From the NCBI GenBank assembly GCA_964187785.1, contig OZ076409.1, positions 20,834,001-20,898,000 on the forward strand: a stretch of DNA of 64,000 bases. The letters are read 5' to 3'. The stretch's first letter is position 1. Every line of letters begins with the position of its first letter. The notes under the pieces were generated by a model, which did not search any database, had not been told where the DNA came from, and was given only the letters and a program-made list of their open reading frames with translations. The translations under genes and the position numbers were made by a program. Below, piece after piece: positions 1 through 64,000 of this stretch. This stretch comes from Amphiscolops sp. MND2022 (taxonomy: Eukaryota).

Positions 1-3000
1 GCGAAGAGAAAAAAGCAAGGCAAAGCAACAAAGAGGAATTATTAGATTATGTACTGGGATTGATTTCAACGTCCCCGGATCCCAAACAAATGATGGTGGC
101 TTTCACAGCCTTTTGTGGTTGAGGAAAATAGAGTGGATTTTGAGCAGTAAGAATAAAACTACAGGTCAACTTGAAGAACAAAAATTTTTATTCGAAAATG
201 AGGAGTGTGTGTCTGAGAATCTCACGTGCTTGAACGTAAACATTCGTTCTTTGAGTAAAAACTTCGATGAATTACAGGCGCTGCTAATAACCAAAACAAT
301 GAAACCTACTGTTATAGGGTTGACTGAAACATGGCTTGAAACGAACGACATGGCAAAGATGTTCAGGTTAAAGGGCTATCACAAATTAATTACTTGCAAT
401 AGGGATTGGGCTAAGCGAGGAGGAGTAGGTTTTTACATCGATGATAAACTCAAATTTCGAGTACTTCTGAAAGATACAACTAGAGAATGGTTGATGGTGG
501 AAATTCTTTCTCCATTCAAAGCAATTTTAGCTGTTACCTATAGATGTGAGAAGTGATATTCCAGAAATGAATATTGCGAGTGGCTTCCCGAGGAACTATC
601 CTCAACTAAGTCGAAAAATAAAGCATTGATAGTTAAGGGCGACTTCAGTATTGACCTTCTGATTGAAAACTCTCATTCAACCGAACTAATAGATGTAATG
701 AAAGAGTTCAATCTTGAACTGAGTAGTCCCTTGGAGGTTACGAGGGAGTTCAAAAATTCAAAATCCTGTCTGGATTACATATACTCGGATATCATTGTTT
801 TGCAGAAAGAAGTTATCAAGTGTACTATATCAGATGATTATTTTGTTTGAACTGAATTGAATAAGAACCTATCTTTTGCGAAAGAATCGAGAATCTATAG
901 GAGTTTTCATATTCTATCCAAAGATTCAATTCTATTACAATACAGGTTGAACCTAGAACATTCGTTAAGGTATGCTGATTGGGAAAATATCTCTCTGGAA
1001 GATGGCTTTCAAAAATTCATCAAAACGTTTCTTACCACCAGCAACCAATTTGCGCCAATGAGAGTTATTCGTGAACGCGATACCAACTGGACCAATAACA
1101 AAATTAAACGCCAACTCGATAGACGTGATCAGTTGTTTAAAAGTTGGTTGAAAAATCTATCTAATCGAGCCGAATCATTGAAGTATAAGACACAAAGGAA
1201 TAGGGTCAAAAATTTGATAAGGCAGAGGAAGAAAGAATATATACAAAGCTCCTTTGATAATTGTCGCGATTTGAAATCATTTCATTGCCAATTGAATTTG
1301 ATCACTGGGAAAAATACGGATGCTGTGTATCCAAGTTTCACGGAAACAACTAATATCGATAGGTTCAATGAATTTTACGTTAACGTTTGTCCCAATATGC
1401 ACGAAGTTATTCCGACAAAAACCCGATCAATTTGAAAAGAAGTGAAGTTCAATCAATGATTTTAGAGCCGTTTAATGAGGCCGAATTAGCAACAGTTATG
1501 AATAATTTGAAAAATAAAACATCCACAGGGCCCTATGGTATATCGAATAAATTAACGGCAATAGCAGCACCGGCAATAGTAGCGCCTCTCAATACTCTCA
1601 TTAATAGATGTTCCAGTGAATCCTATTTTCCAGACATTCTCAAGCTAGCTAAAGTGATTCCAGTAGACAAAAACAATGACCCCAATAACTTCTCAAATTA
1701 TAGACCGATCTCTCTGGTGTCCCCCATCGGAAAGTTAGTCGAGATTGTACTTTACAATAGAATGATCAACTACATCAACAAGTTTGATCTACTTCATCCG
1801 AACCAATTTGGATTCCGTAAAAAGCATAAAACAGTAGACGCACTTGCGTGTGTAATAAAACTAGTACGGCTGGCTATTGACGATAAAAAACGGGCTTGTT
1901 GTATTTTCCTTGATCTCTCTAAAGCATTCGATAGCATTCACCATGACATATTGCTGTCCATTTTGTTCAATTATGGTTTTCGAGGGCCAGTACATCACCT
2001 CCTAAAATCGTATCTGACCAACAGAAGTCAATTCGTTCAAATTGACTCCTGTAGATCGGAACTGAAACCAGTCATTGGCGGTGTGCCACAGGGGTCTGTT
2101 GTAGGTCCAATAATGTTCATTTTATATGCCAACGATTTACCTGATTTTTTTGTACAATCAAACATCACAATGTTTGCGGATGATACAAATCTTTATCAAG
2201 AATTTCCCTCCTTCGATCTGATGCATTTCAAAGAGACGATCTGCAAAATTGAACACTGGATGAATGGTAACAAACTCAAGTGCAACGTTGACAAATCTAA
2301 AGCATTAGTCTTTGCTAGTAAGGTACCAACCGATCTTAGTTTTGGAGAGCTGAACATAAAAATTTTAACAAGCCTGAATTATCTGGGATATCATATTGGA
2401 CAATCATCTCTCGTTCAGTGAACATGTGGCAAAAATCAAAAGTAAACTACTATATTTCAACTACGTTGTACGGAGGTCACGTGACTGTTTAACCAGACCG
2501 CAGATGATTTTATTTTTCAAGCTACATATCAAACCCTTGGTTCAATATGGAGTACTAATCAATGGATGCACGACTTATTCACAGCTCATTCACAGATCGT
2601 TCAATGACCGATGGGAGTGTTCGCCTCTAAGACAATTCAAAGTAAATTTTAATAATTCATAAACATGTAGCTCATAAACCGTGGGAAGTTCATTCCGTGG
2701 GAAGTTCAACGAGTCCTATTCTCAAAATACAGAAGCGAATTATAAGAACAATGTTCTTTTTGCCGAATTATGTCAGTGAAATTTTGCTTCGCAATGAACT
2801 TCCCACGGTTTATGAGCTACATGTTTATGAATTATTGAAATTTACTTTGAATTGTCTTAGAGGCGAACACTCCCATCGGTCATTGAATGATCTTTTGCGT
2901 CTTCAGAGTGCCAATTAGAATCTACGATCAGTAAAAAGACAGAGGCAATAGTTCCATTTGGAAATATGAAGAAGTTAGAACAGTCTTTGTCTAGGAAAAT

Positions 3001-3678
3001 TCCCTTTTTTTTATAGTAGACTCAATGCTGCTGCTGTCTTACCATCATTGGAGACAATCATGGATATGAGCGAAGTTCAGGTGAGTAATTTCAAACACAA
3101 ATTTTGTAGGACATTCATTTTGGGCAACAGCGACTTCGTTCACTCAGTATTTGGATTCTCAAAAGTTAAATAAATAGCTGAATGATATCATAATGTGCTT
3201 AATAACACTCAGAATCTCCCTATAGTAGTCACTACAGCGTAAGACGGGCCTAACCCACCCCGCACTGCTAGTCTCTGCTGGGATTACCTTAGTGTTCGCC
3301 TCTATGGAATTCAAAGCGGTCACCATCGTTCGCTTCAATGTGGGTCAGAGGTTGAACTAGGTAATTCTTGCAGACATAAAAACGATCTCCTTGTGCCTTA
3401 GGGTATGAGTGTCGGCTGTGTTCCGACGGATCGTCACTAAAACACCGCGACATTGCTTTCCGAACAGTAAATTAACTAAAATTTCACGGTTTTGAATGAT
3501 ATTTTATCAGCAACACTCCTCATTGTTAATCCTAATTTGTTCAAGGCTTTCGTTAAACGGGCATTGCGCCTTTTAAAGTTTTTTCTGGTAGTGTCATGCC
3601 TATTGCTTGTTTTGAACAAGCTGTTTTATTTAAATAGATACCAGATGAATTAAATTATTACATTTTTATTATTATTAT
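1..3678 (+). mobile_element. Degenerate CR1/L2-type LINE (non-LTR retrotransposon); 5' part lies outside the window
   Basis: Successive broken ORFs give the APE endonuclease (NVNIRSL, GLTETWL, GGVGFYI, GDF, SCLDYIY, TISDDY; 113-850), linker (857-1435), RT (NYRPISL, QFGFR, FLDLSKAFD, GVPQGSV, MFADDT; 1387-2421) and C-terminal region (2396-2918). A 3' UTR ends in an (ATT)n tail at about 3654-3678. Confidence 0.92.
113..3170 (+). pseudogene. LINE ORF2 (APE endonuclease + reverse transcriptase), disrupted by frameshifts and stops
   Basis: Canonical motifs are spread over ORFs 113-556, 626-850, 857-1435, 1387-2421, 2396-2662 and 2697-2918. The 3' end is approximate. Confidence 0.88.
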
Positions 3679-3802
3679 AGAACTATTTTGGCCAGTTCGT
3701 GGATTGATAAAAAGTCAGTATCGTAATCGCTTTTCAACTCATGAAGCACCGACTGAAAAGACTTTTTCTTAGCTCTTGGGTAACCTAACACTCTACGTTC
3801 AC

Positions 3803-4230
3803 TTTTAGTCGGCCCTTTTCTTGAGAACAAAGTCGACTATAGTCATGGCTTTTCGTCAGAGTTTTTTTCGATACACCTGAAGTGACCAAAATAGTCCTAC
3901 CAAAAGTTCTACAATATTTTAAGGCACAAAATTGTACCCGTTGGTCCAGGGAACTGAATCAAAAGGGTTCTTTTTTCCGCAAAACATACAATGCCGGGCG
4001 AGACTAAAGGGTTCCCTTTTCAGTTTTTCGGCATCGCGAGACTTTATTTTCAGAAAGAAAGGTCCCCCATCAATTGTTTGATGATTTGCGACAGAATGGA
4101 TGAAAAATCTTAGAGTTCCGCCTGGCGCGTCAATTCGGTTACTGTAGAAGGGAAAATACTTCGAGACTTTGAAGTCCTGCTATTTTTGAGGCTCAGATAT
4201 GGCGCCGACTTGAGCCGTTCCCGAATTGTT
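3803..4230 (+). mobile_element. Copy of the Helentron/HINE-like interspersed repeat
   Basis: Starts TTTTAGTCGGC and ends GGCGCCGACTTGAGCCGTTCCCGAATTGTT, the same termini as the other copies in the window. Confidence 0.65.
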
Positions 4231-5195
4231 ATAGTTGAGCATATCAAATCTATAACTGGATGCCAGATTTAGCCCTAATCTGCTTGGGAAGTGTCTTGGT
4301 TTTACCAAGCCAACAAAACCAATTCTCAAATCGACATCAAAAGGATGTCACCTCTTGAAGGAGAGGTTACACTTTGACTTCGGCGGGATTCGCTACAAAC
4401 TAAACTGTTACTGTCACTAGTTCAGATTCTTCTGCTGAAATTGTACGAAAAAAAAATACCGCTGAAATTGTTTTTCTTTTTCTTTTCTGACCAAAAATAA
4501 CATTGATCCAGATTCTTGAAAAAAACTCATTCTCTTGATGATGTCAAAACATTCAATCATGCTCAAAGTTTGTAGCTCTGTTGAAAGTTTTCATCGGAAT
4601 TTTGGAACTTAGTATGCCAAGTTTCTGTTGAATTCTTTTTTATTCAAGTTTGAATTTTTTCTAAGGTTTTCCAAAAACATCACATCTGCTGCAGCTTTAT
4701 TTGGTATATCTTTTGGTGGTTTAGATATGTAGTTCCTAAAGCGATATGAAAGCCAAGCTTTGTTTGTAACTTCTCCATTCTTTGTTCCAAAGGAGTTGAA
4801 CAATTCCACATTCCATGTGGACAGTTTTTAAATACTTTTGGGAAATGAACCTTCATTATGTGAGCTTATAAGGAGTTTGCTAATACAATTACTATAGTTT
4901 GTAGTTAACAGCGATGCCTGTTTGTCTTTCGGATGCAGAGACTTTAAAAATGAACTTTTTTGCAATATTAGATGCATTGATTTCTTGGTTTCATAAGTGA
5001 AATTGTTGAGTGAAAACACGAAATTTACTCGTAAACTATATCATTAATTCGAACATGAATATGAAAATCTGAACACTTGTTTTTCTGCGATGTGTTTGTT
5101 GGCTTAGTGTTCAAATACAGTTCTCATAACCTACCCGTTTTTCGTTTATTTGTACTATCTTCAGGAGCTTCCTGATGATCACTTTCCACCTTCAT

Positions 5196-5640
5196 CAGCT
5201 GGAAAAAAACGCTTTTTTTCAAAATAAAAACGTTTTAAACGTTTTTAGATTAAAAATACACTTGTTTTAAATACAAAAATGTATTTTTTCATAAACAAAC
5301 TTATGTAACGAAAACGTATTTTTTTCAGAAACAAACCTATGCAACAAAAAATATTTTCTCGAAATTTTTGCGCAAAATGTAAGTCTTTCCACAGTTTCAA
5401 TTCCTCAAGTCATCTTTGGATCCACCCCATGGTACTGAAAATTCTTTCTGATCCCGCACTTGACGGACAGAGAGTAAGTAGGTCTTCGGTACAGGGGACA
5501 AGTGCTTAATCAAACTTTCCGCAAAATGACTGGGCTCCCAAGAAATATACAAATGAGTATTTTTATCAAAAAAACAACTGCTTAAAACAGTGTTTTAAAC
5601 AGTGTTTTAAACACCTCATGTTTTTTTTCAAACAGCCCTG
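5196..5640. mobile_element. hAT-type MITE (445 bp)
   Basis: Exact 8-bp direct repeat ACCTTCAT at 5188-5195 and 5641-5648; CAG...CTG termini with imperfect TIRs; no coding capacity. Confidence 0.7.
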
Positions 5641-6266
5641 ACCTTCATACACTGTAAAATAGTACGAATTTCATTTTTTTCTGGCTCTTTTGTTTTGTAG
5701 ATTTGCTTAACAACATATTGAATGAGTTTCAAAGACTTTTAGAGGTTCGATATGCTATGTGGTCAATTGAAAAATGGTTTTGCAATACCGCTTTTTGCTG
5801 TGGAAAAGCAACAAACAAAATGAGCTAAAATGTCGAATACAAAACGCACTATTCGAATCATTGACAAGTATCATTTGATGCTTTCGAAATCAAAAACGTG
5901 AAAGTTTTTTTCAGGTCGCGATAAGCGCTCAAACTTTACAAAAAACTTTTCTCCCGTGAGATTTGGTCTGAATAGCTGTTGCTACGCACAAGCTTGCTAC
6001 GAACCAATGGCACATGTGACAAAAGCGGTGTGTGCAAACAAGTTGAATGAAAAGCTGGCTCACAAAAATCGAAGCAACTTTTTTCCCCGCTGCAACATGC
6101 TCCAATAAGTAGATAATCAAATATGTTGCTTTACTCTCCAATTTTTGCTGGAGACAAATTCGATGAAAACAAATGCGGTGTCCCTTACTATTCAGCACTT
6201 CTTGGTGCTTTGTTTTGAAGCTTCACTATTGAGCATATGATATTAATATCTGAAGTTGCGTAAGTA

Positions 6267-6473
6267 ATGGCCGCCTTACGAGTGTTGTTCCATTGCTGTT
6301 TAGTTTTATATTCCTTTAACTTCATAATATTCCAAGTATGTTCGTCCAATGTAGATGTTACAATCAGCATTCTAAATGAATTTGCCTTTAATGCTTTTAT
6401 GGGATACGACATGTCGATATTCGATGATTTACCATCAAAGTATACTGAATACCTGATTGATTCAGGTCTGAAA
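6267..6473 (+). CDS. cacna2d: alpha2delta-like exon 1 (signal peptide)
   Basis: ATG start, hydrophobic MAALRVLFHCCLVLYSFNFIIFQVCSS, and a phase-0 donor AAA|GTAGGT compatible with exon 2. Confidence 0.65.
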
Positions 6474-9400
6474 GTAGGTCAATTTTTGATATTAAGTTTT
6501 TAGATCCTGAGACTGAACCTTTCATTTTTTTAGCTATACTATACGTCTTATATAAGCAGAACATTACGAAACTTTGATTCAGTGAATCTGAAACAGAATT
6601 CTAGAAGGTTTTTCAGATGATCATTTTGAGCATTCGATTATAATATACTCTTTAATTTACTCTAATAGTATACTCTTTAATTTTAACAAAGTGATTGAAA
6701 CCCTAGAACTGTAAGCAGCTGTTGTTCGGAAAAACTTATGCCCGAATAGAATCGAAATTTAGATAAAATGCGAATTATTGAATCAATTCTTTACTATTAT
6801 TCTTCTTCAACAAAACCAATACATAAAATTTAAATATAGAGCTATATCATTCCCATTATGCCCGCGTAGTTACAAATTTTGATAAGGAATGGAAAACCTG
6901 TGTGACCCAGTCTAAGAACAGAGCAACAATAGTCATGACTTTTCGTCAGTTTTTTTTCGATACACCTGAACAAGTCAAAAAAGTTCTACAAAAGTTCTTA
7001 AATTTTGGCAAAGTCTCTGTCGACCATCTACATACCATATTTGAACGGTAAAAAGTGCTGAGGAGTCGCCTTCGACAATAACGCAACCCATACCGGACTC
7101 AATGCATTCACAGGATATAACGTACAGCGGATATGACGTTTCTTGGAGAATTTTTCAATGGTATTAACGTTAAATTCGAAGTAAGTTGCGTTTCACTACA
7201 GAGGAGGCGGGGTTCAAAATTATTCGGCTATATCCGAACTTTGACGTTATATCCGAAGTAAATTGCGTTTTACTTAGCGGAGGCGAAGGATTCAATCAAA
7301 GTTATTAGATTTTTAGCCCCCTTTAGATTTTTACGGGAACAAAGCGTTTCGAGAGCATAGAGGCTCACATCAGGTGTTTTCAGCACAATGCGACTTACCG
7401 AAGAAGTTTAAAAAATTGTATAGAAATTTCGAAAAATTCAACGTTTTCTACACTATTTTTCGGTTTTTTGATGTTTTCTGCAATGAAAACCTTTTTGCAA
7501 GATTTAAGTGTGACCTCATTGATTATTGTTTTGGTTCTGTGGAACTGATGAGATTTTTCTCAATAATTGTGGACTAGAAGTACGGGTTTTTTGAGCACTG
7601 TGCGACATTTCTTTGTAAAAAAACTTCATCGGTGAAAGTGTGCCTTCTTCACTTCCATGAATGTCGTCGAGTTGTCGAAAATGCTTGACAAGAGTTTTGC
7701 GAACCTGAGGGGTCTCCTTTGGGGTTTTCCGGCCATGAGACGAAGTTTGTAAAATTATAACAATAGTGTCGTTTGCATATTTCCCAAAAGCAGAAAGTTG
7801 AGCATTCTCTGGCTTTTCTTGTTTCTCTTTTTCCGCTCTTTTTCAACCTCCGATCTTAGCTTTCGTTGATTCGTTTGGCTTTTCATAGAAAATGATCAAT
7901 TTCCAAGAGTACAAGTAGGTACTAACTACGGATATGGTTATCAACGTTGATATCTTGGAACCGTTTCCGAAATTCAATAATCCTTAAATCTGATCTCGAA
8001 CTTTTCTTGATTCTCTTGGAATTGTTGTGGGACTTCCAGTGTTCAAATGCTCTTTGGACTTCACCAATGTAGAGATGGAAGGCTTCCACGTCAATTGATT
8101 CCTTATGGAAGTACCCGAAATACACAATGAACGTAAGTTCGCTGAACAGGCTCTGGATACCCTGCTAATTGATATGTTTTCGTCCCTGTCACCACCGTCA
8201 CCTTCTTTCAATCTAAAGCGCCGCACTCGTGCTCTGCCTCTAGCCGCGGTTGCTATTGGAGCAATCTGACTTTTTGGGACTGGTCTTGTCGACTGTGGAT
8301 TACAAAACGTTGCACTTGTTGATCACAAAAATATAAAGAACTCTAGTTGGCGCACGACCTCCCAACAACGTGATAGATTTCGCCTAAATGTCCGTGAGAT
8401 GCAAAATCGTGACTAGCTACTCTTCATCGAAAAAAATTTAGTTCCAATGCTGTTTTATCGTTGCTTTCTTTCTCCTATTCTAAGGTCAAGTTATATTGTT
8501 CGGCTCTTTTTGCTCATCAATGAATTAACTCAATAGTATTTCAGCTTTACTCAACAACTACGTTCCAAGTCTTCGCTGAATATTTTCTCCTGGAGCAAGT
8601 GCTCAACGTAGTTCAGTGCATACAGAGTAAGGCAACAGACAGATTGAACCTTGCCGTACCGTTTCAGAAGATATCTCGAGAACATTGTGGGACCTTTTCA
8701 TAGGCTCTTGATCATGGCGTGAATTCCACTTGCCTCGAATCTTTACCATATACGACGTTATTCGGATTCCCAAATCTCAACTAGATGATTCTCATGCAAT
8801 GATTTGATCTCTAGAAACAGACTTCCTCACAGTTTCCTTGAATGAATAAAGAACTCTCAGCGGTTCCTCTCATGATCTCGACTCTTTCATTGGCACTTCT
8901 ACAAACAATATCTGTCAACAGGGTTAGGCAAAAAAGGACTTGGTTCCTCGTGTCCTCTGTTGCTCTTCTCTTCTCCGCGAATCTGGTCCATGTCACGAAA
9001 GTTTGCGTTTTTGTTAGGTACAAGCTTCCATTCGTATTACGCGCTGTCAATTTGCGCACCGGGATCTGGTTTGTTCTCTCACCAACCGCCAATTTCGGGC
9101 TGCTAGATTCGGTTGCCAAATACACACCACATTTGTTCACCGAAGGTTACCCTGGCTGCAGAATTTCTATCCGCACACTTCTATATGGATACCAACTACT
9201 TGGAACAAATATCTTTATACGTTCTGACCTTGAATTATGTTCGAAGGTCCCTTCAATTAAGATCCATGTTGATCGTCCTGTTTAAGTATCGGACGCGTTG
9301 AGCGTCTCTATCTTATAATACGAAAGCTCTAGCAAATCGGGACTTTCTTAGTTCGCTGAATCCTTATTTGAAAAACATTTGTCAAACGAATTGCAGACAA

Positions 9401-12400
9401 CAGACGCTTTGTATAATGGCTCAGTTCTGAAAATTCCATTCAAATGATCATTCAATCATGTCCCTACAATCAAGACAATATTGATAATGGGACTCACAAG
9501 TTCTTTACTTTCGATGCTACTACATTTACTTTTTATGTACATGATTATTGGTTATTACAATTTGAAGTATTCTTCCGTTTAGTCATACTCTGAACTTCAA
9601 AGACTAAAAAGAATAAGTTTCTCTTCATTCCGTCCTTTCGGTTCCTCCGAACATCGAGTTGCTAAGAATGAGTACCCTACTTTCCTCTCGTGCGATAAAT
9701 GTAGATTAGTTAAATATACAGCAACCAAAGTACCCTACTATCATTTGGAAATTTATATCGTTTGAACTTCAGTACTTCCTCTAATCAAGTCAATTTCACC
9801 TCCATTAACTTTTAGATCTCCAAGAAAAGAAGAACATCTATCCGGCCTTTTATATGTTGATCACAGATAAACTTAGGCCTCCGTATTTGTTTGTCCACAT
9901 TGGGTACTTGCATGTAGACTCTTTTGTTGACATAAACCACACATATTGATTACAAACACCCTGAAATTTTCTAAACAATCTTCTCATCCCAAAATATCTT
10001 TTTCACTGTCAATCGTGATTCACTCTTGGCCCACTACGATGACACGAAGGTCAACCTTTCTTTTCTTCAGTAACTATTCAGTTTCAAAAGCTCTTTTGCG
10101 CACTTTCACAAGTCTTTAACTCTGTCTTCAGAGGTTTCCTGAAGAATCATTTGTGTAGGCTTCACTTGAATTCAGTAAGAATCATACATAGATTTTCATG
10201 TCGCTGTGTCATCACCCTTGCGACGAAATACTTTTTTGACTCTCCCTTTCTTCGAAAAAAGGTGTGTCAAAACTTCATCATGAAAGACTTGTCTAATAAT
10301 ACGAAATTCCATTAAAAATAGGGTCCAGCCAATCCAATCATAAGTTTGAACCAATAACAGAGGAACAAACATAGGACTACAGATGATGATACTCCGAAGA
10401 CTAGATAAACGGTCACATCTTGATTTATTTTAATACAGAAAACTTTAATAACTATACTGTAAATGTTCCTTCACTTTCTTTTACTTTAACGAAATTCGTT
10501 TTTCAAGCCAACGTTTTTTTCTGAGTTAAGGAAGGACAACCCAGCCTGAAATCAAAAGATAATAACAAACCTAGAGGTTTTCAGAAAACAGTTTGAAAAC
10601 AATTTGAATAAATTTGAATTTGCTTTTCTGCAGGCTAAAATACTGATTTGAAGTTTGTAAAATCTCACATTTGCAAAACCGTCTTTGGGCTCAAAAGAAA
10701 TTCTTTTCTCACCTAATTCTTACCAAAAGGGGCTCACAATTATTTTCAATAAATGTCGCACATTCCAGAAAGAAAACACCAACGGGGGACCCTTTGCACG
10801 TTTTCGTTTTGTGGGTGATGTAAAAGTGAGGGAAAATTAAGGGAAGCTCCCTTATCTTCTATTAGTAAACTTAAGTTCGCAAGTTCGCTCCGTTTTGACA
10901 TTCCGTCTCAAGCTCAAAAAGCGTAATGCCGGAGCAATGCCACATGACCGTATCAAAATTTTTTGATTGGCTAAATCTCATATATTGCAAGAATAACTGA
11001 CACTCGCTCTCATCGTATACATTTTATAGCTGAATATACGGTGCTTTTTGGAAATTTTAAACGTTTTCGTTAACATAGATTCCCTAACTACCCCCTTTGA
11101 ATTCAACTTGGTTCAAATCCTATTCGGTCAAAAATACGTTCAACTTGCTTTTTGTTAAATGTCTTTATTTTTTCCGTCTTAGTTTCCGAAGAAAAACTAA
11201 AAGTCTTAGTTTCCGAAGAAAAAAGGAAATATAAATTTTATCATCAGCTTTAGTGGCTCCGTGCAACTATAACGAAAATATACTCCTTGCATCCAAACAA
11301 TTACCGGAGCTTATCAAGACGTCCTAAGTTAGAAAAGTCCGTTGGTTGAAATGCCTAAGAAAACAAAGCGTTTGAAGGCATTTGTATTCTGGCTTTAAAC
11401 ATGAACAAGACGAGAACAAGTCGCCGCTTTATCTAAGGCTCAAAAAGCGCAAAGTTTTTAAAATATGCCCAGGGCGTATTTTTGAAAAGCTCAGAAACAA
11501 TTTCGAGACACCCAAAGGGTGCCTTTCGTGCTCGATAAGAATCGGAAACCACTTTTTCCCCCAAGTGTGATTTAAAAAACGTTTAAAAAAACTTCATTAT
11601 TTTTTCTATCGGAAAAAGTCGCATAATGTCGAAAAACGTAAAGGTTGGACACTTTGGGATTTAGTAAGAAACAATCTGTTGCAAAATATCAAAAATCTCG
11701 AAGTAGGACCCTACTGTGCAACTCGAAAAATAATCGCACAGTACCGAAAAGAAATCGAAAGGAGGGCCCTTTGGTCTCTTTCGGTTTTGTATGTTACGTT
11801 AAAAAAGGGATATGAAAGGGGGGATCTTTTGCACTGCTTCAGCTGGCCGGAATTGGCTGATCTAGTAGTTTAGTGGTTTCTTTCAAAAAAGTGGACCTTT
11901 CAGTGTGAGGTCTGTGGTCTGGAGGAAACAAGGGTCACCTAAGAGTCGCCTAACTAAGAGCGCTGACAAAAAAAGACTGCGAATCGTTGAAAGATTTTTT
12001 GAATGTTGGCAAGTCATCTACTGGACTCTTCGGTTACCTTGATTTTTGAGTCTACTGGCAAAAAGGGAGAAAGTACAAAAGTTCATATTCGCAACTTTGT
12101 CGACGTGACAAGAATTTCTCCTGATGAATTTATTGCTCCTGAAATATTCCTTTTAGAAACCTTGACAATTATATGGAAGAGAAAGGAATACGGCGGGATT
12201 TTAATGAAACTTTCACTTGTTTTCAATCTCTGTGCTTTTTCCATCTGCAATGACTTCAAAATTTGAAAAACAAGATGAGAACGTCTAAATTCGGCGCCAT
12301 ATCTAAGGCTCAAAAAGCGTAAAACACTTTTTTTGGAAAAAAATTGAAATTTTTGAAAAAAATTGAAATTTTTGAAAAAAATTTTTCTTTCAAAAGAAGT

Positions 12401-15400
12401 CGCATAGTGCCGAAAAATGTAAAAGGGGGGGGGCTTCTGGATTTATTAACAAACATTCCGTTGCAAAATATCAAAAAACTCAAAGGGGGGACCCTTTGGG
12501 GACATTAAAAAATTTTCGAAAAAAAGTCGCACAGTGCCGAAAAAAATCCAAATGGGGGACCCTTTGGGCACGTCCGGTTTTGTATGTTTCCTTGAAAAAG
12601 TAAAAAATGAAAGGGGGACCCTTTGGAGTAAAGTTTGCCTTGGGCGGACTTGGCCTCAGGTGCTCTGCTCAGGATTGTAAAAAGTGGACCGATCAGTGTG
12701 AGGATTGTAGTCTGAAGAAAAAAAAAGGTCACTGCTTTAGTCGGGCATTTTTCCTTAAAAGGAAAACGCGCCGACTAAAAACACTGAATTATGTCTTTTT
12801 TATCAAAAACAAATCAACTTGGTTCTGAAATAAAGCAGTGTACTACGCCAAATGAAGTTTAGTTAGGTGTTAAACTTCATATGATTCGAAATTTCGGTGA
12901 AAAAACAGAGTTAACCAAATTTCAAAATCTGTCCAACACCTTTGCTATAATCGGGAATTTTTTGAGTTTTTCTTGAAATGTTTTTTCCCTTTTGTTTTTA
13001 TTTTTGAAAATGAATGTAGTTCCGTTCGATAGGGTGTTACATATTGGGACCACTTGCTGAAAAGCTAATTACAATGAAGTTATTGTCGTTTTTTACTTTT
13101 AGCTAGATTTGATTGGTTCGTTTATGTTCTCTAATAACAGCAGTACTTGGTCTTTTTTCATTCGTTGAAAAAGTAACCATGTTGTGATAGAACGTCCAAA
13201 AAAGAAGGCGTTTTCAATTTCAAGAAGTTTCGTTGAGGTAAAATATCATTGATTAGGTTCAGATTTGCTGAGTGATCACATTGTCTCCTATTGAACATGC
13301 TTTAACCCAACTCAGTTGTATTTCCTAAGTTGTCAAAAGAGTTTCGGAAATTCCATTCAGCAAGATAGCAGAATATTGAACATGACTGATAACGAGTGCA
13401 TTCAATATCAGAAACAGACTTTTCTGGGGAAAGGATTCACGTATCGTGCATATTGTTTTAGTTCCGCATGCCATTTTTCAAAAGATTCTTCACTTCAATT
13501 TGAAATTTTAGGTTCTGAATAAGACAGACTAAAAGGTATTTAAAACAGTCCGAATGTTTCTTTTCATTTCATTTATCCACCAATTCTTGGTTTCTCATTT
13601 GATTGTTTTTGGATGGTTTACAGAAAATTTTGAATTCAGTCGTATCTGCATTGATAGCCATGCTCGATAGTGCACCAAATCATTTACATTTGCCTAGAGA
13701 TATTGTATTGCTTGGTTTTTGTCTTGATGGGCTGAATATATCACTGTATTATCAGCATATTGTACTAGTTGACAATTATTAGAAATCGATTTTCTCATAC
13801 TATTGACGTAAATATTGAAAGAGGTCGCAATACAGTGTCATGAGAAATACCTTGGTATAACTGAGTGACAAAACAACATTTAAAGAGTTTTGTCAATAAT
13901 CAGTGAAGAAGTCTGGTGCTAGGTGTTTACGATGGACGATGACCTGACGGATCTGACCTCTTTGAAAAACGCCATGCAGATGAGGTTGCAGCAGTCCGAG
14001 AAAGCAGCCAGTGCCATCCGATTTGCCTCCGAGTTGAGCAACACTGCCGAATACAACCAGAATTTCCTCAAAGGCTGGTTCCTCTGCTTCGTTTTACCTC
14101 ACATTGCCAACTGTTCAAAAAGCAAAGTTTGCTGACTTTTTTGCGTTTTAAATAGTGTGAATACTAAAAATTATTTTTGCTTCTTTTCATCACATACATT
14201 CTATGATGTATGAGTTTGCTTTTTTTGGTTTCAAAATTTTCACTGGTGAATTAGCTTTTTTTCCTCCGATTGTCCCATCAATAGATGGTCGAATAAACAC
14301 AGGAAAATCCAATAGTCACGCAATGGTTGACCTGGAGTGTCGTGACCACAAATAAAATCGTCTGAATCTGTCAGACGTCTGCAGCCATGCCTTGTAGATA
14401 TGAAAAAAGTTTTATAAAACTAGAAAGCTGAGAGCATTCTTTTATGTTATGACTTTTTCTGTTTTGCAGATGCTGCATGCTCCGACATCAACCGGGTGAC
14501 CATCAGTACTACGCAAGGTGAGACTGTAGTGTACGACACCTCCAATATCACTTTCACACAGGACACAAGCTACCGATACTACAACAAGGTCAACACACAG
14601 CATTCTCAGGTCAGTAAGTTCAAAACATTATTTTTTTTAAAAAAAAACGAGGGATTAGATTGAGAAAGATCGCATATAATCTTAACCTTGCCTGAGGAAG
14701 TAAGACCTGCAAACTTTGAAGTAGTTTACTCTAAGTTTTGTTTTTCTTTGAAAACTGAATGTACGCTTCAGATTGTGAATGCCGTGTTCGTTTCCAAAGT
14801 CTCCTAGGTTAAACTCGTATCCAAATGAATTCACAATTTTTGTCACTGTATCTTCCTCCTTCAAGGCATCCCGCGTACAGAGGTTGGAGCTCGTTAAAAG
14901 CAGCTTTTAAACCAGCAATTGCACGTGCTTCCGCTCCACTTCGGTTCTGTATTCATAGCATCATCAGGATGAGAATGCAGCAATCACGTTTTGATAGTTT
15001 AGGGGAATCTACCGGAAGAGGTTTCAATTTAAAAAACATCGATCTTCCAATGATCAGACGAGACGATTATTTTTGAGAGTTGAACGTTTTCAAATAAGTA
15101 TTAGTTTTGAGTGAAAAATTCATACTACTACAATTGTCAGCTTGAATACAGTTGAGAAAAACTTTCACGACCTACTTTTTAAATGTTCAGAACACAAGTA
15201 TATGCAATCTATCAGCAGTCGGTTGACTAACAAGATCTGAAACTATGTGAAGTCGCTTGACTCCTTGCAGATCAATGCATGGAATTATATGGGGTCTCGA
15301 CACGGAATTTAACTTTTTTCAAGGGAGATTTTCCAAACGGCGAACAGGCCATGGAGCAGTAATTTCTCCTGATGACTAGCTTAGACGATGTAGATGTTCT

Positions 15401-18400
15401 GAGTCATGTAGACATGGTTGCTACAGGTATTGATCCCCTCGGACGTGCATTACTGTCTTGCTGACCCGAAGAAGGACATCCTGTGGACCAGGTCACTCAA
15501 TGACCTCTACTCGCAGACAGCCCAACAGTTTCCCCTCGTGGACTATATGTACTTCGCCACCACCAGCGGGGCAGTCAGATTATACCCTGCCTCAGGTTCG
15601 CCAAAACACAGAATACTCTCGCAGCATATTGCTTTAGTCGGCGGTTTTTGTGAAACAAAAAATGCCCGACTCTTACAGCGACCTCTTTTTTCGTTTTTTT
15701 TCCTCCAGACCACAAACCTCACACTGAAAGCTCCACTTTTTATCGAATCTCTCTAGGCCTTCCCCACCTTGAAAGAAAGCACTTTGGTGCTTCCAATGGG
15801 TGCCACTTTTGGGTACCTTAGTTGTTAAAGCTTTTGTCGTTACTAGACAGATAATGCAGAAGGTTTTACTGTTTTTTCGGCTTTGTGACACTTGTTTTCC
15901 AAATTTTCTTGATGCCACTAAAGGGTCCCTCTTAGGGTATTTTGATTTTCTGCAACAAAATGGATGATTAAAAAAGTCCAGAGGGCCCCCTTTTGAATTT
16001 TTTGGCTCCGTGAGACATTTTTTGATCCTGTGGAACTGATGAGTTTTCTCAATGATGGAAAAGGCCTTCAGTTTTTTTCCACACTGTGCGAGTTTTTTCG
16101 ATTCAATTTTCATCTGGTCAAAGGGCCCCTTCACTTTGATAGATGTTTTCGGTCTGAAAAAAAGCGTTTGACAAGTTTAAAGCTCCACTTTCGGCACCAA
16201 AAGTGAGAGTTTTGCTCGAAGAAAAAATTTTTCGAAAAAATTTATTTTAAAAAGAAATTTAGTTTTTTTTTGTTTCAAGTTAGGGAAAAGCGGTTTTCGA
16301 GTTTTATGCGTATCCCTTCTGGTATTCTTCGGCACTATAAATTTGATAGATTTTTGGCAAAAGAGTCCCTTGCATATTACAGAAACTTTTTTTTTGAACC
16401 TTGAGCGGGGCGCTGACTTTGGCCGTTCCCGCCCGGCTTGTTATTTATTTCTAGAAACAATCAAAAGTTTCAATAAATAGTTTCAGATGGGGGTGTTTGA
16501 ACCATGCGTTAACGTAGCAACGTCATGGTGAATGGCAAAATATTTACTTGATTTCCATTGCAAATCATGCGGCATACCATTTGCGTTGCGAAATGTAAAT
16601 TTTTCCGTCGCCTTCTGTTTTTGTTAGTGTTGTGAGAAAATGTTTCCCATTGATGTTTCAATGCAAAAATGTTACTGTTTATTCGTGACATACTTTCAAA
16701 TGAAAAGACATTGTGATTTTGTATAGTCTCATCATTCAAATTGCTGACATAATTGGCTTTGTTGAACTCTTTAGGGGTGTTTCTTGAAATCGTTTGAAAA
16801 TTCCTCAATTTTTCTATAAGCCTGGAACGGCAGAGGTCGGCGCCCCATTCAATGCTTGAAAAACACAGAGTGAATGTTACTTTGCACAAAGGATCAAAAA
16901 GTGGACGTTACAAGGGAGGCTTATGAAAAAACTAGTCGCTGCAATAGCCTGTTTTTCCTCCAAAAACTGCTTAATAGAAAGAACATGAAATTCTCGGAAC
17001 GGAGTTTACTGTTTTAGAGATCTACTTGCCCATCACTTATGACGTGCGTTTCCAGCAGTCGTATGCCCAGAGTATGACTCTGCCAAAAATGGTGGTGATT
17101 GCCATAGACTCCAGTGGAAGTGTGAATGGCCAGGTGACAGTGACCATAGAAAACACCCTGGATAACATTCTAGAGACACTGAGTGACAGTGACTTGTTAG
17201 CCATTGGCTATTTCAAGAACGATTTCGTTCGACTGCTTCCTTCTGATGCAGAACTGGACGATGTCTGTCCCAGTAGCACGGGCCAGTGGTTTGTTCCAGG
17301 TTAGTCCAAAATGTGTTCACTTTTTCCCATATTTTAGCACTATGTCTTTTCATCTGTCGTTTAAAGAATGACTCTGGGTCATTAGTTCCTTTTTTCAGCC
17401 GGAACTTCTGTGAAAAGTTGTGCCTAACTAATTTATTGACTACAACTGATCCCAGAATGAAACTTGAAGGCCAAGTTTTCTTCATTATTATTCATATTCA
17501 TTTGTTCAATGTTGTGTAACGTCACCCTGTGATCAACGAAAAATTTGAAAAATTTGTTCAAAAGTGACGTGGCACTTCAACATGGCTTTACGAAGTACCT
17601 GCCCGCAAAAATCATAGAGAGACGGCAGAAGCAGTGCCCCGCGAGGCGAAAAAAGCAGAGAACGTACAAGAACTCGTGTAGTATCACGAATTGGTGAAAC
17701 TCAATAGCCCAGGCGCTAAAACCCACGACGTCAGCCCGAGTTTATCCAAAGAACAGCATGACGGTGTGATTGCAATATCCATGCCCGGGGTTGTGCCCAG
17801 CTCGAGCGCTGGTGCCATGCCATCCAGAAACCCACCCAACTCGCCAAACTGGACTTTAGTACCTTATTGCAGTGTTTACCATATTTGTTTGATGAATTAT
17901 TAGCTCGAGGGCTACCTATGTAGATGCTATTTACGTCAGATTCCCATCTGGAGAAATTCAGTTCTATTCAACCTTGTCCTTTTTAAAGGCTATCTACGCA
18001 GTGGTTACGAGAGGAAAAGCGTAATTCCTGTGACTTTTAGCAATTACAGACTGGAATCAGGTCAGAAAGTATCCCTAGAAGACGGTTCCCCTCCTCGGGA
18101 CCGGCTATCCTCAGAAGGACAAAATGAGCTGGCGTTATGGTGGTTTGTCCCGGACCACAGCCATGGCGCTAGTTCCTCCAATCCATTGTTTCGTTCTCAA
18201 CGCTTAGCGCTTTCCGTTACATTGCATATTTTGTGGTAACAAGTCGGGACCGGCTCAAGTCGGCGCCCCGCTCAAGTATCAAAAAATTAAAACTGCCAAT
18301 GTAGCCGGGCTACATTGGCAGTTTTAACTTTTTGATACTTGAGCGGGGCGCCGACTTGGACGGGTCCCGACTTGTTACCAGACAAGTGAACTACTTGGGC

Positions 18401-21400
18401 CAAAGGGGGGACCCTTGATGTTTGTGAGGTTCTAGTACGTTTTGTAGGTCCGTAGTTAACTTGTCTGCAAGTATAACAAAATTAACAAAATTTATAGCAA
18501 CTTTCTGATATGCAACTTTCTAGTCGGCGCTTTAGAATGAAATTGCCCGATTGTTACAGTGACTGTTTTTTTGTTTTTCTTCAAGACACTCGAATGCGAC
18601 GAAATTTTTGTTGTTTGTTCAACTTAACGAATACCTCGGAAACGCATCAAAGTTAGTGCAAAGGGTCCCCCTTTCATTGTTCTTTTTTTAACGTGACATA
18701 CAAAACCGGACTGTAACAGACAAACTCCCGCTTCATTTTTTGATATTTTGCAACAGAATGGGTGTTAAAAAATCACAAAGGGCGCCTCTTTACTTTTTTT
18801 CGGCGCTATGAGACTGGTCAAAATTCTCAGTTTTCGTCAGATATTAGGATTTCTCAATATTTATCCAATAATTTTTTCAATACTATCCAAATATTTGACG
18901 TTGTATCCGAAGTAAATTGCGTTTCACTAAAGAGGTGGCGGTTAGTCAATATTGCGCAAAACGCGAAATTTTGAAGCTTTTTCCCAGTACGAAAGTCGCC
19001 ATTTGCGTGTTTCAACACTTTTATGTGAGTTTTTCATTCAGAAAAGTTTAGAGCAAGTTTCAAAAACTGCACTTTTTGAGCCTTAAGTGTGGCGCCGACT
19101 TGAGACGTTCCCGTCTTGATAACTTATAATTATGAAATGAAGCTTTTTTGTTTAAGCGACCAATCAGAACAAGCAGGCGTTCAGGAACGTGGTCTATTTG
19201 CACACCAACTACAACGCGACAGCCAACTTCGAGCTCATGTTCGATGAGGCATCCAAGATATTCGACAATGTGCCCACCGACCACATTTGTCTCAAGTACC
19301 TCATAGTCCTCACAGACGGGGGCAAAGGCGCAGGCACTGAGGCGGGACACGGACTAAACAGGTTAATGAAGAAAAGAAAGATGATGAAAGTTTATTAATT
19401 CGGGTGCATATGGAAAACTGCATCTGACTAAATAACACCTCTAAATAAAAACAAGGCGGGAACGACTCAAGTCGGCGTCATATCTAAGGCTCAATAATAT
19501 TCAAGGAAAAACTCAGCCTATTGTGAAATTTTTCATTTATCACACGGTGCCGGAAAATCCCGAAAGGGTTTTCCCCGAAACTCGAAAACTGTTTTTTTCT
19601 GCACTGGAAACATCAGAAAAAACTCATTTGCCTTTAGAAAAATTAAATTTTTCAAAACTTATTTGGTAAAAAAGTCGCATAATGCCGAAAACCCCAAAAA
19701 TAGACCCTTTAGGCTCATTAAACGTTTTTGACAAACCGACAACTTCAAAAAAATTCAAGGGGTACCCTTTCAGAGAATTCAAAAAGTTTCGGAAAAAATG
19801 TCGCATAGTTCCGAAAAAAACCAAAGGGGGACCCTTTGGTCTACCCCCTACTTTTGGAAACATTAAAAATTTGTGGTTTAGTGCGAGACTCGAACGCTGC
19901 GTTCTCCTTCTGAAAGTCTGAAGCTTCTGAAAGTCTGAACAGAAAAAGTCTGAATGAACAGAAAAAAAGGACCGATCGCGTTGAACTGACGAAAAAAAAC
20001 TTAAACTGCTGCCCACAAACTTAAAAAACATGACTAGACCGCAAGTAAGACAATATATGTCCAAAACTTAATCTCCTTGTACGTTGTTGACAATAGACAT
20101 CTTTTTTGAATGTATTATTAGAGATTATTTGATTTTGTTTCTTGATGGAAGCTTTCCAATAACGTTTACAATTGTGCCACATTTGGTTCTTAAGGGTGGG
20201 AACTAGAAGAGCATTTATGCTCATTTCCCATCCTGGTTGGGTTTTATTTTAAAAGTTATGTTTAATATTGCAACAATGTACTGATCTACCCAATTGAATT
20301 AACTATTCTATTTTATTCTAAACAAGCCGGAAACGGTTCAAGTCGGCGCCATATCTAAGGCTCAAAAATAGCAAAAGGACTTCAATGTGTCAAGTATTCT
20401 CTTCTACGGTACCTGCGTGAGGAAAAAAATGAAAAAAATGCGATTTTTTTGAATTTTTTTCGACTTTTTTTTTGGTCTACGGTAAGTCGCAGAGTCACGA
20501 AAAATGTAAAAGGGGGGCCTTTGGGAGTTTTAGAACATCCATTCTTTTGCAAAATAGGGAAAAAAATGAAGGGGAGACACTTTGGAGACAGTTAAAAAAT
20601 TTGCGAAAAAAAGTCTCACAAAGCCGAAAAAACCTGCACGAAAAAAAGTTTGGTCAAGGGCGGGCAGACATCAAAAACTATCCTAATTAACCTCTATGCT
20701 AAGTGGCATGAGAAGTTACCGAGTGTGGCAGTTAGTGGACGCAGCTTATAAAGTTTATAAAATCTGTCAGTTCGTTGGTCTTAAAAAAAGTCACTGCTAT
20801 AGTCTGCGTTTTTCTTCGAAAAGCGCCGACTAAAAACTAGCCACTGTAATGGTCGTGCATTTTCTTCAAAAACGCCGACTAAAAACAATAGAGCATCTGA
20901 ATAGGTCATCTGAAAAAGATATATAATGATAATGTTCAAAACTTCAAGGCCATAAATTTTTGAGAAGCCGTATCAAAAATATGAGAATTCGTCAAAAATT
21001 GACAGGTTCTTGAAAAAGAATTGAGTTTTCCTCTTAGAATCTTTCATCCTTATGCCATCTTGTCTAAACCATTATAATATGATGAAAACATCTGGAAGAT
21101 AGTAACTATAGATTTTTAAAGGAGTTTCCGAAGAGCTCCGTATCTTCGAACGCTGGATAGTTTTTGGAATTGAGTAGGATTTAAAAAACTTAGTCGAAAA
21201 TAGTTGTCTTACGAGAAAACAGATGTTGCATTTTCCGTGAATTCTGGAATTTATTTGAGTTTTAAACGGCCATTTTTAGGTTGCTAGAAGCTCACCCTGA
21301 AGTTCGTTTGGCCTATTTCTTGGAGGGTCCAGAGGCATTCCAGTCCGACAATGCGGACCTTTACGTACTACCTTGTTCTGCTAACGGATACTTCTATAAG

Positions 21401-24400
21401 GTTCGTTTTCAAAATGCAGCGAGTTAGCACTTAGTTACCAAATAAATCTAATAAAGGGTTCGAAACCTATTGGAACAAAAACCACTTTTTCAATATTTTC
21501 GATGATAATTTTATCGTGTTATTTTGAATGATCCACCTTCTTTGATTTCAACAAGTCACTTGCATCAGAGAAATCGGGGGTTAAACTGCTCTTATAGGAA
21601 TATAGGTCATTTATACTCGTATCTTTTCTTCGTTTTTGTATACAAGCATGTTGGTTCTTCTAAAAGTTCCTTACGAGAAACAGCTCCATTTGAGGCAATA
21701 TGTTTGAATACTTAAAGCTTGCAGTTCAAGACAAAGAGGAGTCTGTCGATTTTATGATAAAGGCCTCATCTCCGAGCCTTATACTGTTCTTGGTTCGTTC
21801 TGCTGAACAAGTGGGATATTTTTGAATCCATCTAGTCTGTGCAACTTTTTTGTAGTCAATTCCTGATTTATCATGATATATTTTGCATGAACTTAGATGA
21901 TATTCCCTTTCGATCGATTCCTACAAAAATCTCACAACCTATCGGAAAAAACCTAACTCTACTGGAATTAGGCTTTTTTCCGATAGGTTGTGAGATTTTT
22001 GTAGGAATCTTGCATTTCACGCGAGGGCGAAAACAAAAAGCGCCGGCTAAGAAAAGCAGAACTGCTTATTTGGCGTCCACCGCGTGGAATTGGGGAAGTA
22101 AACGTTCTTCTTTCACGCGTGGGCTCTAAATCATTGACCATATTTCATGTGCAGCTGTAAATAAAGGTAAGATCCTCAATTAAAGATAAGGTTGCTTAGG
22201 TGTTCTATGAAGAGGAGGTAAGGTCATCGGTGGCTAACCTGGTCAGTCTGATGTCACGCGCCACAGTGATGAACAACGTGACTCATGGCAGCTGGAGCAA
22301 CCTGCACACCAAGCCCTGGGACGCCAACTACGGACCAGTGATGACCGTAGGCATGCCCGTGTACAACACCTCCAACCCCAACATGACCACGCTGCTAGGG
22401 GTCTCCTCGGTAGACGTGCACGTGCTCAAATTCCTGTTGGATGCCGGTAGGAACAACTGAATTATCCCAGTGAGAAAACTCTTGAAATTCGTGAAGAGAA
22501 TCGTACATCTTCGTGGAACCCTTGGTAAGAAACTTGGCAAGATTCTTATCAAGAGCGCAATGAATATGTAAGATCTTGGTAAAATCTTACTAAGAATTCA
22601 AGAGAAAAGCTGACAAAAGTGAATGAAAACGAACAAAAACAAAGATTCATATCACGAATTTCAAGAGGTACAGGTTGGAAAATACTTCATTGAATGTTTG
22701 CTAATGAGCCAAAATCTACCCCGAATGTTTGTTTTTATAAAATTGGCTCGTTATTCATTCATCAAACTTGAAATCCATTTATTTTCAATTGAAATCAGGA
22801 ATTGAATTTGTTCTGTCTTTAAGGATCAGTTTACCCGATCTTAGCGGGAAACCTCTTGCTACTAAACTCGAAGGGGTCAGTTGTTTTCGAGGAGTTTCTT
22901 GGCACCCTACTAAAACTGTTCCCCATCACCCCCAACATGTTATCTTTCCCGGAGATCAACCAGAAAGACTATTTCAATGACGTCAACGTCCAGTCAGAGA
23001 TCCTAGAGTTGGAGGCACAGACTTTGACCTCAGAGGGCAGCAAGGTCACTAATCCACAAGTGATTGACCCACCGGGTTAGTTGTAGAGCAAAGTCCGGAA
23101 CTCGAACATGACAAGTTTGAGAACATGACGATTCTCGAAGTTATTGTCAAAATAGAACAATTAAAAGAAATCTGGAGGTTAATTTTGTTCCTCACTGTTT
23201 CGAAAACAGTGATAACTTTTTGCGAAGAAGTGGAGATTTCCTATGAACAATGGTTGGAAGTCATGATAACCACAAAGGATGCCGAAAAAATTCAGTGCAA
23301 ATTTTGTTAGACTAGATCACTGCCAGACTTAGATGACTTTTTAACAGTCCTTGACTTGATGCTTTAAAACTTTTTTCAGTACACCCGCACTTTCCTCAGT
23401 TTCATGAAAATTGATGATATCGATACCCGATGTAATTATACAGCGCCAAAATTGACATGCAGAGATCGTTATTATTTCATTATCAATCATTTCGGAAGAC
23501 TCTTGAAACAAAAAAGTCAATCAAATTTTGTGCGTACTCACTCAAAATTCTCATTATGTAATTGAAAATTGTCTAAGTTAAAACAGAAGTGAAAATCCTA
23601 CAAAATCAGCGCAAAATTTTATTTAAATCCGGTCTCTGCCTATTTTAATAATGAATCAAGTCTTTGGCTGTATACGTTGAAGACTTTCAGCCGTTCTCGC
23701 GAAGGCGGCCGTTATTTTGACCGTTATTAAGACATCGATGGAATTATTGAGAGATATGTTTTGTGTAGATATGCAATACGTGGCATCAGTGACAGAAGTT
23801 CGTTACTCATGGTCCCGGTTGGCTTCCAGCACCAACACAGCTCAGGACCAAGAATTCACTCTTCTGCAACGGAGGACCATTCTGCCCCAGAGTGGGCTAG
23901 CCAGACTGATGCCAGTGGTTGACCTTGAGAACGAGAACTCTCCCGAGAACGCACTGTTTGATACCACCAAGGCAACCATGGCTAAGAACATGTTCTACTT
24001 GCAATTCCCTCAAGATGTCAAAACCTTTTTTGACCAGAGTGAGTTTTGATCAAAACTCCTGAACTTTCCCCAGTTTCGAACCGGGTGTTCTAACATTGAG
24101 AAATTACACTAAAGAAAAATCTATTCTCGTTGTATCTTCGTGAACTAAATGAAAACATCGAAAATATGACTCTTCGCTTGATTTTGATAGGTTACATCTT
24201 GAAGTTGTTCCGTTGTTCTAATGAAAATGCGGATGTTGTATTTAGTCGGCGTTTTCGAAGAAAAAACACGACTCTTACAGTGGCTAGTTTCTATTATTTT
24301 TTTCGTCAGTTCAACGCGATCGGTCCACTTTTTTTGTTCATTTGTTCAACTTCTTGGCCGAGAGGTTAACCCGGAATTTCTGGGGTCTGAGAAGCAGGAG

Positions 24401-27400
24401 AGCATGGGTTCGAGTCTCGCACTAAACCACAAATTTTTATGCTTCCAAAAGTAGAGGGGAGACCAAAGAGTCCCCCTTTGCGGTTTTTTTTCGGCACTAT
24501 GCGACATTTTTCCGAAAATTTTTGAATTCTATCAAAGGGTACCCCTTGAATTTTTTGAAGTTTACGGTTTGTAAAAAACGTTCAATTATTATTATTATTA
24601 TTTAACGTTTCTCCAATCACCAATTAATATAGATTGAATCAATAGTAGCCAGAGAGTAGCTGGTGTTGGAGGGGAACCAGAAAGGCAAGTTCATGCCATC
24701 TAAGCTGGATCCCGTATTTCAAGTTTCGGAGTTTTTGTAATTATTTTTAGTATGTCAGTTTCACTGAATAAGAAATTAAATGGAATTTATGGAGAAAATT
24801 TACATTTTAAAAAGGCTATTTAGACGATTTTGAGTTCCTGGTTAGGGTTACCTTATTTCAGTCCACTTCCGCGTTTGAAGGGAGACCGTAGAGCAATTCA
24901 AAGATCATAAGAGTACAGAAACTGAAAACAAATGGTTGAAAACTCGTATCTCAGACACTTGCTGTGCTAGTCTTTTCTTAGCGGCTTCTGCACGCCTGAT
25001 GCCCGACTTTACTGGCCCAGGAGTCTTCGATGCTCACGGGGAGCAAAGATATAGACCCCCAAGAACTCTAACGCGGGATTTTTGCATCAGGTGGCAGAAG
25101 CAAGTGGAGTACTTCACACTCCATGGTTGACATCGGTTGGAAATTAAACAAGGAAGTTATTCATATTTAACGATAACGCCTCAGAATCATATATACACTC
25201 AGGGGTTCAAACATAAGTTAGGATGTGTTTTAAAGAAGCACTTCATACAATAAAGATTAAACTTATTCGAGGTATTTCACTGCAAGATCATACGTAGGTT
25301 TTCATCGGGGATTAGTTTCAAAAAATCTTTGTGGATTTCACAATTGAATTCGTACTGACTGAGGTCCCATAAGTTATCAGGAACAAGTTTCTGATCTATC
25401 AAGAAGTTTAAAAGTTTAGTTCCACGGGTTTTCAAAGAAAAATTGTCCCAGTTGTTTTTTCCTTTGGGGATCAAATATTTACATGCGGACTGCATTCGAG
25501 TTGCTCTTGAATTGGCACGTGTATACAAATTATTTAAAAACTCAGAAGAGAGTTCTTTTCTCACGCTTCGTAATGCAAATTTGATCAAGTCGTAGAAATA
25601 CAATTGAGTCAACGAGAGTACATTATGTTTAATCATTTCAGTTTCTATGCTAGCATTCTGTTTCTTGAACAAGATCAACCTGATCATTTTACGTTGGTAG
25701 ACACTCAATTTGTCCAAATTAGAAAAAGAATTTCCTGCATAGATAAGCAATCCATACTGTAAGACCGGTTTCACATAGAAGTTGTAATAATTGAATAGCA
25801 CGTTCTTTGACACAAAATGTCTTAACCTAGCAATTACCCAATTTTTTCAAGAGATAGTCCACATGTTCGCAAAATTTTAGATTCCCATCAATCCGCACTC
25901 CCAAATACTTGACTGCGCTACTTACTTTGATCGTTTCAGATCCCATAGTGAAATCGTCACATCTATTTTTTTCTTAAAGGGCATACAATGCGTCTTATCG
26001 AGATTAGGAGATAATTTATTAACTTTTAGCCACATGTCAATTCTATTCAGTTCCATATCATTAGCGAATTCGGTGATGGCAGCTTTTTCCATAGAAATTA
26101 GAAGGTTCGTATCATCTGCAAACAATGTAGGCTGGATTTTATCACAGACAGATATTATATCATTGATATATATTATGAACAACAGAGGACCTAGAATTGA
26201 TCCTTGGGGGACTCCGTAATTGATGTCACGCACTTGAGACGAACAATTATTTATAGATACTACTTGAGTTCTACCTTGCAGGTAAGATTGGAGCCAGTAA
26301 AAAGCTTTTCCTCTGATACCTATATGGTAGATTTTTTGAAGTAATCGTGTATGATCCACTGTCTCGAAAGCTTTTTTCAAGTCAAGAAAAAAACAGGTAT
26401 AAAAGGTTTTGTGGTGGTCCTCTCTTATTTTCCCCACGATGTGTGCTATTGCATCAACACATGATCTTTTAGATCGAAACCCAAATTGAGAATCATTTAG
26501 CAGGTTAAACTTCTCCAGAAAGCTTATGATTCGAGAGTACATTATTCTCTCGAAAACCTTGGATACTACAGATAGTAAGGAGATTGGTCGGTAATTGTTC
26601 ATATCAGTCTTATCATTTCCTTTGCTAATAGGTATAACTCTAGCTATTTTTAAGCAGCTTGGGAATGTACCTTGAGAGAATGATAGATTGATCAAACTTG
26701 TTAGAAGAGGAGCAAAAATATCACTACAATTCTTGATGACATCTGCCGGAATTCCATTTATACCCGCTGATTTATGAGCGTTCAAGTTATCGATTACTTT
26801 CTTGACTTCAGGAATGTTGGTGGGTTTTAGAAACATCGAGAATTCAGTTTCATTTATCGGATAACTTTCAGTACAATTCTCTATTTGTTGATTCATTGTT
26901 TGTCCAATTGTTGAGAAATACTCATTGAACTTCTCAACAATCTCTTCAGGCTTTTCGTATTCATGTTCATCGCTAATTATCTTTTTTATAGTATGTTTAT
27001 AAGTTCTACCAGTGACATTGTTAAGGTTACGGAAAAACTCCCGCTTGTTTAATAAGCCTAAATGGTCTCTTTTTGGGTTTTTCGGCAATATGTGACTTTT
27101 TTTGACCGAATACTTTTTTGAAAAAAAAAATTTCCAAGTTTTTCCAATTGTTGTTCCTTGAATATTTTTAAGCCTTAGATATGAAGCCGACTTGGGCCGT
27201 CACCGGCTTGTTTCTTATTCAATTAACGACGGTTCGTGTTCAGGGTAGTTTGAAAAAAGCTTCAGTGGTGAAAAACTGTGAAACTTTTCCTGTTTAGTCT
27301 TTAATCTGAAAACGTTTGTGCAGCCTATCTGACAATATTTTGAACTAAAACTTGATATTTAAATGAAGTTTTTCCTGTTGACTACGAAGCTTTTGATTGA

Positions 27401-30400
27401 AATGAACAATATATCCGTTTATAATTCCGCTCTCTATCAATGGGGAATGTAGTTATTTGCATACATAGAAGTACCGTATAGACGGCGAATAGAAGTCGCC
27501 CCCGAAGAGAAGCCGCATTAAGCCTAAAAGTTTCATCTTGAAAGCTATAGCGTATGATATTTCTTCGAATTAGACCACGAAATCACTACGGAAAAAACTT
27601 ACAAGCTGCGGCCTCTATTCCAAGAAATACAATATTTATTCCTATTCCGAGAAATACGGTACTTATTCAAGGACGTCATTCGACCCAAAGCCTTAGGTTC
27701 AAAGTACTTCTACGTTGATGAAGAGAAGAGTTATTGAAGGATTATTGATCTTCATTCTAGGTTTCTACCCAGTGATTAGGCTGCTCTTCTCATCCGAGAT
27801 CTACTGCCCTGGACTGAACGTCTTGATGAAGGGAAAAACGGCAGAAGCCGTTTATGAGTTCCTAGATTCCCAGGTGTTCCAGTCATCCCAGTACCCTTAC
27901 GTGGAAGGATGCAAACAGAACCCTGGATACTGGAATTTGATATACGACCTTTACTTCATGTATCTGTACTTCAGGTAATTCTCACAGCCTCTCCATCATC
28001 TGACTATTAGATTGTTTCAATTGGTTAGAAAATGAGAAATTCTACTGTATACTTTTAACAGCATCCATCATCAATTTGCACTTAGTTGATAAGCAAAATA
28101 TTTAATATGAAGGCATCATGTTTAAATCCAAAAGCTGAATATTGCTTATGTCACTGAATAGATTTTGAAACGGAGTATGTGTGACTTCATGAAGCGCCGA
28201 CTAAAAACGAGCCTGCATGTTTCCATGCAGCATGTAAAAACTTCAATTAATCCCCACTAGGTGAGCCTGTTCCTGTCAGAATTACAATTCTGCTCCCCAA
28301 TTTTAGTCAGAAAAACTCCACTTTCCTATCACTCTATCTCACATTCTCGCTATTGAGTAGAACTCGGTAGATGTAGTCACTGATACTCAAAGGTGGACGC
28401 TAAAGGTGACGCCAATTTGTAATGTTTAGAGATCTCAAGTAATAAAGTATCAGTATCTCGAGATTCAATTTGCTTCGCATTAATTTGGCAGTAAAATTTC
28501 GCATTTTCCCGATGTGCAATTGACTTTCATTGGAGTTCTTGTCTAGTTTCTGAAGGCACTTCATTTTGTAGTGTGCAAGCTGAAGCACCAGTGAAACGAA
28601 TGACAGCAATTTCAAAAAGTCACAATTACCTTGTAGATAGCGGAGGATATCAGTGCGAGAAGTTTTTGATTTCGTATCGGTCGCTGGTTTCTTCCCGAAA
28701 AGCTATTTCTCTGAGGTACGTTTTCTCAGAAAAGTTGAAAAAGGTTTCCGAAAAAAAAAATTTCATTCAAAAGACGTGGTAATCTTAATATGGATTTGCA
28801 TATGCTTGATAATTTGTATCGCGCCAGTGAAATCAGATTCAGTTAAAATGGTTTCATCCCTTCGACGCCAAACTGTTTTCCATGAACTAACATTTTCAGC
28901 CCATTGATTGATTACCTTCAATTTGGGTAGAACAGACGTTATATGCGTTTCATAGCAGAAGTGTCGCTTCATTTATTTTTCGTTTTCTCAGGAAGCTAAT
29001 AATCAACGGTTTCTCAGGTACTGGAAAGCAGGTGTTTGTAGGTTCGAATCTTGTGCTAGAAAAACGTTTTTTTTTCTTTTTATTGAAAAGTCCACAGTGT
29101 TTTCCATTTTTGCAAGGTGAAAGCGTTCTGCGAGCTCAGAGGTCCTTTTTGAGTTTTTCAGCTCCGCAACGTTTTTTCAGGAAAACATTTTTGGAAATAA
29201 TTTTTTTTAAAAAATCCCTCGAAAATTTGGATTTTTTCAGTTAGGTAATCCGTTTTTCATATCTCTTTGGTTTTCTTGGGTAAAAGTTTGAGTTAGCTGC
29301 ATGCCTAAAGTTCAAACAGTTGCGATAAAGAGCTTCCTTTGAATTTTTTTGGCTACTCACTAATTTAGAAAGTGAATCATATCGAAGTGTCCCCTTTGTT
29401 TTTAGTCGGCGCTTTTCGAAGAAAAACGCAGACTATAGTAGTGACTTCTTTTTTTTCAAGACCAACGAACTGACAGATTTTATAAAGAGTTATAAATAGC
29501 TGAGCTGACTTCACTGCACTAACAGTAACTGCAACGCTAGCTATCACTGCTGGCACTTGGCATAGAGGTTAATTAAGCTTTTTGAGGTCTGCCAAGCAGA
29601 AGGACGTGGGTTCGAGTCCCGTCCTTGATCAAATTTTTTTGTGCAGGTTTTTCGGCTTTGTGAGACTTTTTTCGGAAATTTTTTTAATGTCTCCAAAGGG
29701 TCCACCCTTCATTTTTTTTCAATTTTGCATAAGAATGGATGTTCAAAACCTCCCAAAGGGCCCCTTTTACAATTTTTCGGCACTATGCGACTTACCGGAG
29801 ACCAAAAAATTTCGAAAAAAATTCAAAAAAATTTGGATTTTTTAAAATTTTTCCTCACGCGGGTACTGTAGAAGAGAATACTTGACACTTTGAAGTCTTT
29901 TTGCTATTTTTGAGCCTTAGATATGGCGCCGACTTGGGCCGTTCCCGGCTTGTTTTAGTCGGCGCTTTTTGTGTAACAAAAATGGCCTACTCTTACCGTG
30001 ACCTTTCTTGCTCCAGACCACAGACCTCATGCTTAAAGGTCCACTTTCTACAGAGTTTCTCTAAGCCTTCCTATCTTACTAAAAGGCTATCGCGGGTGCT
30101 TCCAAACGCTGCCACTTTATGCTATCATATCTTTCGAAGCTTTTGTCGTTACTAAACAACTCAGAAGGTTTGGTTTTACTGTTTTTTGGCATTTGAGATT
30201 TTTTGCCGAAATTTTTTGATGGCGCCAATGGGTTCCTATTTGGTTTTTTTTTAATTTTTTGCAGCTAACTGGATGATAACAAAGCACAAAGGGTCCTCTT
30301 TTTTGAGTTTGTCGGCCCTATGAAATTCTCATTTTTCGTCTGAAGTTTCTTTTTCATTTTTTTAGAAACTATCAAAACTTTTGACGTTATATCCGTGGTA

Positions 30401-33400
30401 AATTGCGATTTACTAAGAGGAAGTGGAGGTTCGAAAATGTTACGCTAAATCCGAACTATGACGTTATATCCGAAAAAATTGCACTTTACTGAGGAGGCCA
30501 ATGTTCGAAAAAAGCTATCCCTTGTTGCCATTTCCACAAAAGTGTGTCGTTTCAGACTTTTGTTTGACTGTTGTTGTTCCGCAATTGGCTTTTTACGGCA
30601 TTGTGAGCCTTTTTTGAAATTTGTTTGCCAATGATTTGATCTCCCTGTTCACAAAACGATAAAAAGGCCTTCATCCGAACTATTAACGAATTATCATCGG
30701 TCTTTTTCGAATCATTTCGGACCTTGTGAAAAAGAGAGGAAGGCAAATACTTTTTTCGAACTGCCATTTTGGAAACTAATATGCAAAAGTGCATGAACTA
30801 GTTTTCAGATCATAGACTTCTGTAGTTTGAATTGTCACTGTATTTTTGACAGTTATTTGTGGTCGAAATGTGATCTGTTTGTTTGGCTGAAGGCGTATTA
30901 GCAGATTGTACGATAAAAATCGCAGTGCCACTGCAGCCTCTTGTTCAAAGTATTCGTGTAGGCAGACCATGCAAAATCAAGTCTCATGACTAAGATGAGT
31001 TTGTTTTCGACAGCATCTTTGTTTATCATCATCAAGTGTAACTATTTCCAGGTTACTTTCGTGTTTCGGGTTCCAATTTCAGATTTCAGCTGACTTTCTT
31101 TAGCTCTATGTTTCAGTGGCACTACTAACGAGTGGACTAATTTGGTAAGTTGTGGTTTGGTATATGTATATATATTTTGCGAAAATGCTTTGCGAAATTG
31201 GAATCGGGCTGGGGATACTGGTTCCCCGATGTGAAGCAAACGTTAAAGTGTCCAATTGACGGGACAAAGGCGTTGAAGCTGCGCCAACAGACAACAAATG
31301 GATGCCATATTATGGATGCCACAAACCGATGCCATATTAGAGAACATGACGTATGTAGGTGGCATGAACCATGAAAGTGCGACCGCCGACATTGTGTATG
31401 CGGGATGAAACGGGTAGTGACAACGCGTCTTCGGTGCGTGATGGTGCCACCTCCATAGCTTTTTCGCGACGATCCTCGGCTTATCGGGCCGTGGAGGAAG
31501 CTGCCGCAGCCAGAACTGCCATGTTGGAAGCTGAGGCTGAGGCAAAACGGGGCTCGGCGCGATTGGCTGATACCCGTGCTGAGTGCAGTGAGCAGCACAA
31601 GGAAATTGCCACTAAGATTGAGGCGGTGCAGTGCTTGGTAAAAGAAAGCTTGCGGGCCAGATGCCAACAGCATACTGTGCAGTCTGCGAAAGTGGACGCC
31701 ATGGGTTATCGCTTGGAGGAAATGAAAGATTTATTGCTCCAACGCGAGTTACGCATAGCAAGGCAGATGGCTGAGCTCAACACTCAGATGAACACGTTGA
31801 GTGCGATGGCCAGAGGTGACAAACCAAGGAATGAACTATACGCATCTGACATTATTTTAGGATGGTGCCTGCGCGCACCCCTAACCCTCCTCTGACATTG
31901 AAAACAAGTCCTGAAACCGTCGATAGTGTTCCTAAACCAACAAAAGTGACCGGGAAACCTGCGCGTGTGCATATCTGTCCACCTGGCATTTCGAGCCTTA
32001 GTCCGCTGACCTTGCACACTACTCTATTGCAGACCCGAACCCGTGACAGGGGGTGGATCCTATTACTTTAACTTCTTCCACCCTGGACTTGACCGACACC
32101 AAGGCTGCTGCTGTGTCTCATGCCAGTAGTGGGGATGATAACACCCACGCCACTGCTCGGGCACATGTGACAGAGACAAACTCGTTCTATCTAGCTGCCG
32201 ATGAGGGAGTACCCGAGTAGTACTCGTAAAAATTTGGTGGGGGACCTATCTGTTCAGGCCACCAAGGGAAGCGAGGACAATTTAGCGGCATGCAGTGAGG
32301 ATGGCAATGCCAACTCCCCTGAACATTCAGGGTTCACCACAGCAACATCCCGAGCCATGTCCAAGGAGTTAGCTCGTCCTCGTCTGCTTGCTGGCCATGA
32401 CTCATCACAGGCCATGCCCAGTGTATCGTGGGGTCTAAAGAGGGCTCTATCGACGGCTGGATATTGGTCATGCGTCTGCACCTGTGATGTAATGCACCTG
32501 TGAATCCTGTGACTGCACCACCTGCCATGCGTGCACCAATGTGTACATGTTTCAATTGTGGGCAAAGGGATCATTTTGCTCGTGAATGCCCCAATTGTGA
32601 TCAGGCCGGCAAACCAGCGGTGCTACCTGCACCCAACGAGGCTATGAAGACCACCGACGAAGATGTTGTCGAATATATCGGAGAGAACTGCTCCGGGTAC
32701 GTTTCTGCGTGAACTGCGGCATTGTAGATCATGTTGCGGCGCAGTGTTGGGAAACCCCCGTGAGCGACGATTTCGCCTACAGTCGCTGGGCCGGAACAGA
32801 TTCGGCTGGCGTTGCTGCTCATACGGCGACCTCAGAGGACGACCGTGAGTTGCTGCTGCATCCTGCTGAGCATCCTGTCTTGTAAACACCCCTCATTGTG
32901 ACCTGTGGCGCGAAACAAGTTCAAAGAGTTTGGAACCCGCCACCTTCGACGCTCAAGGTCGCACCCTATTATCAATCCATTTGATGCTGGTTGCAAAGCA
33001 GCAGCATCGTCATCGGTTGACTTTGCCGAAACTATGGGCGGAGCTAGCAGCTCAATACAAGAAAACTAAACTGTGCTAACCAAGATGAAGCAGACGTGAA
33101 GGTCGAGGCGTGCGTGGTGGTGGAGATATTACCGCCTGGAATCTGTTTGGGCCCACAGTTGTTACGATGCTACAACATCAGTCGACAGGTACCTACCAGC
33201 GAAGCCCTGATCGACGAGCGTGCCTCGCTCGTGGTATCTTTCGTGGTGCCCGATGTGGCACCTATTCCACTGCGAGGCCTGATTGTCACTGGTTCGCGGG
33301 GTCTATTCTGACATTCTTTGCCTTCAACCGTGTCGCCGTCCAGTTTGGTGCGATGCTGAAGCCATATTGCCTTGACTTGTATGAAGCCAACGGTGAAACT

Positions 33401-36400
33401 GTCAAAACCTTTGGTATGGCGGAGTGTGTGCGCTTCCAATTGGGTGGGTACGAACTCGAGACCAACTTTGTGGTGATGGACGACGCCATGAGTTTGGAAG
33501 ACTTCCTATTGGGTCGCAACTTTTTGAGAGCCTTTCAGGTCCTTATTGATCTGACTTCCATGAAGATCTGGTACGAGCACCAGTCAGACGTGTTTGACAT
33601 CACACCCTCATTCAGTTTGGTAATCCCGATTTAGTAGTCCCAGTTGCTCTGTGCCAAGACTTAGTTTCACAACCACTTGAGCGCACGGTGGTGCGAGCCG
33701 CAGTGGTCAATAACAATCTAGAATCACTAATCGTTCAAAATGTCGTGCTAATCGCTTCCATTGCGGACGCGTACCTGAAACTTGTATTTTTAGAGGACTG
33801 TTTCGCTGTTAATGGAGAGGCAGGTCACCTCTTTGTCAGCATATTAAACCTGTCAAGAAACCATCAGTGTGTGCGCGAGGGTACTGGCATGGGAACCGTG
33901 GTGCCCGTGGCGCTTGTGTACCGCGCAATTCCACAGCAACTTTCGGATGCTGCGGAAGCGAAAACTGAGGTCGTTAATGACCACCTTTACATTCTGTTTG
34001 TAAAGTTTACGAAGCTTCAAAATTGAATACGCAGTCCCAATTAACTTCCTCGCCAGTGGTTAAACTTTTGTCTTCTTCTGGTCCTAGTGCGGAAGGCCGC
34101 GAGAAAAGAAAGCGTATAGATCCTGAGCTGATGGTTCCGTTACCAGGACCTGAGTCCTTGCTCTAGGAGTTCAAGGCCCTGTGGGCATCTGAAGCAAGCG
34201 TTTCTCTGGGTGTCAACCGAATTTGACGACCTGTCAAATTGAAGCATAAGGCCGACATTGGTCGACACATCGCCAAACACCCTATTGAGTTAGAGCCTGG
34301 GTCTATACCGCAACGCGAGGATGCGACGAGGATCCCCCCTAAAAAGGCAGAACGTGCCAACCAGGAGGTGCGTAACTTTCTGGCTCTTGGCATGACTCAA
34401 CCATCCCTATCACCTTGGGCTGGTGGTTTTGTGATGGTTAAGAAAAAGATCAAGTTGCGCTTTTGTTGTAACTTGCGCCGGTTAAAAGAAGTAACCATCA
34501 AAGACGCCTATCCTCTACCCAGGATTGACGAAAGCTTAGCTCGGCTAGGCAAAGCCACGTTCTACACCAGCATTGACCTGGAGTGGGCTTTCTGGCAGAT
34601 TCCTGTGAGAAAAGCCGATCGTCAGAAAACAGTTTTGCCTGTGAACTGGGGCTCTTGGAGTAGAGGCGCATGCCTTTTGGCATGTGCAATTCTTCTGCCA
34701 CGTTTCAGAGGGCAATATCTCGAGCACTACAGAAACTTGTGAATCGTGAAGGAAGCATGGTCATGGCCTACATTGATGATATACTGATCGCTACGGAAAC
34801 TAAAAAGGATCACATTGTCCGACTCTGCGAAGTCTTTGAGTGCTTGCGTGAAGCTGGCTTCAAAATGCGCGTGGCCATTTGTGACTTCATGAAGTCAGAA
34901 ATCAAATACTTGGCCCGTGTGGTTTCCGTGGAGGGCGTAAAGCCTGATCCCAAAGCATATGCGAAATAGCGTGACTGGGTCATTCCCCGCACCAAAAGGA
35001 GATGGAAACTTTTCTAGGCTTTGCTAACTACTACCGCGAGTTCATTCCATGACATGCCAAGCTGGTAGCACCTTTGCATGCATTAACTGGAGTAAAAGCC
35101 GTATTTTCATGAGGGTCCGAACAACAACAGGCCTTCAATGAGATGAAAAAATGCACTGACTGAGGCGACTGCTCTAGCACAGCCCGACTCCGAAGGAGAG
35201 TTCAAAATGGACACAGACGCCAGCGCTGTTGTAATTTCCGGAATCTTGTCTACGGAGCAAAAAAACTGACTGGCTCTCAAGCTAAGTATGGCGCACCCGA
35301 GCTCGAGATGTACACCGCCTACCACTTTATTGTAGGAAAATCACAGTCACTTATGTCCGCGAGTTCTTTTTGAGAGTGGATAACCAGGCTCTCTCTCGGC
35401 TGAACACGTACTCCACTGATCAAACCCTCATTGGTCGATGGATAATGGTACTTGAAATTTACCATTTTTGTGTCGAACATCGTCCAAGGACACTGTACCG
35501 CAATGCCGATGAGTTGTCCCAACGAACCAGTGACTATCGTTGGCGGCAAGAACCGCTCAAGAAGCTGCCAGCCGTAGCCGAATGATGGAATTTTTCATCA
35601 AAGGACGAGTAAGATCAATTGCCAGTTGCACCTTGGTTTGATGTGCAGGGTTGTGTGATAGCTAATCACCCGGACCTGCCCGAGCATCTACAACAAGTGA
35701 AGCCTGCTACTCCTAACTTGGTGCAGCGCATCGTTCGTCCAACTCAACGAATAAAACAGCGAGAACTGCAGAAGGTGGCGCTCCAACCTCCCTGACTGCG
35801 CCATCCCCACCTGTTTTGCATGCTGACGAGGATGTTTATCTTGAATATCCTGAGGATTGGATAGATGTGAGCGACGAAACAAGCCATCAATATCTGCTGC
35901 CGACACATGCTACCAATTTGGCTTCACGAACTACCTACACACTGGCTGAGACCAACGGTCCGGTAGTGCAAAACGCACCCTCGGGTGTAATCCAAGCTTT
36001 TTTGGCCGTTCGCGATCTGGACACTGAGCTTCACGAACATACCAACTTTGTACATGGCATCAAGAATTTGGCGTTAGCTCAGAATCGTCATGTTCATATT
36101 CTGGCCTTGAAAAAGCAAGTCCAGCATGAGAACATCGATCAGGATATTATTCCACAGGACGTGCGTGCATTCGCACGCAACTACTTCAAACAGACAAAAA
36201 ACCTGTTCATCAACAAAAACGGAGTTCTGTGTGCGAGATACCTCTTTCTCAAAGTTGGCTTAATGAACGTGCTGGTATGATTGGAGGAACCAATAGGTTC
36301 CTGGCTCAACCAATATATCGTGGCCTGAGAAGCCCTTGTCCTTGGACAGGCCGTGAAAGATGCGAACTTACATATGCCGAATGTTATCACGCTCAATTCG

Positions 36401-39400
36401 CGACAACAACGCTACCTGTGTCAGCTCGCGCGCTGTCAGTATCTCTTCCTGCCTAGGTAACCAGTTTTGGCTTCGGCTGGCATCTAGTTGTAGGGACCAA
36501 TGAATTCAAATTAAAAGGAACTGAGGAGCAATGACTATCAACAAGGTGCTAGCTCTCGCACTAGCTTGGGTCCCACAAAGTTCGTGGCTGGTCCTCTAGC
36601 CATCGTGGTTGACATGGTTGCTGCCTGCAACCGTATCGAGTTCTAAATCTACCTGGTGCTGGCTCAGGGCAACATGAGTAGCCTGATCGGTCTGGGCGAG
36701 TTTTGGTATCTCCAGAATAATTAGATTACATTGAGCTCCTCTTGAGGTTGAGTGCCTCCCTACAGCACTTATTGTATTTTTCTCTGGTGTTCGCGTTCCG
36801 CTTGTTCGTAGGCGTCGACCAAGCCCAGGCATTACACAACCCGGAAACCGAGAGGCCTGGTGGAAGCGCGGGGGTTCTCGTTGCTTCAAAAGCTAGCCGA
36901 CTTGACATTGGCTGAAGTGGAGGACTTAGTTCCAGTGCTAGCACCGGTGAAAGCCCCTATCTTCGGACCAATCGGGACTCTGCGTTACCGGACGATACCA
37001 ATATGTGGCGGTGCAGGTGCTAACAGTGTCTATCGGCAACTCCTCCATGGCGAACCGCTAATGTGTTACGAGTATGCCGCTCGAGATCTCCTGAGTAGCG
37101 ATGTGCCACAGGCACAAACGACCATCAAGACAGAGTAGCAATCCGAGGAAAATATGATGAGAGTAGCTAGTTTTCTGCCCGGCGAGTATGGTCCTATCAA
37201 CTGGTACAATGCTCCTCTGGGTCTGGACGGGAGACCGGTCAGGTTTCCCTGGTCGACTCACGTCCTAAGGACAATATTTCGTGCTAGCTTGCGAGCTAGT
37301 CCTTATGGCAATTCAAAGTATGCCTCAAATCCAAAACTGTTAACGGAGAGAGCCTATGGGCTATCCTCGTGCCCGTCCTATTGCTCGTGGTCAGGAACAC
37401 CTGTATCACCAACTGCAGTATTTAGACTTTGCACGAGTGCAACAATGGATTGAGGACGCTGCGCAAGTGCGAGAACGCAACTTATCTCGCCGTATGGACC
37501 CTGTGCACTATGAACCTGCATGGAACCAGCGGGTGACATGTCGCTGGTGCTGCACGATGTAATCAATTCGGTTTTTGGTCCAGTGATTCGCGGAGTGGGA
37601 AGATGAGCCTTCGAAATTGCCTGTTTCAATGACTGGAAAATAGATTGCGGGCTCTGGAAACCACCTGGCTGGATATCGAAACGTGTGGCCGTGGCTGCCG
37701 CTAGCAGAGCTGAAGCTGAGCGCGCTCGGGCACTAGCTCAGCCACCGAATCCGACTCCAACGATGGCTATGTCCCTGGATCAGCAATTGACTGTAGATGC
37801 TCCTGATGACGCCGTAGAGCTGTCTGAACGAGTAGATCAGCCCATGACAGCAGATCAGTCAGGGGAACACGCCGCAGAACTCACCCCAAACGCTGCGCTT
37901 GTCGAACCGATCGACGGCTTAACCCTAGATACAGATACCGAGACTCTTGTGTCGTCACCTAAACGCTGAGCTCCCGTGGGCGACAATACATCTGCTTCAG
38001 AAGTATCCCCTCGCAGCCGTCATAAGTCTGCTGTGCAGCAAAGCATGCCAAAACAAAGTAGGTGAGCTAAAGGCTCACCGAAAAGCTCTCAACAAACTGA
38101 TGAACTCTTGCCAAACCTAATGCCTTCATATACTTAACGGTTCTTACCTCTTAGGTGCAAATTTAGTTTACGTTACTTAGTTAGTCTGTATTTATATTGT
38201 GCCGCGGGTGTATGGCCTCAGAGTGCGCCTGCCTCGAGTGCTTGAATTACCAAAATCACCAACTGTTTAAAAAGAAAACCAAGTAAAAAATAACGGCTTC
38301 TATTTTGTTGCTTCTTATAAATTTTCCTGTCCAGTGCATCTCTAATATATATTTGCTCGAACTTGTTGAAGTTAGGGCTACTTTTTGTCAAAAATGTACA
38401 CATATGGTTCATTTAACACGATAAAAAGTTTAGGCGGAGTTAAACGAACAAGCGAGTTTCATCAAATTCTCTTCTGGATTGCTCGTTGTTCGGGAACCAC
38501 GGTCAAAGTCAGGGTTCCTTGAACTTGCCCAGACATGGAAATCTCTAAGAAACAACTTAGCGGCCCTCACAGTAGCTACTGATGCATTCGCAAACCCTCA
38601 CCATACGCAAGTTAGTCAACATTTGCTTTGTTTTGTCTCCTCAAATACTTTCTCTGCCCATGAAAAAATCACTACAGAAAACTGAATTGACGTACTGGAA
38701 CAACTTCAAGTTGTTGTCGCCATCATTCAATATTAATCACTGTTCAATCAACCCGGCCATGCATCAAAAATTTTCAATTTTCATAGAAATTTCTGGTAAT
38801 AAAATTTCAACTAATATAAAAGGAAGATATCCGTTAGAGCTATTGGATTTTCAGGAACTTTGGTGTTCTTTCGAGTCCCCTGTTTCAAAGTCTCCAGCAG
38901 AATCAAAATTCAATTCTATTCGTTCATAGACGATTAGACAATTGTTCATAGACGAATAGAATTGAGTTTTGATTCTGCTTGAGACTTTCAGACAGGTGGT
39001 TTCAAAGAGCAAGTTTGAAGTAGATTTCGGTTAACCGTTTGAGTTAGTAATACCCGGGTTGGCAACCAATCGCTGTTAACCGGTGGTCGCCAATGCTACT
39101 CGCGGTGGTACATCCATCAGTGACTTCAGTAATATAAAACAATCAGATGAAATAGTCCCGGTGAAAATGTCTAAGCATAATCTATGTTCACAGTCTGTTT
39201 GTTCGTAGACTCTACGAAGTTTATCTTCTGGTTCTAAATCCAGCCACAACATTCCGTCAGGAAAGTCAATAGAACTTCGATGTGTTTACTTAAAGCTCAC
39301 TGTGCTTCAAAAAAAGTTGAGCCATTTACACTTGTGACAATAATACAAATACATGTAGTACATTCGAGCATCCATACGAAGGAGCTCACGGTTTTTTATG

Positions 39401-42400
39401 TGTGAAATATTTTGAGGGTTCTGTTTCAACTGACTTTATAACGAGGGTTCTCGTTCAAATTGTTTCGCGACTGTTCCAGGTTCGCGTAGCTTACAATTAT
39501 AAATACGAAGATGAGGCAGAAGCTACTTGTTACCGGGCAGAAAACGCTTACTGGCAATACGACGTACAAACTTACGTGTTTCCTTTCATCATGTCTAAAC
39601 GTCTGGCTTGCTATAACTACGACAGTGGCACCAGCGTTTCATTTGCCGTTTCTGGAATCTTCCTTACCAGAGACCAGTTTGACGGCAAAACTTTTTCATT
39701 TTTCAAAGATTGTTTCTCTAAAGAAATCACCTGTTACTTTCTTGACGAAGGCGGCTTTATCGTAAGAGCCAACTTGGAAACCAGACCACCGGTACCTGAA
39801 GAGCTCCAGAACAAATTCGCAATTGGAGCTAATCTATACAGCAAAGATCCTTGTCTTATGAGACAACTTGTTCACGATGGTATTTACAAACAAGTACAGG
39901 TTGTCAAACCCATGTGTTCATGTCAACCCAACGAGTTGTTCAACGAATCCAGTTGTGAAGTCCTGTCCAACATGGTTAAAACTTTTCTGGCTACTTTTTG
40001 GATGCTTCTGCAAAGTTTGGCACAAGTGGCTGTTCCTTCTTTCACTCATTTATGTTCACTGTTTTTTGCACCCTCGTTCGTGGAGCCCCTAGAAAAAGGG
40101 CCCTCTGAGACCCATATGTGTCAAAGGCAGCGTTTTTTTCAGTTTTTTTCGCTCATATTTTATATATGTGATAGCAGTAATTTGATTTCTCAGCCGCGTT
40201 TTTTTTACAAAGTTAGCTATACTCTGATTTTAGACTCGAGAAGTATCTTGCCTCATAGAATTAAACGAAAAGAAATATGTATCGTAACAGATTTTTAAAG
40301 GAGTTCTAAAAGATAATTAACGAAATTTTATTCATTTTTGCGCAAATGTGAATTGTTTTTCGAATCCTAAATCGTATGCTCGATCAATTCAGGACGGAAT
40401 GTATCGCAGTGATTACCAAGTTCATTATGCACAGAGTGACTAAAATGTAAGTGCCATTCGCTTAAAATTTTTTGGTTAATTGCTGTTACGACTACCTAAC
40501 GGAGCGTTATTTTGGGTAGTCGTTCTAGTTTTTATGGATGTTGATGTAGGTGCAATGAATATATTCTCAGGCTTTTCTGACTTCGGGTTTTCATATTTGA
40601 GTTGAGACAAGGAGTTTGAAAGAATTTGAATTTCCAAAAGAAAATCGTTTTATTAACGGTGTATAACAGTTCAACAATGATCACTATTAACTAACTGATT
40701 CAATTTTCAAAACCAACATATTTATACTTTCCTAGCATCATTTGTTCCTCACCTAAAAATTCCTAGGTATCAAAAAAATCGGGTTTGTTCACACAAAAAC
40801 CCAGTTGATTCATATTATTTCAGTCCCGCGTCACAAAATCAGGTATCAAAAATCCTAGTTGCGTCGCCCTTCCGTAACAATTGTTGAAATCATTTTTGTT
40901 CATACGATACACTTCCTGATTGACTGTCAAAATGGCGGGAAAATGAGAGCCTGCTTGATATTTTCATCGACGGAGGCACGCCGGCGTGATCAATATGTCA
41001 ATTTCCAAGTTGGAAATTCAAGTGCTCAAGACAAAAGTATGACAAGCAAAAATGACGACGTAACTAAGACGGAGTATATACTTTTGAGAGCGGAAACATT
41101 TGAATACTGATGAAAAGGAACAAATGATGCAGGAATAACCGTTTCCAGTTATTGCCAGTATTATAAGCACGAACATAAAACAACGTAAATATATCTAAGC
41201 TAAACATACAATCACATAAAAACTAAAACAACGGAGACCTTTCGGTCAACAAACTCCACACTTTGAAAAATGCTAATCAGAACAACATCGGTTAATAACA
41301 TAAACACGTTATTACTTCGATTGACAGTTTCGATTCAATAGTATGAATGCAGAACACTCAATGAAAACACTGGTATGAAGTTCATCTGAAAGGAAGATCC
41401 ATTCATATGACGTTGTCCTTACGTTGCATTCTGTTCACAAAAATTTTTCAATCATCAATTCTAGAGGAAATTTCATACTAAATTTTGTTCAGTTCCCTAA
41501 TTTTGTAACTACAATTGTAAACTTGCTCCGTACTGGCTCCGTACGTATTAAGATTTGGTATAGCTTTGCAAGCTTACAATTCACTCCGTAGTCGCTCCGT
41601 ACGTATTAAGATTAGGCATAGCTGTAATTTGCTCCGTAACTGCTCCGTACGTATTAAAATTAGGCATAGCTGAGCGGTGGTTTACGGAGGTATTACGGCA
41701 AGCTCAAAAATCATTCCAATTCTCGTACTAATGACGTCACAAAAATCATTCCAAATAACAACGCATTGCTAGCATAGCGTTCTTGATGACGTCACAAAAA
41801 TCATTCTAATTAGTTCATCAAAGCAAAATTAATTGTAATCGCATTCAAAGCGATAACAGCCGGGAGCGGTCTGTGACATTTGCAATGTATCTATCATTGA
41901 TATCAAGCTTCTTTGAATATGTAAATCGCAAAATAGTTCGGATACAACACCAAAATATACTTCGGATATAACGTCAAAAATTTTCATAGTGTTCAAAAAT
42001 TTATTGGTGGGTATACATTGCGAAAACCTAGTATCAGACAAAAAATGAGAATAATGAAGAGTCTCATAGTCCAAAAAAAGTAAAAGAGACCCTTTGCAAT
42101 TTTTTAACATCCATTCTTTTGCAAAATATCAAAAAAATGGAAAGGACCTGTTGGAGACGTAAAAAAATTTGAAAAAAGTCTCGCATTGTCGAAACATCGT
42201 AAGGTGGATCCTTTAGTCTTGTCCCGCTTTGTCGCGCTTGGCTTCGAGCAGAAACGTTCAATGATCTGCAGAATATGCGAAAATTTGTGTATAATCATGT
42301 CTTCATAAATAAACTACATCATAAACTTATCATGTCTCAGATAAGGAAATTCTGATGAACTAAACAGATAAATGGAAAAACTTTTGAGAAGAATAAAAAA

Positions 42401-45400
42401 TATATTTTTGGCAGAAACCCGAAGTCGTCATACTTCATGACGGAAACTTAGATGGTGAAAAAAACCAGACCACATTCTTGCCATACTTTCTGGGGGAGAA
42501 TATTTTCCGTATCTATTTTCATTTCTGAGAAATGTCAGCACTACAAATTGGAAATATTCAGATATTTTTAAATCTCTTTATTTGCGAACGAAAAAAATCG
42601 ACGCCAGTTAGCCCACAGAGCCAAATTAAGAATTGTACAAATTAAGAAACCATGGACTCCGCATTTGGTCGCGGTTCTGAGATATAGGGGATCGATAAAG
42701 GAAAACACTCAAAAATTGCGTTTTTAAAAAAACTTCTGTGCAAAAACATGACCATATGGGCATCTCGCAAAGCTCGAAGCCCCAAAACGGAAAAGAAGGA
42801 CCCTTTGCACTAGTTTAGATGCATTTCCGAAGTTTTCGTTTAGCTGAACAAACTGAACAAGAAATATAGAAATTTGTCGCATTCGCATCTGTCTTGAAGA
42901 AAAATTGAAAAATTAAAAAAGCTATATTTTGTTTTCAGCTATTGGCAGCATTCCCTATTACTCAAAAAAGTTTATGAAAGTCTTTATTGTCTGCCACGTA
43001 TAGTGTACTGAAGTTTCTTACGTGGTTTTCCGTTTGATCATTCCATTGATGCAACAAATTTGGAGGTATCAAATCATTCGCTTTTAACCAGTTGTAACAT
43101 TTATTTAAAGCATTTTTAAAACTTTTTTTCCTGCATCACAGTCCAATGGGTGGTTGCTGGTAAACGACTTTTTGGTTTTCGCCTCGTGTTAAAATCAAAA
43201 TTTATGTTGCAAGTACATCTAGAGTTCCTTGTTGAAGAAAAATATCTGTTTCGTGTGAAACAAATTCAAAACTTTCAAGTAACAGTTAACAAAAATTGAG
43301 AACTTTTTATTGAATCAATTTTTCAATTAATTGTTGATTGACGTGTTTGTTTCTCCGAAGAGAGCTAGCTATTCATCTTCTTTTTTTAAAAAAACGCTGT
43401 CAAAACATGGGTTACAGGAAAGTGATCAAGTTCCACTTCGGGGACAAGATATCTACCAAAGGGGTCCAGACTAACTGCTCTTCCACGTGTGCTTGTGTCA
43501 GCTTCAAGCAGGGACGTGTTCAGATCTAGATAGTTTTTAGATCAATCTAGATCAATCTAGAAATCAATCGTTTCAGGTCTAGATCTAATCTAATTCAGAT
43601 CTAGATCAATCCAATTCCCTGATTTGCTACAATCCTTATCGACACTTGTGACAATATATGTCAATTTAGTCCTAAACAGAGCAGCTATTTGGAATCGAGT
43701 TTGTTTTGTTTTTAGGTATTACCAGTGAACGGGGATCGAACCCTTCGTAGTTCCGTGTTTTTGCGTCAATCCACCTTATTGAATAAGGTGCTCTGCTTTT
43801 TCCCTTCCCCACATGTTTTGAAAAATAAATTTACCCTAGACAAGTTTATTAGATTTTTTTGTAATTCCTGTAACTAATATTCCATTTAATGCGATGACGT
43901 ACTTGTCAAACTTTGTAGAAATATTGAAAAATAATAGAAAATTTACAGCTGATTGAGTTAATTTATGTAACGTTACATAAATTAACTCAATCAGCTCTAA
44001 ATTTTCTATCATTTTTCAATATTTCTACAAAGTTTGACAAGTATGGGTGTCGCAGGCGGCCGCCTGCGATGGCAATTGGTATTCAGTGGCCTTCGGTTAC
44101 GACAGAGTGTTGCCAGGAACGACCCCCCTCAACTAAAGAAGATCAAGAGAGTGGACGCGACAATCGGGCTCAGAAATCAAAGTAAAACAAGATCGAAACT
44201 TTTACAAAAAAAACTATTTTGTGCTATTATTTTCAAACATGTAACTATATCTGTTTAGTGGTTGTGTTATATTAGTTACTTTTCAACATGTAAAATTGAT
44301 CAAATACATTAATAATTGGACACCAAGGCGTACAGGTAGAGGAAATGAGTTCAAATGTTTCCTCTCCTGTCGCTGAGGACGGCCAGTCCGATTATTAATT
44401 TGACCAATCACAGCGCAGTAGTTGATTAATTCATTCATTCTAGTATGGCGCAGTTTTGTATAATCGCCGTACTCGGCCTTTGTTTGTCTGTTTATTCAAG
44501 AGAGATTAAAGGACTGCTAGTCCAACTTGCCAAGCATCGCCTTTAATGCATCAATATATTGGTCCCTTCATGTCGAATTGGACAGTGAGGACGTAAATCT
44601 TTGGCGCTAACAAAGGTACAAGTATATTCATGAAGTGTTGCTATTTCATATTCCCTGGACTTACAGGGCTAATTACCATGCAATTTGTTAGTTGACATGA
44701 AAGGTTAAATATACATGTAAAATATGTAGCGTTGCGTTATTGTTATGTTGAGGAGGTTGCGTCCACATGAACAACTTAAGCCGCCAAGCTTTGATGTCTA
44801 TTTTTAGACCATGATGTTATAACGTGATGCTATTTATAACTTAGTGACTCTAAAAAAAGTCCCATGATGCTCTAAAGTTGAGCTGTCACCCTACCAAGGG
44901 TATATAAACAAGGTACTCGTGGTCCTGTGGACACAATTTTGAGAACCTTCACCGAAAGCAGTATTTTATCCTTTATACACTGTGAACAAGTACTATCAAC
45001 TTTTTGTTGGTAAAGTTTATTGGGATAATTCAAATATTTGCCCAATAGAAACATTTATGCCTTCCACAAGAAGACAGAAAGCTAAAGCTAGGATATCGAG
45101 AGAGTTAGACATGATGTCTGATATAGACAACCTAGACATAATGCTGGGGAATTCAGGAGAAATTTCTATAGAAAGAGAGCTAGCAGATGCAAATGAACAA
45201 TCCTCTGTTCAAGGTGACTACGACGCAAGTGAGTACCGAGGGAACAATTATAGTTTCACACAAGGAAATGAGCCAATTAGACAAAATGAAGTGAGACAAC
45301 CTTTTGAGACTTTTACGAATGAGTTCAATCTTAGATTGTCTCAAGAAATGGATTCCATGATGTCCATTGTCCACAATCAGATAAACAGAGCGATTAGCAC

Positions 45401-48400
45401 TGCTATATCAGAAAGAGTCATTTCAGAGATTCAAAACATTGTTAGCTCAATGTCGTCTTCGGGAAATAGGGACACTGAGGCTAGTATGTCCCCAAGTAGT
45501 CAGGAGAACAAGGAAAACTCATCCGGCTTAAAAACGAAAATAGTGAAAAAGGACTCACGGTCCGTCGGTGATTTGAAAGACACCGCGGGAAGTGGTCACT
45601 ACATGGTGACGGGAGCTAACGAAGCCCAACGGCAGATCCCTGAATTTCTGACTGGACGAATTCACTCAATCCCAAAACTGGAGAGACAACAATCTAACCC
45701 CAATTTCTCTCTGGGCACCACTCTGCCAGCCCCAGTACAAGAGGATCCTGAAACACCCCAGGATCCCCTGCATAGATTGGCCGATGTATTGGTCAACTTG
45801 CAAAATAAACCACAAACGATGACAATACGACCAGTCCAAACCACACCAATGACGTTTGATGGAAAGAGCGAGAAATTCGAACTTTTCGAGGACTTGTTCC
45901 ATACAATGATCAAAATGCAACCCATCATGACAGAGCAAATGAAAATTATTCATTTCCATTCCTTACTCAGGAAAGGGGCTCTGCAGACATTTAGGAACAT
46001 AAACTCGATAAACCGCCAAACGCTTGAGGACGTGCTGGTCATATTCCGGAGGAAATACGTAAAACCGCAATCACAAGCCACGGCAAAACACAAATGGCAT
46101 CGGCTCACTTTTGACCCAAATACCATGAAATTGCCAGACTTCTTACAAGAACTGAACCAGGGCGCAGAAAAAGCCTTTGGTGACAATGCAAAAAGCATGA
46201 TTGACAGCCTGTTGTACGCAAAATTACCAACGAAACTGAAACGATCTGTCAACATGGCCCGTTTAGAGAACGGGACCTACGAAGAGATAGTAGCTCATCT
46301 TGAAAGAAAGCTTGAGCTCAATGCACTAGAAGATTCAGACGACTTACCAATGGCCACCATGGCCTCAGCATCTACCAGTAATAACAATTTGCTGTCCAAT
46401 GGTATAAACACCAATAAGGACGCACAATGCTCTTATTGCAAAGACACAGGCCACTATTATAAGAGCTGCCCCAAACTGAAAAAGAAAAAATAGATGGAGG
46501 ACAAGAATGGCGAAAAACCACAACGTCCGACGTACCCGCCATGTGATACATGTGGGAAAAAGAATCACGCCACAGAACGGTTTTGGCAGGGCGCTGGAGC
46601 ACATCTACGACCCAAGAGGAACAAAGAAAACGATAAAACCAATGATGATTCCAATGAGGACAAAAACCCAAAAAGTCCAACAATAGTGAAACATCAACTT
46701 CAGGCCAATCATTTTCCAAAAAGCCTGAATCAAAAAACTGATTTCGCCACGACTCCAAATAAATGACTACATGTCAGTCCGACAATATGTCATTTCAGAT
46801 CCTCCAATAATAAAATTTCGACAGAATATTAACGACACCAATGGCATCCCGTCTGTTGTCTGGCAGAAACAGATGGAGAAAGCATACATCAAGACCTACA
46901 AAGTAGTACATAATGATCGACCAGACCGTTACTACGACAGAGACTACGCTAAAGACTTCGAGACTCAATTCCGACCCTTACAATTAATTGAAGATTACGA
47001 CCCTCAATATATTGACCCCGAGTACGGAAAAGATCCATACTGGGACGACGATTTATACGATAGACAATCGTTACAATTCTGCCATGATGATTACCCCCCA
47101 ACGGATGATGAGGAAGACCCTGAGATTCCTAATACAAAACTGTCCAGGGCCCTCATAGAACTGTGGCAGACGAAAACTGAAGCACTCCATCAAGAAAACG
47201 CGGAGGAATACCTAGACCAACAAACATATGAATTCGAACCGTCTCTTTTAGACGGAACAGCCTTCTCAAACGTTCTGGTCATAAAGGAAGGAGAACCGGC
47301 GTATAAAGCTCTCTCCACCAACTTGGGCCTTAAATTCAAGAGACGGATGCTGTATTTCCCAATGGATTTCGGAGAACTACCCCTGGACGGCCCGATAGAC
47401 ACTGGGGCCCACTCCAGTGCAATACCGGAAGCAGACTTCAGGAAAATTCGCCTACTGGCACCACAATCCATAGTAAAAGAGTGTCCTGCTCCTTCATTCC
47501 AAATAATGGTCGCAAACGGAGACTTAGAAACTCCGAAAAGCACCGTCGAATTAAAATTCGAAGTGGGAGACATTGAATTCCATGAAATTTTCATAGTGAT
47601 GGAAAAACTGTCTAGCCCCATCATTGGACTGATGTTTCTTCAAAGGAACCACACCGTGCTGGACATGCGCCAAGGTATCCTCAACTTCCCCTACTTTTCG
47701 ATGCAACTAAAAACGGCTGACCACAAATACTCAAATGTGATGGAACCCATCTTCAATCCCGAGGACGTCACAATTCCTCCAAACGATCTTGCGGTCATCT
47801 CGATACAGTCCCAAGTTTATGCTGAAAATGCGGTAACAGGAATATTGCAACCCAGTGATCTACTACATGAAGAAGGAGACGTCACTTTTTGCGCCGCAAT
47901 AGTCACACTACACGAAGGGACTATGAGAATGCATGTCAACAACTTTACAGACCAACCCTACAAAATCAAGAAAGGGTTGCATTTTGCAAACTTTTCGGTG
48001 ATGACTCCCGAGCAGATGAAACATGACAGACCAATAGACCCAGTGTCCACTTGGCATTTACTGAACGAAAATGAAGAAGATGCTGTTTACTACATCATTA
48101 GCCTTCTTAAAGCCAACAGAAATAACGACCAACATGAACAATATTGGTTCCCGACGCCTGAGAACCCAGGAGACGAAGCGTCACATACTCCCATACAGCA
48201 AAGAATTCTCAGGGAACTACGAAGCTTGGAGGAAATCGAAACACTTAACCCCCAGGACAATGAGGAATCTAGACGCAAATTCCTTAGCAATTTTGACTGG
48301 AAGGACTCAATGCTGCAACAACCTGAAATAAAGCAAATAGAAACTCTTTTGATGGAATTCCATGACATTTTCGCTCGCCATAGATTTGATATTGGCGAAA

Positions 48401-51400
48401 ATGAGGAGTTTACAGTCAAATTGACCCCCAAGGATGAATCACCCGCCTATAGCCAGAGCTTGCCTACTCCAATAAATCTTAAAGAAGACATATTGGTTGA
48501 ACTGGCATTACTTCATAAATATGGTATTATAACGACATTACCGTTCTCAAAGTATGCCAGTCCCATTTTGGCGCAGAAAAAACCCAATGGCAAATTGCGA
48601 CTATTAGTTGATCTGAGGATAATTAATAATCTTATTTCAGACGATTATATCAACAACAATCACCCAGTCAGTACTCTAACGGATGCAGCGCAACACATGG
48701 CCGAGAAAAAATTTTTGTGCAAACTTGACTGTTCGCAAGCCTATCACTGTCTTCCTATGGCAGACCAGCGGTCCATCGAAATGCTGGCCTTTAACTTTGC
48801 TAGCAGAACCTTTGCCTATCGAAGACTGGCACAAGGACTCAGTCGAGCCCTTTCGGCCTTCTCCAACTTCATGCGAGAATATTTGGACCGAGTCATTAAA
48901 GCTGATCAATGCGCTCAATATGTGGACGATATCGGCATTGCAGCCAAGGACGCCAATCATCTGATCGCAAATCTCAGGGCTACCTTTGAATGTATCAGAG
49001 AAGCGGGTTCGATATTATCCATGCACAAGTGCCACTTTGGCACTACCGAAATCGACTTTCTTGCGAAAACCATTACCCCTGAGGGAGTAAAACCCCAAAA
49101 GGAGCGAATCACTAACTTCTTAGAAAAAACTAAATTTCCCAAGTCCAAGAAAGCCTTACACTGTTATCTCGGTTTTCTCAACAACTACAGGAACTATATA
49201 CCAAGATTATCCGAGAAACTAGTCCCATTTTTTCAATTGCTCAAAAAGTACCAGAAGGTCCTGGTAACCACAGAATTAGTTGAGCAATTCAACGAAATTA
49301 ATAGAGACTTAGACAAATGCAGCCAATTGGCGCTGAAACAACCCCTGCCGAACAAACAACTAGTCCTTATGACTGACGCAAGCTTTACGGCAGCCGGTTA
49401 CGCCATATTGACTGAAGATGACCCTAATCAGAAATTCACATCTGTCAAAAAGTCCTATGCGCCCATTGCATATGGATCAAAAACTTTTACTCCTTCTCAG
49501 CTCAAAATGTCGATATATGCAAAGGAGTTTCTAGCCATATATTACGCATTTAAGGAGTTTGGACATATTTTCTGGGGAACACCACAACCAGTAATTATCC
49601 TCACAGATAATAAATCGGTCACGAGGTTCTTCCAGACCAAGATCATACCACCGCCACTCTGGAATGCTTGTGATTTTGTAATTCAATTCAACTTCATCAT
49701 AGCTCATATTCCAGGCAAAAACAACACAGCGGCGGACTACTTGTCCCGTATGGAAATGGACCCTACTGAAAAGCTAGTCCTGAAAATACCAGAGGATGTT
49801 GAAACTCGACCGATCGAAGTCAATGTCCAATCCGCCGGAGTCTCTGAAGAAGAACAGGTCTTCTTTACCGAAGAAGACAGCGAAACCGAAGAACAGATTT
49901 GGGAAAGAAAACAGCAATCCAGAAAGGGACTCATGGTCCCTGAGACAGTGATTCAAATTGATTCCATTTCAGAAAATACGGTAGAGGAAATCACCAATTT
50001 CACCCAAAAACTGAGAAGAACGAATCAGATACTGCTCGAGCAATCCAAGGACCCAATTTTGCTCCAATTGAAGGCAGAAATTCAGAAAGAAGAATACTCT
50101 GAAGAAATCCTTCAACAGGACATTCGGTACAAATATTATTTGATCAATATCGACCGAATAGTCCTCAAGGACGAAATAGTGACACGACAGTATTATGATG
50201 AAACGGGACAAATCAAACATCACCAGATATTATTACCAAAACATCTAGTTCGAGAATTATTACAAGCAATACATGGCACGGCACATCGACACCCAGGAAT
50301 TTCCAAAATGCTACAGGAGATTCGCCAAAAGTACTACTACCCTGGAATCGCTAAACATGTCAAAAAAATGGGTAGATGGCTGTGAAATATGTGCCAGGGA
50401 CAAACGGGTCCCTAATACGTTAATTACCCCGGAAATACTGAATTTGCCTGAATGGGACCTTGGGCCAGAAGATGCCATGCAAATTGAGCTGTTACCAAAT
50501 TTACCAACTAGTTGCGGATACCAGACAGTAATGACAGCAATAGATGTGTTTTCCAGATATCTATTTGCCTACCCGCTAATTGAGGCAACAGCCCCAAATG
50601 TGGCCAAGGTGACAATTGATATAAAGACAAAACACTCATATTTGCCGACAACCCTCATCACAGACAAGGGGTCCGCATTTACTTCAACAATTTTAGCGGA
50701 AATCACTGCAATTTTGGGCAACTACAAAGCATCCGCAAACTATTGGCAAACTTGAAAGGACACACGCCTCCTTGAAGACCAATCTGAAGATGGCCTCAGG
50801 GGAATATCGACGCCAATGGCACAAGTGTTTGCCATTAGCTGTGCTCAACTATAACACTACTTATCACTCTAGTATTGGATGTGAGCCAAGCAAAGTTTTC
50901 CATGGCCGAATTCCCTACAATGTCCTTGACCACAAACTAGGAAACAATCCTAATAAAAACATCCTACCAACAACTGACTTCGGGGAAGAGTCACAGCAGA
51001 GAACAAAAATCCTCATTGATCAAACGAAAAAGAATATCATGCAGTCGTATTTAAAGTACAAAGAGTATTCGACCGCAAGGCCAAGGCGACTCCACTACAG
51101 GAGAAAGACTACTGTTTTGTCCTTCAACCGAAAGCGGATAGTCAAGGCTCCAAAATACCATTTAGGGACTTCCGATGGATTGGTCTTTTTATTGTTCAAA
51201 AAGTCTTGCTAAACAACAATTACATAGTGCGTCGTCTAAATACGAACAAAACGCAGATCTTACATCGTATTAGACTCAAAAAATTTGTCCCAAATACCCC
51301 ATTGGAGGACAAATATACGCTAGAAAAATCACAACCGGACGACAAAATAATATTACTGCAAGACGATCTGTATACTATTGCATGGGAAGCCGACTTTGAG

Positions 51401-54400
51401 TACGAGCTGTTTGAACCGAGAAAAAATGATTGGTCCGACACGGACACGCGCCTATCAAACGATGCCGCGAGCGGCGAAGTGGACTATTACGTCAACGAAG
51501 ATGAACGCAGCAGCACGAACGACGATGAACGCAGCAGCGGAAAGAACGAAAATGACGTCACCGAAAATGAAATACGACCGAGATCGGCCAGCAGCCGTAA
51601 CGCGTCGTCCCTTCTGAATGAATCGCCTAGTTGGACGGAAAATGGAAATGACGTCACTAACGAAGTAAATGGCGATGTAAATGTTCCAAAAAGGGGCGCA
51701 GATATCACCGTGCCCGGAACATCGGAAAATGAAAAATCTGAGGAAAACTTGAGCCCTAGAGGAGGGAAATACAAACTTCGACCTAACCCCAACCCCAACT
51801 TTTCTGATGAATATAGATACTAGTCAGATATGTAAATTAAGGGTCCCACAAAGGCCTTTCGATTACCATATCTTTTTACTGGGACTATTCTGACTATATA
51901 TGAAAATATACATGAAAACTGGAACAAAAGACACAACAACATATAATACAATAGATGCCAAAGAATCACAACTATAAGTTTACACAAGGAGCAACTAAAA
52001 ACAAATGTACATTATGTACATTTAGTGCTTACTGGACCCCTGCTGTAATTCCTTAATAGTTTTGTCAATCTCCGAGGAAGGAAGATTGCCGAAATAGGCG
52101 AACTTGGTAGACTTCCCGGGTGAAGAAAAAGGAGTTCCTCCTGCCTCACTTGGCTCCGAAGACTGAGCGAAATGAACTGCCCTAGCCGTCCCAGCTCCCG
52201 AAATTTCAACTTTGAATGCAGCAAGGAGTTCTTTATGGATAGAGGACTGCCCAAAGGAATCTACATGGGACCAAGGGTCCCCAGAGACATTCCCAGACGA
52301 GAATTTGGCCTCAAGAAGATGATAGCGTGTTAGTGCAGCCTCAGTGACACAATCGTTTACTGACCCAGGAACGTAAGCGAGGTAAGCCTGAGCAGGAAAC
52401 AAAACATCTGACAAACGGCAAAGAACGTCGGAAGAATCCGCAGAATGAAATTTGATGGCAGGAAGAGAAGTGCTAATTTCCGTCAAACATACACAACTAA
52501 GACGGAAAAGATGGAATAAATGTGGACGTGTATAAAGTGCGGGCATGCCAGTTAGCAAAGTAACGACGTCTCGAATAAGATCAGGAGAACTGATAAGATC
52601 AGGATAAAGGTTTCGGAAGTCATCAACAAATCCAACGTACTCGTCTCGGCATTCGGGTGCGGAGCTTTCGTCGACCCATCCTCGCAACTGGAAAGTGCTG
52701 AATAGAGACGAGAAGCAGAATAGAACCTGGTCCATAGGCTGCGAAGAAAGGACTGTTGGGTCAAAGGATGCCATTCCCCTCACAATGTGAGCAGTTAAGC
52801 GAATGTCTCCTAAGAGAGACTCTATAATGTTGACGACGGAAGCACGGGCCTGACTGATAAATCCTTCTCTCGCATTCTCGGCAAGTTTATCGACGGCAGC
52901 CAATTGCTCTTTCTTTCCCCCAGTGTCCTTCTTAGCCTTCTTGTAGGAAAGAGAATCTATGTCCGACTTCAACTTCAGGCTCAGAAGAAAGTCCCTACTG
53001 GACAGCTGACGAACGCCTTCCAACTGTAACTGCATCAACCCAGACCAGTCGGTGTCCACTGGGGTGATTTTTGGCAATAAAGATCGCTGGCACAGCTCAC
53101 GAATGTAGCGGCAGATTTCTCGTCTAAATAAACAAAACTCGGTCAATTACAAACTGAGCACCCAATAAATAAGCCTTATGATTGGGACCTTCATGTTGTG
53201 ATGGAGCTGACAAATCTCGAAGAAAGACTCTAACCAACCCCTAATCCTAGAAGTATGTTAAGCAAAAGAATGGTCAGACTAACAATCGCGGACTAAACGT
53301 CCGAAGAGCTCGATCTTTAAGGGGAAGAACATGTCGTTGACGATCATCCAGTCCAGACTCTGCGGCTATAACAGAAGACAATCAACGAAGTGATGTAAGG
53401 AACAACTTGGACTGTGGCTACCTCCTGACCTACTATACGACAACTACGTAGTAACGAACCGAAAAGTACTAACTTTTCCTTTAACTCCTTGCATGACTTG
53501 TGTGGGAGCCTTCATAGTGAGGTAGTCCAGAACTTCTTGCCAAGGATGAGTCAATTCAGTGCATATGCCCGGGATGTTCCTTAGTTCGAAGCTGGATGCC
53601 TCGATCGCCTATTAAAAAGTTACTAGTGTCGACCTGCCGTAGAAGGAGGACAAAACACAGGTAAAGAACTTCCTTACCTTCGTTAGTTCTGGTGCCTCGA
53701 GAGTCCAGGGCTCAGTCAGGATGCCGCTCAAGAATACTATCAGGTATCGGAGCTGAGAAAAGAAGTCTATAGGACCGAAGACGCTTCCTCCTTCCTGGTA
53801 CATTAAGGTCTGTAAGGACATCACGTCAAACCTGAAGGGGTATTGGATCCCATGTGGGAACATTCCACAATTGTCTAGAGTGCGAACCAAAGCGGCCGGA
53901 CATCCAGACACGCTGACGAGGCCTTGTTTAGTGGAAATGGCAGATAGCAGTCGGGAGATCCCTGCAACATAGGTCTGTGGGAACCCAGCGGATAAAGGGC
54001 AGCGGAACAAAGGCATGCGGACAAGGGATTCCTCCTTCCAGAATCGTACACTCATCACCTGACTGCGGCCGATTACTTCAAATTCTAGCGCATACATGTC
54101 ATTAGAGACGATATGGCTAGACAAGTCTTCAATGCTTCAGGTGAAGATGTGTTGGAAAATGACCTAAAGTAAGAAAGACGAGAAGAGTTTACTTATGAAA
54201 CAAAAACATCTTGAAAGAGAAGGGGAATCAAAGTACGTACGGTCAAGGTAGCGGAACTCCAATCGAAAGGGGAAAATTGTTCCTTGTGGTTCATATATTT
54301 CCCCACTCTAGACCATAGTGATTGTAGCAAGAGGATGTTGCCGTCGTGAGGGATGAAACTGCCAATGAGATCTATCTGGGCACTTGCCCGTTGGTCCTCA

Positions 54401-57400
54401 GTGGTTTGCTGGCTTCCTGTATTGGCGATATAGTCATCATAGAAGGTGAACTTCTCTCCTACATTGACAAGAGGGGCATTTTCGAAATAAGGCTTCTCCC
54501 GTTCCAGCTCAAGAGGAGTCAGTACGTGGCCATCTCTCCCTCGGACCTGATGCTGTGTGATCCCAGTTATTTGGTCATTAACGCCAAGGTGTTGAAATCG
54601 CCAACGCTGGTCTTTCCTCAGGTGTGACTCACCCTGGTAATGCGTGATGATTTCTCTTGCCCCTTTTGAATAGATGGACACGTTCGTCTTACAGATTTGG
54701 CAGTAGAATTTGTGTTGATTATGTGCTGGGTCGAGGGGTCCGGTTACGAAAGTTTTCGTCCATTTGATGCCTTTAAAGTGAGCCTCTTTCATGACGTTTC
54801 CTGGCTTGGTGGCAACTCGTCGACGCTTTGCTGGGGGTTTTGAAGTTTGACGTTTACCTGCTGTCTTGGGTTTTAGCCGAGACAGTGGCGCTCAGTCCTC
54901 AATACTGTAACCGCTCCCAGGACTAGCAAGCATCATGGGTCCGGTGTCTTCTTGTGGGCTTGTTTTCTTACGGGGAGTAACCACTTGTGGGGACTGGTCG
55001 AATTCAATCTGTAGATCTAGGCTCCCAGGGTCTTCATCGGAGTTGAATGCCCCGCTTGTGTACCCATCGCTGGATAGGTCAGTTTCATTGCATTCCCCAC
55101 TGGAACTAGAACCAGAATCAGGATGTGGTGTTCCAGCCCGTCTCACATGTCGACAGCGTTCCTTGGTGATGACCTTACCATCGGCGGCCTGCAAGAGTAA
55201 AGATTTCATCAGGTGGAAAGATGAAAGAAGCGACTCGTCAGAAATGGTCCGTAGGATAGTGTGGATTTGGCCTTCGCTAAAGGCGACGACTGGATGGCCA
55301 ATGGGTAACTTGATTGGACGATTCTCTGTAAAACGTTTCCGAAGCGCCGCTCTCCCACTAATTGACAACTGTCGCGGTTGCGTCGGTGTGGACTTGGTGG
55401 GCTCAGGTGAGTCCATGATAGGATCCGCAGAGGCGTTTGGAGCCTGGACAATCTCTTCTTCCTCCTCTTGGGAAGAGGAAGGGACCGTGAAAAAGCCAGA
55501 GCTAACCCCACGTAGCACAGGACCACTAACTCCTGACCCGTCCAGTAAATCCTCGACTTCGCTCGCGTCAGTGGAATACAAATCTTGGACCGTAGGTCTT
55601 GGGGCAGCTTTACGATCATCTTGCTTCTCCTCTTTTTCGCCTGAGGAATCCAATATCTTGCCGTCAGTCTTGGTCTGGATTTCGGTACTCGGGGGACGTC
55701 TTGGCGTGACTTCAATTGTGCAAGACTCAGATTCCTTATGAACAGTGTCATTAGTTGTGGAGTTTTCGACCTGGGACGTAGGGACGAGTGTTGGGTCAGC
55801 GACAGTACTGTCTCGTTGGGCAATAGCTGCCACAGTTCGTTCAGCATATGCTGATAAACTTTCAGAATTGGAACCACTTGAGGCAATCGATGGAGGGCGA
55901 TCAACGGTTACATCCTCTTTTGGATTAGTATCCTTAGACGCTTCACTAGTAGCCTGCAACTCAGGGACTTCTTTACAAGGATTCTCAGGGACTGTATTCT
56001 CAGATGACGCCATGTCTAAATTGATACAACACTGATATTAGCAGTGAACTTCCTGTACGAACCAAAAACCGCATAAAAAGTCTTCCGGAAGCAGACAAAC
56101 TTGAACACTTGTGAACACTTGTGTTATTTGGACAGGAAGTACGTGAATGAAATGAGAGCCCTGATCAAGCCTCAGATTAATTCAAAGTTTTCAAGATTCA
56201 TAGAATACGGAAGTCTACTGACCTGAGTGATTGCAAAGACGAGCCCAAGTTGATTCCAGAACCTGTAGTGCAATAGACGATAGAGGGTAGTGAATTGCGG
56301 AATGTGACTGTTGGGAACGCCCTGGTGACGTGGACAGGATGTCAAAGATAAGCAGAATTCAGTATGTCCTTGGCGGTTAAGGGATCAGCAGACAAAGCGT
56401 CCAGAATATGGTGTAAAGTAAATTCAAATGCGTACGACTGAAGGACTAGATACAAATGGTAACTAATAACTAAACAATACTAGCGAGGAAGTACTTGATG
56501 GAAATTGAATGTAAAAGCAATAGAATGGTGAACCAACAATTTGACAAAATGTCGAGATTGGAGTTCGTAGCTATACAGTTTGGTGTCAAATTTACAATTA
56601 CCTACAAGTTACGCTATTATTTGATAAAGACTGCCAGCTATATCTACATTATTTTACATTATTCCCAAAACTTTGTTATTCTATGCAATTAATCCATTAT
56701 TTTATAATTATTTTCATTATTTCACCATTTTATTTCATTTCATATTATTTTCAAGGTCATATTATTTTATTCCTTATAAGGATTTACGGCCTTGAATCGC
56801 CATTTTACGAATGAAATCTAAATCACGAAATCTGATTGGCTATCATGGGGAGGACGAGACAGCGTGGCCTTCGGGCGTATCTTCACCTACTTAAAACCTT
56901 CAAGTGGGTCATGAGTGTTAATAAACACTCATCTTGATGCTTAAGAAATGAGAGTGGTGTTGAGGGCTACGGGTGTCAACATTGCCGCTGTCGGTAATTT
57001 CAAAGTGATCAGAGCAGCTAGTTGAAAGAATGTTACCCGGAAAATTTTGTTATTGAAAAATACCTCAGAAACGAAAAGGGAAACCCGGGAAAACACAAAC
57101 CGAGAAACAACGAGACACAGCGATCCGACAAGGAGAGGATCGCCTTTATTGCAATTTCAATTAATCAGATCAGTTGCTCTAGAAACTTTGTTTTAATTTG
57201 AAATCCTCACTTCTCCGAAATTGCCAAAAAACTGTTAAAAGACAGGTATATGTCTGATATCTCTGAGACAATTCCAATGGATTTCCAAGGCGCTGCTCAA
57301 TCAGAAGGGGCCCGGGCAATTATATGCATTTCTAGTGATGAGGAGAAAATGATGGACTCAGACTGTGGGTACTCGGTGGACGATTTGTACTTATCGTCGG

Positions 57401-60091
57401 AAGAAGAATCAACAGATGTAGAAATCATGGCTAGATGCATCGAGAGACAGCTAACTGAGCCAATTGCTATTCCCAACTCCGGGACATCAAGTACGCAAGT
57501 TAGGTGTGGGACACCTAAACCAAGCTTCCCACCTTTTCCTACATTCTCTCAGCAGTTTTTTAAGCTGGGTTGGGGAAATGGACCGGTAGGACGAGATACC
57601 CGAGTCAAGGCCACTCACCCTATCAACATTTGTAGGGACTTACGCCCTATGATTGATACGCCAATGTCGCCTCCCCCAGAGGACAGAGGGCCGTCCTGTA
57701 TGCAAGAGACGCCAACTTGCTCGTATTTAACGGACACTGCCTCAATCGAAACAGTTGCGAACCACTTTGACGGCATGGCTTTATCCGAGTGCGCTGGCCT
57801 TGCAGGCTGTTCAGATTTGCGTAATTTGCGGGAAATCGGTCCAACAAATTCAAGCGGAAACAGTCAATGATTACATTGATAAGACTGTCGTGCCGGGTGA
57901 AACCCTTGCGTGCGGAAACTGAGAGGAGGAAAAGGGCCTTTCTGGACGGGATGGCTGCTGGCACATTTTTACTCATGCCAGGGGGAGTGTCGCAGGCGGC
58001 CGCCTGCGATGGCAATTGGTATTCAGTGGCCTTCGGTTACGACAGAGTGTTGCCAGGAACGATCCCCCTCAACTAAAGAAGATCAAAAGAGTGGACGCGA
58101 CAATCGGGCTCAGAAATCAAAGTAAAAAAAAGATCGAAACTTTTACAACAAAACTATTTTGTGCTATTATTTTCAAACATGTAACTATATCTGTTTAGTG
58201 GTTGTGTTATATTAGTTACTTTTCAACATGTAAAATTGATCAAATACATTAATAATTGGACACCAAGGCGTACAGGTAGAGGAAACGAGTTCAAATGTTT
58301 CCTCTCCTGTCGCTGAGGACGGCCAGTCCGATTATTAAATTGACCAATCACAGCGCAGTAGTTGATTAATTCATTCATTTTAGTATGGCGCAGTTTTGTA
58401 TAATCGCCGTACTCGGCCTTTGTTTGTCTGTTTATTTAAGAGAGATTAAAGGACTGCTAGTCCAACTTGCCAAGCATCGCCTTTAATGCATCAATATATT
58501 GGTCCCTTCATGTCGAATTGGACAGTGAGGACGTAAATCTTTGGCGCTAACAAAGGTACAAGTATATTCATGAAGTGTTGCTATTTCATATTCCCTGTAC
58601 TTACAGGGCTGAATACCATGCAATTTGTTAGTTGACATGAAAGGTTAAATTTACATGTAAAACATGTAGCGTTGCATTATTGTTATGTTGAGGACGTAGC
58701 GTCCACATGAACAACTTAAGCCGACAAGCTTTGATGTCTATTTTTAGACCATGATGTTATAACGTGATGCTATTTATAACTTAGTGATTCTAAAATTAGT
58801 CCCATGATGCTCTAAATTTGAGCTGTCACCCTAGCAAGGATATATAAACAAGGTACTCGTGGTCCTGGGGACACAATTTTGAGAACCTTCACCGAAAGCA
58901 GTATTTTATCATTTATACACTGTGAACAAGTACTATCAACTATTTGTTGGTAAAGTTTATTGGGATAATTCAAATATTTGCCCAATAGAAACATTTATGC
59001 CTTCCACAAGAAGACAGAAAGCTAAAGCTAGGATATCGAGAGAGTTAGACATGATGTCTGATATAGACAACCTAGAGATAATTCTGGGGAATTCAGGAGT
59101 AAATCCTATAGAAAGAAAGCTAGCAGATGCAATTGAACAATCCCCTGTTCAAGGTGACTATGAGGCAAGTGAGTACCGAGGGAACAATTATAGTTTCACA
59201 CAAGAAAATGAGCCAATTAGACAAAATGAAGTGAGACAATCTTTTGAGACTTTTACGAATGAGTTCAATCTTAGATTGTCTCAAGAAATGGATTCCATGA
59301 TGTCCATGGTCCACAATCAGATAAACAGAGCGATTAGCACTGCTATATCAGAAAGAGTCATTCCAGAGATTCAAAACATTGTTAGCTCAATGTCGTCTTC
59401 GGGAAATAGGGACACTGAGGCTAGTATGTCCCCAAGTAGTCAGGAGAACAAGGAAAACTCATCCGGCTTAAAAACGAAAATATTGAAAAGGACTCACGGT
59501 CCGTCGGTGATTTGAGAGACACCGCGGGAAGTGGTCACTACAATGGGAACCGCAAAAACTTCAGATTGCTCTCGATTACGAGTAAGAGTTTTTAGGACAT
59601 AACTAGCCGGTGATCTCTGCGCCTCTTTTGTTGTTAAATTGCAACTAATTGCTCACATGCTTTGTCTCTGTATTAAATTCATGTACTTCTGAACACCCCT
59701 GCCCTATACCTGGAAACAGTACTACGCCAAGAAGATAATGAACTCCAATATGGTTGTCGTGTCTCTTCTGAAGGATGGCGGAGTGCAATGCGAAAACTGC
59801 AACGATCGCCACCCAGACCGACTCACCCTTGCAGACGAGTTTTACAAGTTTGAGGACAAAAAAGGCGGCTCCATTCAGAAAAATGGGAAACCAGTTAAGG
59901 AGTATAAAGTCAACACTTGCAACTACGTGGCTCGCGCCGAGAGGTCTCAGCAAAAAGACTGTTTTGATTCGTATGACTTGGAGAAACCTCTTTTCAGCCA
60001 TGATTGCAACTCTCATTCTTTATGCCAACCAAACGTTGGGTTAATCATCGCTCTACTTTTGTATCTTCTGCTGTGTCTTTCCAGAGTATAG
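6267..60091 (+). CDS. cacna2d: Voltage-gated calcium channel alpha2delta-like subunit, full gene span (16 exons, about 1202 aa)
   Basis: Exons join in phase and sum to 3609 nt. Family motifs appear in order: VNTQHSQVLIPSDV, YMYFATTSGAVRLYPA, YDVRF..SY..PKMVVIAIDSSGSV (MIDAS), ATNQNK, LTDGG, LPCSANGYFY, LLGVSSVDV, CYFLDEGGFIV, KKIMNSNMVVV, DCFD..HDCNS, then a hydrophobic tail. Confidence 0.88.
7890..9600 (+). pseudogene. Decayed viral/retroelement envelope (class I fusion-like) glycoprotein gene
   Basis: KRRTR (8216-8230) is followed directly by hydrophobic ALPLAAVAIGAI*LFGTG. A Cys-containing ectodomain remnant (GIWFVLS..YPGCRI..IRSDLELC in ORF 8842-9285) and a TM-like segment ILIMGLTSSLLSMLLHLLFMYMII (about 9478-9550) follow. 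Many stops and frameshifts; boundaries approximate. Confidence 0.65.
12269..12780 (-). mobile_element. HINE-like repeat copy (another diverged copy at about 11400-11975)
   Basis: AACAAG...TCGGCGCCATATCTAAGGCTCAAAA at the left end and CGCCGACTAAAA at the right end. Confidence 0.65.
13923..14073 (+). CDS. cacna2d: alpha2delta-like exon 2
   Basis: tag|GTG acceptor; helix VFTMDDDLTDLTSLKNAMQMRLQQSEKAASAIRFASE; inferred phase-1 GC donor AAAG|GCTGGT. Confidence 0.7.
14470..14609 (+). CDS. cacna2d: alpha2delta-like exon 3
   Basis: ttttgcag acceptor; ...TFTQDTSYRYYNKVNTQHSQ; CAG|GTCAGT donor. Not present in the ORF track. Confidence 0.85.
15427..15595 (+). CDS. cacna2d: alpha2delta-like exon 4 (VWA_N/Cache)
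   Basis: VLIPSDVHYC...ILWTRSLNDLY...YMYFATTSGAVRLYPAS; cag acceptor, G|GTTCGC donor. Confidence 0.9.
15633..16442 (+). mobile_element. HINE-like repeat copy
   Basis: TTTAGTCGGCGG start; GGCGCTGACTTTGGCCGTTCCCG..GGCTTGTT end. Confidence 0.65.
17018..17299 (+). CDS. cacna2d: alpha2delta-like exon 5 (start of VWA, MIDAS DxSxS)
   Basis: YDVRFQQSY..PKMVVIAIDSSGSVNG..ILETLSDSD; tttag acceptor, G|GTTAGT donor. Confidence 0.92.
17515..18221. mobile_element. Candidate solo LTR (707 bp)
   Basis: GC-richer block bounded by a perfect 7-bp inverted repeat TGTAACG...CGTTACA. Only a 3-bp flanking match (TTG), not a clean 4-6 bp TSD. Confidence 0.45.
18234..18380. repeat. 147-bp near-perfect palindrome made of two head-to-head HINE-like termini
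   Basis: TGGTAACAAGTCGGGACC...GTAGCC-G-GGCTAC...GGTCCCGACTTGTTACCA, centred at 18307. Confidence 0.9.
18520..19119 (+). mobile_element. HINE-like repeat copy
   Basis: CTAGTCGGCGC start; GGCGCCGACTTGAGACGTTCCCGTCTTG end. Confidence 0.6.
19157..19361 (+). CDS. cacna2d: alpha2delta-like exon 6 (VWA)
   Basis: ATNQNKQAFRN...ANFELMFDEA...CLKYLIVLTDGG; taag acceptor, AG|GTTAAT donor. Confidence 0.9.
19450..20040 (-). mobile_element. HINE-like repeat copy
   Basis: AACAAGGCGGGAACGACTCAAGTCGGCGTCATATCTAAGG end; the body matches the split copy at 24241-27212. Confidence 0.65.
20320..20885 (-). mobile_element. HINE-like repeat copy with a duplicated terminus
   Basis: AACAAGCCGGAAACGGTTCAAGTCGGCGCC end; CGCCGACTAAAA occurs twice (about 20824 and 20873). 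Confidence 0.65.
21280..21400 (+). CDS. cacna2d: alpha2delta-like exon 7 (end of VWA)
   Basis: PEVRLAYFLEG...LPCSANGYFYK; tttttag acceptor, AAG|GTTCGT donor. Not present in the ORF track. Confidence 0.88.
21916..22009. repeat. Hairpin inverted repeat (about 40-bp arms)
   Basis: GATTCCTACAAAAATCTCACAACCTATCGGAAAAAA ... TTTTTTCCGATAGGTTGTGAGATTTTTGTAGGAATC. Confidence 0.85.
22200..22446 (+). CDS. cacna2d: alpha2delta-like exon 8 (Cache)
   Basis: WSNLH...VMTVGMPVYN...LLGVSSVDV; ttag acceptor, G|GTAGGA donor. Confidence 0.9.
22824..23075 (+). CDS. cacna2d: alpha2delta-like exon 9
   Basis: GNLLLLNSKGSVVF...EILELE; G|GTTAG donor. An alternative in-phase acceptor exists at 22845. Confidence 0.75.
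23769..24038 (+). CDS. cacna2d: alpha2delta-like exon 10
   Basis: DMQYVASVTEVRYSWSRL...; gtag acceptor, A|GTGAGT donor; phases fit both neighbours. Confidence 0.8.
24241..27212 (+). mobile_element. HINE-like repeat copy split by a LINE insertion (halves 24241-24586 and 27047-27212)
   Basis: The two halves are contiguous in the uninterrupted copy at 19450-20040 (AAAAACGTTTAATGAGCCTAAA on the minus strand). Confidence 0.75.
24587..27046 (-). mobile_element. 5'-truncated CR1/L2-type LINE (RT domain, C-terminus, 3' UTR, (TAA)n tail)
   Basis: ORF 25922-27088 has NYRPISLL, QFGFR, FLDLKKAFETV, GVPQGSILGP, LFADDT; ORF 25277-25813 is the C-terminal region. Tail at about 24587-24603; near-exact TSD GTT(C/T)AAT at 24580-24586 and 27047-27053. 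Confidence 0.92.
27474..27659. mobile_element. Small TA-flanked Tc1/pogo-like MITE remnant
   Basis: TA|CCGTA...GAATAGAAGTCGC at the left and GCGGCCTCTATTC...GAAATACGG|TA at the right. Confidence 0.45.
27761..27974 (+). CDS. cacna2d: alpha2delta-like exon 11
   Basis: ttctag acceptor; FYPVIR..IYCPGL..VYEFL..GCKQ..LIYD; AG|GTAATT donor. Confidence 0.8.
29401..29953 (+). mobile_element. Best-preserved HINE-like copy with an internal tRNA-like cassette; followed directly by a second copy from about 29953
   Basis: 5' TTTAGTCGGCGC; 3' GGCGCCGACTTGG-GCCGTTCCCGGC-TTGTTT; A box 29558-29568, B box 29609-29619. Confidence 0.75.
30905..30980 (+). CDS. cacna2d: alpha2delta-like exon 12 (tentative)
   Basis: The only candidate I found that bridges a phase-2 donor (27974) to a phase-0 acceptor (38434): gcag|A LYDKNRSATAASCSKYSCRQTMQNQ|GTCTCA. 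No family motif supports it. Confidence 0.45.
31050..38240 (+). mobile_element. Heavily degenerate Ty3/gypsy LTR retrotransposon; LTR pair not recognisable, boundaries approximate
   Basis: Coiled-coil Gag-like ORF 31371-31895; CFNCGQRDHFAREC knuckle at about 32548; protease-like GLIVTGS..FLLGRNFL (33270-33540); RT (SPWA, LRFC, DAYPLPRID, MPFGMCNS, YIDD; 34239-34969); RNase H (TDAS, VDNQAL, RNAD; 35150-35520). Most of the integrase is missing. Confidence 0.88.
38434..38610 (+). CDS. cacna2d: alpha2delta-like exon 13
   Basis: tttag|AELNEQASFIKFSSGLLVVREP...HTQ|GTTAGT; resembles the Cache 'F.gT..Gl.R' strand; phase 0/0. Confidence 0.65.
38864..39011. repeat. Imperfect long inverted repeat
   Basis: CCTGTTTCAAAGTCTCCAGCAGAATCAAAATTCAATTCTATTCGT ... 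ACGAATAGAATTGAGTTTTGATTCTGCTTGAGACTTTCAGACAGG. Confidence 0.8.
39480..40126 (+). CDS. cacna2d: alpha2delta-like exon 14 (distal Cache, alpha2/delta linker)
   Basis: ccag acceptor; AVSGIFL, CFSKEITCYFLDEGGFIV, GANLYSKDPCLMRQLVHDGIYK, CSC; inferred GC donor CAAAG|GCAGCG. Confidence 0.85.
41517..41810. repeat. Minisatellites: about 3x (GCTCCGTACGTATTAAGATTAGGCATAGCT core) and 2-3x (TGACGTCACAAAAATCATTC)
   Basis: Direct repeats visible at about 41535, 41594, 41642 and at 41706, 41732, 41787. Confidence 0.75.
43418..43496 (+). CDS. cacna2d: alpha2delta-like exon 15 (delta)
   Basis: tacag|G KVIKFHFGDKISTKGVQTNCSSTCAC|GTCAGC; phases fit exons 14 and 16. Confidence 0.75.
43521..43610. repeat. Low-complexity (AGATCT/TCTAGA/GATCAATCTA) microrepeat
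   Basis: Repeated ATCTAGATC and AATCTAG words. Confidence 0.6.
43900..44043. repeat. 144-bp loopless palindrome abutting the gypsy insertion
   Basis: Centre TGTAAC|GTTACA at 43971/43972; 72-bp arms with 2 mismatches by eye. Confidence 0.92.
44048..45603 (+). repeat. 5' LTR (1556 bp)
   Basis: Direct repeat of 57988-59542 with about 45 differences by hand count (about 97% identity); CCAAT at about 44404 and TATATAAA at 44901. Confidence 0.95.
45057..46741 (+). pseudogene. Gag (starts inside the LTR; capsid-like region and two zinc knuckles)
   Basis: ATG at 45057 (MPSTRRQKAK); TFDGKSEKFELFEDLF; CSYCKDTGHYYKSC and CDTCGKKNHATERF. In-frame TAG at 46491 and an inferred 1-nt loss near 46670; the inferred original end is SKN* at 46741. 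Confidence 0.88.
45604..45618 (+). other. Primer-binding site (priming tRNA not identified)
   Basis: TGG-initial sequence TGGTGACGGGAGCTA immediately after the LTR-terminal CA. Confidence 0.75.
46738..51823 (+). pseudogene. Pol: aspartic protease, dUTPase-like spacer, RT, RNase H, integrase (integrase frameshifted)
   Basis: IDTGA at about 47395; YASP..KLRLLVDLR; QYVDD at about 48916; MTDAS, AKEFLA, LTDNK, TAADYLSR; H..H..C..C, IDVFSRY, ITDKG, LERTH across ORFs 46771-50385, 50273-50755, 50772-51212 and 51206-51823. Confidence 0.93.
52022..56013 (-). pseudogene. Spliced antisense cargo gene of the gypsy element: acidic/Ser-rich N-terminus, NLS, BED-like zinc finger, hAT-transposase-like body
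   Basis: ORFs 54892-56013 and 54193-54792 are one frame split by a single TGA; PAKRRRV; FYCQIC..H....H. GT-AG introns 54240-54164, 53677-53609 and 53473-53366 join all pieces in phase with ORF 52022-53146, with several remaining in-frame stops. Confidence 0.75.
56014..57249. promoter_or_regulatory. Putative internal bidirectional promoter region of the element
   Basis: Non-coding gap between divergent ATGs (56013 minus, 57250 plus); AT-rich tract at about 56690-56780 and CTGATTGGCT (inverse CCAAT) at about 56832. Confidence 0.4.
57250..58076 (+). pseudogene. Sense accessory ORF overlapping the PPT and 3' LTR; unknown function
   Basis: ORF 57250-57870 (IICISSDEE, acidic) continues through two inferred frameshifts into VQICVICGKSVQQIQAE... 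and ETERRKRAFLDGM...GTIPLN* (stop at 58076, inside the LTR). Confidence 0.6.
57980..57987 (+). other. Polypurine tract
   Basis: AGGGGGAG directly before the TG of the 3' LTR. Confidence 0.8.
57988..59542 (+). repeat. 3' LTR (1555 bp), containing a duplicate of the Gag N-terminus (ATG 58997)
   Basis: Matches 44048-45603; ends CACTACA followed by the TSD ATGGG. Confidence 0.95.
59720..60091 (+). CDS. cacna2d: alpha2delta-like exon 16 (delta C-terminus, GPI-signal/TM-like tail)
   Basis: aacag|YYAKKIMNSNMVVV..CENC..TCNY..DCFD..HDCNS..LIIALLLYLLLCLSRV*. Confidence 0.85.
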   Translation, partial: YYAKKIMNSNMVVVSLLKDGGVQCENCNDRHPDRLTLADEFYKFEDKKGGSIQKNGKPVKEYKVNTCNYVARAERSQQKDCFDSYDLEKPLFSHDCNSHSLCQPNVGLIIALLLYLLLCLSRV

Positions 60092-60748
60092 TGGTTGTAG
60101 ATTTATTTGGTTTGAGAAGTAGATTCAAGCTTTTTTATTTAAAAAACGGAATGTCTTGTCCGTTGAGAGTTTTGCATGCATTAAGGCAACATTTTGTGCT
60201 ATGAAGATTGAGTTTGTAATAGTTACTGAAGAAACATCTGTAAAAACCATTGTAGTTGATAACATGTCTAATATTAACATGCAACCACTAAGAGTATTTG
60301 CAATAGTATGAAGGTTTCGGACTCATGTTTGTTCGGACAAGTTTCGTTTTGCCCAAAAACCACATGGACTTTTGAAATGCAATAGAAACAAAAATTTTAA
60401 CCGAAAATTCTTGAAATTCAGAAATACTTTCATTTGACTTAATCATTTCGTCTTTACTTAGAATTTAATGCAACCAAAAATGTGGAAGTTTTCGATTTGC
60501 AAATCCGATTGAATCCAAAATTGAAAAATTTTGACCTAGTAATCTTCCTGAAACTTTTCGCAGAAGCAAGTTGTACGTAATTTCAGTACTACTATTGTAT
60601 ATCATTGTATATCAAACTTCAAATCAATTAATTGAAACAAACAAAACATGAAAAAAAAACATGAAAACCTACCCGTGTTCTTTTTAATTTCTATTGAATC
60701 ATCGGAAATGCAGTGTTTTCATAACAGCGAAGAATTTCAATTGATGTA

Positions 60749-61333
60749 CAGTGGTGTGAAGAAAGAATGCGACATAGTTGCTCAGAATGCAAAAAATTCT
60801 CTTATCTGATTGGTTCACAAAGCCTCGCTGCTCAAATCTTATTGGTTTAACAAGCCTCGGTCGCTCGCAAAAGTCAGTATTTCCAATATTTTACCGTATT
60901 TTGGGGATAATTTTTACATGAATAATAATAAATTGGAAATACATGTATTAAGATAGGAATTTCAGACTTACACTTGGTGAAACTCCCACCAATATACATT
61001 TTCCAAATATATCCAAAATCAAATTTCTATTTCTTTTTCGAGAGATTTGAGTGTATCTGCAAGGCAAAATTTATCAAAAAATATTTATTGGATCATAGAT
61101 ATTTTCTCAAAAATAAACATTTTAGAATATTTTGCCTTCGAAATCACATGTTTCTAACTTCAGAAACAATTATGGTGGAGATTTCAAACAAAACCCATTG
61201 TATTCATAGCAAAGATTCAAGAAACTTTTGTTTTTACCATTTTACTCGAACCATTTCGAATAGTTTTGGAGATATGAGACTGCAAAATTAGCCTTTTTGA
61301 GCAGCTAAGTCGCATTCTTTCTTCACACCACTG
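60749..61333. mobile_element. Tc1/mariner-type MITE (585 bp)
   Basis: 25-bp perfect TIR CAGTGGTGTGAAGAAAGAATGCGAC / GTCGCATTCTTTCTTCACACCACTG, flanked by TA on both sides. Confidence 0.9.
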
Positions 61334-62039
61334 TATGTAAGAAAGATCAATTTCATATAGCGATTAAGACGACGCTTACTATTATTCTGTCAGGTAGCCA
61401 ATTATTAACGCCCAGATGATCAAAGTGTGTTTTATATGCTCAAGGAAGCTATTCATTGTTTGCACCAACTTGCGAAGTTTAGAAAAATTCATGTTAGACA
61501 TAAAAATCTAGATGAAAACGTTCCTTAAGATTCCATTCACGTACATGGCGTCACATGAAGTTACATTAACGAATCATGAGAACCAATGCAAGTCATACGG
61601 TCACAAGCTTCAAAAGATTTCATTTACCTTATAAGGTACATTATAACGTCATTAAACCATGCATGTCATAAAAGCACGTGAAAAACTGACTTGAGTCCAC
61701 ATACGTCATAAAGCCATATTTGGTAAAGAGCTAATATTTCCTTTTTAGCTTGTCAATGCGTCAGCGTGGTCAATTAGGGCACTTGAGATGAATTTCGCTC
61801 AAATGGACTTTCTCGCTCTTCTTGGGCAATTTTGAGGAATTTGTTATTTTCCGTAATTTGTTATTTCATATCGAAAAGGAAAATATTCAAATCAGCAGGT
61901 TTTTTTTACCGAGTTAAAAGGTTTACCCACAAAATTCAACTGTCGTAAATTAAGTATCGTGCTATGTATTTGTAGACTTTTTTGGACTTTTTTGGTTGAC
62001 CCCAAAGACCCCAGAATGACTCAAAAATGACTCCAAAAA

Positions 62040-62720
62040 TGACAAAAATTGCGAAATTTTTCCATTTTTAACGTTTTCATTCAATTTTTGTCAAATTTTT
62101 GAGATGCTTCGTGGCTTAGAATTTTGAAAATTTTCAAAAAGAAAGGAAATCGTTGACCAAGATGTAACTTTGAAGAAACAAATGCATTTCTTAAAGAAAA
62201 ATTTTCGTTTTTTACGTTTTAATGAAATTTTTGTGACATTTTTGAAAGACTTCGTGGATTAGAACGTTGAAAACGTTCAACAACGAATGAATGCGTTGTC
62301 CAAAACGGTATTTGGGGAGATAAAGGCAGTTTTGTTACAGAAAAAGGCCACAAAATGACACCAAAGTAGTCAAAAAAGTCCTATTTTTTATAATTTCCGA
62401 TTTTTACACAAAATTTTCGTGAACGTTCTCAAGGATTACAACTCTGAAACCGCTCACGAACAATTGAATCCGTTCTCCAGTAGGCTTTTTGGCGAGATAA
62501 CGCCCAGTTTTCCGGAAAAATATGCCTTAATTTGAAACCAAAATAAACGAAGAGTCCAAAAGTTTCCTGTCTATGTAGCTTTCGATGCTAATTTGAGTTC
62601 AATTTTCGAAGGTTTCTATGGGTTAGAAAGTTCAAAACAACCGAAGACGAACAAACTAACTATGTAGTAACATTTTTTGAAGAGAAAAGTGCAGTGTTTT
62701 ACATCAAAAACACTTCGAAT
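62040..62720. repeat. Diverged tandem repeat, about 4 units of 140-190 bp
   Basis: Recurring GG(A/C)TTAGAA..TGAAA..CAA..GAA..GAA..CGTT..CCA..TTTG..GA.A.A..GCA motif at about 62110, 62250, 62430 and 62620. Confidence 0.45.
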
Positions 62721-64000
62721 GGGCAGCAGTGAGTCGGAAAAGTGAAAATATCAAGCAGCTACCAAAAACTGAATAAATTCATGTTGCAACATTTAAAACT
62801 TTTGAGAACTTTTAACTAGGGTAAAAACAATATTACCCGTTGTTTTCTGTTCAACTATTTCTCAAATATCCCGTGTTTTGAATGTCAGCTTTGACAATAG
62901 TTTCACATGTTTTTCTTCTTTATTTTCTGAAGTCGACGTTACTGAAGCCCTCGACGAACTAATCCGTGGAATACTCACGACAATAGTTTACTTTTTACAT
63001 TTGTGTTCTATAGAAGCGTTTAAGGAAAATTCTCGATTTCTTGTCGGGCTACATTTAGCTTAAACGAGAGTATTACTGACGAAGTATCATTTCTGGATTA
63101 GACGGGAACGTCTCAAGATGGTGATCGGCGTGAGGCCCAAAAACGCAAGACTTTCAAAAAACCAGCGATGGTTTTTAGAGTTGAGCCGCTTTGGTGAATA
63201 CTTAAAAAAATCGAAATAGTCCAACAAGGTTTAAAAAAAAAACAGAACTACCGTCTTTTGGCGACGGCCCTGAGCAGCGGTATATTTTTTGTCCCAGATC
63301 CGAACTGTTCCAGCGAGGGCATAATTTAAGGGCAGGATAAAAACTAATAAAATATGGAAGAAGTTCGGAAAAATGGAAAATTTTGACACTTTCGATTCAT
63401 CTTAAAACATCGAAAACACTTAAAATGAGAGCATGAAATACCCAATTGCTCTATTGAACGATTCTGTTGTTGAATTATGGGGATTTCACTAACCACGTAA
63501 ATGTTCAAGAAAATGCCATTTAGTAGCTAAAAAAGTTGAATCCATTCCCCAAATACGCGGCGTCCGGGATTGGCTCATTTTTTAAAAAATTCACTCAGCC
63601 GACACACTTCCGGATACTATCAACAGATGACCAGCAAAAAGTGGTTTTTGTTGTTTAAACCTATGGATACCAAGTGTCAATAATCACTCGAGAAAACTAA
63701 CACAAGGTAGTTGAATACAAAGAAGAAAATGGTTCAATTATCAAATTATCATACTCCGTGGGCCGAATAAACATAACCGCTTCTCTAGAACGGTGCTTTT
63801 TCCGGAAAACTTCCCATTGCAAGCTACAGTACCGCTGTTGCAGCCACGTGATTAACCAAAGGTCTACTTGACTCAGCCATTTCTAAGTGATTCGCTTGAC
63901 GTCACAAAGGTCTAACTGCCCGTAGTTGCTTTTTCAATTTGTTTTCTCGGCTAATTGGTCTCTTTTTTTTTCACAAGACCACATCACTAAATTAGCGATT

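Follow-up and report, generated by a model that had tools for sequence, protein, structure and literature searches.

Ty1 of yeast is a Ty1/copia element (Pseudoviridae) of 5.9 kb that encodes integrase (IN) before reverse transcriptase (RT) and uses tRNA-iMet as primer. In murine leukaemia virus (MLV), glyco-Gag is made beside normal Gag and carries an extra N-terminal segment encoded in the leader; its CUG start lies downstream of the primer-binding site (PBS), outside the long terminal repeat (LTR). Mouse mammary tumour virus (MMTV) sag, like other ORFs overlapping the U3 of a 3′ LTR, has a stop of its own and is expressed from mRNAs of the 3′ end. Two papers place the Ty1 PBS within the GAG ORF (PMC4974528; PMC5454406), so that the PBS of Ty1 and Ty2 can be changed only synonymously; one of them gives the 5′ UTR of Ty1 as RNA nt 1–53, the PBS as nt 95–104 and the LTR as 334 bp (PMC5454406). 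That Gag starts downstream of the PBS, which the sequence-only reading had taken as established, is thus the usual rule but is not universal.

We analysed a window of 64,000 nt from Amphiscolops sp. MND2022, which contains a 15.5-kb gypsy-type LTR retrotransposon (Table 1); elements of this family measure 15.4–16.4 kb. The local alignment of the two LTRs, which runs a few bases past them, has 1516 matches and 42 mismatches (97.3%), with three 1-nt indels within the LTRs. The LTRs are direct, begin with TG, end with CA and are flanked by a short target-site duplication (TSD); a PBS lies beside the 5′ LTR and a polypurine tract beside the 3′ LTR. Pfam places an aspartyl protease (residues 199–292), RVT_1 (603–765), RT_RNaseH/RT_RNaseH_2 (835–958) and the integrase zinc domain Integrase_H2C2 (1156–1200) in the 1204-aa pol ORF, and the integrase core (rve) in the 160-aa ORF that follows. 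The order is therefore PR–RT–RNase H–IN, with RNase H and integrase zinc domains of gypsy type, and in intact relatives pol measures 1689–1721 aa. Gag has a capsid-like core and a CCHC zinc knuckle (CSYCKDTGHYYKSC); DUF1759 is weak in the window Gag (18.5 bits, under the Pfam cut-off of 25.4) and in the relative P0019 (23.3 bits, also under the cut-off), and PF03564 is precomputed for several relatives. From its Pfam domains and structural features we assign the element to the Ty3/gypsy type (Metaviridae). Membership of Ty1/copia was rejected, as RT lies upstream of the integrase domains; the element is Ty1-like only in its gag/PBS layout. The window copy is dead, with a TAG at gag codon 479, a fragmented pol and a frameshifted 3′ LTR ORF.

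Table 1. Features of the element and of its LTR-internal gag start, in window coordinates
Feature	Position	Strand	Remark
5′ TSD ATGGG	44043..44047	+	identical 5 bases at 59543–59547
5′ LTR, 1556 nt, TGTCGC...CACTACA	44048..45603	+	97.3% identical to 57988–59542
Two MEF2-like YTAWWWWTAR motifs (44798–44807, 44830–44839)	44798..44839	+	upstream of TATA box
ATG-free stretch, 187 nt, with TATA box and putative 5′ UTR	44870..45056	+	no ATG
TATA box TATATAAA	44901..44908	+	kept in 28/28 related copies
AATTYAAAT block	about 45027–45035	+	in 27/28 related leaders
Candidate acceptor CCCAATAG	45041–45048	+	AG in 4/28 related leaders
gag ORF as in window, 478 codons	45057..46493	+	cut by in-frame TAG at 46491–46493
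LTR-internal gag, 182 codons + first base of codon 183	45057..45603	+	dN/dS 0.21 and 0.125
PBS TGGTGACGGGAGC, read as (M)-V-T-G-A	45604..45616	+	directly after 5′ LTR
pol in pieces	46771..50755	+	1204-aa ORF, then 160-aa ORF
Polypurine tract CCAGGGGGAG	57978..57987	+	abuts 3′ LTR; motif also precedes 3′ LTR of relatives
3′ LTR, 1555 nt, TGTCGC...CACTACA	57988..59542	+	LTR–LTR alignment
3′-LTR copy of gag start	58997..59515	+	1-nt deletion, frameshift, stop after 172 codons
3′ TSD ATGGG	59543..59547	+	matches 44043–44047

The window sequence bears out the initial observation that the gag frame opens about 182 codons inside the LTR and crosses the LTR end and the PBS. The 5′ LTR ends at A 45603, and ATG 45057 opens the frame 546 nt inside it. 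This last A and the TG of the PBS make codon 183 another ATG (CAC TAC A/TG GTG ACG), and the frame continues over the junction as ...Y-M-V-T-G... within the peptide ...GSYMVTGANEAQ.... Past the TAG, homology to relatives with 560–562-aa Gags goes on in the same frame. The coding block does recur in the 3′ LTR from ATG 58997, and this LTR ends at the TSD, but the ORF does not run up to the TSD as had been proposed: a 1-nt deletion brings a stop at 59515. The 182-residue segment encoded by the LTR has a basic N-terminus, a variable middle (residues 31–85), a conserved block (86–180) and a basic tail ending in PY, and a low-complexity stretch links it to the DUF1759-type Gag core. It matched no Pfam or PDB family, and the predicted Gag structure (mean pLDDT 37.6) is too poor for the N-terminal domain to be read.

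The layout is not a new kind of system; its closest known case is Ty1. In Ty1 and Ty2 of Saccharomyces cerevisiae, Gag begins at an AUG within the 5′ LTR, and its ORF crosses the U5 end and contains the PBS (PMC4974528; PMC5454406); here too the gag ATG is upstream of the LTR 3′ end and in frame through the PBS. The Gag AUG of Ty1 and Ty2 is downstream of the transcription start, and in the window family such a position of the start is predicted from sequence. The principle is extended here in scale and in superfamily. About 41 nt of GAG (about 14 codons) lie in the Ty1 LTR, compared with 544–550 nt (181–183 codons, a whole conserved domain) in the window family, and the 334-bp LTR of Ty1 (PMC5454406) compares with LTRs of 1.5–2.1 kb. 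The two also differ in pol order (IN before RT in Ty1, PR–RT–RH–IN with Ty3/gypsy-type Pfam domains in the window element), in primer (tRNA-iMet in Ty1, tRNA-Leu(CAG) here) and in size (5.9 kb against 15.4–16.4 kb). MLV glyco-Gag likewise has an extra N-terminal segment, but in the window family the start is within the LTR, and scanning would be expected to yield the long form. MMTV sag likewise is protein-coding sequence inside an LTR, but sag lies in U3, whereas the window family codes at the 3′ end of the LTR. We rejected a U3 accessory ORF of the sag type, as the frame has no stop in the LTR and runs on into gag across the PBS; its position downstream of a conserved TATA box also contradicts such an ORF.

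We measured codon-level conservation, the check that the sequence-only reading had called for, in 30 copies of the window's subfamily (84–97% identical, intact or broken alike). Diversity at the three codon positions of the gag frame was 0.061, 0.048 and 0.135, compared with 0.11–0.16 at all three positions in two U3 control stretches; the third position is thus as variable as U3, and positions 1 and 2 about two to three times less so. dN/dS was 0.21 in the gag frame, compared with 1.06 and 1.34 in the two alternative frames and 0.75–0.91 in the U3 controls, and nucleotide diversity was 0.05–0.12 in the ORF and 0.12–0.17 in U3. Sister subfamilies retain an intact gag of 560–562 aa, with its MPST... 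start inside the LTR, at 17 of 30 junction loci. Among these 17 intact gags, dN/dS was 0.125 for the LTR part and 0.071 for codons 86–183; the core of gag gave 0.02–0.03 and its C-terminal end 0.070. The LTR ORF is broken in 19 of the 30 copies of the window's subfamily; copies are not all independent, as L015/L018 and L019/L020 are pairs with common flanks, each resembling a single insertion that was assembled twice, and L025–L029 sit in a duplicated segment. Neutral decay of the frame, which would have counted against the proposal, is seen in individual old copies but not at the level of the family. On this comparative evidence we conclude that the open frame inside the LTR is beyond chance and that, as had been proposed, the 3′ part of the LTR, the att bases at its end and the PBS all code for protein and are under purifying selection.

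Six young relatives, with LTR pairs 98.8–100% identical, share the layout, and their gag ATG lies 544–550 nt inside the LTR. The 5′ LTR alignment ends on the base that directly precedes TGGTGACAGGAG in five of them and is 373 nt short in L071; the five whole LTR alignments are 1533–2055 nt long. In L067 the LTRs are 100% identical and the TSD is CCGGC. The 3′ LTR ORF is open up to the LTR end in all five young elements examined. A junction search with a 200-aa query spanning the LTR and PBS gave 12,637 first-look candidates; among the 150 copies scored, 143 were free of stops and seven had one stop, with residues 1–200 covered in 149 and 2–200 in one. Database proteins matched residues 1–182 at E ≤ 1e-3 in 226 of 498 candidates, and fusions of 560–562 aa made up most of the 120 matches listed; an all-against-one search gave 484 matching representatives. 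For 7 of 11 fetched representatives (36–82% identical), homology stops right after ...PY/SY/SH, that is, at the LTR end, even in relatives only 36–49% identical, while one distant match reads on as ...PYMVTGVNDTQ..., the 5′ junction. The N-terminus MPSTR.QKAK is kept down to 36% overall identity. Numerous database entries are stand-alone ORFs of about 180–250 aa formed by 3′ or solo LTRs and extending into flanking DNA. We conclude from these matches that the junction frame is kept in distant families too.

The region ahead of the start has the features of a promoter and leader. In all 28 related copies the TATA box lies 135–170 nt upstream of the gag ATG, although the remaining U3 has diverged, and we infer that it is the core promoter, with a transcription start about 25–35 nt downstream. 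Each of the 28 related LTRs also has at least one YTAWWWWTAR motif at a comparable distance, which we take to be the MEF2-like consensus and a putative promoter element; window U3 44048–44700 has none. ATGs are frequent farther upstream (ten in 44715–44869) and absent from 44870–45056. Across seven LTRs, the 150 nt ahead of the start hold no ATG in six, against 3–4.6 per 150 nt farther upstream. The ATG-free leader is at least 140 nt long in 21 of the 28 copies; in the other seven an extra ATG, placed between the TATA box and the start, limits it to 95–100 nt. The gag ATG sits in a weak context, with T or C at −3. From the TATA box to the LTR end no canonical AATAAA is conserved, and the window LTR has none anywhere; at codon position +326 the motif is present in only four of seven subfamily representatives.

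We consider it very likely that gag starts about 183 codons inside the LTR and stays in a single frame across the U5 end and the tRNA-Leu PBS, with an mRNA start predicted at the TATA promoter about 120–130 nt upstream of the gag ATG. R and U5 would together span about 670 nt, mostly coding, and the 182-residue segment would form the N-terminal domain of Gag. Selection on one frame across the junction implies that the LTR part and gag share a transcript, and hence that the genomic RNA begins upstream of ATG 45057, within the 5′ LTR. Since 13–17 ATGs precede the junction ATG, scanning ribosomes would be expected to make the long form of Gag. Each 3′ or solo LTR would comprise a promoter, a leader, an ATG and about 183 codons followed by flanking DNA, and stand-alone Gag fragments might be made from these ORFs.

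Two rival readings concern the start of Gag. If the LTR frame were a chance or decaying one, Gag would truly begin at the ATG at 45603–45605, which is in frame and present in every copy; however, this ATG is always there because the CA end of the LTR and the TGG of the PBS force it. The many old copies with stops and indels (the 19 above) fit such a reading, but in-frame dN/dS far below the values of about 1 or more out of frame, the codon-position pattern, the 17 full-length ORFs from the LTR ATG, the N-terminus kept in distant relatives and the many ATGs ahead of the junction all speak against it. The comparative data already contradict it, and we regard it as barely credible. Alternatively, the AG at 45047–45048 could be a splice acceptor joining an upstream exon to the gag start, as the sequence-only reading had suggested. 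A short pyrimidine-rich run precedes this AG in the window and its closest relatives, but the AG is missing in four of seven aligned subfamily representatives as well as in most related leaders, other subfamilies having ...CTCTTGCAACAATC... or ...CTCTAGTACAAC... at this position. The in-frame stretch upstream of the gag start has a stop and no ATG, and an ATG-free leader placed directly downstream of the conserved TATA box requires no splicing. The acceptor did not hold up, and we judge its use highly improbable.

It is also improbable that the LTR-encoded segment is mainly a separate protein, released from Gag by the protease or made from 3′ or solo LTRs, instead of a lasting N-terminal domain of the capsid protein. 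Its own conservation pattern, the low-complexity joint to the Gag core, the abundance of solo and 3′ LTR ORFs in databases and the open 3′ LTR ORFs of young elements would suit such a protein. However, the junction frame is kept in all families seen, which would be superfluous for a stand-alone product, and neither a stop codon nor a conserved poly(A) signal closes the LTR-only ORF. A separate protein is compatible with a gag that starts inside the LTR, as an added layer. A more speculative extension, which we think unlikely, takes U5 as a protein-coding exon and R as roughly the 5′ UTR; the 3′ and solo LTRs, in their thousands, would each be a self-contained promoter–ORF unit making free Gag N-domain, which could act in trans on assembly of the element's own particles (copy-number control, compare Ty1 p22) or on the host. 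If so, each recombination to a solo LTR would leave behind a regulator gene.

This layout runs against the usual assumption that LTRs do not code for protein and that gag follows the PBS, on which annotation pipelines rely when they delimit LTRs, mask repeats and predict gag. Annotated from after the PBS, gag would come out truncated; and because a conserved domain of about 183 residues sits in a repeat with thousands of copies, solo LTRs are called as 180–250-aa 'genes' in databases. Mapping of transcripts and peptides in the host should be feasible for so large and young a family (one LTR pair 100% identical, many intact ORFs).

The att bases at the U5 end, the PBS and nearby cis signals must also evolve under the protein code, which makes the family well suited to studying how one set of bases serves both replication and coding. 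The family form of the PBS, TGGTGACAGGAG, is complementary to the 3′-terminal 12 nt of tRNA-Leu(CAG) plus CCA, and the window PBS has one mismatch to it; a tRNA-Leu(CAG) gene lies at L083:1444–1525, with the 3′ end ...CCCACTCCTGTCA. The last U5 codons and the PBS would bear two loads together, protein and cis-acting signals. A first sign of this double load, which it fits, is a drop in synonymous diversity to 0.04–0.05 at alignment columns 181–204, compared with 0.16–0.37 over most of the LTR part, and among the 17 intact sister gags dS was 0.112 for the PBS and the next codons, compared with 0.28–0.52 elsewhere.

Gag of this element had been read, from the sequence alone, as beginning inside the 5′ LTR and continuing through the LTR end and the primer-binding site (PBS). 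We confirmed that the frame beginning at ATG 45057 is 478 codons long, that its first 182 codons (45057–45602) lie within the LTR, and that codon 183 is an ATG formed by the last A of the LTR and the TG of the PBS, followed by V-T-G-A-N; the residues spanning the junction are ...GSYMVTGANEAQ... The same block was said to recur from 58997 in the 3′ LTR. This holds for the DNA, which matches up to the target duplication, but not for the open frame, which a 1-nt deletion shifts so that the ORF stops after 172 codons. Pfam matches in the 1204-aa pol ORF follow the order protease, RVT_1, RT_RNaseH/RT_RNaseH_2 and Integrase_H2C2, with rve in the next ORF piece, and Gag has a CCHC knuckle and a weak DUF1759 match. 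On the basis of this pol domain order and these Gag features, the element is of the Ty3/gypsy type. The pol of intact relatives is 1689–1721 aa long, compared with 1204 aa plus fragments here, and the LTRs of the element differ by 2.7%; the window's copy is defective and old, and much younger intact copies of the family exist at other sites.

Features of the element in the window, and accessory ORFs of the fetched locus L101 (locus coordinates)
Feature	Position	Remark
LTR retrotransposon	44048-59542	15,495 bp
Target duplication ATGGG	44043-44047 and 59543-59547	5 bp, both element flanks
5′ LTR	44048-45603	starts TGTCGC, ends CACTACA
YTAWWWWTAR motifs	44798-44807 and 44830-44839	examples from the seven LTRs compared: CTATTTTTAG, CTAAAAATAG
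TATA box	44901-44908	
PBS TGGTGACGGGAGC		immediately 3′ of the 5′ LTR
In-frame TAG in gag	46491-46493	codon 479; homology resumes in frame beyond
pol broken into several ORF pieces	50273-51212	1204 aa plus fragments
Accessory ORFs	52022-56013 (-); 57250-57870 (+)	
Polypurine tract CCAGGGGGAG	ends 57987	abuts the 3′ LTR
3′ LTR	57988-59542	starts TGTCGC, ends CACTACA
1-nt deletion breaking the gag start repeated in the 3′ LTR	59485	frameshift
Accessory ORFs, L101	1275-2459(-), 2921-3409(-), 3515-5329(-), 6519-7358(+)	

A coding block that appears at both ends of an element could also be produced by wrongly placed LTR limits or by a partial duplication of gag, and both were ruled out. A local alignment of the two LTRs, which extends a few bases past them, contains 1516 matches and 42 mismatches (97.3%), with three 1-nt indels inside the LTR limits. 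The left copy of the repeat stops exactly where the PBS starts, the right copy stops exactly at the target duplication, and the repeat begins directly after the polypurine tract. Five of six further elements share this position of the left LTR limit; in the sixth, the LTR alignment stops short.

Comparative evidence supports the claim that the 3′ part of the LTR, the att end and the PBS are under coding constraint. When the organism's own genome (1.07 Gb) was searched at the DNA level with 45057–45602, there were 3111 first-look candidates, of which 40 were scored; besides the query's own place, these included 39 near full-length matches of 84–97% identity. Diversity and dN/dS were determined on 30 fetched copies, intact or not. 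Across this set, picked through similarity within the ORF itself, nucleotide diversity falls from 0.12–0.17 in U3 to 0.05–0.12 in the ORF. Diversity by codon position in the proposed frame was 0.061/0.048/0.135, and in two U3 control stretches it was 0.127/0.161/0.134 and 0.142/0.111/0.127. Codon-level conservation was evident in the Nei–Gojobori dN/dS, which across these partly non-independent copies was 0.21 in frame, compared with 1.06 and 1.34 in the other frames; the U3 control gave 0.75 and 0.91 (two of three frames computable). Only 11 of the 30 copies of this old subfamily still have an intact LTR frame, which we interpret as decay following insertion in single copies, with the differences between lineages retaining the signature of a protein. 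Two pairs of loci, L015/L018 and L019/L020, have identical flanks, on contig C830 and at C1:34.60 Mb, for which reason C830 probably repeats a stretch of C1 as an uncollapsed haplotype. A segment of ~53 kb on C2 (C2:57.48–57.55 Mb, L025–L029) is duplicated with a whole element inside. Genome copy counts therefore include some non-independent copies.

The sister subfamilies supply intact versions of the same arrangement. A 200-aa junction query (Gag residues 101–300) gave 12,637 first-look candidates; among the 150 scored, matches covered residues 1–200 of the query in 149 cases and 2–200 in one, and 143 had no stop and seven had one each. At 17 of the 30 fetched junction loci, an intact gag of 560–562 aa starts with MPST... 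at the LTR-internal ATG. The dN/dS of these 17 ORFs was 0.125 in the LTR part (dN 0.064, dS 0.516), 0.071 over codons 86–183, 0.023–0.032 in the Gag core and 0.070 at the Gag C-terminus. Six sister elements were fetched with 20 kb of context. Their LTR pairs are 98.8–100% identical, with five whole alignments of 1533–2055 nt, and the 5′ LTR alignment ends on the base immediately preceding TGGTGACAGGAG, the PBS of the family, in five of the six; that of L071 ends 373 nt short of the PBS. The gag ATG lies 544–550 nt within the LTR, and the five elements with whole LTR alignments are 15.4–16.4 kb long. One of the sister elements, L067, has identical LTRs and a target duplication (CCGGC), which means that this family has been mobile very recently. 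Since six sister elements and the intact gag ORFs have this layout, we conclude that a large, young family uses it as its functional arrangement and that it is no peculiarity of the copy in the window.

Residues 1–182 matched 226 database proteins at E ≤ 1e-3 (of 498 candidates), and most of the 120 matches listed are 560–562 aa long. An alignment of 12 sequences shows conservation at the N-terminus, over residues 86–180 and at the junction (...SY-MVTGA...), with variation over residues 31–85. A search of 1.84 billion representatives gave 484 matches, 176 of them at E ≤ 1e-10. In seven of 11 fetched matches (36–82% identical), similarity is gone directly past ...PY, ...SY or ...SH, as would be expected where reading passes from a 3′ or solo LTR into the neighbouring sequence. 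A distant match, the database protein P0200, reads on as ...PYMVTGVNDTQ...EFLTGRIH, which in a distant family is the 5′ junction. Together with the seven truncated homologies, P0200 thus puts the LTR end at the same codon as far back as the domain can be traced.

In the 12-sequence alignment the segment runs from a basic N-terminus (MPSTRRQKAKARKSRE) through an acidic variable stretch, a conserved block (FETFSNEFNLRLSQEMDSMM...IPEIQNI) and a Ser-rich linker to a basic tail (KKDSRSVGDLRD), whose final PY or SY coincides with the LTR end. No known family was found for it in Pfam (chance-level matches for the window's segment, E 0.045 or worse), among PDB sequences (E 0.18 or worse) or in the Protein Atlas (no usable match for the N-terminal domain). 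An AlphaFold2 model of the 478-aa Gag from a 12-row alignment was too poor for use (mean pLDDT 37.6, pTM 0.19). The proposal that 3′ and solo LTRs could express an N-terminal Gag fragment was upheld as regards ORFs: in five of five young elements examined, the ORF of the 3′ LTR has no stop before the LTR ends, and LTR-only ORFs are present in databases as proteins of 180–250 aa. The putative LTR-only ORF has neither its own stop nor a conserved poly(A) signal.

The family PBS complements the 3′-terminal 12 nt of tRNA-Leu(CAG) plus CCA; that of the window's copy has one mismatch. Among the 17 intact ORFs, synonymous diversity is 0.04–0.05 at alignment columns 181–204 (the final codons of the LTR, the PBS and ~20 codons beyond) and 0.16–0.37 over most of the LTR part, and dS is 0.112 in the PBS block compared with 0.28–0.52 elsewhere. 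The low-synonymous zone extends from ~40 codons upstream of the LTR end to ~45 codons past the PBS (columns 145–228, window ~45490–45740), with a diversity of 0.04–0.12 and its minimum at the junction. This pattern suggests that RNA or DNA signals (att, the PBS, perhaps primer-activation or packaging structures) overlie the coding sequence; that bases double as codons and replication signals is only suggestive in 17 related sequences.

With one frame under selection across the LTR/PBS junction, a single RNA would carry both parts, which would place the start of the genomic RNA upstream of ATG 45057 within the 5′ LTR, a position that we infer from sequence. A TATA box lies 135–170 nt upstream of the ATG in all 28 related leaders, and U3 outside the TATA region is barely alignable between subfamilies. 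Motifs of the form YTAWWWWTAR, presumably the MEF2 binding consensus, occur two to four times per LTR, 40–120 nt upstream of the TATA box, in seven of seven LTRs; all 28 related leaders have one or more of them, at matching distance in loci L061–L071 and L031–L060, and there is none in the first 650 nt of the window's U3. If these are MEF2 sites, the promoter of the family may be tissue-specific, of muscle or neuronal type. In the window, 187 nt before the start are free of ATGs and the preceding 155 nt contain ten; the ATG-free stretch is at least 140 nt long in 21 of the 28 leaders and 95–100 nt in the other seven. A further 13–17 ATGs lie between the LTR-internal start and the junction ATG, so a scanning ribosome would make the long protein.

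On this arrangement R and U5 would together be ~670 nt long, and the N-terminal gag codons would be copied into minus-strand strong-stop DNA. A comparison of seven LTRs showed no conservation of a canonical poly(A) signal from the TATA box to the LTR end: no hexamer keeps its position, AATAAA being present at +326 in four of the seven. AATAAA is absent from the whole LTR of the window's element, and the sole ATTAAA there (44505) precedes the TATA box, within U3. Just one further leader block is conserved, AATTYAAAT, 30–33 nt before the ATG in 27 of 28 leaders; that it is an unusual poly(A) signal, putting the R/U5 border just upstream of the ATG, is only a guess. A spliced leader had been hinted at by a possible acceptor just before the ATG. 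Its AG (45047–45048) is kept in only four of the 28 leaders, and we rejected the acceptor as a conserved feature.

The principle of a gag start within the LTR is already established for the yeast element Ty1, the PBS of which is located in the GAG ORF (PMC4974528). According to PMC5454406, the Ty1 LTR measures 334 bp, with the 5′ UTR at RNA nt 1–53 and the PBS at nt 95–104, which places ~41 nt of Ty1 GAG in the LTR. The LTR-coding stretch here is 13 times longer and comprises a whole conserved domain. The present element belongs to another superfamily and is therefore Ty1-like in its LTR gag start, not a member of Ty1. In the open-access full text searched, including PMC13524379, we found no long LTR-internal gag start in Ty3/gypsy; the layout may have been described previously, in Repbase-type family descriptions beyond open-access papers.

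In the elements examined for ORFs, the ~6 kb between pol and the 3′ LTR bears opposite-strand ORFs. An antisense ORF of 594–637 aa and a sense ORF of 264–279 aa are present in five of five elements, a second antisense ORF is 394 aa long in three and 248–250 aa in the other two, and a third (~160–210 aa) is found in three of five. The large accessory ORFs remain open despite strong divergence between subfamilies (dN 0.36–0.51); we give no dN/dS for them because synonymous sites are saturated. They matched no Pfam family, apart from one weak C2H2 match, and the 604-aa antisense ORF gave weak zinc-finger leads only against the Atlas (score 0.84). No animal family with such antisense ORFs was found in open-access text; antisense ORFs have reportedly been described in plant Retand elements (PMC11963269).

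A tRNA-Leu(CAG) gene with the 3′ end ...GTGGGTTCGAATCCCACTCCTGTCA (L083:1444–1525) was the sole tRNA gene in seven loci scanned for a longer pattern. An initial, shorter pattern had given 1013 forward and 60 reverse matches, mostly PBS sites of other elements and copies of tRNA fragments, and ARAGORN found no tRNA gene in eight of these loci. Hundreds of exact copies of the 25-nt tRNA-Leu(CAG) 3′ end form a dense array on C8 (G000:C8:35594000–35682000, L094–L100), often spaced ~296 nt apart. ARAGORN found no tRNA gene in the two array loci scanned (L094, L097), and the array could represent either a tandem repeat derived from tRNA or a degenerate tRNA gene cluster. At two other loci, L073 and L078 (G000:C1:7329091 and C1:26586404), a tRNA-Leu 3′ half is followed by a genomic CCA (...GCGTGGGTTCGAATCCCACTCCTGTCA-CCA...). 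As tRNA genes do not encode the CCA, both loci resemble reverse-transcribed tRNA fragments, such as primer-tRNA leftovers joined to retroelement DNA or a tRNA-derived SINE.

Follow-up and report, generated by a model that had tools for sequence, protein, structure and literature searches.

An intron-bearing antisense gene of Ty3/gypsy retrotransposons with a predicted transposase-like core, also carried by a giant CACTA element

In the 64,000-nt stretch of Amphiscolops sp. MND2022 DNA analysed here (the window, within which all coordinates are given), a complete Ty3/gypsy LTR retrotransposon (44048-59542) carries an additional gene of five exons and four introns on its minus strand, between pol and the 3' LTR. 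This antisense gene is under purifying selection at the codon level and is fixed across a whole Ty3/gypsy clade, where it has been co-inherited with pol at depth. Guided by structure predictions, we give roughly even odds (about 0.5) that its product is a catalytically dead derivative of a hAT-type transposase and acts in the nucleus as a helper that binds DNA or chromatin and sustains expression of the element. That it is a real gene under selection is almost certain. Its protein probably descends from a DDE transposase, the models lean somewhat towards a hAT origin specifically, and a pro-expression role on DNA or chromatin is proposed only tentatively.

The host element has TG...CA LTRs, a PBS, a polypurine tract and a short TSD, and encodes gag followed by PR-RT-RH-IN (Table 1). 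Its gag begins within the 5' LTR, which contains the first ~180 codons, and in the window copy the integrase part of pol is broken across several frames. The 6 kb from pol to the 3' LTR contain the antisense gene and orfX, a second extra ORF that is present in most related elements and gave no match in a Pfam search. The spacer between the two may serve as an internal divergent promoter region.

Table 1. Features of the host element and its antisense gene, in window coordinates.
Feature	Position	Strand	Remarks
TSD ATGGG (5 bp), left copy	44043..44047	+	right copy 59543-59547
5' LTR, 1,556 bp	44048..45603	+	TG...CA; 97% identity to 3' LTR
PBS (TGG...)	from 45604		directly after 5' LTR
gag frame: retrotransposon gag region, zinc knuckle	44943..46493	+	weak Pfam matches
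pol: protease, RT, RNase H, integrase	46729..51823	+	ORFs and Pfam
TGTACA-containing motif, near-palindromic	52002..52023	-	overlaps and follows stop codon
Exon 5, all-helical domain	52022..53123	-	model pLDDT 83; stop codon 52024-52022
Intron 4, 160 nt	53124..53283	-	phase 1, GTTAGT..TTAG; alignment of 18 copies
Exon 4, 82 nt	53284..53365	-
Intron 3, 108 nt	53366..53473	-	phase 0, GTTAGT..ATAG
Exon 3, 45 codons	53474..53608	-
Intron 2, 69 nt	53609..53677	-	phase 0, GTAAGG..ATAG
Exon 2, 162 codons	53678..54163	-	predicted RNase H-like core (beta1-beta2-beta3-alpha-beta4-alpha)
Intron 1, 77 nt	54164..54240	-	phase 0, GTACGT..TTAG
Exon 1, 591 codons	54241..56013	-	low-complexity N-terminus, basic NLS-like motif, CCHH finger, linker helices
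Zinc-finger motif C-x2-C-x16-H-x5-H	54622..54702	-
NLS-like PAKRRRV	54814..54834	-	basic motif at this place in 12/16 loci checked
Conserved helical block within low-complexity N-terminus	55383-55174	-
AT-rich spacer between antisense gene start and orfX	56038..57201	.
orfX, short, acidic, Ser/Pro-rich	57202..57870	+
3' LTR	57988..59542	+	preceded by polypurine tract

The exons measure 1773, 486, 135, 82 and 1160 nt, giving ~1,211 codons when exon 5 is taken from undeleted close copies. Introns 1 to 3 had been proposed in the initial annotation with the lengths and donors of Table 1, and all three were recovered. The fourth, which it missed, explains the stops that it had left standing in 53365-53147, and exon 4 thus spans 53365-53284. 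Its view of an intron-containing antisense gene fixed in a retroelement is borne out by the conservation of splice sites across copies, which exceeds chance: GT..AG was found at the projected positions of 61 of the 72 junction pairs in 18 mostly old, decayed copies and of 99/104 pairs in a further set of 27 loci with mean exon identities of 44-79%, one of which lacked exons 2-3 and was left out of the count. Two database relatives, P0081 and P0087, are without intron 1 and their frame reads straight through, which provides independent support for this junction. Between families, intron 4 shows 48-54% identity, as against 59-73% for the start of exon 5. In 12 of 16 loci the stop codon has a TGTA(C/T)A no more than 25 nt away, and the motif containing it is probably a signal for 3'-end processing or else a protein site. 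Introns and a 3'-end signal that lie on the antisense strand go unrecognised on the genomic RNA and persist through reverse transcription; it is owing to this orientation that the full intron-bearing gene can ride in the genomic RNA.

The window copy of the gene is a pseudogene, with premature stops at codon 374 (54894-54892, exon 1) and codon 600 (54139-54137, exon 2); compared with the 17 copies aligned to it, it has also lost 58 nt at 53121. Elements with LTRs that are 99.5-100% identical have no stops in matched gene blocks, and the gene is therefore intact in recently active copies. Although dS is saturated in 36 of the 42 between-family pairs of exons 2 and 5 (dN 0.15-0.43), the six measurable pairs gave dN/dS values of 0.06-0.16, for comparison with 0.05-0.07 in six pairs of pol; the dN/dS comparison suggested by the initial annotation thus came out as purifying selection. 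The sense-strand frames over exon 5 are closed in 21/21 cases. Selection on codons argues that the protein matters and not the RNA alone, which bears on the idea that the element restrains itself, its repression and limited copy number being due to the protein or directly to the antisense RNA. Dead transposases can indeed be dominant repressors. Antisense transcripts, for their part, are able to form dsRNA with genomic RNA (PMC7264820). However, the abundance of carriers fits a helper better: searched with exon 5, the 1.07-Gb genome yielded 7,402 candidates at first look, and 129 of them were scored. We regard such self-restraint as very improbable. A calcium-channel alpha2 match at 39321-40298 in the window points to an animal-like genome.

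Among 27 loci that were read on both sides, gag-pol stands beside the gene on the opposite strand in 20, one has the LTR side only, and six lie in another element. Carriers extend down to 70% RT identity to the window, where the accessory proteins are ~20% identical. The same deep groups appear in the tree of exon 5 (22 rows) and in that of RT (18 rows, three partial RTs left out), so the gene is old in the gypsy clade. Relatives outside this genome number 93 for exon 1 and 67 for exon 2, all of them unnamed, and exon 5 is matched by 592 clusters formed at 50% identity (150 listed). A passive hAT insertion, nested in one element and hitch-hiking with it, might be suspected from the broken window copy. 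However, position, strand and exon layout are constant across families with RT identities of 70-100%, and the gene is under purifying selection. The search for hAT ends called for by the initial annotation also spoke against nesting, as no convincing inverted pair flanks the gene in 51800-57990, where the best pair is 18 nt long with 78% identity, although old ends could have decayed. Shared position and selection effectively refute such an insertion.

At short range, recombination has separated the modules: RTs that are 98-100% identical are paired with exons 5 that are only 55-75% identical, and the LTR and the accessory gene are uncoupled in 4 of 19 close pairs. As transposase folds bind DNA ends and target DNA, a dead transposase might instead be an integration co-factor that tethers the integration complex to chosen chromatin or aids its nuclear entry. 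A role of this kind has been proposed for plant antisense ORFs (PMC7264820). However, free swaps against near-identical pol are unexpected for a tight integrase partner, and the gene is also kept by a CACTA element, described below; we consider this role quite unlikely.

Both the basic motif and the CxxC..H..H finger named in the initial annotation were found in exon 1. The finger ligands in alignment A6 are nearly invariant (51/51 and 55/55 for the cysteines, 50/51 and 50/51 for the histidines). In the predicted structure, the RNase H-like core with its upstream helices finds its best match in Hermes, in agreement with the fold that had been suspected, and the core is preceded by a helical domain, as in the hAT DNA-binding/dimerisation arrangement. 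The catalytic acidic residues look lost: when sites were mapped from predicted strands and by-eye alignment to hAT ORFs, the inferred DDE positions held Glu, Cys and no conserved acid, and the inferred place of CxxH after the second Asp held F..D. Support for hAT homology at the sequence level was not found. PF05699 was absent from the window ORF and from the 84 scanned of the 150 listed exon-5 relatives, and exon 5 matched no solved fold, with no hAT entry among the matches listed. Neither PF05699 nor a fold match thus backs the hAT dimerisation helix that had been read into PHLFHLFRLSCVCL. The finger, likewise, did not match Pfam zf-BED, and BED clusters occurred among sub-0.9 Atlas leads. 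Of the resemblance to a dead BED-hAT transposase originally proposed, the predicted fold and the apparent loss of catalytic acids are supported, whereas hAT membership lacks backing from sequence. Because the triad, PF05699 and TIR tests all failed, we do not class the protein as a hAT transposase; by prediction, it would work like a domesticated hAT.

The core might also come from a Mutator- or P-type transposase or from a host protein of nuclease fold, and act as a nuclease or as a decoy against small-RNA defence. The structural scores of Argonaute, actin-like, integrase and ISCth4 rows near that of Hermes, the lack of a solved-fold match for exon 5 and the strand-1 Glu residues conserved in close families all speak for such a source, as do the DEDDy nuclease ORFs described in bdelloid LTR elements (PMC5408684). 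We hold it to be rather improbable.

Six near-identical loci carry the gene without gag-pol. Both ends were located for four of them, 35.3, 35.3, 37.6 and 51.4 kb apart, and the longest copy has a gag-pol nested inside. The ends are 37-bp TIRs beginning CCCC, with 2-3 bp TSDs in 12/12 end pairs (short non-autonomous copies counted in), and the element encodes a Tnp2-type transposase (DUF1258, E 3.9e-9; weak Transposase_21 and DUF4218) and two weak SET-like ORFs. These features together identify the second carrier as a giant CACTA/EnSpm element of ~35 kb. Its copy of the gene keeps all four introns and open frames, clusters with two gypsy families at 100/100, and is followed by ~330 nt of gypsy pol tail with 83% identity to one of those families. 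The grouping and the tail suggest that the CACTA element captured the gene from gypsy, which is the likely direction of transfer on these sequence comparisons. A closer unsampled donor is possible, so the open frames do not establish selection on the CACTA branch.

The CACTA copies also weigh on the possibility that the protein is a Rev- or CERV-like factor whose binding to the unspliced 15-kb genomic RNA serves to export or protect that RNA. CCHH fingers are able to bind RNA, and the protein has conserved Ser-Pro motifs besides its basic motif. Moreover, the nematode gypsy element Cer1 requires a spliced, phosphorylated nuclear accessory protein for export of its genomic RNA (PMC10309623). 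However, a DNA transposon without a genomic RNA step keeps the gene open, introns included, and the predicted fold points to a DNA transposase; an export factor is unlikely. Use by both an RNA element and a DNA element favours a role in chromatin or transcription over particle or export roles.

For the chromatin-binding helper, we envisage that an ancestral gypsy element acquired a transposase gene head-to-head with pol, and that the protein then lost its ability to cut but kept DNA binding and oligomerisation. Transcription would start at an internal promoter within the spacer that precedes orfX, the transcript would be spliced, and the protein would enter the nucleus via the basic motif and bind element DNA through the finger and the helical domain. 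Once bound, it might oppose host silencing or activate transcription in trans. As protein and cognate LTR are not strictly paired, a binding site, if there is one, would be at the conserved LTR ends or within the internal cassette. The weak coupling of LTR and protein counts against the simple version of this mechanism. A wider proposal, which we find doubtful, is that the dead hAT transposase is a portable counter-silencing factor passed among transposon classes. On this view, it would have been fixed as an intron-bearing antisense gene throughout an ancient gypsy clade and recombined, as a cassette, with different pol and LTR modules; a giant CACTA element would then have captured it and combined it with SET-like proteins of its own. 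Such a factor would be the animal equivalent of plant VANC/TnpA, with the enzyme of another transposon as its source.

Plant and fungal gypsy elements are known to carry antisense ORFs in the same place (PMC7264820, PMC11963269), and the gene qualifies as an antisense accessory ORF (aORF-3R). Those of maize Grande (gene23), rice RIRE2 and Retand (TRP28 ORFs) likewise lie between pol and the 3' LTR of Ty3/gypsy elements, antisense and in most copies, and in Grande the ORF has a promoter of its own and encodes a nuclear protein (PMC7264820, PMC11963269). The gene described here differs from them in its four conserved introns, its length of ~1,200 codons, its CCHH finger and its predicted transposase core, and the TRP28 domain was not matched in it or in the relatives scanned. 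Reviews describe the origin and function of such ORFs in LTR retrotransposons as open (PMC7264820, PMC11963269), most being of unknown origin and without TE similarity (PMC7264820). Here, one such ORF has a traceable likely source in a DNA transposase, together with conserved exons and selection, and the natural swaps among pol, LTR and accessory gene allow tests of specificity. Among the papers listed by our literature searches, none describes an antisense gene of an LTR element that contains introns and derives from a transposase, or the transfer of such a gene to a CACTA element. Rotifer LTR elements are reported to carry captured extra ORFs (PMC5408684). In C. elegans, the gypsy element Cer1 has a nuclear accessory protein, CERV, made from a spliced transcript (PMC10309623), and HTLV-1 HBZ is an antisense nuclear protein of a retrovirus (PMC11963269); the likeness is by description only, and the cited passages describe neither as transposase-derived. 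Transposase-derived activators are reported in plants (10.64898/2026.08.24.746577, PMC13547354), TnpA of Spm among the transposase-derived proteins (10.64898/2026.08.24.746577).

VANC of VANDAL and TnpA of Spm are, like the product of this gene, element-carried and fast-evolving accessory proteins. However, they belong to plant DNA transposons and have demonstrated activity, whereas here the carrier is an LTR element, the activity is predicted and the coupling to the cognate LTR is weak. That an unrelated DNA transposon has kept the gene points to a pro-transposon activity of a general kind and, if the reading is true, to a candidate sequence-specific anti-silencing protein in an animal-like genome. 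With Hermes and the domesticated hAT proteins, the gene product shares the predicted order of finger, helical domain, RNase H-like core and long helical region, but sequence homology is undetectable, the triad and CxxH are apparently lost, and there are no TIRs. ZBED, CGGBP1, GTF2IRD2 and DAYSLEEPER are proteins of hAT origin that were domesticated by their hosts. In this case the domesticating party would be a retrotransposon, which, if true, extends transposase domestication from host genomes to other mobile elements.

Among the young families of related elements (loci L035-L046 and L121-L134), pol, the accessory gene and the LTR act as separately swapped modules. Matches to the accessory gene recur every ~14 kb in the same genome at G000:C9:14566518-14623137, G000:C5:3368820-3397932 and G000:C12:14845904-14876023, and this spacing suggests that whole elements lie there in head-to-tail arrays. 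Partial internal duplications occur within single elements at L041, L047/L048, L126, L129/L130 and L145, the duplicated part being the accessory gene or the pol-gene junction. In two database relatives (P0081 and P0087) and two further relatives (L103 and L104), exon 1 continues directly into exon 2, so that intron 1 either has been lost or is in frame.

Because gag of the window's gypsy element starts inside the LTR, both LTRs hold ~180 gag codons, an arrangement that is also seen in most related families. Between the protease and the reverse transcriptase (RT), pol residues 314-422 (~47670-47995) give a weak dUTPase-like Pfam match (E 0.03). The element has a second extra ORF, orfX, which is without a Pfam match and is conserved in related elements down to 23-30% identity. 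Elsewhere in the window, the ORF matching a calcium channel is probably a host exon.

Features of the window and of the CACTA/EnSpm element
Feature	Position	Strand	Remarks
Near-perfect palindrome	43900-44043		144 bp; ends 4 bp before left end of gypsy element
Similar palindromes	2594-2893; 18229-18385; 38864-39011
Second LTR-type element	~31000-38000		decayed; protease and RT remnants
LINE-type RT ORFs (two)	1384-2421; 25922-27199
Voltage-gated calcium channel alpha2-matching ORF	39321-40298	+
gag codons within LTRs	44943-45603; 58883-59542
TGTACA pair	52002-52023	-	near-palindromic; directly after antisense gene stop codon
orfX	57202-57870	+	upstream of 3' LTR; acidic, Ser/Pro-rich
CACTA/EnSpm element	G000:C2:29298732-29334034		35 kb; L152, L149, L115, L116, plus five near-identical loci
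SET-like ORF of CACTA/EnSpm element	L152:7728-8618	-
SET-like ORF of CACTA/EnSpm element	L149:1093-1632	-

A copy of the antisense gene is also carried within the giant CACTA/EnSpm element, which encodes a Tnp2-type transposase. The TGTACA pair that follows the stop codon is kept in most gypsy families and is absent from the CACTA copy. Besides its SET-like ORFs, the CACTA/EnSpm element contains short ORFs that, by eye, seem to resemble BEN in their motif, and for which no Pfam match was obtained. Hairpins and tandem repeats are present in this carrier as well. Its end motif occurs 463 times genome-wide, and many non-autonomous copies of 0.7-1.7 kb bear it.

Follow-up and report, generated by a model that had tools for sequence, protein, structure and literature searches.

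An unnamed accessory gene of gypsy-type LTR retrotransposons that crosses the polypurine tract into the 3' LTR and may encode a SUMO-reading regulator

A 15.5-kb gypsy-type LTR retrotransposon lying at 44048-59542 of the window (the whole 64,000-nucleotide stretch of DNA analyzed here) carries an accessory gene, which we call ORF X, that is read across the polypurine tract (PPT) and ends inside the 3' LTR. Judged from sequence, ORF X is conserved as an accessory gene in a large set of gypsy-type elements, and the family appears to be previously unnamed: our searches returned no name, Pfam family or known fold for it. Extra ORFs of LTR retrotransposons are already known and, in the accessible text of the literature compared, are env-like, enzymatic or antisense. 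Here the extra ORF defines an unnamed family of hundreds of divergent members and is read through the primer of the plus strand and the end of the LTR, a layout reported from complex retroviruses. By analogy with viral regulators, we tentatively read its product as a nuclear SUMO-reading regulator that would promote transcription of its own element, either as a transactivator or as an anti-silencer, and we hold this reading with slightly more doubt than belief.

The element was delimited by comparing the window with itself, which gave a 1558-nt repeat of 97% identity (44047-45603 vs 57987-59542) whose first base belongs to the flank. The two LTRs differ by 42 substitutions (18 transitions and 24 transversions) and 3 gap columns. 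The hallmarks of Ty3/gypsy elements are present (paired TG...CA LTRs, target-site duplication, primer-binding site and PPT), and the Pfam domains of pol follow the gypsy order protease-RT-RNase H-integrase (Table 1). The integrase region is split into four pieces and the antisense gene bears an in-frame stop (near 54892, where natural relatives read through), and hence this copy is either decayed or affected by sequence errors. Codons 1-182 of gag lie inside the LTR (45057-45603, and again at 58997-59542), and the frame runs on across the primer-binding site. Since gag begins and ORF X ends inside an LTR, both LTR ends overlap coding sequence. The gag start of Ty1 likewise lies within the LTR, but just short of its end. 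The gag parts of the two LTRs show 13 non-synonymous vs 1 synonymous codon differences over the first ~147 codons. The LTR has no canonical AATAAA from which to place R and the poly(A) site.

Table 1. Features of the element and of ORF X in the window
Feature	Position	Strand	Remarks
5' LTR	44048..45603	+	1556 bp, TG...CA; 5-bp target-site duplication precedes
gag	45057..46493	+	ATG 45057 inside LTR; zinc knuckle at end
Primer-binding-site-like sequence	45604..45620	+	Starts TGG, directly after 5' LTR, within gag frame
pol	46729..51823	+	Protease, weak dUTPase-like domain, RT, RNase H, integrase (Pfam)
Antisense gene, several pieces	52022..56013	-	C2H2-type finger (Pfam E 0.0008, below cut-off)
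Non-coding spacer between divergent antisense gene and ORF X	56040..57249	.	1.2 kb; CCAAT box at 56835
ORF X, accessory gene, ATG to stop	57250..58076	+	Twice broken; frames + tblastn
ORF X piece 1, residues 1-188	57250..57813	+	Acidic disordered N-terminus, SIM-like motif, helix, first conserved Cys, PxSPP motif
Phospho-SIM-like IICISSDEE	57319..57345	+	Begins at ORF X residue 24
ORF X piece 2	57818..57910	+	CxxCG + first hairpin helix; CVIC at 57818, second frame
ORF X piece 3	57912..58076	+	Second hairpin helix, PPT codons, 29 U3 codons, fourth conserved Cys (nt 58005)
Polypurine tract (PPT)	57980..57987	+	8 purines only, read within Pro-Gly-Gly-Val codons
3' LTR	57988..59542	+	1555 bp, TG...CA; 5-bp target-site duplication follows

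Other observations concern the element as a whole. Both of its priming sites, the primer-binding site and the PPT, are coding. A dUTPase-like domain lies between protease and RT (~47670-48000, + strand; Pfam Herpes_ORF11, E 0.03), and all nine PDB rows for this region are dUTPases or dCTP deaminase (E 0.08-0.8). Among solved structures the RT/RNase H region (48400-49700, + strand) scored better against foamy virus Pol (E 3e-27) than against Ty3 (E 1e-18), which is a ranking of scores and not a phylogeny. A near-perfect 144-bp palindrome (43900-44043, with 72-bp arms at 97%) stops a few bases short of the insertion site.

In this copy ORF X is interrupted at about 57813-57818 and 57910-57912. 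A natural relative of 273 aa nevertheless covers the window by tblastn in three successive frames, each 82-89% identical (residues 1-188 at 57250-57813, 183-220 at 57797-57910 and 220-273 at 57912-58073), which confirms one ORF of ~275 aa broken twice, as the initial annotation had proposed from the letters alone. The two breaks may be mutations or sequence errors, and the copy is dead as read. The chance of a frame staying open for 206 codons at this place is about 1e-6 per start point. The landmarks named in that annotation were all located where it had put them: the ATG at 57250, IICISSDEE, the CVIC pair in another frame, the PPT read as Pro-Gly-Gly (codons at 57978-57986, third frame), and a stop that ends at 58076, 89 nt into the LTR. 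Its description of the position as nef-like also holds, with ORF X crossing the PPT and ending inside the U3 of the 3' LTR.

Conservation of the frame in other copies, on which the proposal of a single gene depended, was borne out by natural unbroken relatives. A search with piece 1 matched 46 of 87 candidates, all of them from ENA and none named. Among them are unbroken proteins 271-278 aa long, from clusters of 27, 23, 70 and 138 members, and several of these proteins share their C-terminal ending with the third piece of ORF X. Unbroken relatives overall span 253-283 aa and occur in many multi-member clusters of up to 163 members; in six divergent clusters the full (modal) length was found in 6, 10, 13, 6, 7 and 12 of 15 listed members. 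Some relatives are called with a longer N-terminus (319-364 aa). The profile searches suggested at the outset revealed a large family: with a 14-member profile, 448 representatives (50% clustering) passed E<=0.001, 228 of them still passing 1e-10 and 63 passing 1e-30, and a profile of 62 members found 205 matches among 3297 candidates, those listed (120) being all from ENA and unnamed. One member comes from JGI/IMG. The 20 divergent members compared have a median pairwise identity of 29%.

Indirect signs in the sequences suggest that relatives of ORF X also sit at an LTR. Six of 292 proteins continue into sequence matching the LTR of the window, and the codons at the junction vary as constraints on the DNA would lead one to expect: of 122 rows, 74 have Gly or Arg at position 243, and 121 have Val, Leu or Met at position 245. 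Pro occupies position 243 in 33 of the 122 rows and breaks a purine run, so the run can be shorter still. A search for related loci gave pattern matches in metagenome contigs from JGI (121) and in viral contigs (44), and confirmed none of them. Divergent members (clusters P0116, P0117, P0119, P0122 and P0235) were seen on contigs of 0.7-2.8 kb, and some full-length members on contigs of 1.0-2.8 kb; these short contigs may be transcripts or come from other hosts.

The family could not be attached to anything named. Look-ups of 4 and of 10 clusters gave no protein name, Pfam gave no family above cut-off for the window piece or for 14, 12 and 62 members, sequence searches of the PDB with members (14 and 62) and profiles returned only weak rows, and no named or cellular homologue was present among the 46, 150 and 120 matches listed. 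No description of the family was found in the literature searched, although Repbase, Dfam, subscription journals and supplements may hold such elements; the accessible portions of PMC9040795 and PMC9911081 do not describe it.

Conservation along the protein is concentrated in a few places. An alignment of 62 rows served for this analysis, of which 57 had been selected on the CxxC and C-terminal motifs (four rows were dropped and five added by hand). Because this alignment was partly motif-selected, cysteine counts were redone without a motif filter on 383 proteins. In non-redundant rows, and with the numbering of the 273-aa form, four cysteines are kept at 89-98% (Cys128 in 102/114, Cys190 in 142/154, Cys193 in 143/154 and Cys251 in 119/122), the last of them coded within the LTR. 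Among the other eight cysteines of the reference protein, five are kept in at most 21% of rows and none in more than 41%. These four conserved residues suggest one zinc site, and we infer that Cys128, Cys190, Cys193 and Cys251 bind a single zinc ion. The CVIC pair that had been pointed out in an adjacent frame is indeed there, but it is half of a four-cysteine module that had been missed. A C2H2 or Spin-doc type zinc finger was considered and rejected: one member reached E 0.11, and no His is found among the nearly invariant columns after CxxC.

AlphaFold gave a confident hairpin (197-235, with pLDDT 86-96 for residues 191-230), a helix at 51-69 and a low-confidence remainder, in a model that is weak overall (pLDDT 62, pTM 0.32; an earlier model built from 14 sequences was poor, with pLDDT 41). 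A fold search with this weak model gave no match at E<=0.001 in the PDB and viral libraries, and the best match (Z 5.3) covers 45 residues of a generic helical hairpin, by which a new fold is not shown. ORF X thus offers a four-cysteine module without a recognized fold. In the ESM Atlas, unnamed clusters were reached at 0.88 for the whole protein and at 0.92-0.93 for the C-terminal part, the latter sharing 122-140 of 256 features and one of its clusters having Plavaka in 11% of members; we regard this as a lead only. The protein is acidic (net charge -15 to -24 in five members) and has no transmembrane stretch, the highest 19-residue hydropathy being 0.49-1.61 in 21 members, which led us to discard an env-like ORF3. 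The PxSPP motif is kept in the family. Of 131 near-full-length members, 120 have [ST]PxSP, a proline-directed kinase motif, and only 24 have a basic stretch resembling a nuclear localization signal. The best conserved residues of all are coded by the PPT and the first 12 LTR codons (0.72-0.80); part of this conservation may lie at the DNA level, because the block coincides with the PPT and the LTR end.

The N-terminal motif (I/V)-I-x-(I/L)-S-S-D is kept in the family and fits a phospho-SUMO-interacting motif (phospho-SIM). The window copy, IICISSDEE, has the phospho-SIM form, in which a hydrophobic core of four residues comes first, then Ser and acidic residues; the definition of SIMs, their link to CK2 and their loose nature as motifs are taken from PMC12751080 (in part). 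A strict pattern (three aliphatic residues, then three that are each Ser, Asp or Glu) was found in 12 of the 21 divergent members picked by hand, where 500 shuffles of each would lead one to expect 0.33, and since related sequences are not independent, this comparison shows only that the motif exceeds composition. Conservation in the SIM region is 0.69, compared to 0.43 and 0.50 in its flanks and 0.29-0.32 in the linkers. Among the 131 near-full-length members, a redundant set, the strict pattern is carried by 67 and a Pro-Ile-x-Leu-Ser-Ser-Asp variant, which was defined with the data already in view, by 36. At least one of the two patterns is present in 98 members; the remaining 33 show neither, and they include a subfamily that lacks the hydrophobic core. 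Where rows are alignable, the core is kept at its three key positions in 54, at least 46 and 54 of 57, and in one member the SIM pattern appears at residue 187 instead of the N-terminus. The SIM-like motif of the initial annotation hence stands as a feature conserved well above its surroundings, but not as one common to all members.

From this motif, the protein probably binds SUMO, a tag that hosts use to silence such elements. SUMO acts in piRNA-guided silencing and recruits heterochromatin effectors (10.1101/2021.07.27.453956, in part), and the motif points at this SUMO step of transposon silencing. The phospho-SIM of cytomegalovirus IE2 serves both transactivation and auto-repression (10.1101/655282, in part), and for this reason the motif cannot choose among activation, anti-silencing, repression and targeting.

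Upstream, ORF X and an antisense gene are divergent and share a 1.2-kb spacer, a candidate internal promoter. The antisense gene is conserved (115 longer relatives among 944 candidates), has a long disordered N-terminus and is probably spliced. TRP28 (PF04195) gave no match in its four window pieces or in eight relatives. Its later pieces resemble, presumably, a degenerate hAT transposase; an origin from hAT transposases found no backing in Pfam or the PDB and was set aside. The U3 and the spacer share three 11-mers, within chance (mean 1.2, maximum 5 in 100 shuffles). Thirteen of the 115 antisense relatives lie on contigs of the same size as one of 252 ORF X entries, one such contig being of 12 kb, and the identities to the window of the size-paired entries are not significantly rank-correlated (rho 0.25, p 0.41). 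These size matches weakly suggest that the two genes co-occur in other copies.

In the reading we prefer, a SUMO-reading regulator, a subgenomic RNA would start in the spacer and end in the 3' LTR, as for foamy virus tas and bet, and would be translated into an acidic, largely disordered hub protein whose C-terminal part folds into a small module. Cys128, 190, 193 and 251 would hold a zinc ion beside the helical hairpin, and this module would contact a partner. The N-terminal motif, once phosphorylated by CK2, would bind SUMO on chromatin proteins and promote transcription of the element by recruiting SUMOylated transcription factors, like cytomegalovirus IE2; alternatively, the protein would compete with SUMO-dependent silencing factors. 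Because it has no basic DNA-binding region, it would need a partner for specificity, and the nearest candidate, speculatively, is the divergently coded antisense zinc-finger protein. Taken further, a large clade of env-less animal LTR retrotransposons might have independently evolved the layout of complex retroviruses, with an antisense zinc-finger protein finding the DNA of the element and a SUMO-binding, zinc-clamped protein, read across the PPT and U3, disarming SUMO-dependent silencing at that place. We consider this larger scheme unlikely as it stands; if true, the two-gene cassette would be a retrotransposon-encoded counter-defense against piRNA/SUMO heterochromatin. In any case, ORF X is a small, concrete protein with which to ask if animal retrotransposons encode counter-silencing or transactivating factors.

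Known systems resemble ORF X in part. Lentiviral nef overlaps the PPT, and its product has an N-terminal myristoylation glycine. Foamy virus Tas binds DNA, whereas the ORF X protein is strongly acidic, and adenovirus E1A, disordered and acidic, acts as a hub and has a zinc module of four Cys. Like ORF X, lentiviral nef and MMTV sag/rem are 3' sense ORFs entering U3 (PMC12789967, in part); ORF X shows no sequence or Pfam match and no significant fold match to these genes' products, has neither a Met-Gly start nor a transmembrane segment and only 29 codons in U3, and its host is an env-less retrotransposon. The initial annotation had implied no homology to nef, and rightly so: no Pfam or PDB sequence match to Nef was obtained for 14 and 62 members or for the profiles, and Met-Gly starts 1 of 131 members, so ORF X was not taken for a Nef. 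Foamy virus tas and bet lie downstream of the structural genes and ahead of the 3' LTR; these accessory genes are made from an internal promoter and activate the LTR (PMC12789967, in part). They are our working model, with no homology found. For transactivation, IE2 uses a hydrophobic core with CK2 serines and acidic residues behind it (10.1101/655282, in part), and the ORF X motif is likened to this arrangement. IE2 and E1A are proteins of DNA viruses and serve as analogies only: IE2 has its own DNA-binding domain, and ORF X has no LxCxE (0 of 131 near-full-length members).

Among retroelements, plant Retand, Grande and RIRE2 place 3-6.6 kb between pol and the 3' LTR, a stretch that carries conserved antisense ORFs whose products probably bind DNA (PMC11963269, in part); the window element has 6.2 kb there. 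In contrast to them, TRP28 is unmatched in its antisense gene, and the accessible text of PMC11963269 describes no conserved sense gene crossing the PPT. Other plant LTR elements with extra ORFs (PMC7264820 and PMC11963269, as far as their available text goes) include none resembling ORF X. Gypsy-like elements of bdelloid rotifers share with the window element a non-env third ORF and a dUTPase between protease and RT, whereas their ORF3s (env-like, transmembrane, GDSL esterase or DEDDy exonuclease) do not match ORF X (PMC5408684, in part); the words 'overlap' and 'SUMO' do not occur in the available text of that paper. The 3'ORF of snakehead retrovirus combines an acidic N-terminus with a cysteine cluster, like ORF X and with no homology found; a role as transactivator had been suggested for it, and tests found that the promoter does not need it (PMC12193657, in part), which shows that anatomy of the ORF X type can mislead on function.

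The same anatomy can be read in other ways. A protein acting independently of SUMO, be it through an acidic activation domain or as a cytoplasmic adaptor that redirects or degrades restriction factors like Nef or Bet, would explain why a quarter of the members do without either SIM pattern and yet keep the serine-acidic stretch and the Cys module, and [ST]PxSP is commoner than the SIM; retention of the hydrophobic core in most alignable rows, its reappearance at a new position in one member and the near absence of Met-Gly starts argue the other way and make this rather unlikely. The SIM and the small folded module would equally suit an adaptor for integration targeting or nuclear import, riding with the pre-integration complex and tethered through the SIM to SUMO-rich chromatin. 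Targeting adaptors are known in LTR elements, and Pfam reported no chromodomain on the integrase pieces; a separate ORF needing its own RNA would, however, fit a regulator better than a particle component, and we regard such an adaptor as quite unlikely. The SIM could also recruit SUMOylated repressors to the element and limit its copy number: auto-repression by IE2 is likewise strengthened by SIM phosphorylation (10.1101/655282, in part), and the effectors that SUMO recruits are heterochromatic (10.1101/2021.07.27.453956, in part). The persistence of ORF X in many high-copy clusters and an N-terminus acidic like an activation domain speak against a negative self-regulator, neither of them decisively, and we find it distinctly improbable.

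Two further explanations receive very little credence from us. The frame could persist through constraint on the underlying DNA (PPT, LTR end, promoter) without a functional protein, as the peak of conservation on the PPT and first LTR codons and the residues favored at 243 and 245, which match purine and TG constraints, would have it. Yet Cys128, Cys190, Cys193, the hairpin and the SIM are conserved 150-660 nt upstream of the PPT at an overall identity of ~29%, the clusters agree in start, length and stop, and the Pro at 243 runs against the purine constraint, leaving this explanation extremely unlikely. Recent capture of a host gene fragment by this copy or by the family has a precedent in LTR elements (PMC7264820, in part), and is just as hard to sustain given the lack of a named or cellular homologue among the matches listed, the six relatives that read on into LTR-like sequence, and identities of ~20% at the lowest, which indicate long residence in elements.

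Elsewhere in the window, three other retroelement remnants with RT matches lie at 1384-2421 (+), 25922-27199 (-) and 33089-34742 (+), the last of them within a GC-rich block (~31000-38000) and with a weak protease match. A 325-codon frame at 39321-40298 (+) matches calcium channel alpha-2/delta (Pfam E 6e-5) and is possibly a host exon. Dispersed short repeats in both orientations, several of them in inverted pairs, occur at 4178-30474 and 42073-42853, and are suggestive of non-autonomous DNA transposons.
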